This document shows, in pieces, positions 1 through 64,000 of a stretch of 64,000 bases of DNA. Positions within the stretch are counted from its first letter, which is position 1, and every line of letters starts with the position of its first letter. The stretch is taken from the IMG/VR virus record IMGVR_UViG_3300020185_004330, positions 17,141 to 81,140 of that record, one strand, 5' to 3'. The DNA is from a virus. The notes beneath the pieces were generated by a model that did no database searches, was not told where the DNA came from, and saw only the letters and a program-made list of their open reading frames with translations. Both the position numbers and the translations under genes were made by a program.

Positions 1-2
1 CT

Positions 3-482
3 TTTTTAATAACAAAAATGGACAGATATGACCCGTCAAAAGGAACTAGAGCTTTCGCTTTTTTTGGAACTATAGCAAAACATTATTTGATGGGGGAAAA
101 AAAGATTTCTTACAAAAACATACAAAGCAATGTTAGTCTGGAGGGTTCTTCTGCTGAAATTAACTTAGAAGAAGGGAATGAAGATAGACAAATGGATTTA
201 GAGTCTGAAAAAGTAAATAATGTAGTTTTTAGAGAAGTTATAAAAAAATTAGAATTAGAACTATTGAATCCTAAAGTTTTGCCTAATGACAAAAAGGTTA
301 TGGAGGCTATTATATTTATATTCAACAGACATGAAGTGATTAATATATATAACAAAAACTTATTATACCACCTCATTAAAGAAAGAACAGATTTACAAGC
401 TAAAGAAATAACATATTCCTTAACAAGAATAAGAAGTATGTACAAAGAATTTAAAGAGATGTTTTTAAAGACCTTAAATTAA
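3..482 (+). CDS. Phage RNA polymerase sigma-factor-like protein (5'-truncated by window edge)
   Basis: Frame is open to the window start (FLITKMDRYDPSKGTRAFAFFGTIAKHYL), resembling the sigma-70 region 2 FDPxKG..F..YA motif; C-terminal helical/HTH-like segment. Confidence 0.55.
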   Translation, partial: FLITKMDRYDPSKGTRAFAFFGTIAKHYLMGEKKISYKNIQSNVSLEGSSAEINLEEGNEDRQMDLESEKVNNVVFREVIKKLELELLNPKVLPNDKKVMEAIIFIFNRHEVINIYNKNLLYHLIKERTDLQAKEITYSLTRIRSMYKEFKEMFLKTLN

Positions 483-527
483 TGGTCTTTTTTTTGTCAA
501 ATATATTTATTTATAAATAGTAATGTT

Positions 528-884
528 ATGGATAATAAAGAAAAACCAAAAGATTTAGAATCTATGTTTAAAGAGCTTTTAGATAAGTCTTTAAAAAACA
601 TGGAAGAAGAAAGAGATTTATCTCTAGAAAGATATAGAAGGCAAGATGAAACTATAGTCAGTCCTGAAGATTTTGTTTTACAAGGAAAGTTTGCTGTGGA
701 TTATTTAAAGGTAGCTGCTGAACGCTCTAACTCAATGATAGGCGTTGCTAAAATGATAAAAGATATAATATATAAAGAAGGTTCTGGTTCTGAGTCTGTC
801 AGCTCTTCAGGAGCTCCAAATGACGAAATGAAAAGAGAGATATATAAATACATAAAAGGAAACAAAGAAGACTCAACTGAATAA
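528..884 (+). CDS. Hypothetical protein
   Basis: 118-aa ORF, A-rich leader, co-oriented with neighbours. Confidence 0.7.
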   Translation: MDNKEKPKDLESMFKELLDKSLKNMEEERDLSLERYRRQDETIVSPEDFVLQGKFAVDYLKVAAERSNSMIGVAKMIKDIIYKEGSGSESVSSSGAPNDEMKREIYKYIKGNKEDSTE

Positions 885-893
885 AATTAAAAA

Positions 894-3854
894 ATGCCAT
901 TTAAAACACCTTTAAATTCAGTATTAACAGAAAGTCAAGACAAAGCTCTTTCTAAGTTAAATTCGCTTAACACCTATGTTACAGCGCCAAAAAGAGTGTT
1001 TCAAAATTTAAAAAAAAGTCAACAAATAAGCACTTTTGACTTATCTGGCAAATTTCTAGATTCAATAGCAGGTCCAGGAATTAAGGATGCTGTTATGCAA
1101 CAGTTTACAAGAAAAATTTTTGCCACATATGGAGAAGACCAGTTTTTACTAGAAGACATAATAATAAAAGCTCTATCAGAATCATTAGATTCTAGAGAAA
1201 TATATTTAGCACCACAACTTCCAAGTGGAACAACTATTGAGTCCTTAACTGGTGGCACATCAGCGGTTACAAATGTTGTAGAATACACTTTTACAGGCAT
1301 TGAAAGACAGGAGGAAAGGGTAAAAGAGAATGTGGCTACTCAATATAGCTATGTAATAGAGTCTATAACAAACCCAGATGATATAGAAGTAAGAAACGGA
1401 GTAGCTTACACTAAGCGTTTTATATTTAGAAATAATATAGGTATACCAGGTTTAATATACAAAAGAGCAGGCAATAGAACTGATGAGGAAATAATCAACA
1501 AAGCTAAAGAGCAGACTGAAGGAGATGGGTTTACTGCTTCAATTAATAATATATTTTACCCACCAGAGGGCACTGTTGTAGAAGTTGATAAGCTTATAGC
1601 TGGAGGTAAGTTTGTTGAAGTTACAAGCAACATACCAGATAAGCTTCCAAAATTAATTGTTGGCACTTATTCTGGAGACACTGGTATGACGATTGATGAA
1701 GTTGTTACGCAAGTAAAGTTAGATATGGGCAATGAAGGATTCTTCTCTCAAGAAAGAGGAATTGAATATCCTCCTACAGGAACTCTTCAAGAAGAGGTGT
1801 CAAGTCTAAGGGGAGATATATCAGGAGAAGTATATGATATAGATGGTAGATATGTGACAGGTGCTTTAGTTGAGATTGTTGGTGCAACACCGCCTTTGGG
1901 TGTCTTAACAGACGCAGATGGGCAGTATTCAATAACTAACCTTACTGCAGGAAAATATGTATTTAAAAGCTCTGCAGCAGGTTACGACTCCACTTTTTTA
2001 GAGGTTGAAGTAAGTGATAGGAAAGATGTTATTAATTATGGAAATTTTAGATTGACCGCAAGCACTATTGATGTCAATGCCTCAGGAACAACCACAGGAA
2101 CAACCACAGGAACAACCACAGGAACAACTGTGGTCAATGGAGACATATATAACACTGCACAGACCACCTCTCAAACAACAAATACTACGGGGGGAACTAC
2201 AGATACAATTAATATCAACTATCAATATTCTACAATAGCAGAGCCTTTATTGTATGAGTTCGATTATCAAAATTTACCACCTAATGCACCAAATGATAAT
2301 TATGAAAGTATATTACTGGTAGTTACAAATAACAGAGGAATACCACCAGCCACTATCACTATAGGCCCTATAGAGGAGGACGGTTTGTTTCAAAACTATA
2401 TTGAACTTAATGAAGAAAAAAACAGATGGATAGAAGCTTTTAATGATTCTGATACAATATATTGGGACGGAGAAGAGTATCCTGGAAGAACAGGCGATTT
2501 ATATAGATTTTCCATATCCAACAATGCAGGCTTACCAATATATGAATTTTCACAATCTGGTGATACTGCTGAAAGTAACTTAAAAAATTCTTTTACAACA
2601 GAAAGGATTGTTAGCGGCGTAACATATCCACCAGAAGGAGCTCAGTTTTTTACTGGTAATAGTGTGGCAGATTCTTCAACATTTTTAGTGACAGGAAATA
2701 CTGGCAGTACTCTAGTGGTTGATTCTTTTGATAATTTTGTTGGAAGTGTAGAGGCCAACATAACTATAGACCAAGATGTTTTAAATGCAGGATTAAGCGG
2801 TATTACTGGTGATTTGAAAAATCAATTAGCTGGCGCATTCTCTTTTAATGTAAATCCAGACGATATAGGTTTGAGTAATAGAGAATATTTAGACAAATAT
2901 TTAAAACCAGTACTAAATGCTGGAAAAAGAGCTTTAGTTGCTCAAATTATTAAAATGATTTTTGGACCTAAAGAAATCATGAGCCCAGACCCAGAAGTTC
3001 AAGAAAAACTCTTAAATTCAGCCGCATGTGGAGAGACTATGTACTCACTATCTAATAATCCTAGTGTAACTGAAAAGGAATTAGAGTTTAATAGAGTCCA
3101 ATTAAAAAAGCAGTTAGAAGCAGGAAAGGTAGAACTAACCGTATCTTGTCAGAAGGTTGAAATAAAACTACCAGAAAACTTTGAAGAAGAATTTGATTTA
3201 AAACCATCTGAAGATGTAGGGTTGCCAGAATCTCAAAGGCCTAACCCTGCAGAGTCTTTAACTCTAGTTAGTAATTATGTCCAATCAGAAATGCAAAGAC
3301 AAAGAAATGAAGAAGACTCAACCCAAGTAAGACAGAGTTTCTTTCAGATAATGATTGAAAAAATAATGCAATACATTAGTGTAGCGTTTGCTTATAGTCC
3401 TGAAATAGGTCAAGTTTTCAGTGTATTAAATACTGAACTTGCAAAAACAGGAAAGGAGTCAATTAGTCCAAAAGAACTTCTTTCAAGCCCTTGTGAAATA
3501 ACTTCAGCATGTAAGAGTGACAATAAAAAAGATTTTGAAGAAAAATCATCATTTTCTAAAAGTATAATAAATTCATTGTACTCTTTAGTTCTTTCTATGT
3601 TAATTAAAAAACTTATTTCAGAAGCTAATTCAAAAATAAGAAAATTAATACAAGAAAAGGCGAAGGAAAAAATACTAAAACTAATAAGAAAGCAAAAAGA
3701 AAGGTTTAAGTTTTTAAGCAAATTAGATGGAGCTATAGATAAGGCTCAGGAATACAAAGACCAAGTTAAAGGTGCTGGATTAAAGGATATCTTTTCATTC
3801 ATAGACAAAAAGAAAGAAGAAGGAGGAGAGTCTGATGAAACAGATACTCTTTAA
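894..3854 (+). CDS. Large putative virion protein with a carboxypeptidase-regulatory-like (transthyretin/Cna-B type) domain
   Basis: 986 aa; ISGEVYDIDGRYVTGALVEIVG...LTDADGQYSITNLTAGKYVFKSSAAGY matches the CarboxypepD_reg-like pattern; upstream of baseplate genes. Confidence 0.55.
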   Translation: MPFKTPLNSVLTESQDKALSKLNSLNTYVTAPKRVFQNLKKSQQISTFDLSGKFLDSIAGPGIKDAVMQQFTRKIFATYGEDQFLLEDIIIKALSESLDSREIYLAPQLPSGTTIESLTGGTSAVTNVVEYTFTGIERQEERVKENVATQYSYVIESITNPDDIEVRNGVAYTKRFIFRNNIGIPGLIYKRAGNRTDEEIINKAKEQTEGDGFTASINNIFYPPEGTVVEVDKLIAGGKFVEVTSNIPDKLPKLIVGTYSGDTGMTIDEVVTQVKLDMGNEGFFSQERGIEYPPTGTLQEEVSSLRGDISGEVYDIDGRYVTGALVEIVGATPPLGVLTDADGQYSITNLTAGKYVFKSSAAGYDSTFLEVEVSDRKDVINYGNFRLTASTIDVNASGTTTGTTTGTTTGTTVVNGDIYNTAQTTSQTTNTTGGTTDTININYQYSTIAEPLLYEFDYQNLPPNAPNDNYESILLVVTNNRGIPPATITIGPIEEDGLFQNYIELNEEKNRWIEAFNDSDTIYWDGEEYPGRTGDLYRFSISNNAGLPIYEFSQSGDTAESNLKNSFTTERIVSGVTYPPEGAQFFTGNSVADSSTFLVTGNTGSTLVVDSFDNFVGSVEANITIDQDVLNAGLSGITGDLKNQLAGAFSFNVNPDDIGLSNREYLDKYLKPVLNAGKRALVAQIIKMIFGPKEIMSPDPEVQEKLLNSAACGETMYSLSNNPSVTEKELEFNRVQLKKQLEAGKVELTVSCQKVEIKLPENFEEEFDLKPSEDVGLPESQRPNPAESLTLVSNYVQSEMQRQRNEEDSTQVRQSFFQIMIEKIMQYISVAFAYSPEIGQVFSVLNTELAKTGKESISPKELLSSPCEITSACKSDNKKDFEEKSSFSKSIINSLYSLVLSMLIKKLISEANSKIRKLIQEKAKEKILKLIRKQKERFKFLSKLDGAIDKAQEYKDQVKGAGLKDIFSFIDKKKEEGGESDETDTL
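2083..2128 (+). repeat. 12-bp tandem repeat (CAGGAACAACCA x ~4) encoding a GTTT linker
   Basis: Read directly in the sequence; protein reads GTTTGTTTGTTTGTT. Confidence 0.95.
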
Positions 3855-3882
3855 TAAAAAATAAAACATAATATTTATAAAC

Positions 3883-4299
3883 ATGGGATGCATAAAGGTA
3901 GATGAAAAATTACAAAAATCAGAAGAACTTTCTAAGTTTATACTATTCTTATTTAAAGAAAATAGAGTTAAGATACCTAAGTTTAGTTTGTTTCAAATAT
4001 TATTATCCAAAACTAGACCTGGTCTAGATAGCGACTCCATAAGTTCAGAAGTTATTTCAAAGTTTGAAAAAATAGGAATTCCATCTGGACCACTTGAAAA
4101 TGGTACTCCAAACGTCATGGAAGAATACACTAAGGTTATGACAGATGAAATAATAGATGCTATACAAACAGATATGAGAGTTGACGTTGCGATAGATGTT
4201 GGAATGACTGTTTTAGGAACTGGAGCAAATGCAGGTGGACCAGTTGTTACTACTGGCTCCAATATTGCTCCTCATAGTGGAAGCGGTTTAGCTACTTAA
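3883..4299 (+). CDS. Hypothetical (probable structural) protein
   Basis: 138-aa ORF in the baseplate operon. Confidence 0.65.
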   Translation: MGCIKVDEKLQKSEELSKFILFLFKENRVKIPKFSLFQILLSKTRPGLDSDSISSEVISKFEKIGIPSGPLENGTPNVMEEYTKVMTDEIIDAIQTDMRVDVAIDVGMTVLGTGANAGGPVVTTGSNIAPHSGSGLAT

Positions 4300-4304
4300 A
4301 AAAA

Positions 4305-4472
4305 ATGATGAAAGAAGTAGAAAAAAGAAATAAAACTCAAATACTAAGAGAGATTCAGGATACTGTAGATAAGTTTTTTGAAAAAAAAGAAATGATTGAT
4401 TCTCTGTTGAAAGATGTAGAATTTTTGGAAAAAAAATATTACGAATTAAAACAAGAGGCAAAACAAAAATAA
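4305..4472 (+). CDS. Small hypothetical protein (55 aa, below the ORF-track cutoff)
   Basis: MMKEVEKRNKTQILREIQD...KQK; fills the gap exactly between two co-oriented genes. Confidence 0.6.
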   Translation: MMKEVEKRNKTQILREIQDTVDKFFEKKEMIDSLLKDVEFLEKKYYELKQEAKQK

Positions 4473-4473
4473 A

Positions 4474-5523
4474 ATGGGCGGATTAGATGGTATGGCTGAT
4501 AGCCTTAATATTATGGGAGGCCAAAGCTCTGTCTTTGGAAGTGCTACAAAAGGGGATAAGATAATATATCTAGCGAGAGTGGTTGACAATGTAGACAGGT
4601 CTAACATGGGTAGAATACAGGCTAATATTATAGATTTTAATGATGCAAATGGAGAGGAGCAGCCAGGCAAAGACAAGAATGATAACATACCCAAATATGC
4701 ATTTCCCTTAATTTATCAATTTGTAAATGTAATACCTAGAATTGGAGAGTTAGTATACATATTTTTAGAAAACCCAAAAGACCAATCATCAAGAAGATTT
4801 TATATAGGACCAATAAGAAGTGTAAAAAAACAACAATCAAACTTTGAAAGCACTTCTTCCGCAAATAGTTTATTTACTGTAAATTCATATGGACAAAGAG
4901 ATGCGGGAAATCAACCTATAAATAACGAATCTTACTTTTCAAATGACCACATTAGAATAGATGGAAAAAACGACTCTAATATAACATTTAAACCTAGAGA
5001 GGTTTTAATTACTGCAGGAGAGTTACAAAATAATAGTTTTGATTTAAACACAGAGACTCAGTGCTTCATTCAAATGAAAGACAATCTTGCCATAATAAAA
5101 CAAGAAGTTACCTCTAATCAAGGTGCAACAGTTGGCGAAGTTCCTACAGAACTTTTGGTCAGAAGAGCTTACTCTCAGCAAAACATCGTGGCTTCAAATA
5201 TTAATTTAATATCATCTGATTCTTTATCAAGACAAAACAGACCTTTAAATAAAGATGGAAGTTTAAAAGATTTATCAAACGTAGAAATAACAACAAACCC
5301 AGACTTAGAAATTTATGGAGTTGTAGCCAAAGAGCTACATCCGTTAGTTTTGGGAGATGAATTAGTAAAAGTTTTAAAGGTAATAATCCGATTTTGCTTA
5401 AATCATAAACACACACCTCAAGAGAAGCCTTATGCTACAGAAGAAGAAATTAATCTATTAAATGATTATTTGGCTGACGAAAACATATCTGCTATATTAT
5501 CCAAGTCTGTAAGAACAAATTAA
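4474..5523 (+). CDS. Baseplate hub/central spike protein, T4 gp5/VgrG-like N-terminal OB fold
   Basis: YLARVVDNVDRSNMGRIQANI and PRIGELVYIFLE are OB-fold motifs; C-terminal PLVLGDELV...NHKHT spike-like tail. Confidence 0.75.
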   Translation: MGGLDGMADSLNIMGGQSSVFGSATKGDKIIYLARVVDNVDRSNMGRIQANIIDFNDANGEEQPGKDKNDNIPKYAFPLIYQFVNVIPRIGELVYIFLENPKDQSSRRFYIGPIRSVKKQQSNFESTSSANSLFTVNSYGQRDAGNQPINNESYFSNDHIRIDGKNDSNITFKPREVLITAGELQNNSFDLNTETQCFIQMKDNLAIIKQEVTSNQGATVGEVPTELLVRRAYSQQNIVASNINLISSDSLSRQNRPLNKDGSLKDLSNVEITTNPDLEIYGVVAKELHPLVLGDELVKVLKVIIRFCLNHKHTPQEKPYATEEEINLLNDYLADENISAILSKSVRTN

Positions 5524-7388
5524 GCAGTTCTTATCAATATGTCCGAATCTGGGTATCTTACTTCAAACATAGATAACGGAGTTGAATATATCGCATTATC
5601 TATAAAGTTTATTTCTGTCCTTCTAGCTCTACCAGTAATACCAGAGGCGCCAGCAGACAACAACTCCGCAACTCCATTTGCTTGAGATATTAATGTCGAA
5701 GAATAGTTTCCTCCATCTAGATTGTACGCCCTCATACCAGAAACGTTTATAACGCCCGGCACTTCTCTTAATATGTCTGTAACTTGAGCTACATATACAT
5801 GTTGACCCATGTCCCATTTATTTACATCAAAATAATCTTTTAGCTGTTGAAGTGCACTAACTTTTATTTCATTACTATTAAAGCTTTTGTCTGTAAGCAA
5901 ATCTATTTCAAAAGATAAATTTACCACTTTAGCATTATTTATTTCAAGAAAGTCATTTATCATTCTAAACTTAGACAAATAATTAACCATATTATTTTTA
6001 ATTAAACTAGAGCTTTTTTCTGTTAATTTTCCATTTCCATCTTTAGACAATACGTACAACTGCGCCTTGTTGTCATTTACTCTTCCACTAACTCTAAATG
6101 GTGCGCCAAACTTACCTGGCATTTGTTTGGCTCTAGATACGTAATCTTCTATTGTAACACATCTTTCTTGTGCTGCGAAATTACTAGATGCTGCATATCT
6201 AATTTCTTGAACCGAAGGAAGTCCTCTACCTCCTAGCGCTGGTATTATATTAGTTCCTTTAGTCGAAGAAAGGGTAGAGTCGTTAAGTCTTGCGTCAGTA
6301 CCTTGTATTAGCGCATTTATATTGCTAATACTATTCAGTACGTTTGTACCAACATTAGAAGATTCACCGCCCCCAACTCTATATTTCACAAAAAGGGTAG
6401 ATTCTGAAGGCAACTTTTCTCCAAGAGAAGTATTATTCAAAACCCTTTCGTAACTAACCTCACCAGAGTTAGATAGTGCTAAGCTATTTAAGTATTCAGC
6501 ATAAGCGTCAACGTTAGGCGTTCCCCCTCCAAACGTAAGCCTACAAGAGCCATTTGATAAAAATTCTTTTGTAAATCTTTTGTTTACAGTAACCCATTTC
6601 CCAAACGAAAAAGAACCTTCAGAATCTCCCGTGTCCTCTGTAAAAACTTCACTTTCTGACAAGTGGTCTACCTCATGGTATTTTTTGCTAAAATCTTTAT
6701 AATCAGAATAGGCGGGTGGCTCAGTTATGTTAGAACCTGGCATTACAATCACGTCCAAAACCTCTAATACATTTGTTTCTGGCAATAGGACTTCCAAAAA
6801 AGGCGTTTCAGCATCAATGTCAGTTATTCTTTGACTTAAAACGGTTGTAGTCCCCGCAACCACAAACTCTCTTTTTGTTATATTGTATCCCAATATATTT
6901 TGTGAAGAGTCAAAAATTGGATTAACAGTCCTGTTAGTTACGCCAGCCTCAGAAAAGTCATTAGAAAAATCTATCTGATTAGCAGTTTCAAAAAACTGAC
7001 CAACGCCTTCAAGCCTAACCCCAGGTCGAAAAATTGGAAGATATTGAGAATCTGGCCCAGTAGATATTGCTGGAACTCTTACTGTAATGTCAACTAAAGT
7101 AGAACTACCCCTCACGCCGGGCACTTTGTAACCTAATGTTTTTGCTATTCTATAAGCTGAAGAACTTTCAGATACTCCATCTAAAAACAGTTCATTAAAT
7201 CTTTTGTCAGTATAGTATGATAACAAATCTGAAACATAAGCCAATAAATCAACTAACGCCATTCCAGCACTAGAAACATTAAAGTCTTGCCATTGTTTTG
7301 GGAAATATATTTTTAAAACCTTTTCAATATCTAACCTTATTGTAGAAAAGTCTCTTTTAAGATAATCTTGTTTTTTTATTTCTGGCAT
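5520..7388 (-). CDS. Baseplate wedge subunit (T4 gp6/baseplate J-like)
   Basis: DYLKRDFSTIR, DFNVSSAGMALVDLLAYVSDLLSYY, AKTLGYK, YRVGGG, RCVTIEDY are typical gp6 motifs. Confidence 0.85.
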   Translation of the reverse strand: MPEIKKQDYLKRDFSTIRLDIEKVLKIYFPKQWQDFNVSSAGMALVDLLAYVSDLLSYYTDKRFNELFLDGVSESSSAYRIAKTLGYKVPGVRGSSTLVDITVRVPAISTGPDSQYLPIFRPGVRLEGVGQFFETANQIDFSNDFSEAGVTNRTVNPIFDSSQNILGYNITKREFVVAGTTTVLSQRITDIDAETPFLEVLLPETNVLEVLDVIVMPGSNITEPPAYSDYKDFSKKYHEVDHLSESEVFTEDTGDSEGSFSFGKWVTVNKRFTKEFLSNGSCRLTFGGGTPNVDAYAEYLNSLALSNSGEVSYERVLNNTSLGEKLPSESTLFVKYRVGGGESSNVGTNVLNSISNINALIQGTDARLNDSTLSSTKGTNIIPALGGRGLPSVQEIRYAASSNFAAQERCVTIEDYVSRAKQMPGKFGAPFRVSGRVNDNKAQLYVLSKDGNGKLTEKSSSLIKNNMVNYLSKFRMINDFLEINNAKVVNLSFEIDLLTDKSFNSNEIKVSALQQLKDYFDVNKWDMGQHVYVAQVTDILREVPGVINVSGMRAYNLDGGNYSSTLISQANGVAELLSAGASGITGRARRTEINFIDNAIYSTPLSMFEVRYPDSDILIRTA

Positions 7389-7406
7389 AATTTGTTATTT
7401 TGATTT

Positions 7407-7793
7407 TTATACAGATTCTCTGGCTATATTTAATGTTACTGAATCAGTTTTAAATGATTTGTCTATTCTAAACGTAATATCTATAGAAAGGAAGTTGTTT
7501 TCTTCTTCTTCAAAAAACTGTATGGCAGTTATAGATATTTGTGGTATAAATTCTGATACTTTTTTTTCTATGTCTTTTTTTAGTTCAGATTTTATAAAAC
7601 CATCCAAAGGTTCCATTATGTAATCATATATCGGAGAGTAAAGAGAGCTTCTCATAGGCCTTTGACCTCTTCTAGTTGTTAATAGAGATATTAAATCAGC
7701 CTTTAAAGCATTTGCTGTGGTTTTAGTCGTTTCAAAAACGCCACCTGTAACTGTTTCTTTAAAGGGAAAATCGATATTTATACCGTTAGCCAT
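7407..7793 (-). CDS. Baseplate wedge subunit gp25/GPW-like
   Basis: INIDFPF...LISLLTTRRGQRPMRSSLYSPIYDYIMEP; likely start is ATG 7793 rather than the track's 7826. Confidence 0.85.
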   Translation of the reverse strand: MANGINIDFPFKETVTGGVFETTKTTANALKADLISLLTTRRGQRPMRSSLYSPIYDYIMEPLDGFIKSELKKDIEKKVSEFIPQISITAIQFFEEEENNFLSIDITFRIDKSFKTDSVTLNIARESV

Positions 7794-7916
7794 TATTATT
7801 CTTTTTTTTATAAATAGTAAATGCAAAAAAAATAAAGACTTTTTTCGGGCACTATTTACATATATACAATAAATATTATATAATATATATTATTTCAAAT
7901 AAAAATAAACTATAAA

Positions 7917-9323
7917 ATGGGAAGACTTAGAATTTATCCTAAAAAAAACAACACAATAGCTTCTGGCTATTTTGAAAACTTTAATTCAGCACTGAATCCT
8001 GGTACCATATTATGGTATGGAGGAACTGGCACTAGGTCAAGTGTATCTAAATTTTTAATGGAATTTGATTTGGAAGACTTGAAAAACAAGCTGGCATCTA
8101 AAGAAATTAATTCAGATTATATATCATCTTATAGGCTTAAAATGACAAATGTAATACCTGACGGAGAACTTTTAGATAGTGAATTTGAGTTTGCAAAACT
8201 AAGAAAGAAAGTGGCCTCATCTTTTGATTTGATTGTTTTCCCGATAAATAAAAGCTGGGATGCTGGTAGAGGTTATGATTTAATGGGTTCTGAATATATA
8301 AAAATTAGCGAAGGAGACACTAATTTAACAGGGTACTCTAACTGGAATAGTGCAACTAGTGTAGACTTTTGGGATGAGCCTGGCATATTCACTAATCCAA
8401 CTGCTTCAACTGCACAAAATTTTAGTCAACATTTTGATGTTGGAGATGAAAATTTAGATGTAGATATAACCCCTTTGGTGAACGACTGGTTAAGTGGAGG
8501 CTCTCAAAATAATGGTTTAGCAGTATCTTACGCTAGAGAGTATGAGTTAAATTCTGGAGACACTAGATACTTGTCTAGATTCTATACAAATAATACAAAT
8601 ACAGCGTTTAAACCATATTTGGAGGTAGTTTATGATGAGCAAATAATAAGAGAAGATAGGTTAAGAGTTGCTAATAATAGAGCTTCTAGGTTATTTCTTA
8701 ATTTATTTAGCGGAAACACTGCTGCTAATTACTTTTCAGCAGGAACAGTATCTATCAAAACAACTTCAAATCAAGATGTAATTACTGGCCTTGTTCCTAA
8801 GCAGTTAACTAAAGGCGTTTATTACGTAGACATATTAATGACAGGGGCAACTAAAAATCAAATATATAAAGATGTTTGGAGCGACATAACATTTGAACCA
8901 GGTGTTGACAAACAAACTTTTGAACAAAAATTTCAAATTCTAGGAAACTATTACAATAATTATCCTAAGGAAATAAATCAATATGTTGTTGATTTATATG
9001 GAATATCTAATAACGAAATTTTAAAAAAGGGAGAATTAATAAGAGTTTACGCAGAAACTAGAGTTGAATATAGCACAAAGTCTCCCAATGAATATTATGG
9101 GTTAGAGTACAGAATGATTCAAAATGAAATAACAGAAACTATTCCTTGGTCTTCCTTTAATACAATAGTTATAGATGGGTGCGCTAAAGAGTTTATGGAC
9201 TTAGACACTTCTTGGTTACTATCCAACCAAAACTACACAATAGAACTAAGAGTGAATGAGCTTGGAACAAAAAGAGTTTTAGACGAAAAAATTTATTTTA
9301 GAATTTTTGATGAAAGAGATTAA
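7917..9323 (+). CDS. Putative virion protein (DNRLRE-like beta-sandwich)
   Basis: FLMEFDL, KSWDAGRG, NLDVDITPLVNDWLSGGSQNNGLAV pattern; structural-module context. Confidence 0.5.
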   Translation: MGRLRIYPKKNNTIASGYFENFNSALNPGTILWYGGTGTRSSVSKFLMEFDLEDLKNKLASKEINSDYISSYRLKMTNVIPDGELLDSEFEFAKLRKKVASSFDLIVFPINKSWDAGRGYDLMGSEYIKISEGDTNLTGYSNWNSATSVDFWDEPGIFTNPTASTAQNFSQHFDVGDENLDVDITPLVNDWLSGGSQNNGLAVSYAREYELNSGDTRYLSRFYTNNTNTAFKPYLEVVYDEQIIREDRLRVANNRASRLFLNLFSGNTAANYFSAGTVSIKTTSNQDVITGLVPKQLTKGVYYVDILMTGATKNQIYKDVWSDITFEPGVDKQTFEQKFQILGNYYNNYPKEINQYVVDLYGISNNEILKKGELIRVYAETRVEYSTKSPNEYYGLEYRMIQNEITETIPWSSFNTIVIDGCAKEFMDLDTSWLLSNQNYTIELRVNELGTKRVLDEKIYFRIFDERD

Positions 9324-9376
9324 GATTTATTTACTTTTTTAAAAAAAACACTAAAATAATAACATATCTAATTTCT

Positions 9377-12367
9377 ATGACGGATACTATTAAAAAAATA
9401 ACAGCGAATAGAGACGTGAGCGTATGGACTTACTTCTCAACTGTCGATGCCAGTACTAGAGAAATTATAGACAAAACAGGTATTTTTTCCTCCTCTGGGC
9501 AGGGTGCAATTTGGGATGCTTTACAAAAAAAAGGTAAAGTCGCATATGCTATAAAGGGAAGTTCAAACAAAGCTGTAGAAATTATAGAATTAGTTGATGG
9601 CTCTTTTTGCAGAAGGATAGCTTTAACTAATGAATATAAGTTTTTATCAGAAGAAGAATCTAAAAAAGTTGTTAAGGGCAAGAAGTTAATAGCTGAACAA
9701 CGAGTGAACAAACCTATTAGAAATCAAATTTTAGAAAATTTTGTTCTTCAAGGAAGTAGCTACTCAGGAGATTCTGCTTATTCCAACGTTTTTTATCAGC
9801 CTAAAAAAAAAGTAGATTACTATGCTAATGTAACAATAGAAAGAACTGTGGACACTTTAGATACTTTAAGTATCAAAAATAATCCACTATCTGAAATGCC
9901 TGCACAAGAATCTGAAACAGGAGTTGTGTGCGGAACTTTAATGGCTAGACAAAAAGTGTTGGATGAAAATGGAGAAAGAGTTTTAATACCTCTATCAAAT
10001 GTTCCTATTGTTATTTTTAATCCTTCAGAACAGTTTCCTTCTTATGCTTCCCAAGATACTAGTGGAGATAGGATTACATTGAATTTACTCCAAAATTCAG
10101 ACCCATCAGAATATGCCGATACACCATCTTATGTTCTTGATGCTGGTGTAGATGTGGCCAGAAAAAGACTTGGCAAAAACACTGTTGGAGAAGAGTATGA
10201 TGGAATAAAGCCTTTATTAAAGTCTGTAGAAACTTTATTTGTGCCTGAACAATATAAATATTCAACAGTAACCAATGATAAAGGTGAATTTGTAATACAG
10301 GATGTTCCGATTGGGAATCAAGTTCTTTTATTTGAAGTTGACTTATTGAAACAAGGGATGACGAAGGGCGAGGTTGCTCTAAACTTCTTTCCCTATTCAG
10401 ATGAAGAATCTCCCAATGTAGACAGTGTACCTCACTTTTATTACAGACAAATACCAGTCGGAGTAGTCTCATCTTGGGGAAATTTTCAAACTGGTTACAC
10501 TGAAGTGAATATTACTGCCAACTTAGACATGAGAAAGTGGAACACTTTCTATGTTCCCCCTATATCTATAGCAGAAACAAATATGGATGATTTAATTTCT
10601 GCTGGTAATTTTTCACCATTAACTATTTTAGCTAGAGACATGACTAAAGAAGGTTATCCTCTAACTACAGACATAGTTGAAATAACAGATGTTTTTTCTA
10701 GAGTTGAAACTCAAAGATTAGAATGGTTTAATGAGTTAAGATTTTCAAAGCCAAAAATTAACTTTACTAAAAATCAGTATCAAATATTCAAATTACCAGC
10801 AAACTTATATGACCCAAATGGTTTTGCATCAAAAGACAGTGGCAGAAAATCTATTAGTAGCTCAAAAGGAGTGTGGCTTTCTTGTTATCAGATGAAAATG
10901 TTTTATGACTCACTGCCAATAGTGTTTAGAGCAACTGGGTTTATTAGAGATGGTCTTAATACTGGCTCCAAAAAAGCTAATCACTTTGACTTAAATAGAG
11001 GCCCTGATTTCATGCCTGAATCTGCAACTGGAGAGCCTCCAAATTCTTCATTAAACAAATTTCCATATGAAAGACCGTGGACAATAAATTACCCAGCTCC
11101 ATATAGCATACCATCAGAGCCAACAAAGTTGAATGAGGGAAAAAATTTTTCCATTCAAGTAGAACCTAGATACTTAGATGGAGATAAGGCAGGGCTTTAC
11201 TGGGGGCAAGACGGTTCTACTGGATACGGATTAATGAACCCTCTAGAAGGGGGTGATGCAATCTATAATAAATTTGCACAAACAGTGACAAAGGGAGGTA
11301 TATACAGGTACGAACATAAGGTTCAGTGGCATCAAGAGTATTCAAATGGTTTCAGGCAGTCCAGACATGGAGATTTGTTTCCAAATAAAAATTTTACTGT
11401 AGAAAACGGCGAACAATATCAAAGGTTAGAATGTGGTTTTGGCTACTTTATGAGACCTGAGGGATGGGGTAGAATTACTCATTATAGTTGGGGTGATATA
11501 ATGTTAACTTCAGACATTAAACCCTCGCCTACATTGCCACAATATATATATCCGACTAGCTACTCAGCCTCCATGTTTAGGCAAGGTGAAAATTTAACAA
11601 TAAGAATGGACACAACAGCAAGGCCATCTTGGATAAGAAATGGAACTATTGATTTTTACAGAATAATAGATGACACACCCCAAGAGCTATCTCCAAGACT
11701 TCCTCCTCTCCAAAAAAGGTACGCACAGTTTAAGATAGGAGATTTATTGAGAAACAACAAAAAAACATCTAGCCAGGAACTGAAGTTAAAATTTGGTGGA
11801 GAAAAAGATGAGGTCACAACCTCAGCCAGCTCTCAACTTGAAATTAGAAATGACGGACCAATAGTATCTAATGTAACCGTCAACGGAAACAAGCAAGCCA
11901 TAACCCCAGGAGAAAAGGTAACATTTACAATCACAGCATCTAGCACTGTTATATTTGATTCTAATACTGACTTTGATTTTTTAGAAAACACTTATAAAGC
12001 CTGCAGATATTCTTGTTGGTTTAAAAATAGTGAAATAACAGGAGCAGGAGAAATTATTTATTTTCAAAGCTTTTCTTCTGATGCAGACATTTCAAGCTCA
12101 ATACCAACAAAATATCTTATATCTAAAATAATTGATTGTGATGGAAATGTAAGATTAAAAACAAAAGAAGATGATGATGGAAATGAAGAAATTTACGTTG
12201 ACAAGTGTAAAAGCAACTTTACAAAAGATGGAAACTATGAACTTAATGGTTTAATTTTTGAAAAAACTAGGACAGATAGAGTTGAATTAAGATTTGAAAA
12301 TGAGGAAGTAGAGATTCACTGTAGTGATGGAGGTTTTGGAATAAGAAAAGATAGTCCTGTTAGTTAA
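9377..12367 (+). CDS. Large putative virion protein with a transthyretin/carboxypeptidase-regulatory-like segment
   Basis: 996 aa; GVVCGTL...IPLSNVPIVIF...STVTNDKGEFVIQDVPIGNQ. Confidence 0.5.
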   Translation: MTDTIKKITANRDVSVWTYFSTVDASTREIIDKTGIFSSSGQGAIWDALQKKGKVAYAIKGSSNKAVEIIELVDGSFCRRIALTNEYKFLSEEESKKVVKGKKLIAEQRVNKPIRNQILENFVLQGSSYSGDSAYSNVFYQPKKKVDYYANVTIERTVDTLDTLSIKNNPLSEMPAQESETGVVCGTLMARQKVLDENGERVLIPLSNVPIVIFNPSEQFPSYASQDTSGDRITLNLLQNSDPSEYADTPSYVLDAGVDVARKRLGKNTVGEEYDGIKPLLKSVETLFVPEQYKYSTVTNDKGEFVIQDVPIGNQVLLFEVDLLKQGMTKGEVALNFFPYSDEESPNVDSVPHFYYRQIPVGVVSSWGNFQTGYTEVNITANLDMRKWNTFYVPPISIAETNMDDLISAGNFSPLTILARDMTKEGYPLTTDIVEITDVFSRVETQRLEWFNELRFSKPKINFTKNQYQIFKLPANLYDPNGFASKDSGRKSISSSKGVWLSCYQMKMFYDSLPIVFRATGFIRDGLNTGSKKANHFDLNRGPDFMPESATGEPPNSSLNKFPYERPWTINYPAPYSIPSEPTKLNEGKNFSIQVEPRYLDGDKAGLYWGQDGSTGYGLMNPLEGGDAIYNKFAQTVTKGGIYRYEHKVQWHQEYSNGFRQSRHGDLFPNKNFTVENGEQYQRLECGFGYFMRPEGWGRITHYSWGDIMLTSDIKPSPTLPQYIYPTSYSASMFRQGENLTIRMDTTARPSWIRNGTIDFYRIIDDTPQELSPRLPPLQKRYAQFKIGDLLRNNKKTSSQELKLKFGGEKDEVTTSASSQLEIRNDGPIVSNVTVNGNKQAITPGEKVTFTITASSTVIFDSNTDFDFLENTYKACRYSCWFKNSEITGAGEIIYFQSFSSDADISSSIPTKYLISKIIDCDGNVRLKTKEDDDGNEEIYVDKCKSNFTKDGNYELNGLIFEKTRTDRVELRFENEEVEIHCSDGGFGIRKDSPVS

Positions 12368-12376
12368 ATAATTTAT

Positions 12377-14842
12377 ATGAAAGATAAGATAAAAATATTA
12401 TTAGGAAAAAAAGACATCTATCCTTATCGGAACAAAGATTCATATATAAATTTAGAATTGTATAAATCTGCTGATGAAATACAAACCGAAATAGTTAATA
12501 ACAACTTTAATCTAAAAGAACAGTTTAATAAAGAGAGAAGAGAGTCTATTAAGTTTTGTATATACGGAACGCTAGATTCTATATATTCAGATTTAGACGG
12601 TGTAAATTTAAATTTAAAAACAAATCACGAAGACTTGTTATATTTGCCTAGAATAGAGTCTGGGGCTAAAGCAGCTGTTGAAAGTGTTGTAAAAACAAAA
12701 AACTTATCTAAAGAAGGTTTTTTAAGTAAAAATATATTTAAAAAAAATAAGTCATGTTTTTATTTCCTTTTTGAGCTTGCTCCTGGTATCAAAAATTATG
12801 GAGAAACAAAATCTTTACAAATAAATATTAACGATAAAAACAAAAAAGTATATGCAATTTTTGATATTCCTTTTTTGTTCTTTGATTCAGATGGAGAGTT
12901 AATTGATTTTGGAACCGATATTATAGATATAGATTTAAACGGAAATGAACAGGTGATTGAGAACGATTATCCGTTTTTGTATGGAACTCATTGGATTAAA
13001 AATGAACTTAACATACCAAGACCATTGTTTTTATCATTCAAAAGAACGCAAGAAGATAATGCTAACAATTTGTCAATTAAAGAGTCTGGGGGTGTTGTTA
13101 CTTTTGTGGTAGCATTAGACTTTCCAAGTAACTATGGAATAGAAGAGGCAGAGGTTTTTATCAAAGAAACGGATGCGGTTGACAATCCAAATAAGGATTT
13201 TATTTTCGAACCTCAGAAGTTGTCATGGAAAAAGGGTGAACAATACAAGACTATCACAATAGAATTAATTGACGATTTGTTTACTGAAGATGATGAGTTA
13301 TTGATTTTTGGATTTAGAGATGTGAACTATGCTGAACAATCAGAAAAAAACACTTTTGAGTTGTTTATAGAAAATGATGATTTACCCTCAACTATTAACT
13401 TTGAAAGCACAACGGCAGAAATTGTTTCAAATCAAAATAGTTTCATAACATATCTGACAGCAAGCAAGTCTATAAAGGTTCCAAATCAGACTATTGACCT
13501 GGTTTTAGACACTGAAAATAGTGATATTGTCATAGGTGAAGATATAGAAAATACAGGAACAAAAAAGAACCCAGAATACAGAAAAACTATAGACTTAAAA
13601 CAAGGTTTAGACATTTTTGAAGTAGAAATAAATATAAAAGACAACTTTAAATATGACTTTGAAAAAGTTGCAATTTTTAAACTAGAAAACCCCACTCAAA
13701 ATGCTGTTGCCTCAAGAGGTGAAAACCAGTTTGAACTGACAATAAAAGATAGTATGGCTACTAGATATACAAAATACAAAATTGACAGTAACAAAGATAA
13801 GGGTCAAGGTATTTTTAGATTAAAAAGACCCACCCCTACTCTTGTAACAACGCCGATAAGTTTCATAAATACAAATCAAGGGTCTCCGTCAAATCTTGTA
13901 ACTCATGTAGTAACAAATGATTTTAGATATAGAATTAACGTAATTAATGATGGAGAAAGAATTATTTACAAAGATAGAATGTATCATAGTGGAGAAACTG
14001 TTGCCTCCATATCTTCAAGAGATGGTTATGATAGCTTTAGTATAAAACTGCCTTCTAATTATCAGATAAATGAGCAAGAAATGTATTTTGAAAAATCAAA
14101 ATATAGATTTGTTATATCGGATATACAAAAATCTTCACCCTCAGCCAGTTCAATGGACCCATATAATAACTATTCAAATGTTAAAATAAAGCCTCAAGAA
14201 CTTGATTCTTCTATTGAAAAAAGTGGAAAAACTTATTACCTAACTTCGGAACTGTCAGGAGTAAGAACTAGAATGAACATTGTTGAAGACGAGGGTCAAT
14301 TAATATTCGAAGTATATAATCTTATCATAACTCTTAATATAAAAACAGATGATACTAAAGAAATTATAAAACAAAAATTAAGAGATAGTGGTAAGTTTTA
14401 CTCTTCAAGTGGCGGTGGATTCTTTGGTGGTGGCAGCGAACCTTCATTTGATGAGGAAAAAATAGCTTATATAACAAACAAAATAATTAAGTTCATGGAA
14501 GATAATCCAAGTTTAGAGCCTCCTCAACCATATGTTTCAACAAACTCCGTTCAAGAAAAGTTAATTAAATGTAAAATAAATGGAACTTTAATTTTAAGCA
14601 AATCATTAACCAAGGTGGAAGAGTTGCAAAACGCCGCCAACAACCTATCGGGTACGTCAAGCAATAATATTTTTACAAATGTGATAAACGGATTTTTAGG
14701 TCAAAACAACCAACCTGCACCTGCTACCAAAGTTAGTAACGTAAAATTTGAAGAAAACCCTGTTGTATATACAGTCCTTTATGAAGGAGAAGAGAATGAC
14801 GAACTTAATGTTATACTGATGCCTGTTGAGCCAATTCGATAA
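12377..14842 (+). CDS. Putative virion protein with two Calx-beta-like Ig domains
   Basis: LSIKESGGVVTFVVAL...LSWKKGEQYKTITIELIDDLFTEDDE and a second ...EVEINIKDNFKYDFEK repeat. Confidence 0.55.
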   Translation: MKDKIKILLGKKDIYPYRNKDSYINLELYKSADEIQTEIVNNNFNLKEQFNKERRESIKFCIYGTLDSIYSDLDGVNLNLKTNHEDLLYLPRIESGAKAAVESVVKTKNLSKEGFLSKNIFKKNKSCFYFLFELAPGIKNYGETKSLQININDKNKKVYAIFDIPFLFFDSDGELIDFGTDIIDIDLNGNEQVIENDYPFLYGTHWIKNELNIPRPLFLSFKRTQEDNANNLSIKESGGVVTFVVALDFPSNYGIEEAEVFIKETDAVDNPNKDFIFEPQKLSWKKGEQYKTITIELIDDLFTEDDELLIFGFRDVNYAEQSEKNTFELFIENDDLPSTINFESTTAEIVSNQNSFITYLTASKSIKVPNQTIDLVLDTENSDIVIGEDIENTGTKKNPEYRKTIDLKQGLDIFEVEINIKDNFKYDFEKVAIFKLENPTQNAVASRGENQFELTIKDSMATRYTKYKIDSNKDKGQGIFRLKRPTPTLVTTPISFINTNQGSPSNLVTHVVTNDFRYRINVINDGERIIYKDRMYHSGETVASISSRDGYDSFSIKLPSNYQINEQEMYFEKSKYRFVISDIQKSSPSASSMDPYNNYSNVKIKPQELDSSIEKSGKTYYLTSELSGVRTRMNIVEDEGQLIFEVYNLIITLNIKTDDTKEIIKQKLRDSGKFYSSSGGGFFGGGSEPSFDEEKIAYITNKIIKFMEDNPSLEPPQPYVSTNSVQEKLIKCKINGTLILSKSLTKVEELQNAANNLSGTSSNNIFTNVINGFLGQNNQPAPATKVSNVKFEENPVVYTVLYEGEENDELNVILMPVEPIR

Positions 14843-14870
14843 TTATTAGTTCATTATATTTATATTATAT

Positions 14871-15191
14871 ATGGAAGAAGTTTTTAGATACAAAGTTAGA
14901 TTAAACGTAAACCCAGGGGGTGGAATAAAAACTAGTACAGGTCTAGTGGCAAACTCTTATGATAAAGATTTTTTTATTACTTTGCCAATATATAAAACTG
15001 AAGATTTAGAAGGTTATGTAGACGTTGAAAAAGACCCTTTAAAAACTGTAGTAAACAGACAATTAATAAACCCTTACTTTATAGAATTGGGTTTTTTTGA
15101 AAATATAAAATCTGTGCTTAGCGGAAACTCTGAAGCACGATTTAATGTAGAAGAAAAGTCTGAAAAATATGGAATAGACATCAACAAATAA
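14871..15191 (+). CDS. Hypothetical protein
   Basis: 106-aa ORF, co-oriented with neighbours. Confidence 0.6.
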   Translation: MEEVFRYKVRLNVNPGGGIKTSTGLVANSYDKDFFITLPIYKTEDLEGYVDVEKDPLKTVVNRQLINPYFIELGFFENIKSVLSGNSEARFNVEEKSEKYGIDINK

Positions 15192-15192
15192 A

Positions 15193-16116
15193 ATGGTAAA
15201 ATATAAGTTAGTAATAAGGCCTGCAAACGTGTTAGAAAAAGCAGTTATAAAAAGCAATTTAAGTAATTTAAATGGATACCTAACGCATGACAATTCTTTG
15301 GTTGACAAAGATATTTTAGTTAACGAGGACAATGTAAACGAATTTCTAAACAATCCTCAAAATGCTTCTATTGTTGATAGATTTAAAAAATACATAAAAG
15401 AGTATACTAATGAAATAGAGTTTAAAGACATATATTACAAACCTAGAAAGGTTGCTCCTATTTTAAATGATTACTATAATGAAGAAGTTAGGTTTAACTC
15501 AGAAGCAAATCCTTTATTAATTGAAAATGCATTAAGTGGAACTCAAGTAGTTAATTATACTAACAATAATTTTGATTTTTTAAGCAACGAAAGAATGGGT
15601 AATGAAAATAAATCAAAACTAATAGATGTATTATCTGCAAGCACAGAAATAACATCAATATCAGAAACATTTGAAGTAATAAAATCACCCAATTATTATA
15701 GAGACTTTTATATTGACGTTGGAATCAATATTAAAGAAGATTCACTCTATGGAACTGATTACACTAAATATTTTAAAGATACAATAGAGGACGAAGTTTA
15801 CTATGTCAATTCTTTTGTTGACCTAAATAAAAAAACAGACCCCTTTGAATACTGGACAAATGATAAGCCGATAAAAATTTGGAAATCTAAAGTTGTGTCA
15901 GATATAGAAAATGCAGGAGAAAAAAGAGTTAAAGATTTTGAAGATGTAGTGAGAAAATTAAGCAAAAGTGCGGAAGATGTTAAGGACAAAAGTAGTTTAA
16001 AATATCAAATAAAAAACAATAAAGTCAAACAGGCTAGAACCATTTCAGAAAAGGTTAAATCTAAGTTTAAAAGAGAAAAAGAATTTATAGACAAGGTTAA
16101 AAAAAGAAAAAAATAA
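15193..16116 (+). CDS. Hypothetical protein
   Basis: 307-aa ORF, basic C-terminus. Confidence 0.65.
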   Translation: MVKYKLVIRPANVLEKAVIKSNLSNLNGYLTHDNSLVDKDILVNEDNVNEFLNNPQNASIVDRFKKYIKEYTNEIEFKDIYYKPRKVAPILNDYYNEEVRFNSEANPLLIENALSGTQVVNYTNNNFDFLSNERMGNENKSKLIDVLSASTEITSISETFEVIKSPNYYRDFYIDVGINIKEDSLYGTDYTKYFKDTIEDEVYYVNSFVDLNKKTDPFEYWTNDKPIKIWKSKVVSDIENAGEKRVKDFEDVVRKLSKSAEDVKDKSSLKYQIKNNKVKQARTISEKVKSKFKREKEFIDKVKKRKK

Positions 16117-16168
16117 ATCTTTAAAAATATTTTTAATTGATTATATTTATAATAAATAATAATACAAC

Positions 16169-17047
16169 ATGAGCGTAGGTATATATGGTACAAAAAAATT
16201 AGCAGACGTCACATCAGAAGATGTTGATGTGTTATATGCATTCAGTCCAAGCAGAGAAGAGTTGGGCGAAGTCACATTTAAACCATTATATAACGCTATT
16301 AACGAAAGTGATTTGCTTAAAATGATTGGAGCAGACGGAATGTATAAGCTCAGATTGCCAGCAGATATATTTAACGAGATTGGATTTTATTCTATATTAA
16401 TTAAGCCAAAAACTTTTCAAGTTACAATAAGAGACTGTTCCTATGTTGTTACAGAAGACGAGACTGGAGTCCAGTTGTCTAAAAAGGGAATAGTAATCCC
16501 TTCTGCACAATTCAGAAAAACCAACAGCTTATTAGGTTGGTCTGTTGAATATTTTGGTGCAGATGGTATTAAGGTTAGAAACCTAAATAGAATCATAACA
16601 AGTAGCGACCTAGTAAGTCCATCAGTAAACACAACAACTGTAAACAGGGGTGCCACAACCTATAATTTAGACAGTACAGGTAGTAATCTATTTTTAACAC
16701 TTAGCCCAGATGAGGGAAGTATTGTCTCTGGAGGAGGTGCTGTCGGACTGGGAGATGCAGGGCAGAACATATTAATGTCTAACACATATTTTGACCCCGT
16801 ATCTTTAGAGGTTGAGATGGTAGAACATGATGTTCAAACTCTTTCTTATGCATTATATGGAAATACCAGTAGAGATAATGAAAATGGTATATTAACATAT
16901 TTTGATGAAAACAATAATATATATAGACAATACAACTTGTTTACTCAGAAAAAACAATTTTCTCAAGGAAGTGTAGATGTTAGACAAATAAGAACTAACG
17001 TCAATTTAAATCAAGATTTCGAATCAATTACTCAAGGCTTAGTATAG
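16169..17047 (+). CDS. Hypothetical (probable structural) protein
   Basis: 292-aa ORF rich in predicted beta segments. Confidence 0.65.
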   Translation: MSVGIYGTKKLADVTSEDVDVLYAFSPSREELGEVTFKPLYNAINESDLLKMIGADGMYKLRLPADIFNEIGFYSILIKPKTFQVTIRDCSYVVTEDETGVQLSKKGIVIPSAQFRKTNSLLGWSVEYFGADGIKVRNLNRIITSSDLVSPSVNTTTVNRGATTYNLDSTGSNLFLTLSPDEGSIVSGGGAVGLGDAGQNILMSNTYFDPVSLEVEMVEHDVQTLSYALYGNTSRDNENGILTYFDENNNIYRQYNLFTQKKQFSQGSVDVRQIRTNVNLNQDFESITQGLV

Positions 17048-17096
17048 TAATTTAGTTTTTTTTTATTTTTATAACATTATTATCATATTTATACAT

Positions 17097-17741
17097 ATGA
17101 AGGATAAAGTAAGAAAATTAAAGTTAAAAAAACTAATACAAGAATATAATTTTTTGCTAACTGATGAAAGCTACAAAAAAGAAGTTATTAGCGAAACAAA
17201 ATCAGATTTTCTTAAAGAAATACATGAAAAAAAAATAGAATTAGGACTAATAGAAAATGAGCCATTTCAAGAAGTAATACACGAAGAAAATTCTGATGTT
17301 AAGGGTGAAAATGTTGAAACAAAAGAAAGTGATGAAGCAAACTTAGAGGATGACTCAAAAGACCCTAAAGACATCAAAGACAAAGACTTATTAGAAAATA
17401 AAGAAAAGTCAAAAAAATCATCTAAGGTAAAAAAGTTATATAGAGAAATTGCAAAAAAAACACACCCAGACAAAGCAAAGTCAAACGAACATGTTGACTT
17501 GTATAACAGGGCCACATCGGCATATGAAGATAGTGATTTGATATCATTATACATTATTGCTTCAGAATTAGATATTAACGTAGAGCTGGATGAAGATGAT
17601 ATTCTTAATATAAATGAAACAATAAACCATAAAAGAAAACAGTTACATAACTTAGAAATGTCTTACCTTTGGCTATGGTATAATGCTAAAACAAAAGAAC
17701 AAAAAGAAAAGGTTGTAGCTTTGTTTATAAATAAAAACTAA
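17097..17741 (+). CDS. J-domain (DnaJ-like) co-chaperone
   Basis: VKKLYREIAKKTHPDK...LYNRATSAYE contains the HPD motif. Confidence 0.8.
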   Translation: MKDKVRKLKLKKLIQEYNFLLTDESYKKEVISETKSDFLKEIHEKKIELGLIENEPFQEVIHEENSDVKGENVETKESDEANLEDDSKDPKDIKDKDLLENKEKSKKSSKVKKLYREIAKKTHPDKAKSNEHVDLYNRATSAYEDSDLISLYIIASELDINVELDEDDILNINETINHKRKQLHNLEMSYLWLWYNAKTKEQKEKVVALFINKN

Positions 17742-17749
17742 AACACAAA

Positions 17750-18592
17750 ATGAAAGACCTAACAAAAATTTACGAACAATTTTGTAAAACAAAAGGAATA
17801 CCTTTTAGATTGGATGACAATGTAAAGAGTTATGATGATACCACATTATTTTGCCCAGCAGGAATGCAGCAATTTAAAGATAGATTCAAAAACCCAGACA
17901 ACAAAACTGTTGCCAATATACAATCTTGTATTAGACTTAATGACTTAGAAGAAATAGGAGACGGAACACATATGTTGCACTTTAAGATGATAGGGCTGTT
18001 TTCATTTGGTGAAATCACCATAAATCAAGCTGTAGATTTTTGGGTAGAATTTGTTAGTAATATTTTACAAATTAAAATAGATTATGTAACAGTACATCCT
18101 GACAAGTTTGATGAATGGAAATGGTTATATGAAATATATAAAATACCCGTTAAATTAGATGATGAATGCATATGGTCAGATGGCGAGATGGGTGGATATT
18201 GCACTGAGTTTTATCATAATGAAGTAGAAATAGGAAACATTGTCAATACAATGGATAAATATATTGATGTTGGATTTGGATATTCTAGACTTGACGCAAT
18301 TATAAATGGAAATAAAAATTTAAGCAAAAATGATATACTTAAAGATGCAATAATTAAAATAATTGATTCAGGATTCAAGCCTGGTCCACAGAAGCAAGGG
18401 TATGTTCTAAGAAAATTACTTAGACAACTATATGTCGGAGGAGGCTCTGTTAACCATCCTTTCTTTAAAAAAGAAATAGAAAGACAAGAAAAGGCTAAAG
18501 TTAGATATGACAAATTAAAAGAAAAGCACTCTGACAAACCTAAAGAATGGTGGTTTGATACTCATGGCATTAACTTGGATGAAATGGATTAA
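17750..18592 (+). CDS. alaS: Truncated alanyl-tRNA synthetase (catalytic core only)
   Basis: DDTTLFCPAGMQQFK, QSCIR.NDLEEIG.GTH..HFKMIGLFSFG, EIGNIV, IDVGFGYSRL (motif 3), QGYVLRKLLR; only 280 aa. Confidence 0.85.
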   Translation: MKDLTKIYEQFCKTKGIPFRLDDNVKSYDDTTLFCPAGMQQFKDRFKNPDNKTVANIQSCIRLNDLEEIGDGTHMLHFKMIGLFSFGEITINQAVDFWVEFVSNILQIKIDYVTVHPDKFDEWKWLYEIYKIPVKLDDECIWSDGEMGGYCTEFYHNEVEIGNIVNTMDKYIDVGFGYSRLDAIINGNKNLSKNDILKDAIIKIIDSGFKPGPQKQGYVLRKLLRQLYVGGGSVNHPFFKKEIERQEKAKVRYDKLKEKHSDKPKEWWFDTHGINLDEMD

Positions 18593-18636
18593 TAATCTAT
18601 CGTATTATTAAAAAAATAAATAAAATATAAAATAAA

Positions 18637-18667
18637 AGAGGGCTAGAAAACTAGCCCTCTCTCTTTT
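18637..18667. terminator. Intrinsic terminator between convergent genes
   Basis: AGAGGGCTAG-AAAA-CTAGCCCTCT 10-bp stem with A-run before and T-run after. Confidence 0.85.
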
Positions 18668-18715
18668 GGGTTTTGATGTTTAATTTACAATAAATTGTAA
18701 TTTATACAACTAAAC

Positions 18716-21472
18716 TTATTCACCATCAAAAACTTGCTCTGGTGATTTTTCGCGCAGTTCAACTAATTCTGTAGAAACTGCTGAGAATTCTATAACAGAA
18801 CCTTCAGCTCCATAATTAGCGGACTTTGCACTCAACCTTTCTTCAGATTCGATTGTTCCACCTTCGATTACTCCCATTCTTGCTTCAACAGCATGAGCTA
18901 TAACTCTAGCACCAAGATTAACCAGTTCTAAAGCTTCATTAAGAAATGTAAACTCTAGTCCAGGCGTTTTTCCAGCATCAATATAATCTTCACCTGCTTT
19001 CATCAATAAACCATTAACAAAAATTTGTTCTGTATCTTGTGTTATTGCTCTAGGGAAAAATAACGTACCTTCTTCTACACTAACATCTTTTCTCGTCATA
19101 AAGTTCGTAGCTTGAAACTTAAGTGCTTCGTTAGTAGCAACAATCGCCTCAGCAATAGAATCTACAGCAGACTCATCTGAATTAGACAGTAAATTAGCAA
19201 CAGCTTCATGTAAAGCCTTCTCTTCAGAGCTAGCTCTCTTAATTTCAGCATCTAAACCTATTTGTAATTCAGCATCAGCAGCCTTATAAGCTTCAGTCAT
19301 AGCAGCGTCATCAGCAGCTTGCTTAGCAACTTGTGCAGCTAAACCTTCAGTTAAGACTTTTTCAGCAGCTTCAGCTCTTGATTTCTCAGTAGCGATTGCA
19401 TCACCAGCAGCTTTTTCGTTTTGGTCAACGTCAGCTTGTAATGCAGATAAAGTTGTATTAACAGCAACAGCTAAATCACTATCAGCCTCTTGAAAAGCAT
19501 TAACGATTTCAGTTAATGAATCGAGAGCAGCTGGGTCCATGTTTGACAACATGTTGTCAACTCTAACACCTAAAGCAGATTCAGCAGCTTCAGCTCTTGA
19601 TTTCTCAGTAGCGATTGCATCACCAGCAGCTTTTTCGTTTTGGTCAACGTCAGCTTGTAAAGCAGCGATAGCAGCTTCTCTGTCAAGCTTTTCAGAAGCA
19701 TCAGCAGCTTTGTAAGCAGCGTCCATAGCAGCTTCATCAGCAGCTTGTTTAGCAACTTGTGCAGCTAAACCTTCAGTTAATACTTCATCAGCAGCTTCAT
19801 AAGCAACTTTTGCAGCAGCATCAGCAGCTTTATAAGCAGCATCCATAGCAGCATCAGCAGCTTCAGAAGCTTCTTTGTTAGCAGAAACATTTGATGTAAT
19901 CGCACCTTCAGCAGCTCTTGCAGTTACAGCTTCAGCAGAAATAGCAGCAGCATTTGCAGCTTCAGCAGCTCTTGCAGTTGCAGCTTCAGCAGAAATAGCA
20001 GCAGCATTTGCAGCTTCAGCAGCTTCAGCTCTTTCTTGTTCAGCAGCATTTGCAGCTTCAGCAGCAGCTTTATCAGCAGCAGCAGTAGCTATAATAGCAG
20101 CATCAGCAGCTTCATAAGCAACTTTTGCAGCAGCATCAGCAGCTTTATAAGCAGCATCCATAGCAGCAACATCGTCAGTTAAGACTTTTTCAGCAGCTCT
20201 TGCAGTTACAGCTTCAGCAGAAATAGCATCAGCATTTGCTTTTTCAGCAGCTTCAGCTCTTGCAGTTTCAGCAACTAAGTTCTCACTACCAGCAATATCA
20301 GCAGCAGCTCTTATAGCAGATTCAGCATCTAAGTTAGCCTGAACAGCATCATCACCAGCAGCTCTATCTATAAGCTCTTGAGCAAGTGCATCATTAGTAG
20401 CTTTATCAGCAGCTTCAGAAGCAGCTTGATTAGCGTCTACATCATTTTGAATAGCAGCTTCAGCAGCTCTTGCAGTTGCAGCTTCAGAAACATCAGCAGC
20501 TTCAGAAGCAGCATTATCAGCAGCTTGTTTAGAAGCTAGCGTAGATACAGCAGCATCGTTAGAAAGAACGTAACCAGCAAATGCAGTATCGTTCGCAGTA
20601 TCAACAGAGTTGATTAATGCAACGATTTCATGAAATTCGTCAGCATCAGCAGTTGAAGATTCTAATATAGCGTCAATTCTTGATTTCTGAGTTTCAATAG
20701 CAGTTTCAGCAGCAGCTTGATTAGCGTTTACATCATTTTGAATAACAGCATCAGCAGCAATTCTTGCAGCTTCCTCAAGAGATACAGAATTTTGAATAAC
20801 AGCTTCAGCAGCTAAAGCTCTAGCTTCTTCAGCAGAAATAGCAGCAGCATTTGCTTGTTCAGCAGCTTGAGCTCTATTGCTTTCAGCAATATCACCAGCT
20901 TCAGAAGCAGCTTTTTGAGTAGCAGCAGCAGTAATAATGTCAGCAATCTCTACATCATGAGCCGCATCAGCAGTTTGTCTGTTTGTAGCTTCTTGTTGAA
21001 TTGCAGCAGCATTTGCAGCTTCAGCAGCTTCAGCTCTAAGCTTTTCAGCAGCATCAGCAGCAGCATTTGCATCTTCAGCAGCAGTAGCTCTTGTAGTTTC
21101 AGCTAGCAAAGCAGCTTCAATAGCAGCCTTATTGGCGTCCATTTCAACTTGTTGAGCAGCGTCATCAGCAACTTGCTTAGATGATTGTGCATCTAATTCA
21201 GCTTTAAGCTGCTTATCGTCAGCTTGAGCAGCAGCTTTATTACTGTCTACATCATTTTGAATAGCTTCCCTTTCAGAAGCGCTAAACTTACTCTCTTGAG
21301 CTTGCTTATCATTGATACTTTGAATAGCATCATCTAATTGCGCGATGTCACCAGTTACTAAACCGACAGGGCTTAAAATCTCAGCGCCAGTTAAAATAAG
21401 GTCAGACTGTCTGTTTAAAACAATCCTAGTTCCACCTGTAGTAGAACCTGAAAATAATAAAAATAAATCCAT
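18716..21472 (-). CDS. Ala-rich coiled-coil fibre-like protein
   Basis: 918 aa; recurring AE..RA.AAE and A.KAAD units; TLKELADAL-like LDSLTEIVNAF module; C-terminal IFVNGLL..GEDY module. Confidence 0.7.
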   Translation of the reverse strand: MDLFLLFSGSTTGGTRIVLNRQSDLILTGAEILSPVGLVTGDIAQLDDAIQSINDKQAQESKFSASEREAIQNDVDSNKAAAQADDKQLKAELDAQSSKQVADDAAQQVEMDANKAAIEAALLAETTRATAAEDANAAADAAEKLRAEAAEAANAAAIQQEATNRQTADAAHDVEIADIITAAATQKAASEAGDIAESNRAQAAEQANAAAISAEEARALAAEAVIQNSVSLEEAARIAADAVIQNDVNANQAAAETAIETQKSRIDAILESSTADADEFHEIVALINSVDTANDTAFAGYVLSNDAAVSTLASKQAADNAASEAADVSEAATARAAEAAIQNDVDANQAASEAADKATNDALAQELIDRAAGDDAVQANLDAESAIRAAADIAGSENLVAETARAEAAEKANADAISAEAVTARAAEKVLTDDVAAMDAAYKAADAAAKVAYEAADAAIIATAAADKAAAEAANAAEQERAEAAEAANAAAISAEAATARAAEAANAAAISAEAVTARAAEGAITSNVSANKEASEAADAAMDAAYKAADAAAKVAYEAADEVLTEGLAAQVAKQAADEAAMDAAYKAADASEKLDREAAIAALQADVDQNEKAAGDAIATEKSRAEAAESALGVRVDNMLSNMDPAALDSLTEIVNAFQEADSDLAVAVNTTLSALQADVDQNEKAAGDAIATEKSRAEAAEKVLTEGLAAQVAKQAADDAAMTEAYKAADAELQIGLDAEIKRASSEEKALHEAVANLLSNSDESAVDSIAEAIVATNEALKFQATNFMTRKDVSVEEGTLFFPRAITQDTEQIFVNGLLMKAGEDYIDAGKTPGLEFTFLNEALELVNLGARVIAHAVEARMGVIEGGTIESEERLSAKSANYGAEGSVIEFSAVSTELVELREKSPEQVFDGE
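19361..19660. repeat. Perfect 81-bp direct repeat inside the Ala-rich gene (19361-19441 and 19580-19660)
   Basis: Both copies compared base by base and found identical. Confidence 0.9.
19786..20168. repeat. Perfect 68-bp direct repeat inside the Ala-rich gene (19786-19853 and 20101-20168)
   Basis: Both copies compared base by base and found identical. Confidence 0.9.
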
Positions 21473-21802
21473 TTTTTTTTGATTTTTTATTAATTAAAAC
21501 AGTACTCTTGCGTACAGATTTATAAAAAATTAAAAATTTAACTTTTTAAGTTACCGATAAATATTAATATGTGATAAAGTAATTTGGGGTTAATAATAAC
21601 AAAAATTAAAAAGCTACAGAATGTAAACTTTTAATTACCCATTAGATTTAAATATGTGTTATAAATATAAATATTTAATCAACTTTACAGCCGATTACAA
21701 TAATAAATAGAATCAAAAACTTGAAAACCGTATTTTTTTAAAAAAAAAGTAAATTTTTATCGAAAAAAAAATATAACAAACTGATAGTCAATAATATAAT
21801 TT

Positions 21803-22549
21803 TTAAATATTTTTATTTTTTTTTAAAACTTCTATTCTATTTGTTCTTTTTAATATATAAAAACCTCTTCTTTTAAAGAATTTTATTGTTTTTTTTAAAA
21901 AAACTTCATAGTCATTGTATCTGTTAAATGCAGGTATATTATATGATTTTAAAAGTTTATACTCTTTTTCAGAATCTTTATTTTTATATTTTTCAATACT
22001 AATATTAATCATATCTATAGCAATTGTTTTATAGTTTATATATGAATCATCCAAAAAGTGATTCTCCAGAAATGAAGGTATTTCTAGCTTTGTACTATGA
22101 TAGTATAGGCTAAGTATGTGTTGTAAGTTGGGAAATAAATGAATTTCTTGAGATATTAATCTTGAAAAGTCTTTTGTATAAAGCTCTTTTGCCTCTTTAG
22201 TTTCTTTTATTGACCTCCCTTTGTTTTTGAATATACACCAATCTACATAAGCATGTTTAACTTCGTGAACTATTGCATCTAGTTTAAGGTTGTAAAAATC
22301 AAAATATACATATACAGTATACTTTCCCTCCACCAATCCAGAATTGCTATGGTCATAATGATTAAATTGTGAATGTTGAATTATCCACTTGTCTACCGTA
22401 AATTCGTTTGAATTGTTTATAGATTTTCCTGGGATGTTTATTTTTAAATCATTTAATGCAATATCATTTTCACTAAAGTGCTCTTGTATTTTTTCTACGA
22501 TACCTTGTGAAACTATATGTACAATTGATGATATTCCTAGCATGGGCAA
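21803..22549 (-). CDS. Hypothetical protein with an HExxH metallopeptidase-like motif
   Basis: AIVHEVKHAY. Confidence 0.45.
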   Translation of the reverse strand: MPMLGISSIVHIVSQGIVEKIQEHFSENDIALNDLKINIPGKSINNSNEFTVDKWIIQHSQFNHYDHSNSGLVEGKYTVYVYFDFYNLKLDAIVHEVKHAYVDWCIFKNKGRSIKETKEAKELYTKDFSRLISQEIHLFPNLQHILSLYYHSTKLEIPSFLENHFLDDSYINYKTIAIDMINISIEKYKNKDSEKEYKLLKSYNIPAFNRYNDYEVFLKKTIKFFKRRGFYILKRTNRIEVLKKNKNI

Positions 22550-22551
22550 AA

Positions 22552-22580
22552 AAAAAGAAGGCCATACAACCTTCTTTTCT
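22552..22580 (-). terminator. Intrinsic terminator
   Basis: AAGAAGG-8nt-CCTTCTT stem; long T-run on the minus strand downstream of ORF 22601-22828. Confidence 0.65.
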
Positions 22581-22600
22581 TAGTTTAAAGTTGTTTTTTC

Positions 22601-22828
22601 TTATCTATTATTATATAGAAAGTTTTTTAAATTTTTAATACTGTTCGTATAACCAAGAGGGTCACAAGAAGCATTTTCAGTTAAATAATCATTAACTAAT
22701 TTTAATAGTTCAGGTGTTTCATCAAAGAGAAACACAGTTTTTTTGCCTAATTTTTCAATTTCATACTTAAATCCTTTCAGTTTTAAGAATGCAGTTAGAT
22801 AAAGGTCTGATGTTTTGTACTTGTTCAT
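22601..22828 (-). CDS. DUF5659-like small protein
   Basis: YKTSDLYLTAFLKLKG...KKTVFLF pattern. Confidence 0.55.
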   Translation of the reverse strand: MNKYKTSDLYLTAFLKLKGFKYEIEKLGKKTVFLFDETPELLKLVNDYLTENASCDPLGYTNSIKNLKNFLYNNR

Positions 22829-22931
22829 GTTTTTTCGTTTATATTACTCGTTTTTTTTGTCAATAATAAATATTTGATTTTTTTAATTTTCAAGGTCAAA
22901 ACATAAAAAAAACATAAAAAAATTGAAAAAA

Positions 22932-23654
22932 TTAATAAAACCTATAAGTACATTTTATTTTTGAACTTTCCATAGGGGGAAAGTTAAATATTATTTGATT
23001 GTCAACAATCACATAATCAGCATTTTGATTCTCATCTTGTAATAGTCCATTTAGATAGACATGCTCTGAATCTAATTCTGGATAATTTTTTAATGTAAAG
23101 ATATTATTTATTCCATCTGCAATACCAGAAGGCATTTCTTTGTCTGAAACTTTTAATTCTGGAGACAAAGTTTCTATCAATCTATAAGAACATCTAACTC
23201 TAGAGCCCAAAAAAGGAGGTTCTCTAAATGTTATAATGTTATCACTAATTGTATAATCATATAACTCATTTGGGTCACCTGGGTCTTGTAATAACCCATT
23301 TAAATATATATGTTCTGAGCCAAATTTAGGCTCATAAGCCAATTCAAACCTTCTATTCATACCATCAACCAATCCTAAAGGTTGTTCTTTATCATAAAAA
23401 ACCTTTTCTTCTTTATGGTCAATTGTTAATGGTTGCCAATCATTTATTCTAAATTCCCAACTAGAATTTTTTAAAACGAAAAAATCATTAGTTTCTAAAA
23501 CATAAACCAACATTCCCGCCTTTCTCCTTTCGGAAGGCAAGTTGTTTAATTGATGCATGCTGTTAAATACGCTATATGCACCGACATCCATAGGGGTGAT
23601 GTATGGATTGTTATTAATTACACTTTTACCGTTATATGTTATAAGTGCTGGCAT
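22932..23654 (-). CDS. Virion/fibre-associated protein with two tandem G..DG.N..F.L...EH.YLNGLLQD...DY modules
   Basis: Internal duplication visible in the protein; N-terminal RKAGMLVYV fibre motif. Confidence 0.55.
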   Translation of the reverse strand: MPALITYNGKSVINNNPYITPMDVGAYSVFNSMHQLNNLPSERRKAGMLVYVLETNDFFVLKNSSWEFRINDWQPLTIDHKEEKVFYDKEQPLGLVDGMNRRFELAYEPKFGSEHIYLNGLLQDPGDPNELYDYTISDNIITFREPPFLGSRVRCSYRLIETLSPELKVSDKEMPSGIADGINNIFTLKNYPELDSEHVYLNGLLQDENQNADYVIVDNQIIFNFPPMESSKIKCTYRFY

Positions 23655-23716
23655 GTTTGACTTTTATAATAAATAGTAATTATTTATAATATAATAGAAA
23701 ATGATATAAGATTATT

Positions 23717-24769
23717 TTAACTTCTTGCAATTCTAATCCAAACATCATCGTCTACTGCAGTAAACCAATAGTTTGCATTATAATATGCTTGACCTTGAAA
23801 AGTGCCAGATATAGTAGAGCCAGTATATACACCAGATGGGCTCCAGTTTACAGAGTTGTCCAAAAGAGACAAAGTAGAAGCTGAAAGGCTATAAGAATCT
23901 ACCATTGGTATTTCTTCAACAGTGCCACCAGATTGATTTAAGGTGCCAATTACCGACCTTTCATTTAAGTCTTGAATTTTATCAAAAGTAACACTGTCTG
24001 ATTGTATTATTGTTTCGCCTGAGTAGTTTATTGCAATATCACCAGTTACATCAACTCCTTGTGGAGTATTGCCTAGGCTTCCAACAAAAACTCTTCCTTG
24101 ATTCAGCGAGTTTAATGCTGCGCCATCCGTTGAAAATATATCATAAAGGTCAGTTGAGCCTGATGTAAGAACTCCAGAAACTTCTAAGTCACCATTTATA
24201 GTTAAATCTTCAAATTCGTTTATAACTAAATCTATAGTAGAAGAATCACTTTTTGTTAGAGTTATTTTGTTTAGTAAGCTATTATAAGAAAGTGAATTTG
24301 TAAAAACATCTACGCCACCACCAGAGCCTATTGGTGCAAATATGTTATAAAGATTAGTGCCAGCTGAATATATTATTCCTGAATTTTCTGCCAATCTTGC
24401 ATTTTGAGTGTATAAAGAATTGTTTTGAGATGCATTTACATTAATACCCCCAACCACTACCGAGTTTTGAACTCCATTAAAAACATCATTTCCAATACCT
24501 CCTATTATTGCAGAATAGTCAGCATTTGTTGCCACGGTATTGTTGACACCTCCTAAAACAATAGAAAAATCACCACCAGCATCACTGCTCGAATCTTTTA
24601 GAACGACAGAATTATTTCCTGAACCTTCCTCAAAAAGCCCAACAGTACTACCAGTCCCTATAACTATGCTTTCAACCTCTCGCTTTAACGTTCTTAGGTT
24701 TACCGCATCCTTATCGTATTTGGGGTCTGATAAGTTTAATCCTCTATTATTTCTAAAATCTGTTCCCAT
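23717..24769 (-). CDS. Tail fibre-like protein
   Basis: P..DKDAVN fibre motif and S(I/A)(V/I)(L/I)GG.NN beta-helix repeats. Confidence 0.6.
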   Translation of the reverse strand: MGTDFRNNRGLNLSDPKYDKDAVNLRTLKREVESIVIGTGSTVGLFEEGSGNNSVVLKDSSSDAGGDFSIVLGGVNNTVATNADYSAIIGGIGNDVFNGVQNSVVVGGINVNASQNNSLYTQNARLAENSGIIYSAGTNLYNIFAPIGSGGGVDVFTNSLSYNSLLNKITLTKSDSSTIDLVINEFEDLTINGDLEVSGVLTSGSTDLYDIFSTDGAALNSLNQGRVFVGSLGNTPQGVDVTGDIAINYSGETIIQSDSVTFDKIQDLNERSVIGTLNQSGGTVEEIPMVDSYSLSASTLSLLDNSVNWSPSGVYTGSTISGTFQGQAYYNANYWFTAVDDDVWIRIARS

Positions 24770-24778
24770 ATTTAATGC

Positions 24779-25567
24779 CTATACACCAGTTCCAGTTACA
24801 GCAAACCACGGAGTAGTTCCTCCTATTATAGGCCCTAAGTAAGTAACAGTTACATGCTGATAAAGACCTGTGCAAAGTAATGCAGAAGCATTCGCAGTCC
24901 CAGCATTTATTATAAAATCTGAATTATTAGTTCCTAAAAGAATTCCCCCAATGTGTCCAGTGTTGTCAATAATTACCAACTCAACAGTTCTTCCTATTTG
25001 GTCATCACTAATCATAAATCTCAAATCAAGAGAAAAATCATTACTCGTAATAGGGTCTGTGTTTATTGAGGCGTCTGTAATTAACAAAATCTCATCATCT
25101 AAAGAAATTACAGGAATTTTACCCTTATCTGGCTCATAAGGTTCTAGTGTAAGATATCTGGTATTTCTTATTCTACTACCTGTGCTTTTTAAATCTGGAA
25201 CAAATGTTGTATTGTCAGTTACACCAGTTATATTTGAACCTCCTACTATTACTGAGTTTGAAGTTCCGCTAAGAATATTGTTTTCACCACCTATTATTGC
25301 AGAATTTGTAGAATTATTTTTTATTAAATTATTATTACCTCCAATTATAGAGTTTTTAGTCCCGCCAGTAATTATGTTATTCTTACCTCCCAAAATAACA
25401 GAGTAGTCCGAAGACGATGAATTTGTATCGTCTCCACGAGAAATTATAGACTGAAAACCAGTACCACCAGACCATATTTCAGTTCTACCAGTATATACAT
25501 CGTTTATTTTTTCTCTAGCATCATTTAGAGAATCTGTAATAAGTATAGGGTCAATTTTGCAGCTCAT
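24779..25567 (-). CDS. Short fibre/receptor-binding protein paralogue
   Basis: DSLNDAREKIN N-terminal motif, S.I.GG.NN repeats, distinct C-terminus. Confidence 0.6.
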   Translation of the reverse strand: MSCKIDPILITDSLNDAREKINDVYTGRTEIWSGGTGFQSIISRGDDTNSSSSDYSVILGGKNNIITGGTKNSIIGGNNNLIKNNSTNSAIIGGENNILSGTSNSVIVGGSNITGVTDNTTFVPDLKSTGSRIRNTRYLTLEPYEPDKGKIPVISLDDEILLITDASINTDPITSNDFSLDLRFMISDDQIGRTVELVIIDNTGHIGGILLGTNNSDFIINAGTANASALLCTGLYQHVTVTYLGPIIGGTTPWFAVTGTGV

Positions 25568-25587
25568 ATATATAAATATTAATTAAT

Positions 25588-26379
25588 TTAAACGATTCCA
25601 TAAACATAAAATTGAGACTCATTAGAAGCGTTTCTTCCTGCATTCAGTATGTGTACTACAGAAAGTGTGTTTGTACTTGAGATTAGAAGTGGGGTGTCTA
25701 CTGGCCTGTCATTTATTTTATAGCCATTAAAAAACCCAATACTAAAGCCTAAGTAAAAACTTCCACTAGCAAAATTAGTCACTCTCAACTCAACAGTTTG
25801 TCCACTTCGGGCACTGCCTGCTAATCCATTTAATGCCAAAGACCAATCTACCGAAGGAGGTACTGCGCCTAATATGTTTATGTCTACAAATACTATATCA
25901 TCACTTGCCAATATAACATTTGAGACATCATCGTAAGCCGTTATAGTGGGGTGAATTCTTGAATTTCTAACTCTACTTTTTGTTGTTTTTAAACCTTGAA
26001 CAAAAGTAAAATTATCTCTATTACTAGGAGGGGGTATTATTGAATCCCCTCCTAACGCAACCGAACGAGATACATTAGACGTGTAGGTGTCTTCACCTCC
26101 AACTATAGCAGAGCTAAAATCAGGCGAACCCACCCTCTCTATTATGTTATTTTCACCTCCAACGATGGCAGAATATTGAGTTGAGCCAGAAATTAAATGA
26201 CCAGTCCCACCCAGTATGGATGAGTAGGTTGATTCCACTAAGTTCTCTGTACTATTGTCAGCAATTATAGAATTGCTACCCGTACTGGCTGACCATAAAT
26301 TAGTTACTGCAGAGTAAGCGTTATTTATCTTAACTCTACCTTCATTTATTGTGTCACTACTTAATATTAATTCGCTCAT
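25588..26379 (-). CDS. Short fibre/receptor-binding protein paralogue
   Basis: SDTINEGRVKINNAY N-terminal motif, S.I.GG repeats. Confidence 0.6.
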   Translation of the reverse strand: MSELILSSDTINEGRVKINNAYSAVTNLWSASTGSNSIIADNSTENLVESTYSSILGGTGHLISGSTQYSAIVGGENNIIERVGSPDFSSAIVGGEDTYTSNVSRSVALGGDSIIPPPSNRDNFTFVQGLKTTKSRVRNSRIHPTITAYDDVSNVILASDDIVFVDINILGAVPPSVDWSLALNGLAGSARSGQTVELRVTNFASGSFYLGFSIGFFNGYKINDRPVDTPLLISSTNTLSVVHILNAGRNASNESQFYVYGIV

Positions 26380-26400
26380 AATCTTTTTTATAATATTTTA

Positions 26401-27285
26401 TTACGCTCCTGTGCCATACATTTCTACATAAGTATCAATTCCAATATATTCTTTTACTACTAACCTAACTGACGTATGGTCTGTTGTGCATATTGGCAAA
26501 GTAGTTGTTGTTAAATTGACGCCGTTAACATAAATCGCCCCAATAGATACTCCCATCCCAAGGTATACATTCTTATTCAAGAATGGAAATGTTTCAGCAA
26601 CATGAATATCTACAACCCTACCTATTTTGCTTGTTAGAAGATTGCTTACATCTAAGTTGAAATACGAAGGCCCAAGTCTAGTCGCAATATTGCTATTGAT
26701 AACAAGACAATACTCACTATCAGAAGTTATCGAAGGAACGGTCAAAGGAAAGGTACCTAATAGTTGCCAACTATCATTCTCTATCACATAGGTATTTAAA
26801 TTTCTAATTCTAGCACCAAAAGACTGTATGTTTTCAACGTAAACCGTATCAGAAGTGTTGCCAGTCAAGTCTTGCCCCCCTATAATAACCGTGTTACTAA
26901 TGTCAGAAGTACCTGTAATGGCATTGGCACCCCCTCCAACAATTACACAGTTTTCAATATCTACAAAACCATTACTATGAGTAATTAAATTTGAATCACC
27001 TCCAACAATAGAAGAGTTTTTTATACTTGTGTTAAAAGGAGCTTGTCCAAATATAGTATTGTTTGTACCAGCCAATATTGAACTATACTCTACTACAGAA
27101 GAGTTTGTAGAACTGTCTCCACTTATTATATTGTTTCCATCATTATTGGTTATAATATTTTTTGTAATACCAGTAAAATCACCAGTGCTACCAGTCCATA
27201 TACAGTCTTGGTTATAAGCATTATTTATAATAACCCTACCCTGCTCTGTTGTGTCTCCACTAAATAATAATTCTGTTACTGGCAT
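26401..27285 (-). CDS. Short fibre/receptor-binding protein paralogue
   Basis: GDTTEQGRVIINNAY N-terminal motif, S.I.GG repeats. Confidence 0.6.
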   Translation of the reverse strand: MPVTELLFSGDTTEQGRVIINNAYNQDCIWTGSTGDFTGITKNIITNNDGNNIISGDSSTNSSVVEYSSILAGTNNTIFGQAPFNTSIKNSSIVGGDSNLITHSNGFVDIENCVIVGGGANAITGTSDISNTVIIGGQDLTGNTSDTVYVENIQSFGARIRNLNTYVIENDSWQLLGTFPLTVPSITSDSEYCLVINSNIATRLGPSYFNLDVSNLLTSKIGRVVDIHVAETFPFLNKNVYLGMGVSIGAIYVNGVNLTTTTLPICTTDHTSVRLVVKEYIGIDTYVEMYGTGA

Positions 27286-27293
27286 ATCTGTTT

Positions 27294-28799
27294 TTATATA
27301 AGTATTTGTCCTTGTACATCTTCTATTGTTAAGTCACTACCCCAATTTAATCTAATTGTAAAGTTTTCTCCCGTTGTGTCTTCATTAAGTTCTATGTTAT
27401 ATGTTTGAGTTATATATCCGTCTTTTGAAACGATAACTTGAAGAGCTCCACCTTTTATATTTGTTAATGAGTAATTTCCATTTGTATCTGTAAGACCAGA
27501 GAACGAAGCTCCTACACCTCCACCTAGAGGCTCATTAGTTCCCTCTGATATAATTTCTTCATAAGGTGCATCAACTCCGAGTTCCACATCTGACGTTGTA
27601 CTTGCAACAATAAATTGAATTGTAGCTGCAGATACTGGGCTTCCAAATAATTCATTTTGATAAATTGTACCAGAAATATCGTAAATACCATCTGTTGCTG
27701 TAAATGCGTTTTCAGCCCTACCCCATGTTGTAACATTTTGCTTAACACCAAATATATTTGTAATTTCTTTAGTGTTACCTATTCTGTATAAAAAGTCAGA
27801 ATCAGGAGTTAGTGGCGTTGAAAAAGTTCTTATAAAATCAGGCTCACCCTCTTGTTTTGGTATGTCAAAAATCGTAGATGAACTAAAAGTGACATTGTCA
27901 ACATTGTATGTAACTTGAAGCTTATAATAGTCTCCATCCGAAACATTATTAAAACTAAAAATAGGAGAAAATGTATCTAATTGCCCCTGTACACTAGGCT
28001 CATCACTTAACACATCTATATTTGGCTTTTGAGGTGCAACAAAATAAGTAAACAAAGCACCAGTCACAGTAACCCCAGAAAATAGGCCTACATCAATTTC
28101 TTCAGAATTTCTACTGGTTTCTAATAAGTAATTTCCATCTTCACTAAGTCCTGTTAGAGTTATATCTGTTGCAACTCCTCCACTTAAAATTTGATATCCA
28201 CCCAATGTTTTATCGCGCTCTAAAGGAAATTCAAATCTAGTATCAATAAAATATTGAGACTTGTCTAACAAAAGTCTTTGGGCAAATTGATTTTCTGGTT
28301 TTACAACAGTGGGCAAATCAAACTCATAAATAGGAGTCGTTATTGTAGAGCCTGTATCATATAGTGTTATTAAGGGTTCGGCTAGTATTTCAGCTATACT
28401 TTCTTTAGTGTAAGTAATAGCAGTTGCACTAGCTGTTTCAGCAGTTGTTGGCAACACTTCACTACCCTCAAAATCAAAGCTGTTATAAACTTGATTATAA
28501 ATATTAAAGTCTAATTTATATATGTCGTATATAGTTTTGGTTATAGCACTAAAAGAAGAGGTGTTTGCACTATAATTAAACTCTACAGTTTTTTGATTGT
28601 TTATGTTTACAGATATTCCATTTATATTTTGTTCATAATAATTAAAAGTAGCACCTTTCAAAGAAAATAAAGGAACACGAAATGGTTTTGGCTCCGATTC
28701 AGGTTCAAATATATTTGGTATAGTATTTTGTAAAAAAACTTGAGAAATACCATCATTCTCACCAATTGTTCTAGACACTATTTCTTTATTTATTGACAT
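27294..28799 (-). CDS. Putative virion protein with a C-terminal carboxypeptidase-regulatory-like domain
   Basis: ISGTIY...PVSAATI...LTDTNGNYSLTNIKGG.LQVIVSKDGYITQ. Confidence 0.55.
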   Translation of the reverse strand: MSINKEIVSRTIGENDGISQVFLQNTIPNIFEPESEPKPFRVPLFSLKGATFNYYEQNINGISVNINNQKTVEFNYSANTSSFSAITKTIYDIYKLDFNIYNQVYNSFDFEGSEVLPTTAETASATAITYTKESIAEILAEPLITLYDTGSTITTPIYEFDLPTVVKPENQFAQRLLLDKSQYFIDTRFEFPLERDKTLGGYQILSGGVATDITLTGLSEDGNYLLETSRNSEEIDVGLFSGVTVTGALFTYFVAPQKPNIDVLSDEPSVQGQLDTFSPIFSFNNVSDGDYYKLQVTYNVDNVTFSSSTIFDIPKQEGEPDFIRTFSTPLTPDSDFLYRIGNTKEITNIFGVKQNVTTWGRAENAFTATDGIYDISGTIYQNELFGSPVSAATIQFIVASTTSDVELGVDAPYEEIISEGTNEPLGGGVGASFSGLTDTNGNYSLTNIKGGALQVIVSKDGYITQTYNIELNEDTTGENFTIRLNWGSDLTIEDVQGQILI

Positions 28800-28800
28800 A

Positions 28801-31449
28801 TTAATCTGGGTAAGTTATTGGAGTTAAATCATTTACAAGAGGCTCGTATGGAGACTCAATAGTATCTTCTTCATATATATTTGTATTTGTATTTGCCAAA
28901 TTTGTACTTGGATTTACACTTTCAACTAAATTAATTTGAAAATCAGAAATGTCAATATTACCTTCTGCTTTGTTAGAAAGGTTTGTATAGAAGTAATTAG
29001 ATGTTATTGTTGGGTCAAATCTATTTGAAATATTAACTCTAAGTTCAGAAGCTTGTATAACTGGTTCAAATACAGGAGGTATTTCAACTTTAAATTCTGA
29101 ACCATCATTTATACCTGGTTTATAAATAAATCTATGTCTATTAAATTCTGTATTTCCATAAACCGTTCCATATGTAGACATTATACTTGTAGAAGGAACT
29201 AAAAATGGAACTAAATCTTGAAAATTTCTTTCTAAAAGATTCAAAAATTTTTCTAACTTTCTAAATGTTAACCTATTTGACTCTTGGCTGTTGGTCCATA
29301 ACATATAGGTAATGTATATCTTTTTTAAATCTCTATAAGTTCCTGTTGTACCATTCTCCCAACCCTTTGTTTTTCTATTTCTTGGGTCTACATTGTTCTG
29401 ATATATATAGTCTATCCATTCATATATAGTCATTCCCGTTAAATTATCTGGTACAACTGTATTTACGTCTTCCACTTGCCATTCAAAAGGCACTGTTAAT
29501 CCTGAAAAAACAGAAGATGACGAACCCCATTTCCACCATCCATACCCAAACTCATACCAGTCCATAACATCACACTCTATAGCTCTAGACGGCCTTAAGT
29601 CTACGTTAATTTCTTTAGTATTTACAATATTTCTTGTGCTTCCTGTTTTTGTTTTTAAATTGTCAACTCTCTTAAATGGGTCATACTGACTACCAAGGCC
29701 TTCAATAAACTCTTTTCCATTACCTCTACCACTGCCTCCAATTTGAAATGTTTGAGCATTTACATCGGGGTATCCATCATTTACTATAACATTTAAATTA
29801 CTATCTAAAGGTTTTGAATCTTGCAAATCATCTGAACTTAAATCTTCAAAAATGTTTGCAGGAATAAAACTTTCTGGGTCTTCAATGTTTTCTGGTGCAA
29901 ATAAATTTGTATCTAAAGGACTTACCTGACTTACGACAGCCTCATCTATACCATCGACTACTTGTCGTTGGAGTTCTATGGGCAATTCGTCATTAAGTAT
30001 ATCACTTTCACCTAAGTTTAAGTCAAATCGTCTATTTACCTTTTTTACGTCATATATAAATTCTTCTAAATTAAAAAGACATTTTGGAGCACCTATTAAT
30101 TTAAATATAAAACTTATAGCATCTCTAGTTCCTCTTTTTTTGTAGAGCCAAACTATGTTTACCATTATTCGCCTCCAAATTTCTAAGTTATATTCTTCAA
30201 AAGCTTTACCGCTGGAATCAAACTCACCAGCTAAATAATCTATAACATTTTCAGCATTAAAAGCATTTGGCAATTTCGCCCCTAACATATCTGCCAATCT
30301 TGATAAAAATTTATTAGGAACACTTTCTGCTCCGTTGTAACTTACTGAATGTGCATAAGCTATTCCGTCTATATATTGTTTTATTGAATCAAATTGTTCA
30401 CCATAAACTGTTGTCAACTTTCTGTATGCTTTATTTTCAGAATCTAAATCTGTAAAATTTTCAGGAATCATAGTCCTGAGCATTATATTTGTTTTTTCTT
30501 CATCAATAATTCTAGCATTTTTTAATATGCTATCAGCATAAGACTCAAAGCCAAAACCATAACTATCTGGAGCAAATCCATCAATGCTTTTCGGCCAATC
30601 AAATTGTACTCTTGAATATGTGTCTGTATCAGCATCTGGAACTAGAAAATTGCCATCATAAATTAATTGTGTTTCTAAATTTGGCAAAGTTCTTTTAAAT
30701 TGACCTAATCTTTGCGTTGTCGGCCTTATATAAATTGGATAATTAAATGTGCTAGCACTTATTGGCTCTATAGGTAATAGTATTCCTTTTATTTTAAATT
30801 CAAAATATTGACCATACAAATAGTCGTATGAAACTATTTCATGAATTTCATTCATAAAAGTACCACCAGTAATAGTACTTTGAGACTCTCCACTTAACTG
30901 TATAGCAAAAGAACTGGTATCATTATATAAATCTATTTGAGCTTCCGACTGTTCAGACCTTCCTGATACATATAAAATATCGCCTTGGTTAGTTATTGAA
31001 GAGAGTGAAATTTTAAAAATTGACGTTTGTTGAACTAAGTCATGAGAATAATCATATATAGTTACACCGCTACTTATTGATTTGGAAAGTAATGCATATG
31101 GAAATGTATCAACTATATTATTTATAGCATTAGCAACTTTAGTATAAAATGAACCAAAATAAGCATAACTAGTAGCATCGTCTGGTTTTAAATTTAACTC
31201 GTTTGCTTTTGTGGTTATAATTTTTAAAACATCAAAATCAGCAGTTTTAGAATTTTCAATAGTAGCATAAGGCCCAAAAGAAAGGGTGGAACCACTAACG
31301 CTCTCAGTAAAAACATCTTCTAACCTATTAGAGTCTGTTCTAAATGTACCAAATGTAAATGCAGATTCAGCGCTTGTTGCTGCGAATCTTGAGTCCCTAC
31401 CAGGGGTTGGTCTTATGTCTAAAGTTGTACCACTATTTATTGATGTCAT
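28801..31449 (-). CDS. Baseplate/tail protein (P2 gpI / T4 gp7-like segment)
   Basis: VPNKFLSRLADMLG...IWRRIMVNIVWLYKKRGTRDAISFIFKLIG. Confidence 0.7.
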   Translation of the reverse strand: MTSINSGTTLDIRPTPGRDSRFAATSAESAFTFGTFRTDSNRLEDVFTESVSGSTLSFGPYATIENSKTADFDVLKIITTKANELNLKPDDATSYAYFGSFYTKVANAINNIVDTFPYALLSKSISSGVTIYDYSHDLVQQTSIFKISLSSITNQGDILYVSGRSEQSEAQIDLYNDTSSFAIQLSGESQSTITGGTFMNEIHEIVSYDYLYGQYFEFKIKGILLPIEPISASTFNYPIYIRPTTQRLGQFKRTLPNLETQLIYDGNFLVPDADTDTYSRVQFDWPKSIDGFAPDSYGFGFESYADSILKNARIIDEEKTNIMLRTMIPENFTDLDSENKAYRKLTTVYGEQFDSIKQYIDGIAYAHSVSYNGAESVPNKFLSRLADMLGAKLPNAFNAENVIDYLAGEFDSSGKAFEEYNLEIWRRIMVNIVWLYKKRGTRDAISFIFKLIGAPKCLFNLEEFIYDVKKVNRRFDLNLGESDILNDELPIELQRQVVDGIDEAVVSQVSPLDTNLFAPENIEDPESFIPANIFEDLSSDDLQDSKPLDSNLNVIVNDGYPDVNAQTFQIGGSGRGNGKEFIEGLGSQYDPFKRVDNLKTKTGSTRNIVNTKEINVDLRPSRAIECDVMDWYEFGYGWWKWGSSSSVFSGLTVPFEWQVEDVNTVVPDNLTGMTIYEWIDYIYQNNVDPRNRKTKGWENGTTGTYRDLKKIYITYMLWTNSQESNRLTFRKLEKFLNLLERNFQDLVPFLVPSTSIMSTYGTVYGNTEFNRHRFIYKPGINDGSEFKVEIPPVFEPVIQASELRVNISNRFDPTITSNYFYTNLSNKAEGNIDISDFQINLVESVNPSTNLANTNTNIYEEDTIESPYEPLVNDLTPITYPD

Positions 31450-31630
31450 CTAAAATGATTTAATTATAAATATTTAGTCAAAAAAACTTATAGAAATTAT
31501 TTCTATTTTTTTTTACTATAATATTTATTCCTAAGGAATGAAATATTTTTTAGAACTAAACAAATCAAAAGTTTACTTTAAAACTTTTAAAGTTATATTA
31601 TAAAAAAATACAAAAAAGAGTAAATAGAAA

Positions 31631-33658
31631 ATGGGATATATTTTAAATGAACCTAAAACTTTTATAAATGTCAAACTAACTGATGTCGGTAGAAGACAAT
31701 TGTCTTTAGGAAACTTAGTATTTGTAAGTGCAGTATTTTCAGATAGAGAAATTAACTATGGCATTGACAGAAATGATAAATACAGCATTTCAAACAATAG
31801 AATATTATCTCCTTTAGATGTCAATCCATTTTTTGGAAGCAATTTTGATGGCTCTTTGCCGTTAACTTTAGAAGGTAATCAAGTAACATCAGCAAAACAG
31901 TTCTCAACTGGAGCCACTGATAGTTATGGAATGTTTACTGGCGCAACTGTTTCTAGTGCATCTACTTCTATAGATACTACAAAGCTATTAGGAGCTAACA
32001 CTATTACTTATAGTTCATCTCCATTAAGTGGAGGTTCTACAGTTATTTTAGACAGTGCGACATACTATCCAAATGCAGGAGATTTAGTTTTTATTCCATG
32101 GAGCCCAATACAGAATAGTGGAGCAACATATGTAGCAAACATAGTGCCCTCAGGAAATCCAAAAGTTTCACTTTGGTACAGAGTAACTGCTGCAGATAAT
32201 CCAGGTACAGGAGAAATAGTATTAGATAGACCAACTCCTGATTTTGGAGGGGAATCTACCTCCCAAGTTGTTGATACTTATTTTTATCCTTATGATGGAG
32301 TAGAGAGTTACTATGGAACCGCCTCTACAGTTAATCCCATGTTATGGAATATGAATATAGTCAGAACTCAGTCAGTGGAGGGGACTTCATTAAGTGTAAG
32401 TGGTTACACTTCTTATGGCTCTATAGAATACAATGGAACAAAACAATACTTAGGATTTACAGAAGACATAGAAGATATAGGCGTTTTACATTATACAAAT
32501 GAATTTACTGGCAATACTTATGCAGAACAATTGTTTGAAACTACAGTAAGAGTTGACTTGCCATATGTTATGTGGCACGGAACTCAAGCAACTAATGGGC
32601 GAGCAGTTAATTATGGTCTATCATTATATGACGTGGACGGGACAACTGAAACAGATATAATTTCAAACTCAACATATAGACCTCTAAAAGATGGAGTTAC
32701 AGACACTAGCAGAACTTTAGGTAGAGTTTATCACAAATTAAAAATTGTAGTAATCACAGACCCAGAACTACTAAATGCACTAACTTATAAGTCTAATAGA
32801 AACTACACTTTACCGCCATTAAATGTCTCTTCTACCAGTGTACCACAGTATCCTTTAACAACATTGGAGGCTACAGGACTTATTAAGTCAGGAAAAACTT
32901 ATTTTGTAACTTACTTAACAGAAAGTGAACCTACTTATTTGTCTGGTACAACATTTGGATATCCAAAATCTTTACATTGTGGATATATTCAAAAACTAAA
33001 CGGAAGTACAGATAGGGCAGGAAATAAACAATATTTAACTGCAAACTTTCCAACAAGTTCATTTCCATACTTAAGGAACTCAGACGCTATGGATAACTTG
33101 TCTGGAACTGGGTGGAATGCAAATAAAGTTCAGATATTAATTTCTGAACAAGATGACCCAACTGGAATACTTACTCTTGAAGATGTTCCTTCTTATGAGT
33201 GGAGGCTTATTTCTAATGGATATGGAAACGGTATATACTCTGGGGACACAGCTCAAACAACAATAGATGCAAGAAGCTTAAATGGGCATCAATTTATTAT
33301 ATCTCAAGAAGATTATGATAGCGGAAGTACATACGTGTTAGATACATTATTTACTGATAATAATGACCATTCTTTAACGGGATTGACTTTCGGAGATGAA
33401 TCATTTCTATTTGGAAATCTTCAATCAGACGTATTGGCTACAACATATAAGACTGTAATAACTACTTTTGCAAAAAATGATTCACTCAATAGTTCAGCAA
33501 ATATTTCTTTTGATGACACATTAGATAGTACTACTTATATATCAGAAGTGGGTATATTAGACGGAGAAGGTAATTTGGTAGCAGTAGGCAAGCCAACATA
33601 TCCAATAACAAAAAATGAAGGAAGGTTTTTAACTTTTCAATTACAAATAGACTTTTAA
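31631..33658 (+). CDS. Tail/baseplate protein (tail-collar-like termini)
   Basis: INVKLTDVGRRQL at the N-terminus; YISEVGILDGEGNLVAVGK at the C-terminus. Confidence 0.6.
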   Translation: MGYILNEPKTFINVKLTDVGRRQLSLGNLVFVSAVFSDREINYGIDRNDKYSISNNRILSPLDVNPFFGSNFDGSLPLTLEGNQVTSAKQFSTGATDSYGMFTGATVSSASTSIDTTKLLGANTITYSSSPLSGGSTVILDSATYYPNAGDLVFIPWSPIQNSGATYVANIVPSGNPKVSLWYRVTAADNPGTGEIVLDRPTPDFGGESTSQVVDTYFYPYDGVESYYGTASTVNPMLWNMNIVRTQSVEGTSLSVSGYTSYGSIEYNGTKQYLGFTEDIEDIGVLHYTNEFTGNTYAEQLFETTVRVDLPYVMWHGTQATNGRAVNYGLSLYDVDGTTETDIISNSTYRPLKDGVTDTSRTLGRVYHKLKIVVITDPELLNALTYKSNRNYTLPPLNVSSTSVPQYPLTTLEATGLIKSGKTYFVTYLTESEPTYLSGTTFGYPKSLHCGYIQKLNGSTDRAGNKQYLTANFPTSSFPYLRNSDAMDNLSGTGWNANKVQILISEQDDPTGILTLEDVPSYEWRLISNGYGNGIYSGDTAQTTIDARSLNGHQFIISQEDYDSGSTYVLDTLFTDNNDHSLTGLTFGDESFLFGNLQSDVLATTYKTVITTFAKNDSLNSSANISFDDTLDSTTYISEVGILDGEGNLVAVGKPTYPITKNEGRFLTFQLQIDF

Positions 33659-33675
33659 AAATAAAAAAATAAAAC

Positions 33676-34365
33676 ATGGGAGCAATAACATCAGCAGACA
33701 CAATTTATGCAACAGCCTACTTAACAGAGATTGGAAGACAGTATTTATTTCAAGACGCCAATCATCCTAGGTTCATAGAACTTGATGACGGAACTAAAAT
33801 AGATAGGCTAAAAATAGAAAGATTTTCTTTAGGAGACCCAGACGTAAATTATAAACTACCAGATTTATTGACATCGGGAGATATTCCAGATTTGTCTGGA
33901 GAGAACGAAAATAATATTACAGGCGCCAAAGGAAGGACTTTAAATAATTTAATATCGCCCTCTGACTCTGTACTCGGAGATGGGGATGACTCATTAGAGT
34001 ACACTACTAGCCAAGGAGATATAGAGGTGGATTTAAATAAAGACTTAGACAATATACAAACAGTATATACTCAAGAGTTGCTAACTTTATTGGATGAAGA
34101 ACCGACTTTAGAGTCTACATATGATTTGCTGCCAAAGAATTTTGGTGAAAATCAAGTAAAAGATGGTGAATTAATCATAACACTAAGGAAGGCTACTGAA
34201 GTAAATCCTGGATATAGAATAAGAATTTTATACCCTACAATTGAAGATGATAATAATATATGCACTATTCAATTTGAGAAAGCAAACATATTGCAAACAT
34301 CTAAAAAATCATATGAAAAAGTTTCAGCAACAAAATCCCCAGCTGCATTTGGTAAAGCAATATAA
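33676..34365 (+). CDS. Tail-associated protein
   Basis: AYLTEIGRQYL...IERFSLGDPDVNY is paralogous to the N-terminus of 31631-33658. Confidence 0.55.
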   Translation: MGAITSADTIYATAYLTEIGRQYLFQDANHPRFIELDDGTKIDRLKIERFSLGDPDVNYKLPDLLTSGDIPDLSGENENNITGAKGRTLNNLISPSDSVLGDGDDSLEYTTSQGDIEVDLNKDLDNIQTVYTQELLTLLDEEPTLESTYDLLPKNFGENQVKDGELIITLRKATEVNPGYRIRILYPTIEDDNNICTIQFEKANILQTSKKSYEKVSATKSPAAFGKAI

Positions 34366-34370
34366 TAAGT

Positions 34371-34409
34371 AAAAAAAAAAAAAAAAAAAATAAGAAAAAA
34401 AAAAAAAAA
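34371..34409 (+). repeat. Homopolymer tract A20-TAAG-A15
   Basis: Read directly; lies between two co-oriented ORFs, immediately before ATG 34412. Confidence 0.9.
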
Positions 34410-34411
34410 TT

Positions 34412-34822
34412 ATGACTAATAAGAATATAAGCCCACCAAGAAAATTAGCTAAGAATTTTAGCAAAACTCCACTAACAAGAAGATTGGGACCAATAACTAA
34501 AGATGTATCACCAATACAGCAAGCCATTAACGAAGGTAATGAGGAAGTTTCTTATAATGACTGGCAGGTTATGGATAATATGGACGAAGGAATGAGACAA
34601 GCTTTAATTAAGTGGATAGACACAACGAAAGAAGGAAAACAGGTTTTAAACCCAACGGGCTCAACAAGAACTAAAACAATAAACTTTCAATTTTTTGGAA
34701 ACCCTTCTAAAGATATAATTGGAGCTGGTGATATTGGTGAGTTTAAATTAGAGTTTAAATATACAAAGAAGATTATACAACCTTTAGCAATTGATGGTTC
34801 AAACACTATTATAGCAAGATAA
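34412..34822 (+). CDS. Hypothetical protein
   Basis: 136-aa ORF in the tail operon. Confidence 0.6.
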   Translation: MTNKNISPPRKLAKNFSKTPLTRRLGPITKDVSPIQQAINEGNEEVSYNDWQVMDNMDEGMRQALIKWIDTTKEGKQVLNPTGSTRTKTINFQFFGNPSKDIIGAGDIGEFKLEFKYTKKIIQPLAIDGSNTIIAR

Positions 34823-34845
34823 ACAAACAAATAAAATAAAACAAA

Positions 34846-36000
34846 ATGATTGCAGATTCAAGATTTACTAAAAAAGTAGATTCATATGTAGCTCTTCAGA
34901 GAGAAAGTTCAACAATAAAAAGTCTTTCAGAAGAAACTTTGAAATTTACTCTTTGCGATAGAGACAATTTAGCTGATAATAAAGGCAATTACTTTATGTC
35001 TTTTAATTTACCTTATAAAACAAGTAAATTCCCTACAAGTAGTAGAATTTCTGAAGTTTTTCCTGAATTACAACAACTAAATGTAGACCAGATTATAATA
35101 ACTCCAATATCAGCAGATGATTACAGTGAGTTCATAGATGGGAGAACGGTAACTATGACAGTACCAGTTTCAGGAAGTTCAACTCCGACACTATTGTCTG
35201 GGGTAACTTTGGTTTCAAGCACCTATACTGCCGTAAAACCTTTAAAGTATGAGTCAAATGTATTGCTTGGAGATAATATTGTTTTTCTTTTTTCAGACGA
35301 AATTAACAAGCCTTACAGCGGTAAGACGGTAAATGAATTAGGAGACGCAATCAATAATTCAACAGTTACTTCTTGGGACCCAACAGGAGAATATAAAGAC
35401 AGGCCAGGCGCTACATCTTATTCTGAGGTTAGAAGATTTTATGATACAGACCAAAGAACAGATGCAAACTATGCAGTTTCCGTGCCTACAGGATACCCAG
35501 AAAATAGAGGGGGTTATAATTATGATGTACCATGCGGATTTGCAGTGCTGGACAAAGGTTATATTGTTATTACACACCCTCAGATTGTAAACAATTTTCC
35601 TTGGACATCTGGGTTTACTGAATCTGGAATTCCTTATGTTGATGATTTTAATGTTACAAGCAAAACTAACATTCACTTTACAGGCAGTAGTTTAGCAGAC
35701 ATTTCTGCAGAAGGAGCTATTCTTTCATATAAAGATATAGACACTTCTTTCAAAATGACGTCAGTTTGCATAGCAATGCCACAAGAGTTTTATGTATCAA
35801 ATAACCCTACTTGGGACAAAGAAAAAGCAATTGCACAAATGAATGAAGAAACTGCAATTATTAATTATGATGATATATATATAACTGAGATTGGTTTATA
35901 TAATAGTTTTGGAGAACTAATAGCAGTAGCTAAAATGAGCGAACCTATTAAGAAAACATATGTAAATGCACTTACTTTTGAGATTAATTTAGAGATGTAA
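34846..36000 (+). CDS. Tail/baseplate protein (tail-collar-like C-terminus)
   Basis: IYITEIGLYNSFGELIAVAKMSEPIKK is paralogous to the C-terminus of 31631-33658. Confidence 0.6.
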   Translation: MIADSRFTKKVDSYVALQRESSTIKSLSEETLKFTLCDRDNLADNKGNYFMSFNLPYKTSKFPTSSRISEVFPELQQLNVDQIIITPISADDYSEFIDGRTVTMTVPVSGSSTPTLLSGVTLVSSTYTAVKPLKYESNVLLGDNIVFLFSDEINKPYSGKTVNELGDAINNSTVTSWDPTGEYKDRPGATSYSEVRRFYDTDQRTDANYAVSVPTGYPENRGGYNYDVPCGFAVLDKGYIVITHPQIVNNFPWTSGFTESGIPYVDDFNVTSKTNIHFTGSSLADISAEGAILSYKDIDTSFKMTSVCIAMPQEFYVSNNPTWDKEKAIAQMNEETAIINYDDIYITEIGLYNSFGELIAVAKMSEPIKKTYVNALTFEINLEM

Positions 36001-36022
36001 TTTAAAAAAAAAACAACTATAC

Positions 36023-36050
36023 AAGCCCTCAAAGATTTGAGGGCTTTTTT
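36023..36050 (+). terminator. Intrinsic terminator ending the tail operon
   Basis: AAGCCCTCAAA-GA-TTTGAGGGCTT followed by a T-run. Confidence 0.85.
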
Positions 36051-36096
36051 GTTTACTTTTTTTGTCAATACATTACTTTAGTAAAAAAAATAATAT

Positions 36097-36678
36097 ATGA
36101 CTTTAGGATTAGACATTTCAACTACTGTAGTAGGTATAGCACTTTTTGACTCAAAAAATAAACTTTGTAATTTAGAATATATAAAATTTAAACCAAAGAC
36201 AAACCTATTTCAGAGAATGGATGATTTTGTAGAACATTTTGAAAAGTTAAGTTCAGCAATAAATTTAGAAAAAGGTAAAAATAGGCTAAATCACATATCA
36301 ATAGAGGAGCCTCTAAAAGCTTTTAAAGGTAAATTCTCTAATGCAGAAACAATACAAAAATTAACTACCATTAATGCTTTTATTAGCATTTACTTATATA
36401 GGAAATTTAAAATAGAGCCCAGATACTATAATGTGCAAACCGCAAGAAAAACAGCATTTCCATCTTTGGTTCTACCTAAAAGTTCTCCAAATAAAAAATA
36501 TTTAATTTGGGAAAAAGTAGTCGAAAAAGAACCGCAAATAAATTGGACTTACTCAAAAAAAACTCACAAACTTAAAGATGAAAACTTTGACATGTCTGAT
36601 GCGTATGTTGTTGGGTATGCAGATATCATTACCAGGGAGATAACAAAGAAAAATATTACAAAAGAAATAGAGATTTAA
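36097..36678 (+). CDS. ruvC: RuvC-like Holliday junction resolvase
   Basis: LGLDISTTVVGIA, SIEEP and FDMSDAYVVG catalytic motifs. Confidence 0.75.
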   Translation: MTLGLDISTTVVGIALFDSKNKLCNLEYIKFKPKTNLFQRMDDFVEHFEKLSSAINLEKGKNRLNHISIEEPLKAFKGKFSNAETIQKLTTINAFISIYLYRKFKIEPRYYNVQTARKTAFPSLVLPKSSPNKKYLIWEKVVEKEPQINWTYSKKTHKLKDENFDMSDAYVVGYADIITREITKKNITKEIEI

Positions 36679-36680
36679 AA

Positions 36681-36711
36681 TTGTTTAAAAACTCTTTTTC
36701 CTTTATATTTG
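36681..36711 (+). promoter_or_regulatory. Bacteroidota-type sigma promoter candidate (TTG-N20-TATATTTG)
   Basis: Matches the -7 TAnnTTTG consensus, upstream of the primase gene. Confidence 0.45.
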
Positions 36712-36730
36712 TTTATTATAAAAATTCTTT

Positions 36731-37786
36731 GTGGAAAACAATAAGCAAATAGTAATATCTATACTAGAAAAAGTATTTGGTTCACCTAAAAAAAGTGGTG
36801 ATATAAAAGAGTATGAATTTAATTGTAAAAGTAGGGTCTGTCGAAACGATGAAGACAAATTCAATCTAGCTTATAATTCACAAAATCATATTTTTCATTG
36901 TTGGAAATGTAAATATAAAGGACATGTTCACAAACTAGTTTCAGACTACGGAAATAAAGATGACTTAAATAGAGTGTCTTTAGTTCTTCCAAAGAAAAAG
37001 CCTTTTAAAAAAGAAAAAAAATCAGAAGAATATAGTGACATGATTACCTGCTCTCTACCAGAGGGGTTCAAGTATATGTCCAAAAAAAGTGATTCAAAAT
37101 ATTATAAGTCAGCCATGAGATATATGATGTCTGAAAGAGGTTGGAGTTTAGAAAAAATTAAGAAACATAACTTAGGATATACTGAAAATAAAGGAAATAG
37201 AAAATATAGGATTATATTTCCTTCTTATAACGAGTATGGTCAAGTTAATTATTATGTAGGAAGAACTTATTATGACGTTATTAAACCTAACTATATGGGA
37301 CCACCCAAGGAAGAGGTTGCTAGAACTGAGATTATATTTAATGTGAAAAACATAAACTTCGATACACCTGTTTTTTTAGTTGAAGGAGTGTTTGATATGG
37401 CTTGCATATATAATTCTATTCCGATGCTTGGTAAAGAGCCAGCAAATGTAATTATAAAAAAATTAGTAGAACATGACACTAGAGTTGTTTTGTGTCTAGA
37501 TGAAGATGCTCTATATGATAGTATAGAAATATACAACAAACTTAGTTCTTATGGATTAGATGTTTATTTTGTAGAAATACCAGATGATATAGATGAGTTT
37601 CACAAGAACAAAGGAAAACAGGCTACAATTGAACTTTTAAAAACTTGTAGAAAGTTGGATTTTCAATATATGTTTAAAAATTTTGCTCTTAAAGAAAATA
37701 AGAAAAAAAGAGACTTTGTTGATGAAAAAGGGTTGAAAAGTGAGTGGGAAAAAATGAAATCAGAAATATTAAAAGACCAAAAATGA
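36731..37786 (+). CDS. dnaG: DNA primase (Zn-binding + TOPRIM)
   Basis: FHCWKCKYKG, RIIFPSY, FLVEGVFD, LCLDED; GTG start. Confidence 0.85.
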   Translation: MENNKQIVISILEKVFGSPKKSGDIKEYEFNCKSRVCRNDEDKFNLAYNSQNHIFHCWKCKYKGHVHKLVSDYGNKDDLNRVSLVLPKKKPFKKEKKSEEYSDMITCSLPEGFKYMSKKSDSKYYKSAMRYMMSERGWSLEKIKKHNLGYTENKGNRKYRIIFPSYNEYGQVNYYVGRTYYDVIKPNYMGPPKEEVARTEIIFNVKNINFDTPVFLVEGVFDMACIYNSIPMLGKEPANVIIKKLVEHDTRVVLCLDEDALYDSIEIYNKLSSYGLDVYFVEIPDDIDEFHKNKGKQATIELLKTCRKLDFQYMFKNFALKENKKKRDFVDEKGLKSEWEKMKSEILKDQK

Positions 37787-40700
37787 GCAAATCTAAAGTT
37801 AACAATTCAATAGCACACATATCTGATATTCACATTAGATACGGAAGTAGACACAAAGAGTATAGAGATGTGTTTCAGAGGACTATAGATGATTTGTCTG
37901 TTCAAAAACCTAAAAGGATTGCTATAACTGGAGATTTGTTTCACATCAAAATAAATCTATCACCTAATGCATTGGAGATTGCAGGCTGGTTTATGAAGGA
38001 ATTGTCTAAAATAGCACCTGTAGATTTGATTTTAGGAAATCATGATTTAAACCTACAGTCACTAGAACAGGGTAATTCAATTGAGCCAATAATCAAACTA
38101 ATTAGTGATGGATATATTGTTGAAAAAGGAGCAAAAAAACTTCCAACACATAAAGGAAGTGGACATGGGATATTTTTCTTTTTACATAGCGGATTTTATA
38201 ACGTAAATGACGACATAGTTTATGGTGTATATTCTTGCTTGGACAATGAAATACTAACATTAAAAACAAAGGATAAGGACAAAACTTATATTGCAATGTA
38301 CCATGGCCCAGTATATGGCTCTAGAGGCAATAATGGGTATGAGTTACATGATAGTGAATATATGATGAAACTTAGCACTTTTAATAATTTTGACATTGTC
38401 ATGCTAGGCGACATACATGAGCATCAATCATTTTCCTTAAAAACATCAGCAACAGAAAATATAGCATACCCTGGAAGTTTAATACAACAGGATTATGGAG
38501 AGACTATTGACAAGGGTTACATTGTTTGGGATTTAAAAAAGAAAAGTTTTTCTAGAAAATTTATACCTAATGATTATGGCTTCTCAAGCCTCCATATTTC
38601 TAGAGGTGAAATATTTGAAGATAGAATTGAAGACTTAAAACTTTCTCATAACCCCAAAAAGACAAAGGTATCAGTTACGTGGGAGGCATTTCAAGAAGAT
38701 TACTCTGTAGAAAAAGAGAAACAAATAGAAAAGTTAATAAAAAACAAATATGGATGTGAAGTAATAAACGTAGATTGCAAACATATAAGTAAGGAAGATG
38801 AAATAAGTAATATTGATATTGATGAAGAAAAGGATTACACAAAGATAGAAGAGTTTGAAACTTTACTAAAAGAATTTGTCGATAATAGTGAGTATGATAA
38901 TGAAGATGAGGTTTTAGAGCTTTCTAGGAAAATAGATAAAGAATTGAACTATTCTTCTGAAAAAGGTAAAAAATGGTTTTTAAATAGTTTAGAAGTTTGG
39001 AACCTATTTGGATTTCCAGAAGATAAAACAACTTTTAACTTTAATGAACTTTCTGGTGTAACTGGTATATTTGGAAAAAACTTTAGCGGTAAAACCAATT
39101 TAATTAGAGCCCTTGTTTGGATTGCTTACAGAAAAATTTTAGGAGGAGGAGAGGCGTATAGATTAACTAATATGTATACAGAAAGCGATAAGGCTGGTGG
39201 TCGAATTTATTTGACTATCGATTCTCAGCAATACTATATAGAAAGGACGGTTAGAGTTAGAACAAAAAAAGATGGAACTCCTGACGTTTCTTATGGCGTT
39301 GAATATAAAATGTTAAAAGAAGATTCTGAAGGAAAAAAAACTTGGACTTCTATAGATTCAGATAAGGCAGCAACTGAAAAGACTGAAAGAAATAATATTA
39401 TAGTAGAGTCAATAGGAACTTTTGATGACTTCACTAAAATAGTATTGCAGGCACAAGGTGGAGAGGGTAATTTTTTAGACATGAGCCAACAGCCAAAAAA
39501 TGACTTAATAAACAAATATCTTGGCCTGGAAGTTTTTAGAGATAGATATGAATATGCTAAAAGAATATTTAATGATATAAAGTCAAAGCAGAAATTTTTG
39601 GGGAGCTCAAAAGAGCACAAAGAGTCTATAAAAAAAGAAGATGAATCAATAGTAGAAAACAACAAATATTTAAAGAAATATAAAACTGAAAGGGAAGATA
39701 CGGACAAGTTAGTTGAGGCTCAAGAGCAAAAAATTAGAGATTTGACCAAAACCTTAATCAAAGTAGAGGTGACAAAATATTCTAATATAGAATCTGCTCA
39801 GAAATCAATTGAAAAAACAAAAGAGTCTTTAGACAAAAAAGTAGAGTTAGAATCAGAATTTATTAAGTGGGTTTCTTCTAATTTTAAAAAAGAGCTACCA
39901 AAAGATTCTGCTTTAGGAATTGTTAAAGTTGAAACTAGCCTAAAATCAGAAAGGAAATTATTTGAGTCAGAAAAAAATGAATACGTTTCACTTAACTCTT
40001 GGATTGAAAGCAATCCATTACAAAAAGAAATTGACATAGAACCTGTCAAACAAAAAGTTACAGAGACAGAGTCTGCTTTGTTGAGGTTGAAAAATAAGTT
40101 AGAGATATCTAAAGGAAAAAAGTGTCCAACATGTGGAAATGTAGAGCAAAAAGCAAATTTAGAACTAGAAAAGCAATGTTCTAAAGATATAGAAAGAGGA
40201 GAGAAAGCTTTGTTTGAAAGAAATGGTGAAATTAAAAGAGCTAACCAAATTAGTAATCATAACATATTTTTTGAAAAGCAAAAAAATAAAATGGGGTCTT
40301 TTAAAAATTCTCTACAAGAACGTAAGATTAAGATAGAAGACTTAAAGAGAGGTTTAGAGCTATCTCAAAAAGTAGAAGAAATTAATAAGCATAATAATTT
40401 AGTAGAATCTAAGAGTAAATCTTTAGAAAGCATAAAAGTAGATATTCTAGAATTAAAAAAAACAATTGAAGATATAAAAAAAGACATTTCTATATTAAAG
40501 TCTAACAAAGATTCAATTGAAAAGAATAATGAAATAAATGTTCAAATAAAACTAAATGAAGATGAGAAAAAATCTTTAAAACTTATAATAAATCAGCTAA
40601 ACGAAAAAATAAGTTCCATTAAGTCTGATATAAAAGTGTCCAAAAGTAATAAGGATAATCTAGAAGGTAAAATTGAAACTATTAAAAAAGCAGAATCTTC

Positions 40701-41283
40701 ATATAGTAAATATGCCATTTACTTACAAGCTGTACATAGAGATGGAATACCTGCTAGAATAATAAGGCAAAAATTGCCTATAATAAATTATAAAATCAAT
40801 TCAATATTAAAAAATTTGGTAGAATTTAAGGTGGAGATGATTATAAAAAACAATGGAGACATAAAAGAGTTCTTTTATTTTAACTCACTAGAAAAAGATG
40901 CACTACCAATGACAATGGCTTCAGGTGCACAAAAGTTTATAGGAAGTGTAGCAATAAGAGACTCTCTACATTTTGTTAGTTCACTAACTAAACCTTCGCT
41001 CTGTATAATAGATGAGGGATTTGGAGCTTTAGATAATGATTTGACCATAGCCATGCAGTCTGTTTTTTATTACTTAAAAGATAAATACAAAAACACATGG
41101 ATTATAACTCACAAAAATGAGATTAAAGATTTTGTTGATAACATAATTCAAGTTTCTAAAAGTAAGTCAACATTAACTGATGAACAAATAAAAGAGAATC
41201 CTAGAGCTGGAATATCTGTGTTTGATTTAAATAATAGAAATCAAAATAAAGGAAAAGAAAACAGTAAGGAGGTTTCTTTTTAG
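37783..41283 (+). CDS. Fused Mre11/SbcD nuclease - Rad50/SbcC ATPase (T4 gp47-gp46-like)
   Basis: HISDIH, TGDLFH, GNHD, GDIH, YPGS phosphoesterase motifs; Walker A GKNFSGKT; CPTC hook; ASGAQK signature; IIDEGFGALD; IITH. Start is ATG 37783 (ATGA overlap with primase). Confidence 0.9.
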   Translation: MSKSKVNNSIAHISDIHIRYGSRHKEYRDVFQRTIDDLSVQKPKRIAITGDLFHIKINLSPNALEIAGWFMKELSKIAPVDLILGNHDLNLQSLEQGNSIEPIIKLISDGYIVEKGAKKLPTHKGSGHGIFFFLHSGFYNVNDDIVYGVYSCLDNEILTLKTKDKDKTYIAMYHGPVYGSRGNNGYELHDSEYMMKLSTFNNFDIVMLGDIHEHQSFSLKTSATENIAYPGSLIQQDYGETIDKGYIVWDLKKKSFSRKFIPNDYGFSSLHISRGEIFEDRIEDLKLSHNPKKTKVSVTWEAFQEDYSVEKEKQIEKLIKNKYGCEVINVDCKHISKEDEISNIDIDEEKDYTKIEEFETLLKEFVDNSEYDNEDEVLELSRKIDKELNYSSEKGKKWFLNSLEVWNLFGFPEDKTTFNFNELSGVTGIFGKNFSGKTNLIRALVWIAYRKILGGGEAYRLTNMYTESDKAGGRIYLTIDSQQYYIERTVRVRTKKDGTPDVSYGVEYKMLKEDSEGKKTWTSIDSDKAATEKTERNNIIVESIGTFDDFTKIVLQAQGGEGNFLDMSQQPKNDLINKYLGLEVFRDRYEYAKRIFNDIKSKQKFLGSSKEHKESIKKEDESIVENNKYLKKYKTEREDTDKLVEAQEQKIRDLTKTLIKVEVTKYSNIESAQKSIEKTKESLDKKVELESEFIKWVSSNFKKELPKDSALGIVKVETSLKSERKLFESEKNEYVSLNSWIESNPLQKEIDIEPVKQKVTETESALLRLKNKLEISKGKKCPTCGNVEQKANLELEKQCSKDIERGEKALFERNGEIKRANQISNHNIFFEKQKNKMGSFKNSLQERKIKIEDLKRGLELSQKVEEINKHNNLVESKSKSLESIKVDILELKKTIEDIKKDISILKSNKDSIEKNNEINVQIKLNEDEKKSLKLIINQLNEKISSIKSDIKVSKSNKDNLEGKIETIKKAESSYSKYAIYLQAVHRDGIPARIIRQKLPIINYKINSILKNLVEFKVEMIIKNNGDIKEFFYFNSLEKDALPMTMASGAQKFIGSVAIRDSLHFVSSLTKPSLCIIDEGFGALDNDLTIAMQSVFYYLKDKYKNTWIITHKNEIKDFVDNIIQVSKSKSTLTDEQIKENPRAGISVFDLNNRNQNKGKENSKEVSF

Positions 41284-41876
41284 ATTCTAGTTTCTGGATT
41301 CTCGTATGGCTGCTCCAAATCTCTAGCTCCAGCCTCTTTAAATCTTCTTACTTTAGACCTTAATTCTCCTGCTTCTTTTTGTTTTTCCAAGAACTCTTTT
41401 TGATAAAGCTGTGCTTTAGGTAATTTAAAGCTAACCTCAACGGTACTCATACCTCTATCGTTTGGATTGTATTTGTCTGGGTTGAAATCAAAGAAATTTC
41501 CAGTAAACCACATCCCTCTTATATTGTTTGATTTGAATAGCCTCCAAACATTTTTTGCTTCAGCACTACGATTACTTGTTCCTTTAGCTTCCGATTCTGA
41601 CTGCCCTACTTTATGAACTGCTCTTATAACGCGATTACCAGCTTTAGACATGCCCATAGCAACAGGGTATATCAGCCTATATTTTCCTGAAGGGGCTTTC
41701 ATGTCGTCTCCTTTATATAATATCCCCACCTCTCTTCCTTGTAGGATTGCTTGAGTCATTAAATCTATACTAAAAGGCACTCTAGTGTTGCTTGCGGGAA
41801 AATAGTCAACATTTTCTTTAACCACAATACCAGCTAATTTTTGTACTCTTTTTATGTAAGACTCAGAAAGTGTCAT
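41280..41876 (-). CDS. WYL-domain-like protein
   Basis: VGILYKG...SGKYRLIYPVAMG...VIRA...WRLFKSNNI. Confidence 0.55.
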   Translation of the reverse strand: MTLSESYIKRVQKLAGIVVKENVDYFPASNTRVPFSIDLMTQAILQGREVGILYKGDDMKAPSGKYRLIYPVAMGMSKAGNRVIRAVHKVGQSESEAKGTSNRSAEAKNVWRLFKSNNIRGMWFTGNFFDFNPDKYNPNDRGMSTVEVSFKLPKAQLYQKEFLEKQKEAGELRSKVRRFKEAGARDLEQPYENPETRI

Positions 41877-43018
41877 TATTTTTTGTTTCTTTTTTTTGAT
41901 TTAGCTTTTTTGGCTTTAGTCCACAAATCAGAATCTGCTTTTCTAGCACCACCTGAACCAGTAATAAAACTGTTAACCCTTCCCATGGCCCATTGATTTT
42001 GAGCAACACCAGGTCTGTGACCAGTTCTCCAAGCAGCCATTCCTCTATTATAAACTTGCTTTAATATGTAATAAGGTATATTAGAGTCTTTAGACTTTTT
42101 CTTCAATCCTTTATCATTACTTTTAGACTCTTTTATAAACTCTTGGTCGTTTGGCATTATAGATATTCCATATTTTTTGTTTAAAATCTTTTCTAATGCA
42201 ATAGGTATAGCCATAGAAACAGAGCCCATAGCCATTACGCCAATTATTTTTGCTAAATCCTTAGATTGTTCTTTTAAAAATTTTATTTCATTTTCTGAAA
42301 CTTCTTTTTTCGCGAGTATTTTTTTACAAATTTTAAAAGCCTCCAACGTTTCTCTTTTCTCTCTTGAAGCTATTTCTTTAAATTTGTTAAAAGATTTTAA
42401 TAATTTATCTTTTTTACTTTTTAAAATATCAAATCTTTCACCGTACATTTTTTTATAAGCTAAAGTCGCGTCACTTTTTTTTGTCTTTTCACCTTTGTCA
42501 GCTTTCCATTGTTTAGTGTATGCAGAAGAGTCAGAAGATTTTTTGTGAGCAAACTTATCTATCTCCTTTTTCATTTGAGACCTTTTGTTCTTGGATTTAG
42601 ATGTAAGATATTTGCCAGGCACTTTTCTTCCTTTTTTTGTTTTAGAGTCTTTGCCCTTATTCTCTAAAAACAGCTTTAATGTCTCTGATATAATTTTTTT
42701 CAAACTATTCTCACTATTAGATAAATCAGTTTTATAAACTTTTACCTCTAAATCTCCACTACCCTTTATTAGTCTATGAAATTTTTCTGACTCTATAAAT
42801 ATAGGTTTTTCAGGACTCAAATTTTGCGGAATCTCGTCATCTATTTGTATTTGCCAATCACTTTCGTGCAAAGGGAATATAATTCTATCCTCTTTATCTC
42901 TATGCCAAACCAATTCACTTTCGTTTAACGAATTAGAAAAGTTCCTAACAACAAATTTTCCATCTTTCTTTTCATCGAATGGTAAGTTGTTTTTTTTATT
43001 TTTATTAATTTCTTTCAT
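41876..43018 (-). CDS. Multi-module basic protein (cupin-like N-terminus; C-terminal DUF5824-like module)
   Basis: ELVWHRDKEDR...KFHRLIKG; C-terminal ILKQVYNRGMAAWRTGHRPG..QNQWAMGRVNSF. Confidence 0.5.
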   Translation of the reverse strand: MKEINKNKKNNLPFDEKKDGKFVVRNFSNSLNESELVWHRDKEDRIIFPLHESDWQIQIDDEIPQNLSPEKPIFIESEKFHRLIKGSGDLEVKVYKTDLSNSENSLKKIISETLKLFLENKGKDSKTKKGRKVPGKYLTSKSKNKRSQMKKEIDKFAHKKSSDSSAYTKQWKADKGEKTKKSDATLAYKKMYGERFDILKSKKDKLLKSFNKFKEIASREKRETLEAFKICKKILAKKEVSENEIKFLKEQSKDLAKIIGVMAMGSVSMAIPIALEKILNKKYGISIMPNDQEFIKESKSNDKGLKKKSKDSNIPYYILKQVYNRGMAAWRTGHRPGVAQNQWAMGRVNSFITGSGGARKADSDLWTKAKKAKSKKRNKK

Positions 43019-43020
43019 TT

Positions 43021-43641
43021 CTACCACCACTTACCTTGGCCGCTTAAGCCTAACATTTTTGCATATCTAGGAAGTCTACAAGACCAATACCCAGGCGTAG
43101 TTTTATCATTTTTTTCTGTACAATTATGTCTATCAGAAAATCTTTTTCTTGCGTCAGGGTCTCTAAGTTTAACTGCTAACTTACCTCCACCATCTTTTGC
43201 TCCAAAAGAAACTTTTACAACCTTACCAGTTTTAGGGTTTTTTACAAATACATAAAACTTTTTACTCCCCCCTCTTTTGGGCTTATTTAATTTTACCTTT
43301 TTGCCTTGGTATGTAGCTTCATTTAAATTGTAATCTTGATTCTCAAATGGCAAATCCAAAGGAACTAACTCGCCCTTATATTCTGCATATGACCCAGCAT
43401 CACTTTTAATAATTTCCTCATCACATTCACAAAGTACAATAAAGTCTTTACTGTATAATGACCTAACCTCCTTTATTAAATCTAGATGTTTACTTGATGC
43501 GTATCTATATATTGAGTTATGAACACTTATGTTATTGTCTATGTGATATTTTAAGTCATCACTTATATTGGATTTAGACTCTTTAAGAATCATTATTTCC
43601 TTAAGTTCAGTTTCTAATATTTCTGATATAAACTTTCTCAT
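43021..43641 (-). CDS. Conserved basic phage protein
   Basis: KKFYVFVKNPKTGKVVKVSFG...ARKRFSDRHNC...PGYWSC. Confidence 0.6.
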   Translation of the reverse strand: MRKFISEILETELKEIMILKESKSNISDDLKYHIDNNISVHNSIYRYASSKHLDLIKEVRSLYSKDFIVLCECDEEIIKSDAGSYAEYKGELVPLDLPFENQDYNLNEATYQGKKVKLNKPKRGGSKKFYVFVKNPKTGKVVKVSFGAKDGGGKLAVKLRDPDARKRFSDRHNCTEKNDKTTPGYWSCRLPRYAKMLGLSGQGKWW

Positions 43642-43712
43642 TTATTTTGTGAATAATCTATTAGATAAATAGTTGGAATTTTATAAATATTTTGATATAT
43701 TGCATGATTATA

Positions 43713-44564
43713 ATGGCATCTTCTAAAATTACAAAAATAAGTTATTCTACATACTCTTTATATAAGAATTGTGGACATAGATATTATCTGGAAAATGTAA
43801 TAGAAGCTCCTGATTTTGTGCCATCTATATATGCCTATTTTGGAGAGGCTATGCACGATTCTTTAAGAAAGGGTGTGGAGCATGGATTGAATGAGGAAGA
43901 AAGAATAAACAATTTTGTTTATGTGTTTAAAAAGTTAGTAATGGACAACCTACAGGGCTACCCAGACTTTATTAAGCTAAAAGAATTTACAGAACAAGGA
44001 GTAGAAATACTTAAGATAATGCCTACAGAAAGGTTGTCTGAAAAGTATATTTTTATAGGTGCGGAAGAACTGATTGTAGAGCAGATGTATGAAAATTACT
44101 CTTTTGTGGGATTTATAGATTTAATTCTAAAAAATAAATTAACTGGTAAATACGTAGTAATAGACTGGAAGACATCAACACTTCCTTGGGATATAGAACA
44201 GAAAAAGTCTGATAAAACATTTATGTCTCAAATGATGTTTTACAAGTATTTTTATGCATTGAAAAAAAATATACCACTACAAGATATAGAGTGTAAATAT
44301 GTTGTATTGAACAGGCTTAAAGGATTAAGTGATAGAGATGGGTACGGTGCAATTCAAAATGTAGAAATAGATACTAATGAATCTTTAATGGAAGAGGTGT
44401 TAGAAGATTTAGCCAAAACAACTAGAGACATATTTATTAGAAAAGTTTTTACTAAAGCTAAATTGGAAAAGAGAAAAGAATCTTGCAAATATTGTCCTTT
44501 TAATAAAAATTATAAGCTGTGTAATAACGAAAGTGTTCAAGAAATAAATTTAACTACCACTTAA
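43713..44564 (+). CDS. Cas4/RecB-like PD-(D/E)XK exonuclease
   Basis: SYS...YKNC..RY, GEAMH, GFIDL, IDWKT, C-terminal CKYCPF.....LC (four-Cys Fe-S pattern); start is uncertain between 43692 and 43713. Confidence 0.75.
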   Translation: MASSKITKISYSTYSLYKNCGHRYYLENVIEAPDFVPSIYAYFGEAMHDSLRKGVEHGLNEEERINNFVYVFKKLVMDNLQGYPDFIKLKEFTEQGVEILKIMPTERLSEKYIFIGAEELIVEQMYENYSFVGFIDLILKNKLTGKYVVIDWKTSTLPWDIEQKKSDKTFMSQMMFYKYFYALKKNIPLQDIECKYVVLNRLKGLSDRDGYGAIQNVEIDTNESLMEEVLEDLAKTTRDIFIRKVFTKAKLEKRKESCKYCPFNKNYKLCNNESVQEINLTTT

Positions 44565-45083
44565 TTTTTGAAAATTTTTCCAATTATAAGCTCTTTTCAT
44601 TTTTTGATATTTCTTGTCTATACCCTTAACTTCTTCTTTGTCCAAATCTCCTTCGTCTGCAGTTTCGTCTTGTTTTTCAGAATATCCTTTTTGTATTTTT
44701 AAGTCGTAATCACTTTGAAACCAGAAATCTTCATTATCTGGGTCGTAGTTTCTTTTAAAGTCTTTAGGTGTAAATATTTGATTAAAAATATCCATGTATA
44801 TATCAGAAACGGGAGTTGTGTCATTAGGTCCTGGTCCCACGTTTTCATTAATAGAATCTTTATATTTCTTATCCCAAGCCTCCTCTAAGCTTCCGTATCT
44901 ATCAATCATCCATTTTTTAAGTTCCTCTATTCTAAACTCTTCTTTTTTAGAATCAAATCCGCAAACATGACATAAATAGGGGTCTTTATCTCCCTTCTCT
45001 TTCTCCCAGCTGTGATAGCAGTTATCACAAACAATTAGTCCTGAAAGTTCTTTTAATCTATTTTTGTACGATTCACTTAACAT
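44550..45083 (-). CDS. Hypothetical protein with CxxC...CxxC motif
   Basis: CDNCYHSW...YLCHVCG; N-terminal LSESYKNRLKELSG peptide. Confidence 0.65.
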   Translation of the reverse strand: MLSESYKNRLKELSGLIVCDNCYHSWEKEKGDKDPYLCHVCGFDSKKEEFRIEELKKWMIDRYGSLEEAWDKKYKDSINENVGPGPNDTTPVSDIYMDIFNQIFTPKDFKRNYDPDNEDFWFQSDYDLKIQKGYSEKQDETADEGDLDKEEVKGIDKKYQKMKRAYNWKNFQKLSGS

Positions 45084-45086
45084 GAT

Positions 45087-45464
45087 TTATAGTTCTGAAA
45101 TTTTAACACTATCTCCTACTATTTCTACCTTAAAATTAGAAGGGCAAACATTCTCTAAATATCTTTTATAAGTTTCTAAAGGATGTTTTTTATAATTTAA
45201 ATCTTGGTCTATATCTATTTGTCTTATCTTAAACCTTTCTTTACTTTCTGGCTTATCCCAATTTATTGTATTCTCTCTGTTTGCATTTTTGCAAAAATCT
45301 AATTCATCAGTAAATATCCATACATTTTCTCCTATAGCTTTTTTATAAAAAACATCTCCTCCAATATCTCTAACTTGATATTCATATTTAGTTATGCTTT
45401 TTGCCTCTGACAAAACACCAGATAATTGCACTATTCTTTTCTTATATGATTCTGATAAATTCAC
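45087..45464 (-). CDS. Hypothetical protein
   Basis: Probable GTG start giving the NLSESYKKRIVQLSG peptide. Confidence 0.6.
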   Translation of the reverse strand: MNLSESYKKRIVQLSGVLSEAKSITKYEYQVRDIGGDVFYKKAIGENVWIFTDELDFCKNANRENTINWDKPESKERFKIRQIDIDQDLNYKKHPLETYKRYLENVCPSNFKVEIVGDSVKISEL

Positions 45465-45528
45465 ACTATTTAAACTAAAGTTTATTATAAATATCAATAA
45501 ACTTTACTTTTATCATTCTTAGGTTAAA

Positions 45529-45831
45529 TTGTTTTTAATAATGCATGCAAGAAGTCATATAATTAATAATCAAAAAAAATTTTCATATGAAATAAAAAGA
45601 TGGTTAACAAGTGATTTTTCTAAATCAAAAAAAGAGCTAAAAGAAATAGATACGCATGACCAAGACATTATCGAAGCAAAAAAAGAATTAGAATTAAAGT
45701 TTCAAAATATAAAATTAGAAAAAGAAATAAAAAAATTTTTTATAAGTGAAACAAATATATACCCCAAGTTTTACGCTTGGTGGGACGATTATAACCAAAA
45801 AGTAGAAATATTTTTATATGAAAGCAAATAG
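45529..45831 (+). CDS. Hypothetical protein
   Basis: ORF track; start of a co-oriented run. Confidence 0.55.
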   Translation: MFLIMHARSHIINNQKKFSYEIKRWLTSDFSKSKKELKEIDTHDQDIIEAKKELELKFQNIKLEKEIKKFFISETNIYPKFYAWWDDYNQKVEIFLYESK

Positions 45832-46159
45832 AAAAAATACAAAAAATGTTTTAATAGATTTAGCATATAAGGGCTCAATGAATGAGTTTGAAGAGTTTTA
45901 CGGATTTTCAGTTACATATCAAGAATTAGAACAACAAAGCTACATTGAATTCAAAGAAATTATGTTTGAAGTGGTAAATAATAAAATAAAATTCAGAAAA
46001 TACGGAAGAATAGGCAATGTATTGACTGTTAGAGCTGAAATGTATGATGAAGAAATTGAATTATTTGAAAATTTAATACAAAATAATAAGATTAAGACTA
46101 TTTATGATTGGATAGTAAAAGATGTTACAATTATAAAAGAAGAAGAATATGAACAATAA
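45818..46159 (+). CDS. Hypothetical protein
   Basis: Overlapping starts and stops with neighbours. Confidence 0.6.
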   Translation: MKANRKNTKNVLIDLAYKGSMNEFEEFYGFSVTYQELEQQSYIEFKEIMFEVVNNKIKFRKYGRIGNVLTVRAEMYDEEIELFENLIQNNKIKTIYDWIVKDVTIIKEEEYEQ

Positions 46160-46865
46160 AGGAAATACAAAAAAAGAAATGCAAGAAAGGTTTTCTCAAA
46201 TGGGGATACCAACACCAGTAAAGCCCATAACAAACCCAAAATCAGCACCAAAAAATACGGAACTAGCTTCTAAAATGGACCAAATAAGAAACGGCTCACT
46301 AGCAGGCAATTTTAAGCAGTTTATAGATAAGGCTGAAAAAACTTCAAAAATGCCAGCAAATATACCTGTTCCTAAAGTGGGTAAAAATCCAAATGAAAAA
46401 ACCACTAAAGAAACACCATCTCTTAGTAGTTTTTCCCCAAAGTCTAACCCACAAGCTTCAGCAATAGAAGCTATGATGTTTGGTAACTCTTCAGCGCCAG
46501 CAGCATCAATTTCTGAAAATTCAGAAGTTGCAAACTTTGGACCACAAAATGTAGATATTAGAAGCAGATTGCAACAGAGGTTGTCAGAAAAGCAAAGTGA
46601 AGTAAATCAAGAATCTCATTTCTCTCAAGCAACTCAAGCTCATGGCGTTCTAGAAAATCAATTAACTGATGCGGAATTAACAGAAAAAATTACAGAGGTT
46701 GCTAAAAAAGTTTCAAAAGATATGATTAAAAATGTTATTATGGAGCTATCAAAAGCCAAGGGAGGACTTATAGTGGAAAGTAAAAACGTAAAGAAAGCAG
46801 AGATTGTAGCAAAAAACAAAGTAAAAATAGACGGCAAGGTTTATAAGTTAACTCTAGATAAATAA
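46149..46865 (+). CDS. Hypothetical low-complexity protein
   Basis: 238 aa, Pro/Ser/Lys-rich. Confidence 0.65.
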   Translation: MNNKGNTKKEMQERFSQMGIPTPVKPITNPKSAPKNTELASKMDQIRNGSLAGNFKQFIDKAEKTSKMPANIPVPKVGKNPNEKTTKETPSLSSFSPKSNPQASAIEAMMFGNSSAPAASISENSEVANFGPQNVDIRSRLQQRLSEKQSEVNQESHFSQATQAHGVLENQLTDAELTEKITEVAKKVSKDMIKNVIMELSKAKGGLIVESKNVKKAEIVAKNKVKIDGKVYKLTLDK

Positions 46866-47290
46866 TGTCAAAGTCTAATTATAAAATAAAAACTGAAATA
46901 ATAAAAGACAAGCCTTTTGTAACAGTTGAAATGTCATATAAAGATAGCTTTTCTAATGATAAATATATTTTATCTGGCAACCTGAATGAAAGTAAGGTTA
47001 ATTTTACTTTTGTAAAAAACAAAGAACAAAAGATAAATGAAGCATCTTTCTATGCTACAAATGATTTTGGTTCTAGTACATTTATTGAAGAGCTTTCGAA
47101 AGGAGTTAACAACTATGACTTCATTGAAGATTTCAAAAAAAATAACTTAGAAGACTTTACAAAAGAATTATCTGAATTTATTGTAAAGTGTGATTCGTCT
47201 ATGATTTCTGACGGAAAGATGTTTGAAGGGTACAAAAATAAACTAAGAGGTATGGCTGGCATAAGTGAAATAAATGAAAATTTGAGATAA
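46865..47290 (+). CDS. Hypothetical protein
   Basis: TAATG overlap; C-terminal EGYKNKLRGMAGI peptide. Confidence 0.65.
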   Translation: MSKSNYKIKTEIIKDKPFVTVEMSYKDSFSNDKYILSGNLNESKVNFTFVKNKEQKINEASFYATNDFGSSTFIEELSKGVNNYDFIEDFKKNNLEDFTKELSEFIVKCDSSMISDGKMFEGYKNKLRGMAGISEINENLR

Positions 47291-48261
47291 TGTTAATAAA
47301 AAAAGGAAGCAAAGGAAATGAGGTAAAAGAAATACAAAAAGCCTTAGGATTAAATGCTGATGGAATATTTGGAGCATACACTGAAGCGGCTGTAAAAAAA
47401 TATCAAAAATCTAAAGGATTGACGACAGACGGAATTGTTGGTCCTAAAACTTATAAAATACTAATAGGAGAAAATTTAGATGCAGACACCGATAGGTTTG
47501 GTTATGACGAGTCAAACGACAAGGATGATAAGTTAGAATATCTAGGAGCTTACACAACTGAAGACGGATTAAAGATTGATAAGGCCTATTTGGATTCTGA
47601 TGAATATGTAAGAACTTATGGTAAAATAGAGCCAGAAAACTTTTTTATACACCATACAGCAGGCTGGAACAATCCGTACAACACAATAAACTCCTGGAAT
47701 AGAGATAAAAGAGGTAGGGTTGCTACACAATATTGCATTGGAGGAATAAGTATAAAAAAAGGAAAATACGGAGACGATAAATATAATGGAGAAGTTGTAG
47801 AATGTTTTCCAAATGACTACATAGGTTGGCATCTAGGTAAAGTAGGTAATTTTGATATGTCAAAATACTCTTCTGCTGTTGAAGTTAATAATTTTGGTTA
47901 TGTAGTTAAAAAAGGAGATAAGTATTATAACTACGTAAATGTAGAAGTTCCCGAAAGTATGGTTTGTGATTTGGGCTACAAATTTAGAGGGCATCAATAT
48001 TGGCACGCATACACAACAGAACAAATTGAATCTCTAAGACTGTTGATTAAGCACGTTGCGAGAATTTATCCGAAAATAGATATTAAAGCAGGTATACCAC
48101 AACTTCTAAAGGACGGAATGGACCCCAAGGAAGCGTTTGAGTTTAATAAAGATGCTTATTATGGAAAGATAAAGGGGTTATGGAGTCACACGTCAGTACG
48201 TAAAGACAAATTTGATATGTATCCCTGTCCACGTTTAGTAGAAATGCTTAAAAATATTTAG
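47290..48261 (+). CDS. Endolysin: peptidoglycan-binding domain + N-acetylmuramoyl-L-alanine amidase (Amidase_2-like)
   Basis: KKGSKGNEVKEIQKAL..ADGIFG..TEAAVKKYQ....DGIVGPKT; FIHHTAG, SAVEV, WSHTSVRKDKFD. Confidence 0.85.
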   Translation: MLIKKGSKGNEVKEIQKALGLNADGIFGAYTEAAVKKYQKSKGLTTDGIVGPKTYKILIGENLDADTDRFGYDESNDKDDKLEYLGAYTTEDGLKIDKAYLDSDEYVRTYGKIEPENFFIHHTAGWNNPYNTINSWNRDKRGRVATQYCIGGISIKKGKYGDDKYNGEVVECFPNDYIGWHLGKVGNFDMSKYSSAVEVNNFGYVVKKGDKYYNYVNVEVPESMVCDLGYKFRGHQYWHAYTTEQIESLRLLIKHVARIYPKIDIKAGIPQLLKDGMDPKEAFEFNKDAYYGKIKGLWSHTSVRKDKFDMYPCPRLVEMLKNI

Positions 48262-48295
48262 TCAATACTTAATTTTTGGTTCATATTTATTATAT

Positions 48296-48505
48296 ATGAA
48301 AGACTTTTATGTAATATCAGAATCTAACAATAAACCTCTTACTAAAACGGAAATCAAAAAGATTGTAAAAACCGAAATAGAAAGAGCTTTAAATAAAGCT
48401 AAAATTTTAGATAAAGAAGATGTTAGAAAAGTTGTAAAAGATATGATGATAAAACAGTACAAGTTTTTCTGGGAGAAAAAGAGTTTTTGGGTAAATAATA
48501 TTTAA
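48296..48505 (+). CDS. Small hypothetical protein
   Basis: 69-aa ORF with A/T leader. Confidence 0.6.
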   Translation: MKDFYVISESNNKPLTKTEIKKIVKTEIERALNKAKILDKEDVRKVVKDMMIKQYKFFWEKKSFWVNNI

Positions 48506-48506
48506 A

Positions 48507-48704
48507 ATGAAAAAAAAAGAACTAAAAGAATTAATAGACACAGAAGTGTCAAAAGTTTTTTCTGATATGACATCAAAAGAGCCTGAAGCAGAAAAGGAAA
48601 TGAAAGAAACTCCTAAAGTTAAAACTGTACCCAAAACAACAAGCTTAACAGAGGAAGAGTTGGATTACATATGGTTTGGAGGACAAAAGAAAAAAGAAAA
48701 TTAA
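48507..48704 (+). CDS. Small hypothetical protein
   Basis: 65-aa ORF, tightly packed with neighbours. Confidence 0.55.
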   Translation: MKKKELKELIDTEVSKVFSDMTSKEPEAEKEMKETPKVKTVPKTTSLTEEELDYIWFGGQKKKEN

Positions 48705-48705
48705 A

Positions 48706-49221
48706 ATGACAGCAGAAATTACAAAAGCGGAAATACAAGACTTGCAAAAACAATTTACTCAAAAAATTGGAGATTATGCAGTTAAGTTTAATGAATTATC
48801 TATTTACAAAGGATATAGTGGACAAGATGCAAATTGGTCTGGGACCGTACTTTTAGAAAAAGACTATATGATATCTTGGGAGTTTTCACTAATTGATGGC
48901 GTTAAAATATTAGATGCAAACTTTGCTATTAATGATAAAAACAGAAATATACTGCAAGATTTAAAAGACGTATATGAAGTGTTTTACGATAAGTTAAATC
49001 AAGTTGTTAGAGATGTGGAGTATCAGCCAGAAACTAAAGAAACGGGTGATGAAGTCATGTTAGGTACAGATAATGATGAAATAGAACAATTAGGTGGGCC
49101 TGCAGAGACTTCTCCAGAAGGAGAGATGATGCCGATAAACGAATCTAGAACGGTAAAAAATAGAAGAAATACCATAAAAGCCAGTTACGATAGAATGAGA
49201 AAATTGGCTGGGAGTAAATAA
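48706..49221 (+). CDS. Hypothetical protein
   Basis: Probable start ATG 48706; C-terminal SYDRMRKLAG peptide. Confidence 0.65.
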   Translation: MTAEITKAEIQDLQKQFTQKIGDYAVKFNELSIYKGYSGQDANWSGTVLLEKDYMISWEFSLIDGVKILDANFAINDKNRNILQDLKDVYEVFYDKLNQVVRDVEYQPETKETGDEVMLGTDNDEIEQLGGPAETSPEGEMMPINESRTVKNRRNTIKASYDRMRKLAGSK

Positions 49222-49238
49222 ATAAAAAAACAAAAAAC

Positions 49239-49526
49239 ATGAAAACAATTATTACAATTTTAAAGTCTTGGTGGATTGACATAGCTGCAACTGGACTATT
49301 GGGTGTAGCACTTTTAGTGTATGGATATAAGTTATATGCTGGTATTGCATTGGGTTGGGCTATTAACTCTTTGGTAAAATCATTGAAATCAATGGCTGTA
49401 TCAGAAGAGGTAAAGCCTATTGCAAAAAAGCCTGCCGCTAAGAAAGTTGCAGCAAAAAAACCTGTAACCAAGAAACCTGCAGTAAAAAAATCTGCAACTA
49501 AAAAGTCTGCTCCTAAGAAGAAATAG
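49239..49526 (+). CDS. Small membrane protein with PAKK/Lys-rich tail
   Basis: Two hydrophobic segments followed by KKPAAKKVAAKKP repeats. Confidence 0.65.
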   Translation: MKTIITILKSWWIDIAATGLLGVALLVYGYKLYAGIALGWAINSLVKSLKSMAVSEEVKPIAKKPAAKKVAAKKPVTKKPAVKKSATKKSAPKKK

Positions 49527-49552
49527 ACTTTTTAATTTATTGAAAACTATTA

Positions 49553-49584
49553 ACCCATCAACACATATGTTGATGGGTATTTTA
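49553..49584 (+). terminator. Intrinsic terminator
   Basis: ACCCATCAACA-CATA-TGTTGATGGGT 11-bp stem followed by ATTTTT. Confidence 0.85.
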
Positions 49585-49604
49585 TTTAATTAAAATTTAC
49601 AAAT

Positions 49605-49877
49605 ATGAAAAACAAAAAAAACCCTACATACCTCAAGTGGTTATTTACAGAACATAAAAGAGGCAAGTTAAAAGTGTTATTAACTATAGTTGGCATAATT
49701 CAATCGTGCTACATTACACCAGTTCTTATAGAGGAGTATAATTATGGAATGCCGTTATTTCCCGCAATAATGGGATTTATAGCATCTTATGGCTTTACAG
49801 TAGGTATAACTCTACAGCCATTCTCAATATATAAGAACTTAGTTAGGTTAGATTGGTGGAATAGGTTTGGAAATTAA
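49605..49877 (+). CDS. Small membrane protein
   Basis: Two hydrophobic stretches. Confidence 0.55.
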   Translation: MKNKKNPTYLKWLFTEHKRGKLKVLLTIVGIIQSCYITPVLIEEYNYGMPLFPAIMGFIASYGFTVGITLQPFSIYKNLVRLDWWNRFGN

Positions 49878-50221
49878 TTTTTAATAATCTTCCAACTCTC
49901 TAATGGGTTGGTTTCATATTTCAAAGGAGTTTCTCTGTAAATAATAAACTTAAAACTTTTACCTGTACTTAATGAATCATTACCTTGCACTTTAACGTAG
50001 TCTCCATCTTTAAGTTTTTCACTTTCTGCAGCGTCTACTATTTTGAATAAATCATCTAACTGTCTTTCCATCTTAACTGTAACGCCTTCAAAGTTTAATA
50101 TAACTGTTTCACCTGGCTTACTGTCAAATATGCTTTCTGAAGCTTTAACATCTTCTTGTGCTGCCATTTCTTCGTAAGACTCCTTTATTAACTGTCTGAT
50201 AATTTTTTTTGTAATTTTCAT
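49874..50221 (-). CDS. Hypothetical protein
   Basis: Probable start ATG 50221 giving MKITKKIIRQLIKESYEE. Confidence 0.6.
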   Translation of the reverse strand: MKITKKIIRQLIKESYEEMAAQEDVKASESIFDSKPGETVILNFEGVTVKMERQLDDLFKIVDAAESEKLKDGDYVKVQGNDSLSTGKSFKFIIYRETPLKYETNPLESWKIIKN

Positions 50222-50294
50222 TTTTTTATTTTTGTAAAAATTGTTATCTATAAATATAGGAATTTTTCTTTTTTTCTTGTAATTTCGTAATATT

Positions 50295-52190
50295 ATGAGC
50301 ACAAACACAATTGTCATAACGAAGCTTAAGTCTAATTATAAAGTAGAATATAATTATAGAAAGAATTTAAGCGACTTCATTAAGGGCTTTCCTGATGACC
50401 AAAGGAAGATAAATGTAGATTACATACAAAATCCTGATGGTACTGGTTATGAGAGTTGGTATAGAGTTGTTTCTGGTGGGTACATAGGTAAAGTTATATC
50501 TTTCATAAAAGATAATGGCATGCCCTTTAAGTTTACCAATTTAAGCCCTGAAGAGGTTGAGCTATTAAGAAAAAATTTTATCAAAAGACAAGAGTCTTTG
50601 CTTAAGGCCTTATCCATAAAGACAGAAAACATAGACACTTCTAAGGTTGATTTCTCATTCATGAATATAGAGCCATATGATTATCAAAAACAAGCTGCAA
50701 TATTTTTTGATGCTTGTAACGGAAGAGCTTTGTTGGGAGACCAGCCAGGCGTTGGAAAGACTGCAGCGGCAATGACTTATGCTTGTTGGAAAGGAAAAAA
50801 AACACTAATCGTATGCCCAGCAAATCTTAGGTTAAATTGGAGAAATGAAATACATAAATTCACGAAAGAAAAAGCTTTTGTGTACAAATGGAAACCAACT
50901 AAAAAATCAAAGAAAATTAATAATTCCAAAGAAGAATCTATGTTTCATATTATGAGCTATAGCTCTTTGGATACATACATAACAATAGAAATGTCTCACA
51001 CTTGTAAAAATGTGTTTTGCGGATGGAAAGGGAGGAATAGTAAAAAAAGATATAAAGACAAAGTTTGCCCTAACTGTGGAGTTAGAGGCATGGTCAATTC
51101 GAGAGCTACCAAAAATATAACATTCACACCAGATAAAATGGGAGAAGTTTTAAATGCGGAGGATTATGAAATATTGATAATGGATGAGGCTCATTATATC
51201 AAAAACAACTCAGCAGACAGAACTAAGTTAGCAAAGAAAACTTTAAAAGATATTCCTCAAAAACTTTTACTTACTGGTACAGCCATAAAAAGCAGACCCT
51301 ATGAATTCTTTTCACTACTTAATTTCCTTTACCCAGAAGAATGGAGTAATGCCCACTCTTTTGGTGTTAAGTATTGTGCTGCAGAAAAAAACAATTTCGG
51401 ATGGGATTATAATGGAGCATCTAATCTAGATGAGTTGTTTGAAAAAATATCACCATTCTTTCTTAGGAGATTAAAAAAAGACATCCTAAAACACTTGCCC
51501 CCAAAAACTTATACAGCAATACCTGTAGAGCTCACCCCTATAGAGATGAGAGAGTACAACAAAATTAAAAAAGGCATAAAAGAAGAGAGTGCTCAAGATG
51601 ACCAAGAAGCTGACAACAGAATGAATCACCTAACTAGGATTCAAAAGCTAAAACAGTTTACTTCCGAAATAAAAATGAAAAGAGCATTTGAGTTTATTCA
51701 AGACATTATTGACGGAGACGAGAAGGTTGTTGTGTTTAGTCAGTACAAAGGAATTTCTTACGAAGTTGCTAATAAATTCGGAGATAAAGCAGTTGTATTT
51801 AATGGAGACATTAATGCAAACAAAAAAGAAGAGGCTGTAGAGGCTTTTATGACAGATGACAATGTCAAGGTCTTCTCTGGAACGATAGGGGCAGCAGGAG
51901 TCGGCATAACGCTTACATCGGCAAGTATTTCAATATTCATTGACCAACCGTGGACTAGTGCAGATAGAGAGCAGGCAGAAGATAGGATACACAGAGCGTC
52001 CTCCACGTCAGATAAAATACAAATCATAAGACTTATATGTCAAGATACAATCGATGAAGATATAGAAAAGCTTTTAAATCAAAAGTCCTCAATATTATCT
52101 AAAGTTTTAGATGGGAAAGAATTTGAGCAGACAGTTGAGGTTAAAGACGGTAATATATTCGGAGATTTAATAAAATTATTATACAACTAA
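50295..52190 (+). CDS. SNF2-family (SF2) helicase/ATPase
   Basis: GDQPGVGKT, IVCPA, MDEAH, LLTGT, PFFLRRLKKD, VVVFSQY, GVGITL, QAEDRIHR. Confidence 0.9.
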   Translation: MSTNTIVITKLKSNYKVEYNYRKNLSDFIKGFPDDQRKINVDYIQNPDGTGYESWYRVVSGGYIGKVISFIKDNGMPFKFTNLSPEEVELLRKNFIKRQESLLKALSIKTENIDTSKVDFSFMNIEPYDYQKQAAIFFDACNGRALLGDQPGVGKTAAAMTYACWKGKKTLIVCPANLRLNWRNEIHKFTKEKAFVYKWKPTKKSKKINNSKEESMFHIMSYSSLDTYITIEMSHTCKNVFCGWKGRNSKKRYKDKVCPNCGVRGMVNSRATKNITFTPDKMGEVLNAEDYEILIMDEAHYIKNNSADRTKLAKKTLKDIPQKLLLTGTAIKSRPYEFFSLLNFLYPEEWSNAHSFGVKYCAAEKNNFGWDYNGASNLDELFEKISPFFLRRLKKDILKHLPPKTYTAIPVELTPIEMREYNKIKKGIKEESAQDDQEADNRMNHLTRIQKLKQFTSEIKMKRAFEFIQDIIDGDEKVVVFSQYKGISYEVANKFGDKAVVFNGDINANKKEEAVEAFMTDDNVKVFSGTIGAAGVGITLTSASISIFIDQPWTSADREQAEDRIHRASSTSDKIQIIRLICQDTIDEDIEKLLNQKSSILSKVLDGKEFEQTVEVKDGNIFGDLIKLLYN

Positions 52191-52195
52191 AAAAC

Positions 52196-52468
52196 ATGAA
52201 AAAACTAAACACTATTTTATACATTCTAATTTTGAGTTTCTTAATTGCAGGATGTGCAGACGTAAGCCCTAACGCAATCGATTGTGTTAATGAATCTTCT
52301 TATGGATTCTTTGGTGGTTTATGGCATGGACTAATATCAATATTTTCTTTTATAGGAAGCCTATTTATGGATGATGTGGCAGTGTATGCCTATAACAACA
52401 ATGGAGCCTTGTATGATTTTGGTTTTTTACTGGGGGCTGGGGCTTTTGCTTCTCGTGCGACAAAGTAG
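52196..52468 (+). CDS. Small lipoprotein/membrane protein
   Basis: Lipobox-like LIAGC; GFFGGLWHG...YDFGFLLG hydrophobic segments. Confidence 0.7.
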   Translation: MKKLNTILYILILSFLIAGCADVSPNAIDCVNESSYGFFGGLWHGLISIFSFIGSLFMDDVAVYAYNNNGALYDFGFLLGAGAFASRATK

Positions 52469-52472
52469 TAAT

Positions 52473-52796
52473 TTGACAATTACAAAACACATACTACTAG
52501 AAGGCAAAAAGTCAGTCAACGGACTAGAAGTTTCTGATAATTTGGGTATAATGAATTGGTATGAGGCAATAGTTGCTTGCAAAAGTTTGGGACCAGGATG
52601 GAGATTGCCAACAAAAGACGAATTGAATATGTTTTATGAAAATAAGGAAGAAATTGGCGGTTTTGCTTTTAACGGCTATTGGAGTTGTACGGATTTCGGG
52701 AACCTCAATGCGTGGAATCAGAATTTCTACGATGGTGTCCAGTACTACAACGGTAAGGACGACTTCATCTATGTTCGCGCTGTTCGGGCTTCTTAA
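52473..52796 (+). CDS. DUF1566/CLec-fold variable protein, copy 1
   Basis: W..A...C..LG.GWRLPTKDEL...YWS...AW...F..G......K....VRAVR; TTG start by parallel with copies 2-5. Confidence 0.85.
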   Translation: MTITKHILLEGKKSVNGLEVSDNLGIMNWYEAIVACKSLGPGWRLPTKDELNMFYENKEEIGGFAFNGYWSCTDFGNLNAWNQNFYDGVQYYNGKDDFIYVRAVRAS

Positions 52797-52816
52797 CAAT
52801 TTAACTATTTAACCAT

Positions 52817-53140
52817 TTGACAATTACAAAACACATATTACTAGAAGACAGAAAGTCAATCAACGGACTAGAAGTGTCTCATAATCTAGGGTCAATGAAT
52901 TGGCATGAAGCAAAAATTGCTTGTAAAAAATTAGGACTAGGATGGAGATTGCCAACAAAAGACGAATTAAATATGCTTTATGAAAATAAGGAAGAAATTG
53001 GCGGTTTTGCTAATGTCAACTATTGGAGTTCTACGGTGTTCGTTAACTCCAGTGCGTGGGCTCAGGGTTTCAACAATGGTAGCCAGTTCTTCGACTTTAA
53101 GTACTTCAACCTCTATGTTCGCGCTGTTCGGGCTTCTTAA
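52817..53140 (+). CDS. DUF1566/CLec-fold variable protein, copy 2
   Basis: Same motifs as copy 1; variable region ~53009-53140. Confidence 0.85.
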   Translation: MTITKHILLEDRKSINGLEVSHNLGSMNWHEAKIACKKLGLGWRLPTKDELNMLYENKEEIGGFANVNYWSSTVFVNSSAWAQGFNNGSQFFDFKYFNLYVRAVRAS

Positions 53141-53160
53141 CAATTTAACTATTTAACCAT

Positions 53161-53484
53161 TTGACAATTAAAAAACACATATTACTAGAATCAAGAAAAG
53201 CAATTAATGGATTAGAAGTCTCTAATAATTTAGGTCGTATGACTTGGTATGAAGCAATAAGTGCTTGCAAGAATTTGGGAACAGGATGGAGATTGCCAAC
53301 AAAAGACGAATTGAATATGCTTTATGAAAACAAGGAAGAAATTGGCGGTTTTGCTAATAACTTCTATTGGAGTTCTACGGAGAACGATAACTACGATGCG
53401 TGGAGACAGTATTTCGGCGATGGTAACCAGTACAACTTCAATAAGCTCGACACACTCTCTGTTCGGGCTGTTCGGGCTTCTTAA
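53161..53484 (+). CDS. DUF1566/CLec-fold variable protein, copy 3
   Basis: Same motifs; variable region ~53353-53484. Confidence 0.85.
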   Translation: MTIKKHILLESRKAINGLEVSNNLGRMTWYEAISACKNLGTGWRLPTKDELNMLYENKEEIGGFANNFYWSSTENDNYDAWRQYFGDGNQYNFNKLDTLSVRAVRAS

Positions 53485-53504
53485 CAATTTAACTATTTAA
53501 CCAT

Positions 53505-53828
53505 TTGACAATTACAAAACACATATTACTAGAAGGTAAAAAGTCAATCAATGGATTAGAAGTCTCTAATAATTTAGGATATATGACTTGGCATGAAGCA
53601 ATAAGTGCTTGCAAAAAATTAGGAACAGGATGGAGATTGCCAACGAAAGACGAATTGAATATGCTTTATGAAAACAAGGAAGAAATTGGCGGTTTTGCTT
53701 ATTTCTTCTATTGGAGTTCTACGGAGACTGGTAACGGCAGTGCGTGGGTTCAGTATTTCTCCAATGGTGTCCAGGGCTACTACAATAAGCTCAACTGCTA
53801 CTGTGTTCGCGCTGTTCGGGCTTCTTAA
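53505..53828 (+). CDS. DUF1566/CLec-fold variable protein, copy 4
   Basis: Same motifs; variable region ~53697-53828. Confidence 0.85.
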   Translation: MTITKHILLEGKKSINGLEVSNNLGYMTWHEAISACKKLGTGWRLPTKDELNMLYENKEEIGGFAYFFYWSSTETGNGSAWVQYFSNGVQGYYNKLNCYCVRAVRAS

Positions 53829-53848
53829 CAATTTAACTATTTAACCAT

Positions 53849-54175
53849 TTGACAATTACAAAACACATACTACTAGAAGGCAAAAAGTCAGTCAACGGAC
53901 TAGAAGTTTCTGATAATTTGGGTATAATGAATTGGTATGACGCAAAAATTTACTGCAAAAAATTAGGAGCAGAATGGAGATTGCCAACAAAAGACGAATT
54001 GAATATGCTTTATGAAAACAAGGAAGAAATTGGCGGTTTTTCTAATAAGTTCTTCTATTGGAGTTCTACGGAGTTCGATTTCTCCAGTGCGTGGACTCAG
54101 AATTTCCTCCTTGGTTACCAGGGCACCAACAATAAGGACAACGTCACCTATGTTCGCGCTGTTCGGGCTTCTTAA
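53849..54175 (+). CDS. DUF1566/CLec-fold variable protein, copy 5
   Basis: Same motifs; variable region ~54041-54175 with one extra codon. Confidence 0.85.
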   Translation: MTITKHILLEGKKSVNGLEVSDNLGIMNWYDAKIYCKKLGAEWRLPTKDELNMLYENKEEIGGFSNKFFYWSSTEFDFSSAWTQNFLLGYQGTNNKDNVTYVRAVRAS

Positions 54176-54209
54176 CAATTTAACTATTTAACAATTAAAA
54201 TAAATATAT

Positions 54210-54241
54210 TTTTTATCTAATGTAATATTTTTATATATTTG
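54210..54241 (+). promoter_or_regulatory. Bacteroidota-type promoter candidate (-7 box TATATTTG) upstream of the tRNA cluster
   Basis: TAnnTTTG match at 54234-54241. Confidence 0.45.
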
Positions 54242-54290
54242 TCGTTAGGTAAGAAAAGGTTCTTTGAAATGTTGGAAAAGTAATTTAAAT

Positions 54291-54367
54291 GGACGGGTAG
54301 CTCAGCTGGATAGAGCCACGCACTTCTAATGCGTAGGTCGAAGGTTCGAATCCTTCTCCGTTCACCA
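54291..54367 (+). tRNA. tRNA-Arg (anticodon UCU)
   Basis: Full cloverleaf; anticodon arm ACGCA-CTTCTAA-TGCGT; GGTTCGAATCC T-arm; encoded CCA. Confidence 0.95.
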
Positions 54368-54373
54368 TTTATA

Positions 54374-54682
54374 GGGCCTCTAGCTCAGATGGTTAGAGCA
54401 ACTGACTCATTAGTAATAGTGCCGTTAGCAAGAAATTGTTAAATGTGAATGGGGTGAATTCAAGGAAATCTTAACACGTAACGGTGATGACAACCATGAG
54501 CCAAGTCTGTGGTACACCACAGAAAGGTGCAGAGACTACTGGAGAAGTTTAGCCTTCTTAATAACCAGGTTTAGCGCCCCAAACCCTAACGTAAAGACGA
54601 GGGTTATGAGATAGTCCACAGAGTTATGAAAATAACACAAATGTGAATCAGTAGGTCACAGGTTCGAATCCTGTGGGGCCCA
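54374..54682 (+). tRNA. tRNA(CAU), probably Ile2 (lysidine type), split by an intron: exons 54374-54410 and 54646-54682
   Basis: Joined exons give a cloverleaf with ACTGA-CTCATAA-TCAGT; G1-C72 and no GGG/CCC anticodon stem, so not an initiator tRNA. Confidence 0.85.
54411..54645 (+). ncRNA. ORF-less group I intron (IC3-like, 235 nt)
   Basis: 5' exon ends in U and intron ends in G; P AATTCAAGGAAA, Q AACCATGAGC, R GTGCAGAGACTA, S GAGATAGTCC; P3 GGGGTG/CGCCCC. Confidence 0.85.
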
Positions 54683-54710
54683 CTAAGCTTTTTTATGACT
54701 ATTTATAGTT

Positions 54711-55592
54711 ATGGAAAAGAAAAAGTGTGTTAATTGTGATTTGGAATTTGAATCTAAATCTAAAACAAAGAAGTTTTGTAGTGTAAAATGTTCTTGTTCT
54801 TACAACAATAAAAGAAAAGAAAACACTAGCAAAAAAAGTGAAGTAAAAGAAAAGCTTAGAAAAAAAGCCCTAGAACAATACGACAAAAAGTATGGAGCCT
54901 TAAAAAAGTTTGATGTTAATTGTAAATGTTGTGGAGCTATAGTTGTTGTAGAAGAAAGGGAAAAACAGTTTCCCAAAAAAGATAAATACTTTTGCTCAAA
55001 GTCATGTAGCAATACTAGGCGTCACACATCTGAAACTAAAAGTAAGATAAGCAATTCTTTACATGGTACTGGCAACAAGGATGTATTTATAACTTGTAAA
55101 CAGTGTAATGTTAAGTTTGAGCGCAAATGGACAAAGAGAAATCAGAAATTTTGTTCCCGAAGTTGTGCCTCTAAATTTGTTAGTAATACAGAAGAAAGAA
55201 AAAGTTTACAAAGTTTAATAGGTAGAAGGTCTGCTGCTAAGCAATCTATAGAAAGAAGGAGTAAAAATGAAATTCATTTTGCCAACCTTTGTAAGGAAGA
55301 GTTTAGAAAAGTAATTACAAATGAGCCTATTTTTAACGGCTGGGATGCTGATGTTATAGTTCAAGATTTAAATATAGCTGTACTTTGGAATGGTAAATGG
55401 CATTATGAGAAAATTACTGAATCACACTCAGTTTCTCAAGTTCAAAATAGAGATAAAATTAAAATAAAAGAAATAAAAAAAGCAGGATATATTCCATATG
55501 TTATAAAAGATATGGGAAGAGCTAATAAAGAAAAAGTTGAAAAAGAATTTAAAAAATTTATAAAATTTGTAAATCAAATTAAATTGCGATAA
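54711..55592 (+). CDS. Free-standing putative homing endonuclease (Zn-ribbon repeats + Vsr/PD-(D/E)XK-like C-terminus)
   Basis: Three CxxC...FCSxxC repeats; NEPIFNGWDADVIV..LNIAVLWNGKWHY. Confidence 0.65.
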   Translation: MEKKKCVNCDLEFESKSKTKKFCSVKCSCSYNNKRKENTSKKSEVKEKLRKKALEQYDKKYGALKKFDVNCKCCGAIVVVEEREKQFPKKDKYFCSKSCSNTRRHTSETKSKISNSLHGTGNKDVFITCKQCNVKFERKWTKRNQKFCSRSCASKFVSNTEERKSLQSLIGRRSAAKQSIERRSKNEIHFANLCKEEFRKVITNEPIFNGWDADVIVQDLNIAVLWNGKWHYEKITESHSVSQVQNRDKIKIKEIKKAGYIPYVIKDMGRANKEKVEKEFKKFIKFVNQIKLR

Positions 55593-55664
55593 TGGTGTAG
55601 GAAAGGTCTCATGAGCCTTTTTGGGAGATATCCCTCCGTCAAGTTCGAATCTTGAAATCGCGAC
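55585..55664 (+). tRNA. Atypical tRNA-like element, CAU anticodon, degenerate D-arm, long variable arm
   Basis: TGCGAT/ATCGCG acceptor pairing, AAGGT-CTCATGA-GCCTT arm, GGGA-GATA-TCCC arm, TCAAG-TTCGAAT-CTTGA T-arm; only ~11 nt lie where the D-arm should be. Confidence 0.45.
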
Positions 55665-55666
55665 TA

Positions 55667-56130
55667 AGCAAGCAGCTGTCACCTTCAACTTTAATAAGGA
55701 GAGTTTAATAGTCACTTCTTAGACACTGCTTGCATCTTATTAACCTGACACAGCGGGTTATTAGAGGTTGTACGGTCCAAATTTACTCTTTAAAGCCTTA
55801 AGGGACCTATGCTGGAGAACCAGACGATGGAGTGATGAAACCTTGGACATTTAGCTGATGCATTAGCTGATGTTTATATGGGAATAAGCCATTTGAAAGA
55901 ACGGGGCGGACTGTGAAAAAAACTGCCCCTTTTTAAGACATTTAAAATTCGTGCTGTTTAATCAACGGCTAGTCCAGTTCATAGGACGATGAGAAATGGT
56001 ATGATAACCATAATGGAGATACTCCAACAGTAGTTAAGTCTACACAAGTGTTCAGGATAGGTGTGAGTCGTTGTTGACACCCTGCCGCCAGGTATTGGAA
56101 GAAGCGTCCTTGAGATAGCACCCGCTTGAT
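55667..56130 (+). ncRNA. Unassigned structured non-coding region (probably two or three RNAs)
   Basis: No credible ORF (only a 95-aa antisense frame clips its 5' end), higher GC than flanks, many stems, terminator-like GGGGCGG/CTGCCCC-TTTTT at ~55903-55934. Confidence 0.5.
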
Positions 56131-56142
56131 GTTGGAATTAAC

Positions 56143-56853
56143 TTAAATAAGTTCTATCAATTCTTCAAATTGCTTTTCTGATAGTCTATCGAAAGATATT
56201 TTTTTCTTGATATTTTTAGAGTATATTAGCTCTTCATTTGGCTCATCTATATACCAATCTTTTCCTCCAATTTTTACTTTAGGCAAATCTAATTCTATCT
56301 TTTTTCTACTCCCCCCTTCGGACCTCTTTTTTTCGTTGTTTAGTTTTGTGAAAAATAATTCGTTTTTAATAATTCTATCAACTCTTAACTTTTCTTTTGT
56401 TTGAGGAACATCATCTTTAGCAAAATATATTGTTTGTATTTCATTATTTCTAATGATAGCATATATTTTATTTCCGTTGCTTTTAGTTTTTCTGTCTAAA
56501 AAAAATAAATTTTTTCCAACTACATCTAATCTATCTTCTTCTGAATAGTAGTTTATTCTTTTTGGGTCTATCCTTATGTATGCTAATATTACTGCAAAAT
56601 CTTCATTTTTTGGAAATTCGTAACCCTCGATAAGTCTATATTTTCTTTTTATACTTTCTCTTTCATCACTACTCAGGCTATATGTTCCTACCGACTTATA
56701 ATCTGGCTCAAATACATTCGTTGAACCTCTTTCTTCATATCCAACCTGAATATTGTCTCTATCTATAAACCTTTCTGACAGTCTATCTAAAGAGTGTTCG
56801 GCAGAAAATGCTTCTTTTAAAATTTCTCTAACAATTTTTCGAATAGAATTCAT
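56143..56853 (-). CDS. Hypothetical protein
   Basis: 236 aa; N-terminal MNSIRKIVREILKEA peptide. Confidence 0.65.
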   Translation of the reverse strand: MNSIRKIVREILKEAFSAEHSLDRLSERFIDRDNIQVGYEERGSTNVFEPDYKSVGTYSLSSDERESIKRKYRLIEGYEFPKNEDFAVILAYIRIDPKRINYYSEEDRLDVVGKNLFFLDRKTKSNGNKIYAIIRNNEIQTIYFAKDDVPQTKEKLRVDRIIKNELFFTKLNNEKKRSEGGSRKKIELDLPKVKIGGKDWYIDEPNEELIYSKNIKKKISFDRLSEKQFEELIELI

Positions 56854-56910
56854 ATTGTAATATTTTAATAAAATATACGTTTATTTGTAAATAGTCACAT
56901 ATTTATTATT

Positions 56911-57573
56911 ATGAAGAGAAAAATGTTAGTTTTAGTTGGACCACCTTCTGTAGGAAAATCAACATGGATGGCCTCAAACTACCCAGAAGCATATGTTATC
57001 AATAGAGATGACATTGTGGAATCAGTAGCATCAAGCTATGGTTGGACTTATGATGATATGTTTGCAACGCCACCAGTCGATGCAGAAATGGGTGAGACTG
57101 ACGAAAAGTATGGAATAGTCAAAGAGTCTCCTTCTTGGATGACTTGGACTAACACTATATTTGACAAAGTTTTTGAAGCAAATGGAAAAGTTCAAAAACT
57201 AATGAACGACAAGGTCACCCAGGCACACCCCAGTAACAAAGATGTGGTTGTTGACATGACAAATATGAACTCAAACTCCAGAAAAAATGCAATGAAAGCA
57301 ATAGAGGGAAATGAGGATGAATATCACAAGGTGGCTGTAGATTTTAAATTTCAAGGAGCAGAAGATGTAATAAAAAAAATGGCAGAAAAAAGAGCTGAAT
57401 CAGCTAAGAGGATGGGCAAATCCAAAACTATTCCTTCAGATGTTTTTGATAAAATGTTTTCATCATATTCCAAACCATCTACTTCAGAGGGTTTTGATGA
57501 AATAGTGTCTGTTGATAATGTTGAAAATCTTAAATCTTCTTTAGACAAAGATGATTTAAAAAGAATCAATTAG
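56911..57573 (+). CDS. P-loop kinase (AAA_33 / polynucleotide kinase-like)
   Basis: LVGPPSVGKSTW, VVVDMTN...SR, PSTSEGFDEI. Confidence 0.8.
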   Translation: MKRKMLVLVGPPSVGKSTWMASNYPEAYVINRDDIVESVASSYGWTYDDMFATPPVDAEMGETDEKYGIVKESPSWMTWTNTIFDKVFEANGKVQKLMNDKVTQAHPSNKDVVVDMTNMNSNSRKNAMKAIEGNEDEYHKVAVDFKFQGAEDVIKKMAEKRAESAKRMGKSKTIPSDVFDKMFSSYSKPSTSEGFDEIVSVDNVENLKSSLDKDDLKRIN

Positions 57574-57594
57574 AAAAGAAATAAGAAAAGAGTT

Positions 57595-57846
57595 ATGGAA
57601 TTTATAGGTAAATATGAAAATTGGTACAACAGACTCGTAAAGGTTGGTTATGATGGAGCCGAAGATAAGGTAAAAAGTTTTATGGAAGCACATAACGATA
57701 TTATATGGGAGCAAAAGTTAGTAGAGTTTGTAAATAAGGGAATGGAAACAAAAGATGCTATGTCAAAAGTTAGCATTTTAAGAGAAGCATTTGCTGGTGA
57801 CCATAAATGTGAAAAGTTTGTTCAGTCTATAGAGGGTAAAAAATAA
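57595..57846 (+). CDS. Hypothetical protein
   Basis: 83-aa ORF. Confidence 0.55.
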   Translation: MEFIGKYENWYNRLVKVGYDGAEDKVKSFMEAHNDIIWEQKLVEFVNKGMETKDAMSKVSILREAFAGDHKCEKFVQSIEGKK

Positions 57847-57897
57847 TTATAATTTAATTAAAATCATATTTTATTAATATATTAAATAATAAAATTT

Positions 57898-58110
57898 ATG
57901 ACAAAAATCAGAATTAACGACTTGCCAAGCGAGGAGAGAATGTTTTTTTTAAAAAAATTTAAAACAAAATATTTTGAAGAAAATTTTGATGACCTTTATT
58001 TAGAACTTGAAGAAGAGTGTGTAAAAAGGGGATATATTGACAATGAAATAAAGTTCATATTAGAAAACAAATACGTTAAGGCTTATGTTTTAGTTGATTT
58101 GATTAAATAG
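57898..58110 (+). CDS. Hypothetical protein
   Basis: 70-aa ORF. Confidence 0.5.
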   Translation: MTKIRINDLPSEERMFFLKKFKTKYFEENFDDLYLELEEECVKRGYIDNEIKFILENKYVKAYVLVDLIK

Positions 58111-58149
58111 TTTAACCGCTTTATAAAACTATTATATATTTATATTCAT

Positions 58150-58647
58150 ATGCAGCAAGTATTAGTATTAAACAGCACATACCAGCCCATAAACGTAACA
58201 AGCTTATCCAGAGGTTTTAAGCTAGTTTTTAAAGGGAAGGCTGAAATACTAGAACACATCTCAAAAGAGCCTATTGTAACAGAAAGAAAAAGTTTTAAAA
58301 GACCTACAGTTATTAGGCTTTTAAAATACGTCTCTGTTCCTTTTAGAAAAGTTTATTTATGTAGACAAAATATATTTAGAAGAGATGATTTTCAGTGTCT
58401 GTACTGTGATAGCGAAAAGGACTTAACTATAGACCATGTAATACCTAGTTCTAGAGGAGGTAATAACACTTGGCAAAATTTAGCAACATGTTGTAAACAT
58501 TGTAACGAAACAAAGGACAACAAAACCCCAGAAGAAGCTAATATGAATATGAGACATAAACCTTTTAGGCCTTCTTATTTATATTATGTTCAGAAATTTA
58601 AAAGAATACATAAATCATGGAATGTTTATGTTGGAATTAAGAGTTAA
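58150..58647 (+). CDS. HNH endonuclease
   Basis: VLVLNSTYQP, RRDDFQCLYC, LTIDHVIPSSRGG...WQNLATCCKHCN. Confidence 0.9.
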   Translation: MQQVLVLNSTYQPINVTSLSRGFKLVFKGKAEILEHISKEPIVTERKSFKRPTVIRLLKYVSVPFRKVYLCRQNIFRRDDFQCLYCDSEKDLTIDHVIPSSRGGNNTWQNLATCCKHCNETKDNKTPEEANMNMRHKPFRPSYLYYVQKFKRIHKSWNVYVGIKS

Positions 58648-59510
58648 GACTTTTTATAAGCCCTAATATAATCTATTTCGTGATACGTTGGAAACGTAGC
58701 TTCATCTAGCTTCCTGTCTTCACCAGCATCTATCTGATTTCCTATAATGATGTGCATTGGATGCTTGAACTCTTCTATGGCTTTTGGGTTACTAAAAACT
58801 CTAATTAATATATTATCATAATATATTTTAAATCCTTTTTCATTCCATTCTACTGCATACGTGTGAAAGCTTTTTGATATATTACTAACGTTATGACCCA
58901 TCACTTTCATGTTTTTGTTCTCAGAAGTTCCCCAATGAAAGTTAGACTCGAAATTAACTAGACCCTTAACAGGTTTGCCAGTGTATGCTTCATATATATC
59001 TATCTCTGGCGGCCAAGCATGAGTAGACGCCATCCAAAATGCAGGCCAGTGACCTGGTTCTGAAGGCATTTTGCTTCTTATTTCAAAAAAACCGTACTTT
59101 TGTTCAAACGACTTAGAGCTATCTAGGTGCCCCACTCTATAGGGTATAGTATATGAACCATAATCCTCACCTTTCCAAGTCACATGATTTATTTTTATCG
59201 GATTTTTTTCAGCTTTTTGCTTTATTGTAGAGTCTGTAAATTCAAACATATTGTCTCCACAATATTGTAATGGAGCTTTATTTTCTTCAATTATGCTACC
59301 TGGATGGTATCTTAATCCAAAATAATGGTCAGTTCTCCATTTTTTTTTATCTAATTTCTTATTGTTAAATTCGTCTTGAAAAGTTAATTTCCACCCTTTT
59401 TTATTAGAATCATTTTTAACACTTTTGAACCTATTAGAGTCAAACGCCAAATAGCACCATAACCTAACTTTTAAAAAAAAGTTGATTACAAAATCTCTCA
59501 ACACCCACAT
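58644..59510 (-). CDS. Glycoside hydrolase family 16
   Basis: WKLTFQDEF, YGFFEIRSKMP..GHWPAFW, catalytic EIDIYE, FHTYAVEW, IDYIRAY. Confidence 0.85.
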   Translation of the reverse strand: MWVLRDFVINFFLKVRLWCYLAFDSNRFKSVKNDSNKKGWKLTFQDEFNNKKLDKKKWRTDHYFGLRYHPGSIIEENKAPLQYCGDNMFEFTDSTIKQKAEKNPIKINHVTWKGEDYGSYTIPYRVGHLDSSKSFEQKYGFFEIRSKMPSEPGHWPAFWMASTHAWPPEIDIYEAYTGKPVKGLVNFESNFHWGTSENKNMKVMGHNVSNISKSFHTYAVEWNEKGFKIYYDNILIRVFSNPKAIEEFKHPMHIIIGNQIDAGEDRKLDEATFPTYHEIDYIRAYKKS

Positions 59511-59525
59511 ATATATAATTTGATT

Positions 59526-59741
59526 TTACTTATCTTCGTTATTAAATATACCTCCAACCGTTCTAAGTCCAACCAAGGTACACCCAGCCACTAGAATAGA
59601 ATTGAACAATTCTTTTCCAACATCATAAAAGTGAAAGCCATCTAAAATATAAGTTGCAGCACATAGTGCCAAAAATATATTGCCCCAAAACTTTTTGCTT
59701 GATACTTTTCCACCCTTTTTTTCTGTGAATAAATCTTTCAT
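59526..59741 (-). CDS. Small two-TM membrane protein (holin-like, unproven)
   Basis: SSKKFWG plus two hydrophobic helices; lies between GH16 and lysozyme. Confidence 0.5.
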   Translation of the reverse strand: MKDLFTEKKGGKVSSKKFWGNIFLALCAATYILDGFHFYDVGKELFNSILVAGCTLVGLRTVGGIFNNEDK

Positions 59742-59762
59742 AATATTATTTTTAATTAAAAG

Positions 59763-59836
59763 TGGAGGATATCGGAGTCGAACCGATGACCTCCTGCGTG
59801 CAAGGCAGGCGCTCTAGCCAGCTGAGCTAATCCCCC
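59763..59836 (-). tRNA. tRNA-Ala (anticodon UGC)
   Basis: GGGGGATTAGCTCAGCTGG...CTTGCAC...GGTTCGACTCC...TCCTCCA; G3:U70 present; CCA not encoded. Confidence 0.95.
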
Positions 59837-59875
59837 ATCTTAAGTTCTATAATAAATATCATAAAAAATAATATA

Positions 59876-60886
59876 TTATATTATTCCTGCTAATTTTTTC
59901 AGCCTTTTTTTATGGCCTTCAGATATTATATTTTTCGATTTTTCAGCATCAATGACTAAAGGGTTAAACTCTAAAGACTTACCGAACATTTCAGATTCCT
60001 TTTTTCTTCTTTTGATATGACCTGGGTAACTTACGTTTGTGGATAATATTCTTTCTTTAGCTTCTTCGTAATTTCCTTTTTTGACTAGTTGTATGAAATC
60101 GCTACCTCTAAATCCACCCCTTCCCATGTTAAATGCCATGGAAACCATTGCATCGTACATGTCTTGGTCTACATAAAAAGGTATGTTTTTACCTTTCCAT
60201 TCTTCAAAAACACTTTTTACTGCTTTTTCAGCACTATTTAAATCTTTACTCAAAAGTTCTTCAGCTTCTTCTTTAGTTATTGTATCTCCAGCTTTAAATT
60301 TTGAATTACTTTTACTTTCAGCATGCCCCCAGCCAATGGTTATCATGCCATCTCCCAAATCATAAGCAACTAAAACTGGTTTTCCTTTAAATTTTGCAGA
60401 ACCCTCTTCTTTTTTTGTGAAATCAACTAATGAATCTGACACAGAGTTAGGCATGTAACTTAAAATCGCCTCTTCTTCATTTTCTTCAGAATCTAAATCT
60501 AAAACCTCACTAGATTCACCTTCTTCGTTATTTATTTTTAAGTCCAACTTAATTATTTCAATTTCATCATCTAGCCCCGAATTATTATTGGATGCATAAT
60601 CATAAAGTTGAGAGTAGCCCATTATACCAGCCAAAGACATAAAGGCGTATTTTAAAATTTTTAATTTTATTTTTTTAGGTATATTTTTAATTTTTTTAAA
60701 CAGTATATTTAAATATTGTTTTGCTTGCTCTTTGGTTTTCACGCTCATAGTAGAGTCTTTAACTTTTTTCTCTGTTAAATCCCATTCGTAAGTTGGAGAA
60801 GGTTCTTCAGAACTTTCTTTATATACACTTTTTATGGCCTCAGATATGAGAAATTCTATCTCTATTATATTAGATTCATTTAGCAT
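59876..60886 (-). CDS. GH24 phage lysozyme with long N-terminal extension
   Basis: EEG...AYDLGDGMITIGWGH, YDAMVSMAFNMG, RRKKE; probable start ATG 60886. Confidence 0.8.
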   Translation of the reverse strand: MLNESNIIEIEFLISEAIKSVYKESSEEPSPTYEWDLTEKKVKDSTMSVKTKEQAKQYLNILFKKIKNIPKKIKLKILKYAFMSLAGIMGYSQLYDYASNNNSGLDDEIEIIKLDLKINNEEGESSEVLDLDSEENEEEAILSYMPNSVSDSLVDFTKKEEGSAKFKGKPVLVAYDLGDGMITIGWGHAESKSNSKFKAGDTITKEEAEELLSKDLNSAEKAVKSVFEEWKGKNIPFYVDQDMYDAMVSMAFNMGRGGFRGSDFIQLVKKGNYEEAKERILSTNVSYPGHIKRRKKESEMFGKSLEFNPLVIDAEKSKNIISEGHKKRLKKLAGII

Positions 60887-60984
60887 GTAAATAAATAGTT
60901 TTAAAAAATAAGACCACTTATAGTAGCGAGCTTTAAGTGGTCTATGCAACCGAGGTTACAACGGTCCTAACCGTATTTTAAATG

Positions 60985-61419
60985 TTATGGGTATTGAAAT
61001 TCAATATCAATAGATTTATAATCATTATTTATTGATACCTCTGTTGGGTAAAGGCTGTTTGAATTTTCTTTTTTTTCTATGTTCAACTTAAACCCTTCAA
61101 AACTATCGCCGTCAATAATGCCTGAGCCAAAGTCATAAACTTTTTCAATATTTTCCAATTCATCCTCCCATGAATCTTCTGTTCCTCTATATACTTCAGA
61201 GTTTAAAGTCAATTTATGAATGTTAGGCTTTAATACACTGAATCCATATGTCTTTTCGTCAGTAAATAAGCTCCATTCTACCGTTGCAGTGGCGTCTCCA
61301 AAATAATCGTTTGGCCCCAGCACATCTTTCATATATAAATGTAAATTTACTTTTGTCACATACGTTTCTGAACCCGAACTTAATGCTTCTCTTATTATTT
61401 TCCTAATTTCATGCTTCAT
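60985..61419 (-). CDS. Hypothetical protein
   Basis: N-terminal MKHEIRKIIREAL peptide. Confidence 0.6.
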   Translation of the reverse strand: MKHEIRKIIREALSSGSETYVTKVNLHLYMKDVLGPNDYFGDATATVEWSLFTDEKTYGFSVLKPNIHKLTLNSEVYRGTEDSWEDELENIEKVYDFGSGIIDGDSFEGFKLNIEKKENSNSLYPTEVSINNDYKSIDIEFQYP

Positions 61420-61489
61420 GTTAATAAATATAATTAATTTTTATTTAATTTGTAATTATTTATTGTTATATTAGATTAGAAAAATAATT

Positions 61490-61888
61490 ATGAGTAATTT
61501 AAAAGATAAAATATCAGAAGACTTCATGAAAGCATTTAAGGCTAAAGATATGGATAAAAAGAACTTTCTTGGCGTAGTTAAGGGGGAGATTCAATTGCAA
61601 GAAGGTAGGGGAATAGATTCTACTGATGAAAATGTTTTAAAAGTTTTGAAAAAAATAGAAAAGTCTTTAAAACAAACAAATACCGAAGAAGCAACAAAGG
61701 AGCTTAGTTATATAGAAAAATATCTACCATCACAAATGAGTGAAGGCAAAATAAAAGAAATTATTCTCGAATACACAAATTCTGGAATGGTTAATATTGG
61801 TCAAATAATGGGCAAATTTAATAAAGAACACAAAGGTAAGGCTGATAACAAATTGGTTTCTGAAATAGTTAAATCCATTCTTAATTAA
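61490..61888 (+). CDS. GatB/YqeY-domain protein
   Basis: LKDKI.EDF.KA.KAKD, YLPSQMSE, IGQIMG...GKAD. Confidence 0.85.
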   Translation: MSNLKDKISEDFMKAFKAKDMDKKNFLGVVKGEIQLQEGRGIDSTDENVLKVLKKIEKSLKQTNTEEATKELSYIEKYLPSQMSEGKIKEIILEYTNSGMVNIGQIMGKFNKEHKGKADNKLVSEIVKSILN

Positions 61889-62188
61889 TTGAGTCATCCG
61901 TATAAATATAATAAATACAGCAATCCTAACTTAGAGTGGGAAAGAAAGCTTATTTTATATTGTAACTTTATTTCAGATAGACTTAAAAGTTATTTGGCAA
62001 AAAAGAATATGACAACAAAAGAGTTGTCTAAAAAAATTGATATTTCACACGAAAGTGCTAAATTGATGCTAGATGATGTTTATGTGTATAATTTTAACTT
62101 AGAGGAAATGAGCAAATTAGACCTTTTGTTTGAGGGTCATTATGATGTTTATGAAAAAAAGATTTTAATAGAAAAGTTAAACATTTAG
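61889..62188 (+). CDS. Hypothetical protein, possible HTH
   Basis: MTTKELSKKIDISHESA...YNFNLEEMSKL. Confidence 0.45.
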   Translation: MSHPYKYNKYSNPNLEWERKLILYCNFISDRLKSYLAKKNMTTKELSKKIDISHESAKLMLDDVYVYNFNLEEMSKLDLLFEGHYDVYEKKILIEKLNI

Positions 62189-62910
62189 TTAGAACCGCTA
62201 TAGTTTTTTCTTGGCTCCATTTTTTCATAAAAACCTTCTTTAGAACCTTTCCAATCCCAAGGCAATCCATGTTCTATGTTGTATTCCAATTGACTGTCAG
62301 AAACGCCTTTAAGCTTAAGTAGTGCCTTTTTCAATAAAGGTATATTATCTTTTGATAAAGATTCAGATATTACATCTCTAACAATAATTCTTATTGATTC
62401 ATTTATTTTAAAACCTTCTGAATCAATCGCCTTTAAATATGAAGTTGAATCCTTTTGATACCTAGCCAGCTCCTTTAATTCATCTCTTAATTCATCGTCT
62501 AACTCAGTCAAGTCAGATGTAGTGCTTTCATAATCTTCCAAGCCTTTTCCTATAGTTAAATAATCTAAGTTGTCATTTATGTATTCATATAAAATATATT
62601 CATCCAGTTCCCAATCTCCCAATTCTTCTTCAGGCATTCCATCTTCATCAAAGTCAACGCTTAAAATGCTCCTTGTTGCATAAGGCTCTAATTCACCTTT
62701 GTCTAAAAGATAAATGTTAAATATATATTTTTTACCAGATGATTTATCTTGCAAAATAGCCATTTCGTTGTTATCACTAAATATTACATCCATTTTGTAT
62801 TCTTTAGCCTCTTTTCCTTTTTTTTCATTTTCACCATCTCTCCAAGGCGCATTAGACATATGTTCCGCACCTAGGGGTAAATTGCTATTATTTTCTTCTA
62901 TTTTTTTCAT
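62185..62910 (-). CDS. Hypothetical acidic protein
   Basis: 241-aa ORF containing INESIRIIVRDVISES. Confidence 0.6.
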   Translation of the reverse strand: MKKIEENNSNLPLGAEHMSNAPWRDGENEKKGKEAKEYKMDVIFSDNNEMAILQDKSSGKKYIFNIYLLDKGELEPYATRSILSVDFDEDGMPEEELGDWELDEYILYEYINDNLDYLTIGKGLEDYESTTSDLTELDDELRDELKELARYQKDSTSYLKAIDSEGFKINESIRIIVRDVISESLSKDNIPLLKKALLKLKGVSDSQLEYNIEHGLPWDWKGSKEGFYEKMEPRKNYSGSN

Positions 62911-62916
62911 AATAAT

Positions 62917-63054
62917 CTATCTTCCTTGACCTCTATATTTTTTTTTGTAATTCTTAGCATTCTTAGACCTAGATGTTTTGTTTTTAGAATGAATACCTGG
63001 TCTCTTTTTTCTCATTATACCAAGGTTGTTACTAGATGATTTTGATTTTGCCAT
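62917..63054 (-). CDS. Small very basic protein (45 aa)
   Basis: MAKSKSSSNNLGIMRKKRPGIHSKNKTSRSKNAKNYKKKYRGQGR; TATTTAT box upstream. Confidence 0.6.
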   Translation of the reverse strand: MAKSKSSSNNLGIMRKKRPGIHSKNKTSRSKNAKNYKKKYRGQGR

Positions 63055-63133
63055 TTTAATTTTAATTGTTAATAATAAATATGAAAAAATTTCATTTATT
63101 GACTTTGGTGAACAATTTTCTTATCTTGCATAA

Positions 63134-63463
63134 ATGACTAAAAGTCTTTTGATAGAAAAGTACGAACATTTGTCTCTTAATTTAGCTTCTGTTCAAGTAA
63201 CAGGAGAATGTAGAACCTTAAGAGTGGCTTGGACTCCTGTGTTTACTCAAGATTTAGACTATTATACTCAAATAACAAATAGTTATGAGCATGAAGAGCC
63301 TGAGAATGTATATAAAAAGATATTATTAATTGAAAAGTATGTACCAAAAAAACTTACTGGATTTGATACTGAAGCTGAGCTAACAGATATACTATCAAGA
63401 CAATTAGCTCAAGAAATTGATAGAGAAATCTTATGTAATTTAACAAACTTAGAGAATGAGTGA
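63134..63463 (+). CDS. Mini-protein containing a major-capsid-protein (gp23-like) fragment
   Basis: CRTLRVAWTPVFTQDL...FDTEAELTDILSRQLAQEIDREI resembles T4 gp23 SRQLKAAYSIELAQDL...MDADAELSGILATEIMLEINREV. Confidence 0.65.
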   Translation: MTKSLLIEKYEHLSLNLASVQVTGECRTLRVAWTPVFTQDLDYYTQITNSYEHEEPENVYKKILLIEKYVPKKLTGFDTEAELTDILSRQLAQEIDREILCNLTNLENE

Positions 63464-63542
63464 TTTATTTGAAGCACCAATAGGTACATTGTTTTATATG
63501 GACTATAATAGTAATTCAATTCAAATAAAAGAATGCTATTAA
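63456..63542 (+). CDS. 28-aa mini-ORF resembling the gp23 PTG..F segment
   Basis: MSDLFEAPIGTLFYMDYNSNSIQIKECY; overlaps the previous stop. Confidence 0.35.
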   Translation: MSDLFEAPIGTLFYMDYNSNSIQIKECY

Positions 63543-63575
63543 TTGAAAGAAGAAAAAGAAAAAGAAGACTAGAAA

Positions 63576-63821
63576 ATGAAGTTGGAAAAAAAATTTATAG
63601 ATAGCTGGATTAATACATACAAAAGAACTTTATTAATTGAAAAGTATGTTGAACATAATGTTCGAGTTTTAGAAACTGATTTCACTGTTTTAGGTTATGA
63701 CTTAATCACATCTGGTTCAACTATAATCGGAATTAGCTCTAGAGCAGTCGGCGGCCCAATTAATGAGCCCATCAATATAGAGAATGTAGAACATATGAGA
63801 AATAATTTTGGTGATGTGTAA
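63576..63821 (+). CDS. Mini-protein containing a tail-sheath (gp18-like) N-terminal fragment
   Basis: STIIGISSRAVGGPINEPINIENVEHMRNNFG resembles T4 gp18 STGTAALAGKFQWGPAFQIKQVTNEVDLVNTFG. Confidence 0.5.
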   Translation: MKLEKKFIDSWINTYKRTLLIEKYVEHNVRVLETDFTVLGYDLITSGSTIIGISSRAVGGPINEPINIENVEHMRNNFGDV

Positions 63822-63872
63822 TATTTTTGAATAATTTACGTTTATATAAAACAACGATTAAAACAATAAATC

Positions 63873-64000
63873 ATGAGCTTAACACAAAAGGAAAAAGATA
63901 TAATTCAAGAAAGAGTAGAAAATATGACATCTAAACAAAGAAGTCGTAGAATGGATAGGTTAGTAAATGAATCTATAGTTAAGAGTGTCTTTGTGCATGT
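63873..64000 (+). CDS. Hypothetical protein, truncated by window end
   Basis: MSLTQKEKDIIQERVENM... is open to the window end. Confidence 0.5.
   Translation, partial: MSLTQKEKDIIQERVENMTSKQRSRRMDRLVNESIVKSVFVH

Follow-up and report, generated by a model that had tools for sequence, protein, structure and literature searches.

Alanyl-tRNA synthetase (AlaRS) is a textbook aminoacyl-tRNA synthetase in which a layout of four domains has been preserved across all of life, and it serves as the model of the 'operational RNA code', in which the identity of the tRNA is read from the G3:U70 pair of the acceptor stem. In the canonical enzyme, an Asn residue (N303 in E. coli) contacts U70 and an Asp residue (D400, located in the YDTYGFP motif) contacts G3. 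To our knowledge, a natural enzyme that functions with nothing but its aminoacylation domain has been demonstrated in one case, a Tupanvirus protein of 461 residues. What, then, is the function of a gene on a marine huge-phage fragment that codes for an AlaRS-like protein of just 280 amino acids (P0001; Table 1)? We addressed this question in the window, i.e., the entire stretch of 64,000 nucleotides of viral DNA that was analyzed, and in the relatives of the gene. The virus is regarded here as a tailed huge phage because its record contains a weak Gp23-type match and no match to an NCLDV capsid protein; a giant-virus origin was rejected on these grounds.

The open reading frame runs from an ATG to a stop codon, and its product matches the Pfam profile PF01411 (tRNA-synt_2c) with an E-value of 9.4e-22 and 77.7 bits (cut-off 30.3), while solved AlaRS fragments match its sequence at an E-value of 2.6e-14. 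The profile of the protein family retrieves solved AlaRS with an E-value of 8.8e-41; it scores bacterial AlaRS at 1e-41 to 1e-35, eukaryotic enzymes at 1e-30 and archaeal ones at 1e-16. One homologue (LR745206) also matches positions 282-342 and 350-410 of the PF01411 profile. Against the NCBIfam model TIGR00344 (alaS), an equivalog of the full-length enzyme, the protein reaches 79.1 bits and stays below the cut-off of 457.05, and the comparison with PHROGs yielded a single weak match to an unannotated family (phrog_28604). The 280-amino-acid ORF is a real gene and an AlaRS homologue. An earlier note on this DNA had arrived at the same assignment, had described the class II motifs as intact and had named an HMM comparison with tRNA-synt_2c as a check; the match above the curated cut-off and the alignments discussed below bear it out. 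The same note had listed relaxed selection, next to a lack of catalytic activity, as a finding that would refute its reading. Relaxed selection was not seen: dN/dS values are 0.08-0.11 (0.084-0.106 in comparison with relatives that are 92-95% identical), and in comparison with more distant relatives pS is saturated at pN values of 0.09-0.23. The AlaRS gene is hence under strong purifying selection.

Table 1. Features of the AlaRS locus and of the tRNA-Ala gene, in window coordinates.
Feature	Position	Strand	Basis
J-domain-like ORF, 214 aa, HPD motif, co-oriented upstream	17097..17741	+	DnaJ Pfam 24.3 bits, under the cut-off of 27.8
Condensed AlaRS gene (P0001), 280 aa	17750..18592	+	ORF, PF01411, AF2, VIA-align, dN/dS
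Motif 1 region TLFCPAGMQQFK, residues 32-43	17843..17878	+	aligns with E. coli LLFTNAGMNQFK
Motif 2, R62 to F86; R62 = E. coli R69	17933..18007	+	MAFFT and hhalign alignments
Alanine pocket and motif 3, W142 to R180	18173..18289	+	mapped on E. coli gene-derived sequence
KPGPQKQGYVLRKLLR helix, residues 210-225	18377..18424	+	phmmer, MAFFT and hhalign alignments
EWWFDTHGI, residues 266-274	18545..18571	+	MAFFT, hhalign, structural alignment
Bidirectional terminator-like hairpin, 10-13 bp stem	18634..18663	.	between AlaRS gene and convergent Ala-rich gene
tRNA-Ala(UGC), G1-C72, G2-C71, G3:U70, A73	59762..59836	-	ARAGORN, Rfam tRNA 68.8 bits

Rather than being simply truncated, the protein is an internally shortened AlaRS aminoacylation domain of the bacterial type. 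Its AF2 model (pLDDT 93.4, pTM 0.85) found its best structural match in E. coli AlaRS (3hxu), where VIA-align placed 279 model residues on positions 1..412 with a Z-score of 24.8; residues 1-280 of the model can also be aligned with positions 59..460 of the A. fulgidus enzyme (3wqy). Approximately residues 1-186 form the catalytic core (pI 4.67), and approximately residues 187-280, about 94 amino acids, form a reduced helical tRNA-recognition/ATL remnant (pI 9.55). In approximate E. coli numbering, the internal deletions comprise positions 158-167, 187-207, 218-233, 258-287, and 327-368. The last two of these, together with the loss of everything after position 412, leave a recognition domain less than half the canonical size, so that the complete layout of about 460 amino acids known from the Tupanvirus enzyme (TuAlaRS) is not present. 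Neither an editing domain (tRNA_SAD) nor a C-Ala domain (DHHA1) was found in the protein, in agreement with what the earlier note had stated.

To assess the active site, we counted residues over 144 family members that are 30-95% identical. In motif 1, alignment A1 shows no variation at F34 or G38; these residues occur in 142/144 and 143/144 members of the family, respectively, and M39 occurs in 142/144. Each of the motif 2 residues R62, D65, F78, and M80 is found in all 144 members, and for each of W142, E153, E160, N163, V165, D173, G175, and R180 the count is 143-144. In E. coli numbering, W142=W170, N163=N212, V165=V214, D173=D235, and G175=G237, and R180 corresponds to the motif 3 Arg; we take R69, W170, N212, V214, D235, G237, and the motif 3 Arg of the E. 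coli enzyme to have the functional roles familiar from the literature. As judged from these alignments, the whole alanine/ATP site is retained. Such a pattern is difficult to reconcile with the idea that the protein is a non-catalytic binder of tRNA-Ala, acting as a decoy or regulator. Shielding of tRNA-Ala from a tRNA-targeting defence and interference with the host AlaRS would be examples of such a role. The presence of the gene in phages and the retention of acceptor-stem-reading motifs (see below) would fit this proposal; however, invariance of the ATP/alanine pocket among proteins as little as 30% identical would be left unexplained if catalysis had been lost, and the dN/dS ratio of about 0.1 holds for the whole gene. 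We therefore regard a purely binding function as very improbable.

Which of the elements that read G3:U70 are still there? The KPGPQKQGYVLRKLLR helix corresponds to E. coli MPSN303ENRGYVLRRIIR and carries Pro213 at the N303 position, so that an Asn of the N303 type contacting U70 is missing from the 280-residue protein. Two statements of the earlier note hold up here: the Asn position is replaced, and the protein ends about 55 residues after PGPQKQGYVLRKLLR (this segment comprises residues 211-225, and 55 residues remain). Within the family, the N303 position is occupied by Pro in 67, Asn in 56, Ser in 8, and Ala in 7 of the 144 members, and at least eight switches between Asn and Pro can be placed on the tree; the GYVLRK helix itself, which in canonical AlaRS touches G3:U70 together with the DTHG loop, is conserved. 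The second element fared differently from what had been thought. The earlier note had considered the D400 region absent, but the WWFDTHG segment within the last 15 residues corresponds to E. coli FRLYD400TYGFP, with D270 in the position of D400. MAFFT, hhalign (probability 100, E 5.8e-60), and the structural range, which extends to E. coli residue 412, all agree on this equivalence; hhalign sets eWWxDThGId on FxLyDTyGfPie. Plain HMMER gave a different register for the C-terminal motif when the family profile was run on 9jdn, and on the A. aeolicus enzyme it returned the D400 register only as a sub-threshold segment; the placement of the motif is thus based on hhalign and the structural ranges. 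The D400 position holds Asp in 123 and Glu in 10 members (133/144), and its neighbors W267 (139/144), T271 (137/144), and G273 (141/144) are similarly conserved. By these alignments and the predicted fold, the D400-type Asp motif is retained. Because D270 aligns with D400, the protein is internally deleted and was not cut before its second G3:U70-reading element; it ends about 10 residues beyond this motif.

The supposed loss of both G3:U70 readers had been the premise for viewing the protein as tRNA-promiscuous or repurposed, and with the D400 motif kept this premise is not supported. TuAlaRS, moreover, carries Pro where the E. coli enzyme has N303 and Thr where it has D400, is nevertheless specific for G3:U70, and charges a microhelix (PMC10036535). 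A repurposed enzyme is now less likely than a minimal AlaRS.

The missing domains might reside elsewhere in the genome, with the gene coding for one half of a split AlaRS whose recognition, editing, and C-Ala parts are made separately. The record from which the window was taken is only about 27% complete, so that this genome cannot be checked in full; a second PF01411 piece and a tRNA_SAD (PF07973) piece were both absent from the part that is available. The relatives inspected comprise six huge-phage records: five genomes of 437-608 kb with completeness ratings of 97-100%, and a 634-kb megaphage record. Each contains a single PF01411 frame of 286-338 amino acids, and in the five records searched for tRNA_SAD (PF07973) and DHHA1 (PF02272) neither domain was found. 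Since the relatives hold one short gene without an editing or C-Ala piece, the enzyme is not split in them. The 280-residue protein itself, in addition, already covers canonical positions 1-412. A missing half encoded elsewhere, which the earlier note had named as a possible refutation, did not turn up in any of the six records; the split reading is effectively refuted for the relatives, and we find it barely credible for the window.

A different two-part arrangement is known from bacterial glycyl-tRNA synthetase (GlyRS-alpha plus GlyRS-beta): the protein could be a catalytic subunit, with the tRNA being held by a separate phage or host protein. Outside AlaRS, the closest fold match is GlyQ (about 300 amino acids; PDB 7EIV, 5F5W, 1J5W), which resembles the protein in size and in its class IId core. 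The structural match to GlyRS-alpha, however, has a Z-score of about 16 and is limited to residues 1-205, in contrast to 24.8 for AlaRS; no PF02091 match was obtained at E-values up to 0.1, and the C-terminal module aligns with the ATL of AlaRS and not with the GlyQ tail. Bacterial GlyRS carries its ATL on the separate beta subunit, whereas the phage protein carries a reduced ATL on the same chain as its core. A candidate partner in the clade of the window would be the J-domain-like neighbor, which ends 8 nt upstream of the AlaRS start. The same gene order, with a gap of 1-6 nt, is found in the 92-95% identical relatives L097-L099, so that an ORF of 211-219 amino acids lies directly upstream throughout the clade at a distance (1-8 nt) that suggests coupled expression. 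Marine metatranscriptome contigs from two studies match positions 17523-17957 and 18113-18806 with 0-1 differences, and one of them spans the junction of the two genes; these matches are not proof of transcription because such libraries may include DNA. The J-domain-like neighbor is syntenic only in the clade of the window and is absent beside distant members, whose neighbors are unrelated (ribonucleotide reductase, RNR, and adenylate kinase, RecA, tRNAs, or metabolic genes), and an HPD-containing J domain suggests a link to Hsp70 and not to RNA. No partner gene shared across clades was found in the clades examined. Taken with the AlaRS-type C-terminus, this makes a catalytic subunit of a two-part enzyme distinctly unlikely.

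Huge phages in metagenomes of marine and other origin contribute hundreds of members to the family. Phage copies often lie inside tRNA arrays, sometimes beside a tmRNA gene: among 41 non-redundant loci, a tRNA gene is located within 10 kb in 24 and a tRNA-Ala gene in 12, and in four loci tmRNA genes are found 0.3-6 kb from the AlaRS gene. Of 28 distinct linked tRNA-Ala genes, 25 possess G3:U70 and A73, the three exceptions being doubtful ARAGORN calls. In raw counts, tRNA-Ala makes up 19 of 99 tRNAs within 2 kb versus 14 of 192 farther away, and a pooled Fisher test for tRNA-Ala proximity gave an odds ratio of 2.3 (P = 0.044). When the tRNA labels were shuffled within each of the 41 loci, P was 0.14 at 1 kb and 0.80 at 2.5 kb; we therefore rejected a specific proximity of tRNA-Ala and retain only the weaker statement that the AlaRS gene frequently lies within tRNA arrays. 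In the clade to which the window belongs, the 10 kb around the AlaRS gene contain no tRNA gene. The window does encode a tRNA-Ala(UGC), 41 kb away, whose acceptor stem is paired at 7/7 positions including G3:U70, and this tRNA is a candidate cognate substrate.

Members of the family are also present on the chromosomes of Rhizobiaceae, where RefSeq names them 'alanine--tRNA ligase-related protein'. These copies are accessory paralogues amid metabolic, transport, and outer-membrane genes, with flanks that differ between genera. A prophage origin was rejected for them, given that the flanks are ordinary genes without phage genes. Rhizobial cells are expected to own a full AlaS already.

Free-standing accessory paralogues in such surroundings would suit a repurposed alanine ligase or transferase, which either activates alanine for a non-tRNA acceptor or uses Ala-tRNA as a donor. 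As acceptors, one might think of a small molecule, a carrier protein, or Ap4A-type side products. There is precedent for shortened AlaRS-like proteins that work outside translation: AcmF from ascamycin biosynthesis consists of the aminoacylation and tRNA-recognition parts only and is an Ala-tRNA-dependent transferase (PMC12945691). The small size of the recognition domain and the dispensability of the Asn at the N303 position within the family point in the same direction. AcmF, however, has lost activation residues (N219Q, D232E) and is encoded in a biosynthetic cluster, whereas N163 and D173 are each kept in 143/144 members of the phage family, and no biosynthetic partner is conserved beside the gene in any clade examined. 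Furthermore, what has survived heavy deletion is a basic helical module along with the two motifs that read the acceptor stem, and many phage copies reside within tRNA arrays. On this evidence, we consider a ligase or transferase unlikely, even if less so than the other alternatives.

We lean, with modest confidence, towards a free-standing, editing-free, condensed AlaRS that acts on G3:U70 acceptors, a reading suggested by the alignments and the structural model. Such an enzyme would form alanyl-adenylate and then move alanine onto acceptor stems bearing G3:U70, presumably those of phage and host tRNA-Ala and possibly that of phage tmRNA. It would bind tRNA solely through the basic ATL remnant, much as TuAlaRS binds the acceptor stem without C-Ala, and during infection it could keep tRNA-Ala charged independently of the host AlaRS. 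As there is no proofreading, mischarging with Ser or Gly would fall to host trans-editing factors or be tolerated. The preservation of the tRNA-reading elements and of the basic module speaks for a condensed AlaRS; the reduced recognition domain, the distance of the gene from any tRNA gene in the window's clade, and rhizobial paralogues that would also suit a non-translational role, speak against it. In the E. coli deletion work of Jasin, Regan and Schimmel in 1983 and in later papers, fragments of fewer than about 461 residues reportedly form adenylate without charging tRNA.

The systems described so far differ from the phage family in instructive ways. TuAlaRS (461 amino acids) binds the acceptor stem only and has been shown experimentally to be G3:U70-specific (Antika et al., 2023; PMC10036535). 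It shares with the phage protein the conserved motifs 1-3 and the Pro at the position of E. coli N303, but it differs in having a tRNA-recognition domain of full size and in being related to the enzyme of its eukaryotic host. The phage protein is of the bacterial type, is 181 residues shorter, and shows four to five internal deletions; where TuAlaRS has Thr416, it keeps an Asp. The E. coli fragments N441/N461 (PDB 3HXU) and the adenylate-only fragments N368/N385 possess the same active-site residues as the phage protein; N441 and N461, however, are plain C-terminal truncations of 441-461 residues, while the phage protein is natural, internally deleted, and reaches the D400 motif. N461 binds tRNA poorly, with a Kd of >32 uM (PMC10036535). 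Like the phage family, the small-AlaRS of CPR, DPANN, and Asgard lineages is naturally reduced; it consists of catalytic, ATL, and editing domains and lacks C-Ala and the cradle-loop barrel (bioRxiv preprint 10.1101/2023.05.29.542759). Small-AlaRS, however, keeps its editing domain and a full ATL and is the sole cellular AlaRS, in contrast to the phage family, which is devoid of editing and has about half an ATL. A catalytic plus ATL core has been argued to be ancestral to AlaRS and bacterial GlyRS (10.1101/2023.05.29.542759). Literature searches for any description or characterization of the condensed AlaRS family found none; in the Mom paper (PMC13219725), AlaRS appears as a reagent only.

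More tentatively, we propose that the family represents the smallest free-standing natural aminoacyl-tRNA synthetase, in which 280 residues, a core plus an ATL remnant of about 94 residues, would alanylate both G3:U70-containing tRNA-Ala and phage tmRNA. It would then be a living example of the ancestral 'catalytic + ATL' core, and huge phages would gain host-independent alanine charging. This broader proposal, drawn from sequence comparisons, may fail slightly more easily than it holds. If tRNA is charged, a protein of 280 residues would lie far below the size of any AlaRS shown to do so. A family that has shed all but its active site and two short elements touching G3:U70 would serve as a natural experiment on how little protein is needed to read this code, and the proposed ancestral core would become directly testable. 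For phage biology, huge phages would own a compact, proofreading-free charging enzyme in addition to their tRNAs and tmRNA. If tRNA is not charged, a new AlaRS-derived ligase family would have been found. The presence of members in cultivable Rhizobiaceae makes genetics and biochemistry straightforward.

The terminator-like hairpin downstream of the AlaRS gene (Table 1) belongs to a region in which three such sites were found versus 0.6 expected from shuffles.

The mini-AlaRS matches PF01411 (tRNA-synt_2c) with 77.7 bits (curated cut-off 30.3) and reaches E 2.6e-14 with aminoacylation fragments of solved AlaRS; with TIGR00344, the equivalog model for the full-length enzyme, it scores 79.1 bits, far under the cut-off of 457. 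Residues 211-225 read PGPQKQGYVLRKLLR, and the protein indeed ends 55 residues further on, as the earlier note had observed. Three findings favour a large tailed phage over a giant virus as the owner of the gene (positions in the Table). The virus record containing the window (87,981 bp; ~27% complete according to CheckV) has a weak Gp23-type match and no match to an NCLDV capsid, the window encodes a phage-type helicase, and the public record nearest to the mini-AlaRS is LR745206.1, an 'uncultured phage' record of 634,780 bp that matches 98% of the protein at 55.6% identity.

Table. Features of the window and of loci carrying relatives of the mini-AlaRS
Feature	Sequence	Position	Strand	Remarks
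mini-AlaRS ORF	window	17750-18592	+	ATG start, 280 residues
Ala-rich convergent ORF	window	18716-21472	-	918 aa
Phosphoesterase-ATPase fusion	window	37783-41283	+	1166 aa, single ORF
Four tandem ORFs	window	52895-54175	+	81-82 aa; starts 52895, 53239, 53583, 53927
tRNA-Arg(UCU)	window	54291-54367		
Group I catalytic intron	window	54402-54638	+	RF00028, 80.8 bits
tRNA-Ala(UGC)	window	59762-59836	-	G3:U70 and A73
tmRNA	L020	11138-11316		
tmRNA	L022	11144-11318		
tmRNA	L077	3525-3752		
tmRNA	L078	12997-13345		
Two tRNAs, anticodon CUA	L077	8152-8438		ARAGORN, 'Pyl' label
Ribonucleotide reductase large subunit	L004	3485-9983		
Rhizobial members, ~280 aa	L102-L107			chromosomal
Rhizobial member, ~280 aa	L108 (Neorhizobium sp. 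EC2-8, CP147996.1)	4902-5843		chromosomal

The earlier note had assumed an enzyme cut at about residue 330 of the canonical protein. This assumption is contradicted by an alignment of residues 1-461 of E. coli AlaRS (translated from alaS of NC_000913.3) to the N-termini of canonical AlaRS and a diverse set of family members, in which the final residues of the mini-AlaRS, EWWFDTHGI, pair with FRLYD400TYGFP. Profile-profile comparison by hhalign, with 34 members in the family alignment and 14 in the canonical one (probability 100%, E 5.8e-60), aligned 291 columns to canonical positions 3-397 and set the family consensus eWWxDThGId against FxLyDTyGfPie. Plain hmmsearch was equivocal at the C-terminus, choosing another register on 9jdn and giving the D400 register on A. 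aeolicus just as a sub-threshold segment. The AlphaFold2 model built from the family alignment is very confident (mean pLDDT 93.4, pTM 0.85, no segment below 50), and Foldseek ranked bacterial AlaRS fragments first (query-normalised TM 0.77-0.78). VIA-align placed 279 of the 280 model residues on residues 1..412 of E. coli 3hxu (Z 24.8, rmsd 4.4) and matched residues 59..460 of A. fulgidus 3wqy (Z 20.5); both ranges run beyond the G3-reading Asp (D400 and D450, respectively). Taken together, the alignment, the profile comparison and the structural ranges therefore identify the mini-AlaRS as an internally condensed aminoacylation domain. Absent, in approximate E. coli numbering, are 158-167, 187-207, 218-233, 258-287, 327-368 and everything past ~412, some of which certain canonical AlaRS also lack. 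In the domain scheme of a preprint that defines an acceptor-stem latch, 'ATL' (10.1101/2023.05.29.542759), the protein comprises the catalytic domain and about half of the ATL.

A word-indexed search returned 971 relatives, 154-490 aa in length; the top 120 are all 245-309 aa long and at least 55% identical. Among 1.84 billion cluster representatives searched exhaustively, 47 lay at E < 1e-30; full-length members (265-330 aa) aligned over the whole query at identities down to about 31%, and canonical AlaRS (750-900 aa) entered only from E about 1e-20, spanning just residues 3-200. The canonical pocket is essentially invariant across the family: 143-144 of 144 full-length members retain each of R62, W142, N163, V165, D173 and G175 (E. 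coli R69, W170, N212, V214, D235 and G237), as well as E153, E160 and the motif 3 Arg R180. At the position equivalent to D400, 123 of them have Asp and 10 have Glu, flanked by W267 (139), W268 (134), T271 (137) and G273 (141). Two states dominate the N303-equivalent position, Pro (67) and Asn (56), with Ser in 8 and Ala in 7; at least 8 Asn/Pro switches on the family FastTree, versus about 41 with shuffled labels, indicate that each residue has been tolerated repeatedly. Values of dN/dS between the mini-AlaRS and relatives 92-95% identical to it are 0.084-0.106; against more distant relatives pN is 0.09-0.23, with synonymous sites saturated. The core is acidic (pI 4.67), and the helical C-terminal part has a basic pI of 9.55. 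Given the invariant pocket, we regard a tRNA binder devoid of catalysis as very unlikely.

That the remainder of a split AlaRS is encoded elsewhere, the case named in the earlier note as refuting its reading, seems barely credible. The window's own record contains neither a second PF01411 piece nor tRNA_SAD, the editing domain. Because this record is incomplete, we searched LR745206.1 and five IMG/VR genomes (437-608 kb, CheckV 97-100% complete). Each of the six carried a single short PF01411 frame (286-338 aa), and the five searched for both tRNA_SAD and DHHA1 (C-Ala) had neither; controls were positive in 14 of 14 genomes.

Homology, fold, conservation pattern, purifying selection and the lack of other AlaRS parts lead us to lean, on sequence and model, towards an editing-free minimal AlaRS. 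The intact pocket would form Ala-AMP, and the GYVLRK helix and DTHG loop would dock the acceptor stem, possibly in a G3:U70-dependent manner, by analogy with the Tupanvirus enzyme TuAlaRS. This 461-aa protein, the closest characterised relative of the family, binds the acceptor stem only and is still G3:U70-specific with Pro at the Asn position (PMC10036535). The main counter-argument to a minimal AlaRS is size. E. coli AlaRS fragments shorter than 461 residues are not known to charge tRNA. Fragment N461 itself binds tRNA weakly (PMC10036535). The 'small-AlaRS' of 10.1101/2023.05.29.542759 differs from the phage family in architecture, since it has kept its editing domain and the complete ATL. 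Our literature searches found no paper describing or testing the mini-AlaRS family, which is catalogued under generic names.

A scan of prokaryotes (one genome per species) recovered one member in a Flavobacterium MAG and full-length members, 50-54% identical, in cultured Rhizobiaceae (Rhizobium leguminosarum, R. sophorae, R. tropici, Neorhizobium sp. EC2-8 and Hoeflea), named 'alanine--tRNA ligase-related protein' in RefSeq (e.g. WP_250810988.1, WP_038544834.1). Metabolic, transport and outer-membrane genes, not the same ones from genus to genus, flank the rhizobial members, with no phage genes in the flanks examined; these bacteria offer a tractable experimental system. The rhizobial gene is an accessory paralogue and could thus act outside translation. 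An enzyme that ligates or transfers alanine to a non-tRNA acceptor is accordingly a possible, if distinctly less probable, reading; the AlaRS-like transferase AcmF has lost its activation residues (PMC12945691), and its architecture is unlike that of the phage family.

For a minimal AlaRS, tRNA-Ala would be the first candidate substrate. After reduction of 73 related IMG/VR loci to 41 non-redundant ones (90% identity), tRNAs lay within 10 kb of the gene in 24 and tRNA-Ala in 12. In several huge phages the gene sits inside a tRNA array; LR745206 has 13 tRNAs nearby, with tRNA-Gly and tRNA-Ala directly downstream, and in locus L048 the gene lies between tRNA-Ala(UGC) and tRNA-Ala(GGC). Of the distinct tRNA-Ala genes linked to family members, 28 in all, 25 carry G3:U70 and A73. 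Within the arrays, tRNA-Ala was not significantly favoured over the other tRNAs after removal of redundancy, and we give such a preference no weight as evidence. Because AlaRS alanylates tmRNA, its other natural substrate, through a G3:U70 pair, tmRNA is a second candidate. Rfam found none in the window, and confirmed tmRNA genes 0.3-6 kb from family members at four phage loci (three permuted, RF04321, 64-70 bits; one standard, RF00023, 120 bits), with a permuted tmRNA about 300 bp downstream of the gene in L020 and L022. Amber-suppressor tRNAs are known for recoded huge phages, and the two CUA tRNAs near the family member on a 332-kb phage contig (L077) may be of this type.

In the window's clade, the mini-AlaRS gene is the last of a plus-strand block of what look like structural genes; a J-domain-like ORF precedes it by 1-8 nt, and it is followed by a hairpin resembling a terminator and by an Ala-rich gene in convergent orientation. 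Distant members have unrelated neighbours, so a partner gene is not conserved. A GlyQ-like catalytic subunit requiring a partner thus appears improbable, GlyRS-alpha being the next fold after AlaRS (Z about 16) over residues 1-205 only. The Ala-rich ORF is 29.1% alanine, with GCT for 228 of its 267 Ala codons; the mean over the 49 other window ORFs counted is 4.2%. It has no match in Pfam or PHROGs and resembles a repetitive, fibre-like structural protein. Its location beside the mini-AlaRS gene in this clade suggests, as a correlation only, an alanine-demand rationale. Marine metatranscriptome contigs from two studies match parts of the mini-AlaRS gene almost exactly, one spanning the upstream-ORF junction, which weakly supports expression.

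At the locus of the relative P0074 (Logan SRR6837555 contig), a protein of 246 aa that matches class II synthetase cores (tRNA-synt_2b, weak 2d) is encoded about 230 bp upstream of the mini-AlaRS gene, with a Thg1-family gene nearby; these phages may hold further miniaturised synthetase-like genes. In a 393-kb relative (L004), the ribonucleotide reductase gene upstream of the mini-AlaRS gene is split into several ORFs, with intein and homing-endonuclease (GIY-YIG, DUF723) insertions. Within the window, the group I intron lies 35 nt downstream of tRNA-Arg(UCU) and upstream of an ORF at 54711-55592; the four short ORFs, spaced by exactly 344 bp, look like a tandemly duplicated small gene; and a single ORF fuses a calcineurin-like phosphoesterase (Mre11/SbcD-type) to an AAA_23 (Rad50/SbcC-type) ATPase.

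Follow-up and report, generated by a model that had tools for sequence, protein, structure and literature searches.

The array and its surroundings

The window, by which we mean the whole stretch of DNA that was analysed (64,000 nt, positions 17,141-81,140 of the 87,981-nt IMG/VR record IMGVR_UViG_3300020185_004330, here G000), comes from a marine giant phage. At 52473-54175 it contains a tandem array of five Lcl_C (C-type-lectin-fold) mini-genes of 107 aa, each of which ends in a DGR variable region. The features of the locus are as follows.

50295-52190, + strand: SNF2-family helicase, the conserved left neighbour of the array (Pfam SNF2-rel_dom, 3.7e-34)
52196-52468, + strand: ORF directly 5′ of c1, 90 aa, with a lipoprotein-type signal (…LIAGC); also called as a gene in other assemblies
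52473-52796, + strand: mini-target gene c1, 107 aa, TTG start, Lcl_C/predicted C-type-lectin fold; variable region 52654-52788
52789-52816, + strand: IMH end and AT-rich triple repeat (CTTCTTAAC-AATTTAAC-TATTTAAC-CATTT) after c1, invariant in 5/5 copies
52817-53140, + strand: mini-target gene c2; variable region 52998-53132
53161-53484, + strand: mini-target gene c3 (Pfam Lcl_C, 52.3 bits); variable region 53342-53476
53505-53828, + strand: mini-target gene c4; variable region 53686-53820
53849-54175, + strand: mini-target gene c5, 108 aa; variable region 54033-54167
53133-53160, 53477-53504, 53821-53848 and 54168-54195, + strand: the same IMH-end/AT-rich element after c2, c3, c4 and c5, from the five-copy alignment
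54291-54367, + strand: tRNA-Arg(TCT) (ARAGORN), outside the DGR feature
up to 54690, + strand: tRNA split by a group I intron (intron 54402-54638; Rfam Intron_gpI, 80.8 bits), outside the DGR feature

The repeat unit measures 344 nt and occurs in five tandem copies with the five motif sites in register; c5 has one additional codon, a 3-nt insertion in the alignment at the 5′ edge of its variable region. The motif TATTGGAGTTSTACGG has exactly five matches, all on the + strand (52677, 53021, 53365, 53709 and 54056), where 0.05 would be expected from shuffles. It is thus confined to the five copies, as the original prediction had it, and the all-AAC unmutated version is indeed absent among them (0/5). 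A sixth, motif-like match on the − strand with two mismatches was judged to be noise. The 90-aa ORF gave no Pfam match.

Both c1 (39.4 bits) and c3 score above the gathering threshold of 34.9 bits for Lcl_C/DUF1566 (PF07603). The AlphaFold2 model of c3 (pLDDT 87.8, pTM 0.79) has as its best Foldseek match the C-terminal domain of Legionella Lcl (8q4e; E = 8e-8, TM 0.78, rmsd 1.7 Å), followed by the C-type lectin domains of snake venom proteins and langerin. By this modelling the mini-targets are predicted to adopt the C-type-lectin fold.

The template repeat and its bacterial cassettes

The sequence of the template repeat (TR) was predicted from the five array copies and then searched for. The search recovered it from 19 metagenome and 12 genome contigs, where it is restricted to canonical target-bAvd-TR-RT cassettes on marine and aquatic Bacteroidota chromosomes. 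Compared with the best TR (L044) the five copies show 118 differences at adenine sites versus 6 elsewhere (Fisher p = 4e-51). The A-site and non-A changes number 23 and 3 in c1, 27 and 0 in c2, 19 and 2 in c3, 28 and 1 in c4, and 21 and 0 in c5 (counted downstream of the indel); both non-A states of c3 are those of the L037/L098 TR variant. At all non-adenine positions the best TRs (L044 and L068) are identical to c2 as well as to the copies G001 c1 and c3, G006 c1 and L082 c1 of other array-bearing contigs. TR and variable regions diverge only past …GTTCGGG, where the TR goes on GTTTTAAAC and the variable regions CTTCTTAAC, forming an IMH*/IMH pair (variable regions …GTTCGGGCTTCTTAAC, TR …GTTCGGGGTTTTAAAC), and the base at which homology stops is shared by all bacterial TR/variable-region pairs. 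Within the templated span the variable regions have no phage-specific substitution in common. The array ends are genuine DGR variable regions, templated by a TR that is indistinguishable from the bacterial ones.

All TR contigs that offer usable context derive from bacterial chromosomes. The neighbouring genes include Peptidase_S13, glycosyltransferases, OmpA, Wzz, T9SS-sorted proteins and type I R-M, and also PaaA, a histidine kinase and SpoIIE/TPR regulators; one TR contig extends over 199 kb, and TR contigs occur in Flavobacteriales and Crocinitomicaceae MAGs. All bacterial cassettes encode bAvd (PF22296), and their cognate RTs are 79-84% identical among themselves, while the nearest viral RT reaches 62%. 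The cassettes of marine Bacteroidota with Lcl_C/DUF1566 targets (L044, L068, L077, L075 and L098) have the TR that fits the phage copies, with 0-3 non-A differences, and have the IMH, the downstream AT-rich repeats and the target domain in common with the phage array. The L037/L098 cassette even includes a 134-aa mini-target that is 62-68% identical to the phage proteins. Bacterial targets are secreted proteins or lipoproteins, often with collagen repeats, occur one per cassette and end in …RAF (GGGCTTTTTAA), whereas the phage copies are devoid of a signal peptide, stand in tandem (1, 3 or 5 in sister phages) and end in …RAS (GGGCTTCTTAA). A candidate remote target in a Crocinitomicaceae MAG (G009:C158) has an intact IMH but 14 non-A mismatches and was rejected as not a clean cognate.

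The remark made at the outset on unusual codon usage is correct in part. The variable regions have a GC content of 48% compared with 32% for the window. The CGC, CGG, GCG and ACG codons sit in the invariant skeleton, which is letter for letter that of the TR; they are dictated by the template and not a mark of foreign DNA as such. It had also been stated that no hairpin follows the IMH, and this holds: DNA folds of 66-71 nt at each variable-region end gave z values of +0.33 to −0.62 versus shuffles. Instead of a GC-rich hairpin/cruciform of the BPP-1 type (PMC3240598), an AT-rich NATTTAWC triple repeat is present, and a homologous element is found after all bacterial cis variable regions in this DGR family.

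Machinery and allele turnover in phage genomes

The absence of an RT from the window, noted from the start, extends to the whole 87,981-nt record, which has no RVT_1 match and no TR skeleton. Our own RT and Avd HMMs, with positive controls scoring 703-859 and 193-250 bits, found nothing better than E=0.35 on phage DNA, and the phage sequences examined contain nothing that comes within 3 mismatches of the required 24-nt TR core. Other strains were located via the SNF2-family helicase, the exact protein being present on ENA contigs of 93, 71 and 3 kb. From G000, walks along other assemblies over 9.8 kb (5′) and ~55 kb (3′) gave a span of ~153 kb; contig_31778 was walked by exact-protein look-ups, and the reading covered all but 12.6 kb of contig_31778 and 5.7 kb of scaffold_353. 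For the walked contigs the Pfam columns were precomputed, and our own HMM scan of the same DNA agrees with them. In this span of an incomplete genome, neither the ~80 kb that precede the array nor the ~72 kb that follow it contain an RT, an Avd gene or a TR; we looked for a cassette just outside the window and found none, and the proposal that the retroelement lies more than 10 kb away is true at the least. Likewise bAvd (PF22296) is absent from G000-G003 and G006 and, according to our own HMM, from the walked DNA of this incomplete genome. CheckV estimates the record to be ~27% complete, and no overlap joins the two ends of the 153-kb span into a circle; perhaps half of the phage genome lies outside the examined sequence.

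A second, unrelated phage lineage has the same array and again no RT, Avd or TR in 92 kb; the two lineages have only 3 of 88 ORFs in common, namely the array. Among IMG/VR viral contigs the exact TR core (24-30 nt) does not occur, a scan with the predicted TR 30-mer recovered only GC-rich, unrelated DGR templates and one with the IMH 24-mer only further variable regions. The L041 RT as a single query against IMG/VR gave only relatives of 51-56% identity (L050-L052) with an unrelated TR, and an RT alignment query 62% at best (L126, with a different TR containing indels). Relatives sought with a 1017-aa phage protein were not found. The search for TR and RT suggested by the original prediction has thus drawn a blank in the contig and located the TR in Bacteroidota chromosomes.

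Comparison of related phages points to continued activity. The window and strain L081 differ at 54 positions over 13.7 kb, 37 of which are in the variable region of c1, 13 elsewhere in the array and only 4 outside it (over ~12.2 kb). Three strains that are 97.7-99.6% identical have three different c1 alleles, the third of which (L082) has 0 non-A differences from the TR. The c2-c4 alleles are identical across the three strains (for c2, in L080 and L081) and c5 across two. Several variable regions have zero non-adenine divergence from the TR although 10-30% divergence separates their scaffolds. Far from being frozen, the array has been rewritten recently. The original interpretation is partly supported: the suggestion of a frozen snapshot or captured repertoire is contradicted by these near-identical strains with their different c1 alleles, whereas remote action is true at the least and use of a host DGR is now the best supported.

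The non-A deviations of c3, G001 c2, G002 c1 and L081 c1 correspond to states of the natural TR variants L037/L098, L071 and L066, which indicates that at least three TRs wrote into the arrays. At least three TR-variant 3′ signatures, each known from bacterial cassettes, are found within one array and in sister phages. Each phage copy retains its phage-specific C (GGGCTTCTTAA versus bacterial GGGCTTTTTAA), 3-9 nt past the last TR-specific base. We set aside the identity of the G001 c1 and G006 c1 variable-region alleles, found on otherwise unrelated contigs of one assembly with scaffolds ~90% identical, since cross-threading of the assembly graph via identical flanks could yield it.

A probable host DGR acting in trans

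The reading we favour, with a probability of roughly 55%, is that the phage array is rewritten in trans by DGRs in host chromosomes. The phage would then provide only the targets, while bAvd, TR and RT would reside in the chromosome of its Bacteroidota host. Use of a host DGR by the phage, already considered in the original prediction, is the best-supported of its proposals, the cognate TR being known only from bacterial chromosomal cassettes and from no IMG/VR viral contig. During infection, the host cassette would produce adenine-mutagenised cDNA from its own TR. The phage copies would supply the cis requirements, i.e. 5′ homology (TTGGCGGTTTTGCT), the IMH (…GTTCGGG|C) and, instead of the hairpin, the AT-rich NATTTAWC triple repeat. 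The cDNA would then take the place of ~135 nt in a phage copy, as far as the IMH boundary. Passage through hosts with slightly different TRs could leave different TR signatures on different copies. In the laboratory, avd-TR-brt on a plasmid works in trans on phage lacking them (PMC3240598; PMC5758913). We infer that the phage DNA is rewritten within a DGR-bearing cell and that the TR-bearing bacteria are the hosts. The host link itself is weak: a baseplate protein is 27% identical to those of Flavobacterium phages, and a cognate-type cassette occurs in the same sample series, not necessarily in the same sample. Because the TRs of this family vary so little between bacterial orders, a TR carried by a phage could look 'bacterial' as well. 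In the literature searched we found no natural case of a host DGR acting on a phage, an absence that is no proof.

Alternatively, the phage might carry its own bAvd-TR-RT cassette in the unassembled part of the genome, at a distance of over 72-80 kb from the array, and diversify the five genes itself. The low completeness of the record and the lack of a closed circle leave room for it, and phage-borne DGRs do exist in this neighbourhood since the distantly related phage contigs L050 and L051 have a canonical cassette of their own, inserted ~5 kb away from the position syntenic to the array. Phage DGRs with multiple or non-adjacent targets are also known, usually within 50 kb (PMC5758913). Nevertheless, neither the 153 kb nor the 92 kb of the second lineage contain any of the components, the TR core is missing from IMG/VR and no viral RT exceeds 62% identity to the cognate RT clade. 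Several TR-variant signatures in one array are left unexplained if a single TR is resident, and two lineages with nothing but the array in common would each require an identical 'bacterial' TR. We regard a resident cassette, the main rival, as rather unlikely. Still less probable is an import of finished variable regions: their diversification would have occurred in bacterial genes, and homologous recombination or gene conversion with host targets would have brought them into the phage copies, without any retrohoming on phage DNA. Host cis-targets and phage copies have the 5′ block and the AT-rich repeats further downstream in common, which would offer homology for recombination; the L037-type mini-target resembles the phage proteins, and allele replacement in near-identical strains would be equally expected. 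On the other hand, the imported stretch ends 3-9 nt before the phage-specific base in every copy (…GGGCTTC versus bacterial …GGGCTTT), whichever of three TR signatures the copy bears, and also in G002, a phage with one copy only. This is the boundary of DGR transfer and implausibly narrow for repeated homologous crossovers, even if later homogenisation of spacers within arrays could blur the argument. An inactive relic of a lost DGR, subject to ordinary mutation only, would fit the lack of machinery on the contig and the c2-c5 alleles that strains have in common, but it is very hard to reconcile with the concentration of window-L081 differences in the c1 variable region, the third c1 allele of L082 and variable regions free of non-adenine divergence on diverged scaffolds.

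More generally, lytic phages may carry 'hitch-hiking' DGR-target arrays that are wholly dependent on a host chromosomal DGR, a proposition for which we see about even chances. Each infection of a DGR-bearing host could then rewrite a copy, the virus would gain a hypervariable binder repertoire without a mutator, and the array would record as TR signatures the host lineages passed. A closed phage genome of ~51 kb (G004/G005) has a second such array and no RT, and would help to make the coupling between host retroelement and viral genes general across genomes. The DGR nature of this second family is indicated by its mutation pattern alone, since its predicted TR pattern found nothing in IMG/VR and no RT lies near P0001, its nearest longer homologue, in an alphaproteobacterial-looking chromosome.

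DGRs are treated as self-contained, in that the maker of the mutagenic cDNA also owns the diversified gene. A virus that keeps only the cis target sites and borrows the RT of its host would represent a new kind of host-virus coupling, and surveys that require an RT on the same contig would overlook a class of hypervariable viral proteins. The TR signatures of such arrays could mark host linkage for uncultured phages, and the 107-aa lectin-fold scaffold with its portable ~160-nt targeting module might be usable for in-vivo diversification tools. The main DGR survey argues against separating phage from cellular DGR components, since such parts would not be passed on together (PMC5758913).

The array resembles the DGR of Bordetella phage BPP-1 (mtd-avd-TR-brt; Guo et al. 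2011, PMC3240598) in the adenine-specific transfer from TR to variable region, in the position of the latter at the C-terminus of a C-type-lectin-fold protein, in the IMH/IMH* pair that fixes direction and boundary of transfer and in a machinery able to act in trans on phage without it. It differs in that the machinery is found in bacterial chromosomes and is absent from all phage sequence examined, in having five tandem stand-alone targets of 107 aa rather than one tail-fibre gene, and in the AT-rich repeat that takes the place of the GC-rich hairpin/cruciform after the IMH. In the remote-target DGRs of bacteria such as Treponema denticola and cyanobacteria (Wu et al. 2018, PMC5758913) one TR/RT likewise serves distant targets, which were assigned by A-only mismatches as here. 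In those systems, however, targets and RT belong to one genome, while here the targets are those of a virus and the TRs lie in cellular chromosomes.

The array and its template repeat

The array consists of a 344-nt unit repeated five times head-to-tail at 52,473-54,175 of the window (copies c1 to c5), each unit encoding a protein of 107-108 aa from a TTG start. As the N-terminal strand 'NGLEVS' is part of the domain, the shorter ATG-start gene calls in some assemblies are probably truncated. The mini-proteins score above the Pfam threshold for Lcl_C/DUF1566 and are predicted to adopt a C-type-lectin fold (pLDDT 87.8), the top PDB match being the Legionella Lcl C-terminal domain. Over its final ~135 nt, the gene varies among the five copies in an NNC/NNT pattern around an invariant skeleton, which is typical of DGR variable regions. 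The motif said in the original prediction to be confined to the copies indeed occurs once in each and nowhere else in the window.

Because a DGR alters template adenines only, the template repeat (TR) can be read from its copies: each variable column was set to A and each invariant column to the same base, with a 24-nt core of TTCAACAATGGTAACCAGAACAAC. The window covers positions 17,141-81,140 of an 87,981-nt IMG/VR virus record, and neither contains the predicted 24-30-nt core, which in IMG/VR matches unrelated GC-rich templates only. The core matched 19 contigs in JGI metagenomes and 12 contigs in species genomes, the best TRs being those of L044, L068 (a Crocinitomicaceae MAG) and L073/L077 (a Tara Flavobacteriales MAG). 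These equal the prediction across the full ~135-nt span and diverge only past …GTTCGGG, where the TR reads GTTTTAAAC and the variable regions read CTTCTTAAC; this 3' divergence is an IMH*/IMH pair. Adenine/non-adenine differences from the L044 TR amount to 23/3 in c1, 27/0 in c2, 19/2 in c3, 28/1 in c4 and 21/0 in c5, a sum of 118 against 6 (p = 4e-51). The TR match and this bias together establish that the array ends are genuine variable regions and that their cognate TR exists.

Every TR found lies within a canonical cassette of Lcl_C target, bAvd, TR and RVT_1, with a cis variable region ~720-800 nt upstream of the TR, and the surroundings are bacterial chromosome in all contigs with context. 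The neighbours include D-Ala-D-Ala carboxypeptidase, glycosyl- and sulfotransferases, OmpA and Wzz on a 199-kb Flavobacteriales contig; T9SS-sorted proteins, amine oxidase and thioredoxin; type I R-M; ADH, PaaA and a histidine kinase; and SpoIIE/TPR regulators. Among themselves the cognate RTs share 79-84% identity, and the closest RT among IMG/VR viral contigs has 62% identity and a different TR.

Several cassettes show peculiarities of their own. In L068 (MAG ALOHA_ZT_7), whose TR is one base off the best match, the RT is broken at 2728-3953 into ORFs of 228 and 180 aa by a frameshift or assembly error. The RT-adjacent 'template' of L033 (Ga0115008_10102461) has variable-region-like changes at adenine sites (…TGGATGCAGGGT… vs …TGGAAACAGAAT…) and may have received mutagenised information or been converted from a variable region. 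The Crocinitomicaceae MAG also has, on a 984-kb contig apart from the cassette, a 3' end that resembles a variable region and includes an intact family IMH (G009:C158:37303-37448; L122 503-648); with 14 non-adenine mismatches to the TR, it would be a remote target that is old or differently templated.

Search of the phages for DGR components

RVT_1, bAvd and TR were not found in the 87,981-nt record, in the sister contigs G001 and G002 (80-90% nucleotide identity, with 3 copies and 1 copy respectively) or in G003 and G006, an unrelated lineage with 2 copies each that has only the array in common with the record (3/88 ORFs). The window phage was recovered in ENA and Logan assemblies by exact-protein look-ups; it is present in the samples behind ENA ERZ10646689, ERZ807187, ERZ23491195 and related KOPF15-1 assemblies, and in Tara SAMEA4398387. 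Contig walking extended it by 9.8 kb at its 5' end and ~55 kb at its 3' end. HMMs trained on the RTs and Avds of the cassettes (positive controls 703-859 and 193-250 bits, respectively) gave a best E of 0.35 over ~153 kb of phage, and the TR core was absent from this span at ≤3 mismatches. The lack of a nearby RT or TR noted in the original prediction thus holds for the record and the ~153-kb span, and the ordinary cassette envisaged just outside the window was found in neither. CheckV rates the record as 27% complete, and the two ends of the ~153-kb span do not close; the genome is therefore larger, with a remainder unseen.

A second family of mini Lcl_C arrays (L010/L011) is present in two phage records of 47 and 51 kb:
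G004:C1:41115-43408 (L108:1115-3408), array in G004
G005:C1:25400-27700, array in G005

The two records are 96-98% identical and are circular permutations of each other, and therefore together close a genome of ~51 kb, in which no RT, Avd or TR was found. The genes end …GTTCGCCCGGTGCTAGCTTTGTAATTTTAACYATTTAAC. In copies 2 and 3, which have NNC-pattern differences between the records, the end is an IMH-like GTTCGCCCGGTGCTAG with TTTTAACYATTTAAC repeats after it; copy 1 is degenerate and the same in both. Since a search for the cognate TR found none, this RT-less array is only suggestive that mutagenesis from a host could be plausible.

A canonical DGR with a 276-aa target, Avd, TR and RT (22 A and 2 non-A mismatches) occupies 6663-11002 of L051 (IMGVR_UViG_3300023179_004710), which is distantly related to the G003/G006 phages. 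This DGR adjoins a 532-aa TPT-repeat protein and is inserted between homologues of genes adjacent in G006.

Other features lie downstream of the array in the window:
54291-54367, tRNA-Arg(TCT), just upstream of the intron-bearing tRNA
54375-54690, tRNA gene with a group I intron (Rfam Intron_gpI 54402-54638, 80.8 bits), missed by ARAGORN
54711-55592, 293-aa ORF with repeated CxxC pairs; NUMOD3 borderline at 20.3 bits against a 20.4-bit cut-off

The 293-aa ORF directly follows the intron-bearing tRNA and is a possible free-standing homing endonuclease. The ~540 nt at 55593-56130 lack any ORF of ≥100 aa, a 95-aa GTG frame at the left edge being the longest, and match no Rfam family at the gathering threshold; a T-arm-like segment at 55640-55669 shares 70% identity with the tRNA 3' end at 54659-54688. 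Contigs L084/L091, 5' of the window, and L120, in the 3' extension, provide the further gene content: a large polysaccharide-synthesis block (several glycosyltransferases, NodZ/FUT8-like, GDP-mannose dehydratase-type epimerases, DegT aminotransferase) and, farther downstream, a PrkA-DUF444-SpoVR module, a PheRS-like gene, CCA/poly(A) polymerase, MazG and UvdE.

Allele turnover and template signatures

Among near-identical strains of the window phage, L080 has the same five alleles as the window, and L081 has 54 differences over 13.7 kb, of which the c1 variable region accounts for 37, the remainder of the array for 13 and the ~12.2 kb beyond the array for 4. L082 has a third c1 allele with 0 non-adenine differences from the TR. 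Three c1 alleles within near-identical flanks imply that copy 1 was rewritten at least twice while the rest of the genome gained a handful of substitutions. The comparison of alleles across related phages that had been proposed thus yields new c1 variants, and the distinct c1 alleles of the window, L081 and L082 contradict the option of a frozen array.

A ~2.7-kb patch (window 45600-48300) is ~90% identical between the window and L080, which are otherwise 99.7-100% identical, and is suggestive of a recombination mosaic; the two nevertheless have the same allele in each of the five variable regions. The G001:C1:3238 and G006:C1:75914 regions have the same variable-region allele, adenine sites included, in otherwise unrelated phage contigs of one metagenome with gene scaffolds ~90% identical; this reflects either recent exchange of the variable region alone or assembly cross-threading.

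The non-adenine deviations from the L044 TR are non-random and coincide with other natural TR variants (L037/L098, L071/L067 and L066), all from bacterial cassettes. This applies to both deviations in window c3, 5/6 in G001 c2, 7/7 in G002 c1 (6/7 exact matches, the seventh at a position where the L073 TR has adenine) and 1-2/3 in L081 c1. Because each cis variable region of the bacterial cassettes bears the 3' variant of its own TR, the signature reveals the writer. All phage copies read …GGGCTTCTTAA, as against …GGGCTTTTTAA in every bacterial variable region; with the phage-specific base always kept, imported information ends within 3-9 nt of it, at the DGR transfer boundary. Within the templated span, the phage copies have no common substitution that bacterial TRs lack.

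Origin of the diversification and comparison with known DGRs

We give a probability of roughly 55% to a host DGR acting in trans on the phage array, in which case a Bacteroidota chromosomal DGR would retrohome mutagenised template copies into phage DNA. This would explain why the TR lies in bacteria and is missing both from viral collections and from 153 kb of phage, and would account for the mixed TR signatures and the fixed boundary. The host-DGR option of the original prediction is thereby the best-weighted reading, with the TR in bacterial cassettes, but its standing is limited by the incomplete phage genome. That incompleteness speaks for a cassette of the phage's own in the unseen remainder, as do the distant relatives L050/L051 with their own DGR, of unrelated TR, near the syntenic site. 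We nevertheless consider such a cassette rather unlikely, since mixed signatures are hard to derive from one resident TR, which would not easily account for the boundary either. Capture of finished alleles by ordinary recombination is improbable: the import stops at the DGR transfer boundary, and signatures and boundary together favour retrohoming into phage DNA. A relic array is the least credible reading by far, given three c1 alleles in near-identical strains.

In the laboratory, a donor on another replicon acts in trans (PMC3240598), and remote DGR targets are known inside bacterial genomes (PMC5758913). The main DGR survey expects phage and cellular DGR parts to be unsplit (PMC5758913), and we found no natural host-to-phage case in the literature searched.

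The lack of a hairpin after the IMH, as originally predicted, was confirmed by folding, and the sequence quoted there is a triple direct repeat:
window 52789-52816 and equivalent spacers, triple NATTTAWC repeat directly after the IMH
bacterial loci L032-L077, triple NATTTAWC repeat directly after the IMH

Every variable region of this DGR family, whether bacterial or phage, is followed by the repeat, which the G004/G005 family has as well. In contrast to the BPP-1 DGR with its cruciform/hairpin (PMC3240598), the family of the window has the NATTTAWC triple repeat instead, which is a candidate cis element that probably replaces that structure.

Follow-up and report, generated by a model that had tools for sequence, protein, structure and literature searches.

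Diversity-generating retroelements (DGRs) are treated as self-contained systems, in which the element that benefits from the diversity also carries the reverse transcriptase (RT) and the template (TR). The closest described targets are those with a DUF1566 (CLec2) domain. According to the survey by Wu et al. 2018 (PMC5758913), about half of these 'category d' targets are short, domain-only proteins, tandem target arrays occur (eight targets in a Stenotrophomonas DGR), and remote targets are not expected for phage-associated DGRs. Short DUF1566-only targets, tandem target arrays and remote targets within one cellular genome are all already known. In the BPP-1 DGR, a hairpin is required directly after the IMH, and there is a laboratory precedent in which plasmid-borne avd-TR-brt retrohomes into replicating phage without these genes (PMC3240598). 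On the structural side, the C-terminal domain of Legionella Lcl (PDB 8q4e) has a lectin-like fold (PMC11162425). Full-text literature searches, together with term look-ups in DGR papers, returned no report of a natural phage-borne target array with a cellular template family. Here we describe such an array in a window of 64,000 nucleotides, which covers positions 17,141 to 81,140 of the IMG/VR record IMGVR_UViG_3300020185_004330.

Array layout and variation at template adenines

Tandem Repeats Finder identified 52471-54196 as a single tandem array (period 344, 5.0 copies, 83% matches), composed of five units of 344 bp, the fifth of which is 3 nt longer. The five genes of 107-108 aa at a 344-bp period, which had been read from the letters alone, were borne out both by this result and by the ORF list (Table 1). 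The start codon of all five mini-genes is TTG and lies in a conserved 20-nt spacer region, which is identical in copies 1-4, while ATG is found at the same start position in the first copies of related arrays. Among 25 distinct homologues, codons 2-26 show 1377 synonymous and 765 non-synonymous single-base differences, and the N-terminal codons are evidently under purifying selection. The synonymous excess and the ATG in related first copies indicate that the full 107 aa is translated. The scaffolds of the paralogous copies have 16-40 nt differences between each other.

Table 1. Positions of the mini-genes, their variable regions (VRs) and the post-stop 8-mers in the window
Feature	Position	Strand	Observation
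Mini-gene, copy 1	52473..52796	+	107 aa, stand-alone Lcl_C/DUF1566, TTG start; Pfam Lcl_C E 8e-10
VR, copy 1	52654..52796	+	against L051 TR: 23 adenine-site and 3 other mismatches
Post-stop tandem 8-mers after copy 1	52797..52821	+	CAATTTAAC TATTTAAC CATTTGAC; third contains the TTG of copy 2
Mini-gene, copy 2	52817..53140	+	107 aa; Pfam Lcl_C E 2e-12
VR, copy 2	52998..53140	+	against L051 TR: 27 adenine-site and 0 other mismatches
Post-stop tandem 8-mers after copy 2	53141..53165	+	sequence comparison
Mini-gene, copy 3	53161..53484	+	107 aa; Pfam Lcl_C E 9e-14
VR, copy 3	53342..53484	+	against L051 TR: 19 adenine-site and 2 other mismatches
Post-stop tandem 8-mers after copy 3	53485..53509	+	sequence comparison
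Mini-gene, copy 4	53505..53828	+	107 aa; Pfam Lcl_C E 7e-14
VR, copy 4	53686..53828	+	against L051 TR: 28 adenine-site and 1 other mismatch
Post-stop tandem 8-mers after copy 4	53829..53853	+	sequence comparison
Mini-gene, copy 5	53849..54175	+	108 aa, one added codon close to the VR's 5' edge; Lcl_C E 2e-13
VR, copy 5	54030..54175	+	against L051 TR: 24 adenine-site and 1 other mismatch (3-nt insertion removed)
Post-stop 8-mers after copy 5	54176..54196	+	two repeats, then array end

Pfam Lcl_C (PF07603, DUF1566) was the sole domain detected in each mini-protein, and all five proteins score 39-53 bits against a gathering threshold of 34.9. The closest solved relative is 8q4e (profile E 2e-18, residues 10-107), with which the W-RLPT, YWSS and VRAVRA motifs of the mini-proteins line up, so the C-type-lectin-like (DUF1566) identity proposed for them stands. 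The AlphaFold2 model, made from a 29-row alignment, was poor (pLDDT 57, with the VR below 50); a Foldseek search with this model gave no match at E < 0.001, and the weak matches were all lectin-like with 8q4e at the top. No signal peptide was found in the five phage proteins, and they are most likely a small set of putative soluble or virion-attached binders. A role as silent cassettes was considered and rejected, since the 87,981-bp record has no DUF1566 gene besides these five, and hence no larger one that they could feed as a recombination recipient, and since the N-terminal codons are kept by purifying selection.

The variation was analyzed against the TR of locus L051, which was taken from another genome than the phage record and is the best fit to the phage VRs among 10 TR variants. 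The VR of copy 1 is made up of the 5' homology block of 11 nt (TTGGCGGTTTT), the 117 nt open to mutation, a GC-rich end resembling an IMH, and the stop codon. Of the 255 template-adenine sites in the five VRs, 121 are mismatched to the L051 TR, compared with 7 of the 330 other sites (Fisher p 1e-43), and the replacement base is T in 67, G in 37 and C in 17 cases. Each of the 7 deviations is limited to one VR, and 66/66 non-adenine positions of the TR skeleton are kept in the phage VRs. The same pattern was found for 19 phage VRs from many contigs (440/969 mismatches at template adenines and 29/1254 elsewhere). At the 19 AAY template codons, the five VRs retain the third base in 93 of 95 cases and show changes in the first two bases in 68 of 95. 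By codon position (1, 2 and 3), the last 45 codons have 21, 24 and 6 variable columns, while the first 64 codons, which form the scaffold, have 13, 11 and 17. Template codon 18 is AAA, which explains the single VR column with a varying third base.

These results support the DGR interpretation of the earlier note, which had worked from an inferred consensus template. That consensus matches the L051 TR except at codon 12 (GAT, not AAT), codon 18 (AAA, not AAT) and the 3' end, and its count of third bases kept in 101 of 105 cases over 21 columns is near to ours, with the GAT and AAA codons counted as AAY. Its other observations were confirmed: the TAT codon varies at its A alone (TCT in copy 3, TGT in copy 4), the non-A positions are nearly invariant, the last 24 nt of every VR carries 0-2 mismatches (five matches, where 0 are expected), and all five VRs differ from one another, which shows that the five targets were diversified independently. 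An equal spread of differences over non-A sites and the absence of an A-rich template had been named beforehand as findings against a DGR; the differences were concentrated at adenines in the counts given above, and the template is present in Bacteroidota chromosomes, outside the phage record. Judged from this comparison with a genuine TR, the five genes are almost certainly DGR-written targets, and together they may amount to the 'binder library' that had been envisaged.

In addition to the mutable part, several flanking elements are common to the phage and bacterial systems. The 11-nt block upstream of the mutable part is present in both TR and VRs, and mutagenesis ends just 5' of the IMH, where the phage VRs read GTTCGGGCTTCTTAA and the TR reads GTTCGGGGTTTTAAA. 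The two diverge at the 3' end (GGGCTTCTTAA in the phage VRs, GGGGTTTTAAA in the TR), which is the IMH/IMH* arrangement of DGRs, and one IMH base separates all phage VRs (GCTTCT) from the bacterial VRs (GCTTTT). Directly 3' of the stop codon, two or three tandem 8-mers (YATTTAWC) are found in bacterial and phage targets alike; at least two of them are present in 55 of 86 distinct VR tails, compared with 0.2% of random 36-mers. In the phage array, the next gene takes its start codon from the third 8-mer. All copies have kept the IMH, the 5' block and the post-stop repeats unchanged. Bacterial targets have a small CCGC-GAA-GCGG hairpin after the 8-mers, and directly 3' of the phage IMH no stable hairpin or cruciform was predicted (z-scores 0.99 and -0.18), the tandem 8-mers standing at the phage site where a BPP-1-type hairpin would be. 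The post-stop 8-mers are the foremost candidate cis element for target recognition or retrohoming in this DGR family.

The phage and the cognate cassette in Bacteroidota chromosomes

The phage record has a length of 87,981 bp and a GC content of 31%, is 27% complete (CheckV), and flanks the array by 69.6 kb upstream and 16.6 kb downstream. Among its products are a baseplate wedge protein and an SbcC-like nuclease; most of its large proteins have no PHROG family match. The array is located outside the tail module, adjoining a tRNA and genes of DNA metabolism, with the baseplate gene some 45 kb away, and the 3.2-kb stretch that holds it (52494-55667) is absent from the close relatives L102 and L089. 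By means of the neighbouring SNF2 helicase, two near-complete relatives were identified (G003, 232 kb and 88% complete; G005, 291 kb and 91% complete), in which neither an RT nor the array was found. The sizes of these relatives point to a large, poorly known marine myovirus-like phage. Array copy number varies among close relatives (five here, three in L002, one in L095 and none in L102), and arrays occur in at least two genomic contexts and on at least four IMG/VR contigs. From IMG/VR, Tara and other marine assemblies, 25 distinct mini-proteins were collected in tandem arrays of 1 to 5 copies, although some arrays are cut off by contig ends and may have more. The array-bearing phage lineage is widespread in marine metagenomes.

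There are weak hints of a Bacteroidota host, namely the low Shine-Dalgarno frequency (Shine-Dalgarno-like motifs lie 5' of 5% of ORFs, which is the background level), the 31% GC and the TR match. DNA similarity to five DGR-bearing MAGs was found for VR/TR and tRNA matches alone, with no other link to a host, and cultured phages provided no host clue either, as their identity to the SNF2 helicase in tblastn did not exceed 30%.

The earlier note had proposed a search of the full genome with the inferred template; no TR was found on the phage record, and true TRs were obtained from related metagenome loci. On the record, which is incomplete to the extent given above, blastn with word size 7 matched the five VRs alone, and there was no RVT_1, no match to the cognate-RT profile and no match to bAvd. 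An RT or TR within about 50 kb of the array, in the manner of BPP-1, was found neither in the 69.6 kb upstream nor in the 16.6 kb downstream. Similarly, no RT was detected in the other array-bearing IMG/VR records, among which G002 covered ~75 kb upstream of the array, and neither RT nor Avd was present at any array-bearing locus. Among 2.9 million IMG/VR contigs, an exact TR 30-mer and a Y-degenerate 41-mer obtained 0 matches. The closest IMG/VR RT is 62% identical and has an incompatible TR, and a compatible template was found in 0 of 56 related viral DGR loci.

To find related loci, metagenome contigs were scanned with the invariant VR skeleton, which yielded 76 loci. The fixed T of the scan pattern excludes an AAA template codon, and the TR was sought by blastn within VR-bearing loci; with the inferred template, two true TRs (L051 and L045) were obtained. 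The TR 30-mer was found in 8 of ~185,000 species genomes, all of which are Bacteroidota MAGs (Flavobacteriales, Crocinitomicaceae, Chitinophagales, Ferruginibacter), and each of the eight has target, bAvd, TR and RT in a row. Three further RT relatives were identified at 81-94% identity. The 13 cassette contexts (8 MAGs, L045, L051 and the 3 RT relatives) are all beside housekeeping or Bacteroidota-typical genes (RibD, PBP4, PheS, DHODH, GAPDH, PGK, SusC/D, PorP and HsdM), and no phage gene was found near the cassette across them. Bacteroidota chromosomes thus do carry the cognate cassette (target, bAvd, TR, RT), and its differing insertion sites indicate that it moves. One MAG has an additional, more diverged VR on a separate contig, and another has a second cassette with a different TR type. 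TR, Avd and RT of the L051 type were found in 2 of the 4 runs in which the phage occurs; in runs X1 and X7, where the phage is present, neither RT nor Avd of this type had any cover, and depths differ in X2, contigs being proof of presence only. Contigs of run X2 that touch the phage locus are up to 239 kb long.

Timing and source of the rewriting

Comparison of copies between phage contigs bears on where the VRs were written. Copy 2 and the first copy of the array on another phage contig (L001/L002) have identical scaffolds (192/192), and between the VRs of copy 2 and L001 copy 1 there are 24 differences, every one of which is at a template adenine; the phage DNA that flanks copy 2 and the L001 array is 80-90% identical. 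Similarly, the scaffolds of L009 and L069 differ at 4 positions, and their VRs at 18 adenine sites and 1 other site. Four public marine runs, each from a different study, yielded contigs with alternative VR alleles of copies 2, 3 and 4, those of copy 3 in runs X2, X4 and X7, and the listed allele differences, which were checked by hand, are all at template-adenine positions, except one that restores the template base. Furthermore, the phage-specific IMH base (GCTTCT) was counted as support for writing within the phage. As read from these sequences, the comparisons show that the VRs were rewritten with the genes already residing in phage DNA. For copies 1, 2, 4 and 5, the same VR alleles reappear in runs of three studies (2021-2024), so rewriting is episodic, not frequent. 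Joints between array copies were also found in run contigs. The second copy of L003 was set aside as a candidate: its VR skeleton differs, with 18 and 21 non-adenine mismatches to TR1 and the second TR of MAG G011.

We propose that a DGR reverse transcriptase would copy the template RNA, misreading its adenines, and that the cDNA would replace the last ~117 coding nt of each mini-gene. The replaced tract would be bounded by the TTGGCGGTTTT block on the 5' side and by the GC-rich IMH on the 3' side, and the outcome would be a different lectin-fold surface for each copy, built on 19 AAY codons. The phage itself may carry the cis elements alone, in which case a DGR of this family, located in the Bacteroidota host or in another co-resident replicon, would act as the writer in trans in the course of infection. 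For this whole explanation, DGR targets written in trans by a non-phage cassette, we consider the case evenly balanced. That it represents natural cross-genome mutagenic retrohoming, where the chromosomal DGR of an infected Bacteroidota rewrites the expandable, cis-element-bearing array of a lytic marine phage, is put forward tentatively, with a likelihood just short of even. Several points count against writing in trans: the phage VRs depart from the BPP-1 hairpin rule, the hints of a Bacteroidota host are weak, identical VR alleles recur between studies, the near-complete relatives have neither array nor RT, and, as the record is 27% complete, the unseen ~180-240 kb could hold a phage cassette.

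The last point leads to the main alternative, which we consider less likely, that the phage has its own full DGR (RT, Avd, TR) of the same family in the unsequenced part of a ~260-330 kb genome and that the array consists of its remote targets. Besides the incomplete record, the evident rewriting in phage DNA is in agreement with it, and DGRs with non-adjacent targets are documented in the survey cited above (PMC5758913). However, by the same survey phage-associated DGR targets lie no further than 50 kb from the RT in almost every case, and no cassette was found in the 69.6 kb upstream and 16.6 kb downstream here or in the ~75 kb upstream in G002. The 2.9 million IMG/VR contigs contain neither a compatible TR nor a close RT, even though at least four of them bear the array, and 13/13 cassettes with known context are chromosomal. 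The relatives of 232 kb and 291 kb have no RT either, but they also have no array.

If the array were instead a frozen relic, its VRs would have been written formerly, by a lost phage cassette or before capture, and would now change by ordinary mutation and recombination. The recurrence of the same VR alleles over studies and years fits with this, but we regard it as unlikely given the 24 adenine-only VR differences on identical scaffolds, the several alleles per locus in public runs, a non-adenine VR change of just 2%, and the perfect conservation of IMH, 5' block and post-stop repeats against 16-40 nt scaffold differences. An origin with no retroelement at all, through diversifying selection or gene conversion among paralogues, can draw on the ability of tandem paralogues to exchange sequence and on the copy joints in run contigs. 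It is nevertheless highly improbable, because the third codon positions are spared (93/95), unlike under selection or conversion, and because neither process is expected to match the non-adenine skeleton of an independent bacterial template at 66/66 positions.

Significance and comparison with known systems

The phage lineage keeps arrays of 1 to 5 or more targets, while the template family has been found in cellular chromosomes only. If a cellular cassette is the writer, hypermutation would be a resource usable across genomes, and the phage would acquire a repertoire of hypervariable binders with no reverse transcriptase of its own. In that case the VR-to-TR match would also provide a new phage-host link, akin to a CRISPR spacer. 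Even with a distant cassette of the phage's own, an array of five genes that encode cytoplasmic lectin domains of 107 aa and lie outside the tail module would be unusual, as would a hairpin-less target site marked by tandem 8-mers.

Several known systems share part of these features. In the BPP-1 DGR (mtd-avd-TR-brt), too, AAY codons in the C-terminal part of a lectin-fold protein undergo adenine mutagenesis, and the IMH/IMH* directionality is shared (PMC3240598), but its own cassette lies beside a single tail-fibre target and needs a hairpin, whereas none was predicted for the phage array; the trans-complementation of BPP-1 in that work was engineered, not natural. The DGRs of Treponema denticola and of cyanobacteria resemble the phage case in having a single template for several dispersed VRs with a common IMH, although all of these remote targets are inside one cellular genome, unlike the phage array. 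The Legionella pneumophila DGR and the category d targets, as described in PMC5758913, have the VR in a DUF1566 lectin-like domain as in the phage; category d arrays sit within a cassette with its own RT and TR, while the phage array has neither on the record, and Legionella LdtA is a surface lipoprotein, unlike the phage mini-proteins. Lcl (8q4e, PMC11162425) shares the lectin-like fold of its C-terminal domain with the mini-proteins, but it is a trimeric collagen-stalked adhesin that binds glycosaminoglycan and is not DGR-diversified, whereas the phage genes encode DGR-diversified domains.

The Bacteroidota cassettes (L045, L051 and L080-L087, from marine and freshwater sources) are different in the form of their targets: each is one gene, its product of 240-460 aa bears a signal peptide as well as collagen or PTL_trimer stalks, and it is placed beside Avd, TR and RT; the phage has five stand-alone 107-aa domains without signal peptide, hairpin or cassette. 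In the TR skeleton, the 5' block, the post-stop 8-mers and the Lcl_C variable domain, however, these cassettes match the phage, and their IMH is of like kind.

Block carrying the array

The tandem array of five mini-genes lies within a 3.2-kb block of the phage window, whose place is taken by just ~260–300 nt in the close relatives L102 and L089; another relative, L095, has a single mini-gene. An upstream ORF with a lipoprotein-type signal (LIAGC) is kept also in relatives lacking the array, and no Pfam match was found for it. Across the phage record, 8 of the 10 large proteins tested had no PHROG match, and only 5% of long ORFs have a Shine–Dalgarno-like motif upstream, a share lower than background.

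Coordinates of the features discussed
Feature	Location	Remarks
90-aa ORF	window 52196–52468	immediately 5' of array
3.2-kb block	window 52494–55667	array, tRNA-Arg(TCT), second tRNA-like stretch, 293-aa ORF
Recurring VR allele, copy 1	window 52638–52797	
Recurring VR allele, copy 2	window 52985–53141	
Recurring VR allele, copy 4	window 53667–53833	
Recurring VR allele, copy 5	window 54011–54177	
tRNA-Arg(TCT)	window 54291–54367	part of block
293-aa ORF	window 54711–55592	part of block
YATTTAWC 8-mers, phage	window 52797–52821	also equivalent spacers of array
YATTTAWC 8-mers, bacterial	L045, L051, L080–L087	past VR stop codons
Divergent mini-gene	L003 10328–10651	second of related array
Locus in two-cassette MAG	L110 (G011:C84), 667–3572	Flavobacteriales MAG
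Extra target gene	L109 (G008:C158), 6305–7498	Crocinitomicaceae MAG

Persistence and divergence of variable regions

The VR alleles of four array copies recur exactly in run contigs from three studies dated 2021–2024, so single alleles of the phage array last for years. The divergent mini-gene of L003 has a different VR skeleton (AW-LFSF-YYGAAS), which fits neither the bacterial TR that matches the phage array nor the second TR type of the Flavobacteriales MAG; it may derive from another template or be a decaying copy.

Bacterial cassettes and the target-site mark

In Bacteroidota, the cassettes L045, L051, L080–L087 and L169–L171 share RTs 81–94% identical and TRs 91–99% identical, and occupy unrelated chromosomal sites in several orders, one cassette being adjoined by IS elements. 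Such similarity at unrelated sites argues that this small DGR spreads horizontally. The Flavobacteriales MAG holds two cassettes with unlike TR types, and the extra target gene of the Crocinitomicaceae MAG, which is more diverged, lies on a 984-kb contig distant from that MAG's cassette.

Directly 3' of the stop codon, bacterial and phage targets alike carry two to three tandem YATTTAWC 8-mers. While in the Bordetella phage BPP-1 a hairpin marks the target site, in the present DGR family these 8-mers may serve as the mark instead.

Follow-up and report, generated by a model that had tools for sequence, protein, structure and literature searches.

The window analysed here, a 64,000-nt stretch of the IMG/VR virus record IMGVR_UViG_3300020185_004330, contains five direct repeats of exactly 344 nt each that together span positions 52471–54195, with one open reading frame of 107–108 aa per repeat (Table 1). 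Upstream of these mini-genes, whose products we call minis, lie the genes of an SNF2-family helicase and a small lipobox/membrane protein, and downstream lie a tRNA-Arg gene and a group I intron. The initial annotation had placed the array between an SNF2 helicase/lipoprotein pair and a tRNA cluster; both upstream genes are there, but the 'cluster' consists of the one tRNA-Arg and the intron element, and the single further tRNA reported by ARAGORN is at 59762. The helicase is 96–97% identical in the relatives L006 and L007, where its position is conserved. A functional tie between array and lipoprotein was considered and rejected, given that their adjacency is confined to the closest relatives and absent in other lineages. 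No terminator-like sites were found between 49911 and 54800, and the minis appear to be co-transcribed with the SNF2 helicase. The TATAAATA motif at 50249 might conceivably head this SNF2–lipoprotein–array unit; the window holds 31 such sites versus 12.8 expected, and many of them lie just 5' of gene starts. Its location 5' of the operon could mean late expression, which would count against an intracellular role of the products.

Table 1 Features of the mini-gene array and its surroundings, in window coordinates.
Feature	Position	Strand	Description
TATAAATA motif	50249-50256	+	39 nt upstream of SNF2 start; possible T4-type promoter element
SNF2-family helicase	50295-52190	+	SNF2-rel_dom 3.7e-34, Helicase_C; phrog_62; heads apparent transcription unit
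90-aa lipobox/membrane protein	52196-52468	+	phrog_30702; Kyte-Doolittle 2.04; directly upstream of array
Mini-gene 1	52473-52796	+	107-aa head-only Lcl_C protein, TTG start
VR1	52654-52788	+	135 nt, last 45 codons of gene 1; best fit L028-type TR; non-A mismatches 3/84; A-site changes 23/51
Inter-gene element	52794-52825	+	Four tandem 8-mers TAACAATT TAACTATT TAACCATT TGACAATT
Mini-gene 2	52817-53140	+	107 aa, Lcl_C
VR2	52998-53132	+	Non-A mismatches 0/84; A-site changes 27/51
Inter-gene element, further copy	53138-53169
Mini-gene 3	53161-53484	+	107 aa, Lcl_C
VR3	53342-53476	+	Non-A mismatches 2/84; A-site changes 19/51
Inter-gene element, further copy	53482-53513
Mini-gene 4	53505-53828	+	107 aa, Lcl_C
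VR4	53686-53820	+	Non-A mismatches 1/84; A-site changes 28/51
Inter-gene element, further copy	53826-53857
Mini-gene 5	53849-54175	+	108 aa, Lcl_C; 3-nt insertion in VR
VR5	54030-54167	+	138 nt; non-A mismatches 1/84; A-site changes 23/51; one 3-nt gap
tRNA-Arg	54291-54367		Downstream of array
Group I intron	54402-54638		Downstream of array

The initial annotation put the nearest tail gene more than 16 kb away. Fibre-like paralogues are encoded at 22.9–27.3 kb, approximately 25 kb from the array; of the ORFs at 41–50 kb, the N-termini alone were inspected. Most of the proposed fibre genes remained without a PHROG family, and the fibre identity of the paralogues rests on YadA-head-like repeats in their sequences. 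Among the cultured phages of INPHARED, a search for close relatives gave a single match for the mini, at 38% identity, only distant matches for the helicase and none for the 882-aa protein (28801–31449) encoded beside the fibre genes.

All five mini-gene products score above the Pfam gathering threshold for Lcl_C (PF07603, DUF1566), at 39.4–52.7 bits against a cut-off of 34.9. An AlphaFold2 model of a mini (pLDDT 89) has as its best Foldseek match in the PDB the C-terminal domain of Legionella Lcl (8q4e; TMq 0.77, 34% identity, E = 2.6e-7), followed by C-type lectin-like domains. We found no signal peptide, membrane helix, shaft, collagen repeat or second domain in the minis and no hydrophobic segment, the maximal 19-residue Kyte–Doolittle values being 0.05–0.64, compared with 2.04 for the neighbouring lipoprotein. 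Pfam, structure model and hydropathy agree with the earlier description of a bare CLec-like domain that lacks signal peptide, TM helix and fibre shaft. The leader of approximately 20 aa that the same description proposed is not one: residues 5–21 form the first beta-hairpin and align with the first head-domain strands of bacterial DGR targets, in which these strands come right after the collagen stalk. Only some 4–10 N-terminal residues lie outside the fold (pLDDT below 50 for residues 1–10), and the whole 107 aa are head, aligning to residues 190–307 of a 308-aa bacterial target, past its collagen stalk. No homologues of the collagen or stalk part of that target were found in the phage record. 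The phage genes thus correspond to a host surface adhesin reduced to its head, and their products are best read as free, soluble 12-kDa binding modules, made in the cytoplasm and devoid of stalk, anchor and export signal. The collagen stalk that the minis lack would presumably drive trimer formation. Purifying selection acts on the scaffold: pN/pS is 0.34, with dS between copies reaching 0.6.

The variable region (VR) lies at the 3' end of each gene, inside the C-type-lectin-fold domain. Compared with the template (TR) of the bacterial locus L028, the five VRs are changed at 120 of 255 adenine sites versus 7 of 420 non-adenine sites (Fisher p = 4e-51), so the focus on adenines is not due to chance, and 44 of the 51 TR adenines are variable among the five copies. 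Variation falls on codon positions 1 and 2 while position 3 stays C or T, such that AAC/AAT codons become NNC/NNT. The VR backbones differ by 1.7% from the TR; the scaffolds of the five copies differ by 12.4% among themselves. Between gene 2 and copy 1 of L006, 0 of 181 scaffold nucleotides and 24 of 134 VR nucleotides are different, and public data contain identical 61-aa scaffolds paired with up to five different VRs. Homology between VR and TR stops at an IMH-type boundary (VR ...GTTCGGGCTTCT versus TR ...GTTCGGGGTTTT), which reads GGGCTT in the phage copies versus GGGGTT in the TR; bacterial cis-targets show the matching IMH pattern (GGGCTTTT). The array almost certainly consists of live DGR target genes. 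They are best explained as orphan targets, with the cognate RT, Avd and TR absent from the phage DNA examined: no TR, RT or Avd was found in the 64-kb window or in the whole 88-kb record (27% complete).

The TR was predicted by setting every variable site to A and was then searched for. The predicted sequence has an exact match in eight metagenome contigs of a JGI metagenome scan, and the TR core pattern occurs in seven Bacteroidota MAG contigs, six with full TRs and one (L033) that diverges downstream. Phage records and IMG/VR were also searched, but only chromosomal contigs of marine Bacteroidota yielded the combination of TR, bAvd and RT. In them the cassette order is target with signal peptide, bAvd, TR and RT, and the targets, all Lcl_C proteins and most with collagen repeats, represent a secreted collagen-stalked adhesin. 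The cassettes are flanked by PBP4, glycosyltransferase, sulfotransferase, GWxTD, amine oxidase and T9SS-CTD genes on contigs of up to 199 kb. Bacteroidota are likely the hosts of the phage.

On balance, we slightly favour rewriting of the array in trans by the DGR of the infected host cell. What makes this the most likely course is the lack of RT, Avd and TR on the examined phage DNA together with the TR alleles: among near-identical phages (SNF2 96–97% identical) the VRs derive from three TR alleles, two of them within one array. The host chromosomal DGR would write into phage copies that keep the IMH-type 3' boundary and a (TAACNATT)n element. The VRs, the last 45 codons of each phage gene, stay in register with the Bacteroidota TR and are re-randomised at its adenines. 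Such a step has precedents, as a heterologous gene becomes a target once it is given IMH plus a downstream element, and avd, TR and brt work in trans (PMC3240598; PMC5758913). The competing explanation, which contests only the trans-by-host part of this account and to which we give a respectable chance somewhat below even, is that the phage has its own RT, Avd and TR in the unsequenced 73% of its genome and that the array is a set of remote targets of the ordinary kind. With a record that is only about 27% complete, a DGR of the phage could lie off-contig, and phage DGRs often have non-adjacent targets within tens of kb (PMC5758913). However, an IMG/VR-wide scan with a pattern that matches VR and TR alike recovered nine VR-bearing viral contigs and no TR, and no close RT is present in IMG/VR, where the best is 63% identical versus 81–95% among the bacterial RTs. 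All eight JGI TRs are in the TR/hairpin arrangement of the signal-peptide-target cassettes, with bAvd–RT too where the sequence extends, and no phage-type genes were recognised around them. No DGR core was found in ten other viral records, and RT-less phages that carry such targets include ones rated 90%, 98% and 100% complete (CheckV estimates; all 'linear'). The three TR alleles among near-identical phages likewise speak against a phage-encoded template.

If host-driven rewriting in trans is true, DGRs link host and virus genomes in a way that is invisible to RT-anchored surveys, and the mini would offer a natural 12-kDa scaffold on which binders could be diversified in vivo. A limited literature search found no paper on DGR targets carried by an infecting phage. 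All fitting templates that we found belong to Bacteroidota chromosomes and have a secreted adhesin as their target there.

The inter-gene element extends from one gene's stop codon into the TTG with which the following gene starts. Three to four copies of the same unit, (TAACNATT)3-4, also stand 3' of the stop codon in the bacterial cis-targets L022, L024, L028, L030, L032, L035 and L037, which makes the 8-mer element a candidate DGR target-recognition element. In BPP-1, a hairpin/cruciform downstream of the VR strongly promotes homing. The bacterial VRs have a GC-rich hairpin approximately 45–55 nt downstream, whereas neither the 20-nt phage spacers nor the sequence after copy 5 contains a GC-rich inverted repeat or hairpin; what phage and bacteria share instead is (TAACNATT)n. 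The missing bacterial-type hairpin counts against rewriting in trans. If such rewriting does occur, the minimal natural target signal would be IMH plus (TAACNATT)n, without a hairpin.

Short targets related to the minis belong to several distinct phage lineages and to 385 database clusters of constant length. In each of the seven phage contexts examined, they are co-oriented with helicase, replication or metabolic genes and never lie in a recognisable tail module. Their neighbours are the SNF2 helicase (window, L006 and L007); UvrD helicase, sigma factors and NAD salvage genes; PcfJ, T5orf172, DHFR and GlnRS; a small-gene block between terminase and primase; Dps-like, UvsX and RNR genes; or DnaB, Sak4 and primase. 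In one lineage the gene is 2–6 kb from neck and sheath genes, on the opposite strand. The suggestion that the diversified domains are not tail-fibre tips is borne out in the covalent, Mtd-like sense by head-only proteins and these contexts, and we consider it very probable that the minis are not fibre tips of that kind.

What the minis do instead is a matter of more tentative choice. The reading that we lean towards, with a confidence just short of even, is that they are free, non-structural hypervariable binders that act inside the cell during infection, rather than tail-fibre tips; their obvious candidate targets would be host proteins, defence factors among them. The non-essential virion genes of T4-like phages (hoc, soc and internal proteins) are likewise dispersed between non-structural genes, and gene context is for that reason weak evidence for a non-structural role. 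With a lower but still sizeable probability, the minis could be virion-borne accessory adhesins, free heads that dock non-covalently on fibre, baseplate or capsid through a conserved scaffold face; by analogy with gp38 on T2/T6-type long tail fibres or with Hoc-like decoration, a diversified mix of them would widen the range of hosts or substrates bound. In published surveys, most phage DGR targets turn out to be tail or receptor-binding proteins (PMC8144416; PMC10743442). The VRs sample the sequence space of the host's own surface adhesin, and decorated virions could stick to the host's substrates; the TATAAATA motif upstream of the operon, the presence of YadA-head-like fibre paralogues in the phage and the differences among the five scaffolds at surface-type positions point the same way. 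Yet the protein is a head alone, without docking domain, shaft or anchor, and none of the contexts examined places a relative in a recognisable tail module. Copy number is 1, 3 or 5 among near-identical phages, and at least the one-copy (G002) and five-copy (G000) genomes share the same three fibre paralogues, which argues against a scheme of one mini per fibre as adaptor. Nor did any of the viral loci examined show a mini-type head fused to a fibre; the longest viral form, with 268 aa (L015, beside UvsX/RNR), is domain-only too.

Two further possibilities receive little weight. It is highly improbable that the minis are packaged internal proteins in which MTITKHILLE serves as a T4-type capsid-targeting peptide, cut before G at an LxE prohead-protease site, and which are injected with the DNA as IPI*-like inhibitors. 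The N-terminal peptide has 10 residues, ends in L-L-E, is conserved and has a pLDDT below 50; K-x-(I/L)-L-(I/L)-E is likewise found at the head of the capsid/sheath-fragment mini-genes at 63.1 kb, and a related phage with a Peptidase_S77 gene has LLEG in its gp23 propeptide. The internal proteins of T4 are small and diverse and share only a CTS, and some, such as IPI*, counter host restriction (PMC3012670). Against this, in alignments with the bacterial targets MTITKHILLE falls on strand beta0 of their head domain, which explains its conservation, and cleavage after it would cut into the fold; the motif count of 10 versus 2.5 in shuffles shrinks to approximately four independent cases, one of them a glycosyltransferase. 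We also see a slim chance that the minis are hitch-hikers without phage function, a captured host head gene that is rewritten merely for its retained target signals. Open frames would survive even then, since the AAC/AAT design of the TR yields NNC/NNT codons that cannot become stops, and the genes sit in hyperplastic regions adjoining homing endonucleases, with unstable copy number. The purifying selection on the diverged scaffolds, the persistence of the family in several phage lineages and in its constant-length clusters, and the expansion of arrays to five diverged copies nevertheless speak for a function.

Returning to free binders that act during infection, their combination with host-driven rewriting would mean that the phage keeps a tandem intracellular binder library which the host DGR re-randomises in trans, a self-renewing, antibody-like counter-defence repertoire directed at variable host factors, defence proteins for example. 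We rate this full combination as rather improbable; if true, it would be a case of a virus parasitising a cellular hypermutation machine. Whether DGR biology reaches beyond adhesion hinges on where the minis act, inside the cell or on the virion.

Phage DGRs are understood as tropism switches on tail fibres beside their own reverse transcriptase. In Bordetella phage BPP-1 (mtd-avd-TR-brt), Mtd is a 381-aa trimeric fibre-tip protein whose gene adjoins the phage's own DGR within the tail module. Like the minis, it is phage-borne and has a C-type-lectin fold with a C-terminal VR that is rewritten at TR adenines, and an IMH-type 3' boundary separates VR from TR. In contrast to Mtd, the diversified genes described here are free 107-aa heads without a shaft, in non-structural neighbourhoods of several marine phage lineages, outside the tail module and with no cis DGR and no GC hairpin after the VR found. 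For remote targets such as the TvpA set of Treponema denticola and targets >100 kb away (Wu et al. 2018), a single TR supplies a number of dispersed genes, and the machinery acts in trans on any DNA that bears the target signals. Known remote targets share the replicon or cell lineage with their DGR, whereas here the situation is apparently the reverse, with a cellular DGR and targets on an infecting phage; Wu et al. 2018 considered remote targets only within the cell and did not expect them for phage DGRs (PMC5758913).

The domain family is shared with category d of Wu et al. 2018 (DUF1566/DUF823/Fib_succ_major, CLec2 VRs; prototype Legionella LdtA; PMC5758913), and both have the VR in the C-terminal part of the lectin fold and the logic of an AAC-rich TR. 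About half of the category d proteins are short and domain-only; they are cellular, mostly exported surface proteins with the RT adjacent or in their own genome (PMC5758913), whereas the minis belong to a lytic-type huge phage, lack an export signal, form a tandem five-gene array and have no RT or TR found on the phage DNA. Legionella pneumophila Lcl (8q4e; PMC11162425) has the layout of collagen stalk plus head that is common to the bacterial cis-targets, but it is extracellular and not DGR-diversified, and the phage minis have no stalk. T2/T6-type gp38 and T4 IPI* offer a functional analogy only, as small stand-alone phage proteins with hypervariable binding surfaces: gp38 clips onto the fibre tip, and IPI* is delivered to neutralise a host defence enzyme (PMC3012670). 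Neither is related to the minis in sequence or fold and neither is retroelement-diversified; gp38 is encoded beside gp37, and IPI* has a true cleaved targeting peptide.

Window positions 52471-54195 consist of a 344-nt unit repeated five times head-to-tail, and each of the five copies holds one open reading frame (ORF) of 107-108 aa with a TTG start. The database gene call for these short genes (minis) is only 88 aa; we prefer the longer reading because relatives have an ATG at or adjoining the TTG position, codons 2-60 are under purifying selection and the alignment to bacterial homologues already begins at the first N-terminal residues. The scaffold, upstream of the variable region (VR), has a pN/pS of 0.34, with dS between copies of up to 0.6, and in marine data the family forms 385 clusters of constant length. 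The ratio and the clusters argue that the minis are not junk, and we think it improbable that they are pure hitch-hikers.

The array genes are live targets of a diversity-generating retroelement (DGR), which rewrites a VR from a template repeat (TR) at adenines. Over the last ~135 nt of each mini, codons vary in their first and second positions, and the third is C or T. A TR was predicted by writing A at every variable site and was then used as search query: it was matched exactly in 8 contigs of the metagenome collection, besides 2 unmutated VRs, and was found in 7 Bacteroidota MAG contigs (Flavobacteriales, Algoriphagus, Ferruginibacter) of the species-genome collection. Relative to the TR of bacterial contig L028, the five window VRs are changed at 120/255 adenine sites and 7/420 other sites (Fisher p=4e-51). 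At least one window copy is changed at 44 of the 51 TR adenines, and the seven invariant ones belong to Tyr, Ser, Thr, Gln and Lys codons of the scaffold motif YWSST...Q...K. VR backbones diverge by 1.7% from the TR, compared with 12.4% among the five upstream scaffolds, hence the VRs are under rewriting and are not relics. Gene 2 and its orthologue in the near-identical phage L006 differ at 0/181 nt in the scaffold and at 24/134 nt in the VR, and public protein data pair identical 61-aa scaffolds with up to five VRs.

One identical VR (P0002, P0004) is present at L006:3179-3313 and L017:8514-8648, both from sample 3300020185, and also at L039:10185-10319. The L006 and L017 genes bearing it have different scaffolds on different contigs. 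Since mutagenic cDNAs made independently are not expected to be the same, the loci may have exchanged sequence by gene conversion, or one genome may contain two arrays. Record G008 has no SNF2 homologue and could represent a different portion of the same type of genome. A more distant relative (L008:9650-10336) has two copies of the mini in which a stop codon immediately precedes the conserved FKHILLE codons and the usual position offers no canonical start in frame; these copies may start elsewhere or be decaying. The L008 VR 3' ends (…GTTCGGTATTGC) deviate from the TR family.

Lcl_C/DUF1566 scores above the Pfam gathering score in all five proteins. An AlphaFold2 model from an alignment of 47 homologues reaches a mean pLDDT of 89 and falls under 50 only at residues 1-10. 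In the PDB it matches best the C-terminal domain of Legionella Lcl (8q4e, 34% identity, TMq 0.77) and, next, many C-type lectin-like domains. Lcl, structurally the protein closest to the minis, binds sulfated glycans. The initial annotation had described bare C-type lectin-like domains without signal peptide, transmembrane helix or fibre shaft, each behind a ~20-aa leader. Judged from sequence, the protein is indeed the domain and nothing beyond it: there is no hydrophobic window (maximum over 19 residues 0.64, versus 2.04 in the neighbouring lipoprotein) and no shaft, stalk, anchor or export signal, and the phage record holds no homologue of the bacterial stalk, the bacterial N-domain or Avd. 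The array and its neighbours, with the helicase and lipobox protein on one side and the tRNA on the other, were also described correctly, save that the tRNA cluster of that annotation is one tRNA-Arg plus a group I intron. The leader has to be dropped, however, as residues 5-21 (KHILLEGKKSVNGLEVS) align with GGYVIAVRDGGKHGLVVA of bacterial homologues, the start of the head domain directly after the collagen stalk.

Genes around the array, settings of minis in phages and order of the bacterial cassette
Feature	Coordinates or source	Position or neighbours	Remarks
SNF2 helicase	50295-52190	upstream of array	
Lipobox protein	52196-52468	upstream of array	
tRNA-Arg (TCT)	54291-54367	downstream of array	
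Group I intron	54402-54638	directly after tRNA-Arg (TCT)	Rfam RF00028, 80.8 bits
NUMOD3/HNH-like endonuclease ORF	54711-55592	after group I intron	
Mini context	window, L006, L007 (near-identical relatives)	SNF2 helicase	
Mini context		directly behind UvrD helicase	sigma factors, exonuclease, NAD-salvage genes around
Mini context		PcfJ, T5orf172, DHFR, GlnRS	divergent from neck and sheath genes
Mini context	51-kb phage	small-gene block between terminase and primase	
Mini context	117-kb phage	Dps-like, UvsX, RNR genes	
Mini context		DnaB, Sak4, primase	
T9SS-CTD protein, small	several contigs	bacterial cassette	Pfam-confirmed in L028 and L037
Target gene		bacterial cassette	signal peptide, conserved N-domain, usually collagen repeats, Lcl_C head ending VRAVRAF
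bAvd		bacterial cassette, after target	
TR, then GC hairpin		bacterial cassette, after bAvd	
Reverse transcriptase (RT), about 420 aa		bacterial cassette, after TR/hairpin	

Domain-only DUF1566 targets make up a known half of category d of Wu et al. (PMC5758913), and as the minis are likewise domain-only, their stand-alone architecture is in itself not new. Viral DGR targets in published surveys are mostly tail proteins (PMC8144416; PMC10743442), whereas the minis lie in non-structural neighbourhoods. Bacterial cassette targets have a signal peptide, usually a collagen stalk, and a GC hairpin after the VR, and the phage minis lack all three. What is new is that several marine phage lineages carry, in non-structural regions, head genes in tandem that lack an export signal, that the cognate templates were found in host chromosomes only, and that a common (TAACNATT)n signal comes without hairpin.

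The bacterial cassette has cellular flanks (PBP4-type carboxypeptidase, glycosyltransferase, sulfotransferase, GWxTD, amine oxidase), and one of its contigs is 199 kb long. Its RTs are 81-95% identical to that of L028 across Bacteroidota orders (L023, L025, L026, L028, L030, L031, L034, L035, L037). RT-bearing contigs include Flavobacteriales and Ferruginibacter MAGs. The 35-nt core that served as search pattern is exact in all TRs, which differ mainly at the 3' end. Together, these RTs and TRs point to recent horizontal spread of the cassette among Bacteroidota. In contig L024, where the DGR RT is a truncated form fused with an aspartyl-protease-like segment, the stretch L024:185-3001 looks like a defence-type RT island. 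It has a second, different RT (398 aa, phrog_1423) ~2 kb upstream of the DGR target gene; in front of this RT are a 419-aa protein whose C-terminus is hydrophobic and another of 116 aa, and beside it are primase-like and Cas4-like genes.

DGR core parts were found neither in the 88-kb phage record nor in ten further viral records bearing such VRs, three of them rated 90%, 98% and 100% complete. Across IMG/VR, a pattern fitting both VR and TR returned nine VR contigs and zero TR, and the closest RT is only 63% identical. VR/TR homology ends at GTTCGGG; the next five bases are CTTCT in phage, CTTTT in bacterial targets and GTTTT in the TR. Phage and bacterial targets have in common an 8-mer run of TAACNATT, three or four repeats long and opened by the stop codon of the gene; within the array, the TTG start of each following mini comes from the fourth 8-mer (TGACAATT). 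The GC hairpin found ~45-55 nt past bacterial VRs is absent after phage VRs. The window VRs best fit an L028-type TR, those of the near-identical L007 an L024-type TR, and the L006 array L028- and L036-type TRs together, even though the SNF2 helicases of these phages are 96-97% identical. IMH plus a downstream element are enough to make a heterologous gene a DGR target, and avd, TR and brt work in trans (PMC3240598; PMC5758913). With the DGR core found in bacteria and not on the phage DNA searched, common target signals and three TR alleles, we lean slightly towards rewriting of the minis in trans by host DGRs. The main alternative is a DGR of the phage's own in the missing 73% of its genome; three TR alleles among near-identical phages argue against a single phage-borne TR and would fit encounters with different host DGRs.

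Gaps of 4-5 nt, with no terminator-like site, lie between SNF2 gene, lipoprotein gene and array, and in every phage context examined the short targets are co-stranded with helicase, replication or metabolic genes. Near-identical phages carry 1, 3 or 5 minis at the same locus, and the same three fibre paralogues are present in a 1-copy genome (G002) and the 5-copy phage record (G000), which disfavours one mini per fibre. Architecture, neighbourhood and copy number thus bear out the part of the earlier interpretation by which the minis may not be fibre tips. The array would be a repertoire of hypervariable binding heads that come from a host adhesin, are free and made in the cytoplasm, and are probably expressed with the helicase operon. 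We tentatively place their action within the infected cell, a reading nearly as open to belief as to doubt.

A virion-borne role, as adaptor or decoration, is possible but doubtful. In T4-like phages the genes for Hoc, Soc and internal proteins lie scattered among non-structural ones, so the neighbourhood of the minis would also suit virion proteins, and TATAAATA occurs at 50249, 39 nt upstream of the SNF2 start. This motif has 31 sites in the window versus 12.8 expected (2.4-fold; no shuffle reached 31), among them 512, 843, 7809, 17726, 23681, 43682 and 45486. It often lies 10-110 nt upstream of gene starts, those of non-structural genes included, and is likely a promoter element of the window phage. 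That MTITKHILLE/G is a T4-type capsid-targeting peptide we consider very improbable: it has the LxE pattern, and capsid-fragment mini-genes at 63.1 kb bear a similar K-x-(I/L)-L-(I/L)-E tag, but in the fold the peptide forms strand beta0, and the statistics of the motif fail to hold. K-x-(I/L)-L-(I/L)-E-K occurs in the capsid/sheath-fragment region at 63140 (ORF start, MTKSLLIEKYE), 63317 (internal) and 62156 (C-terminus of the preceding ORF), and the similar K-H-I-L-L-E at the N-terminus of all five minis, with no further such matches in the 64-kb window.

In another huge-phage lineage, small ORFs two genes upstream of a mini (L060:7540-7968, L061:1607-2098) have weak Pfam matches to Gp23 (major capsid) and resemble the capsid-fragment mini-genes of the window. 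Upstream of the window, the start of the phage record (L058:212-9307, equal to G000:C1:212-9307) is a glycan-building cluster with GT2-like, GT10- and GT11-type (fucosyl)transferases, a sulfotransferase, GDP-mannose 4,6-dehydratase, an epimerase and a DegT aminotransferase; its product could be sulfated or fucosylated glycans. Inspected by eye, the translation of ORF 58644-59510 resembles a glycoside hydrolase of GH16 type whose N-terminus is hydrophobic, and that of ORF 47290-48261 a peptidoglycan-binding amidase; both ORFs are conserved in L006 and L007.
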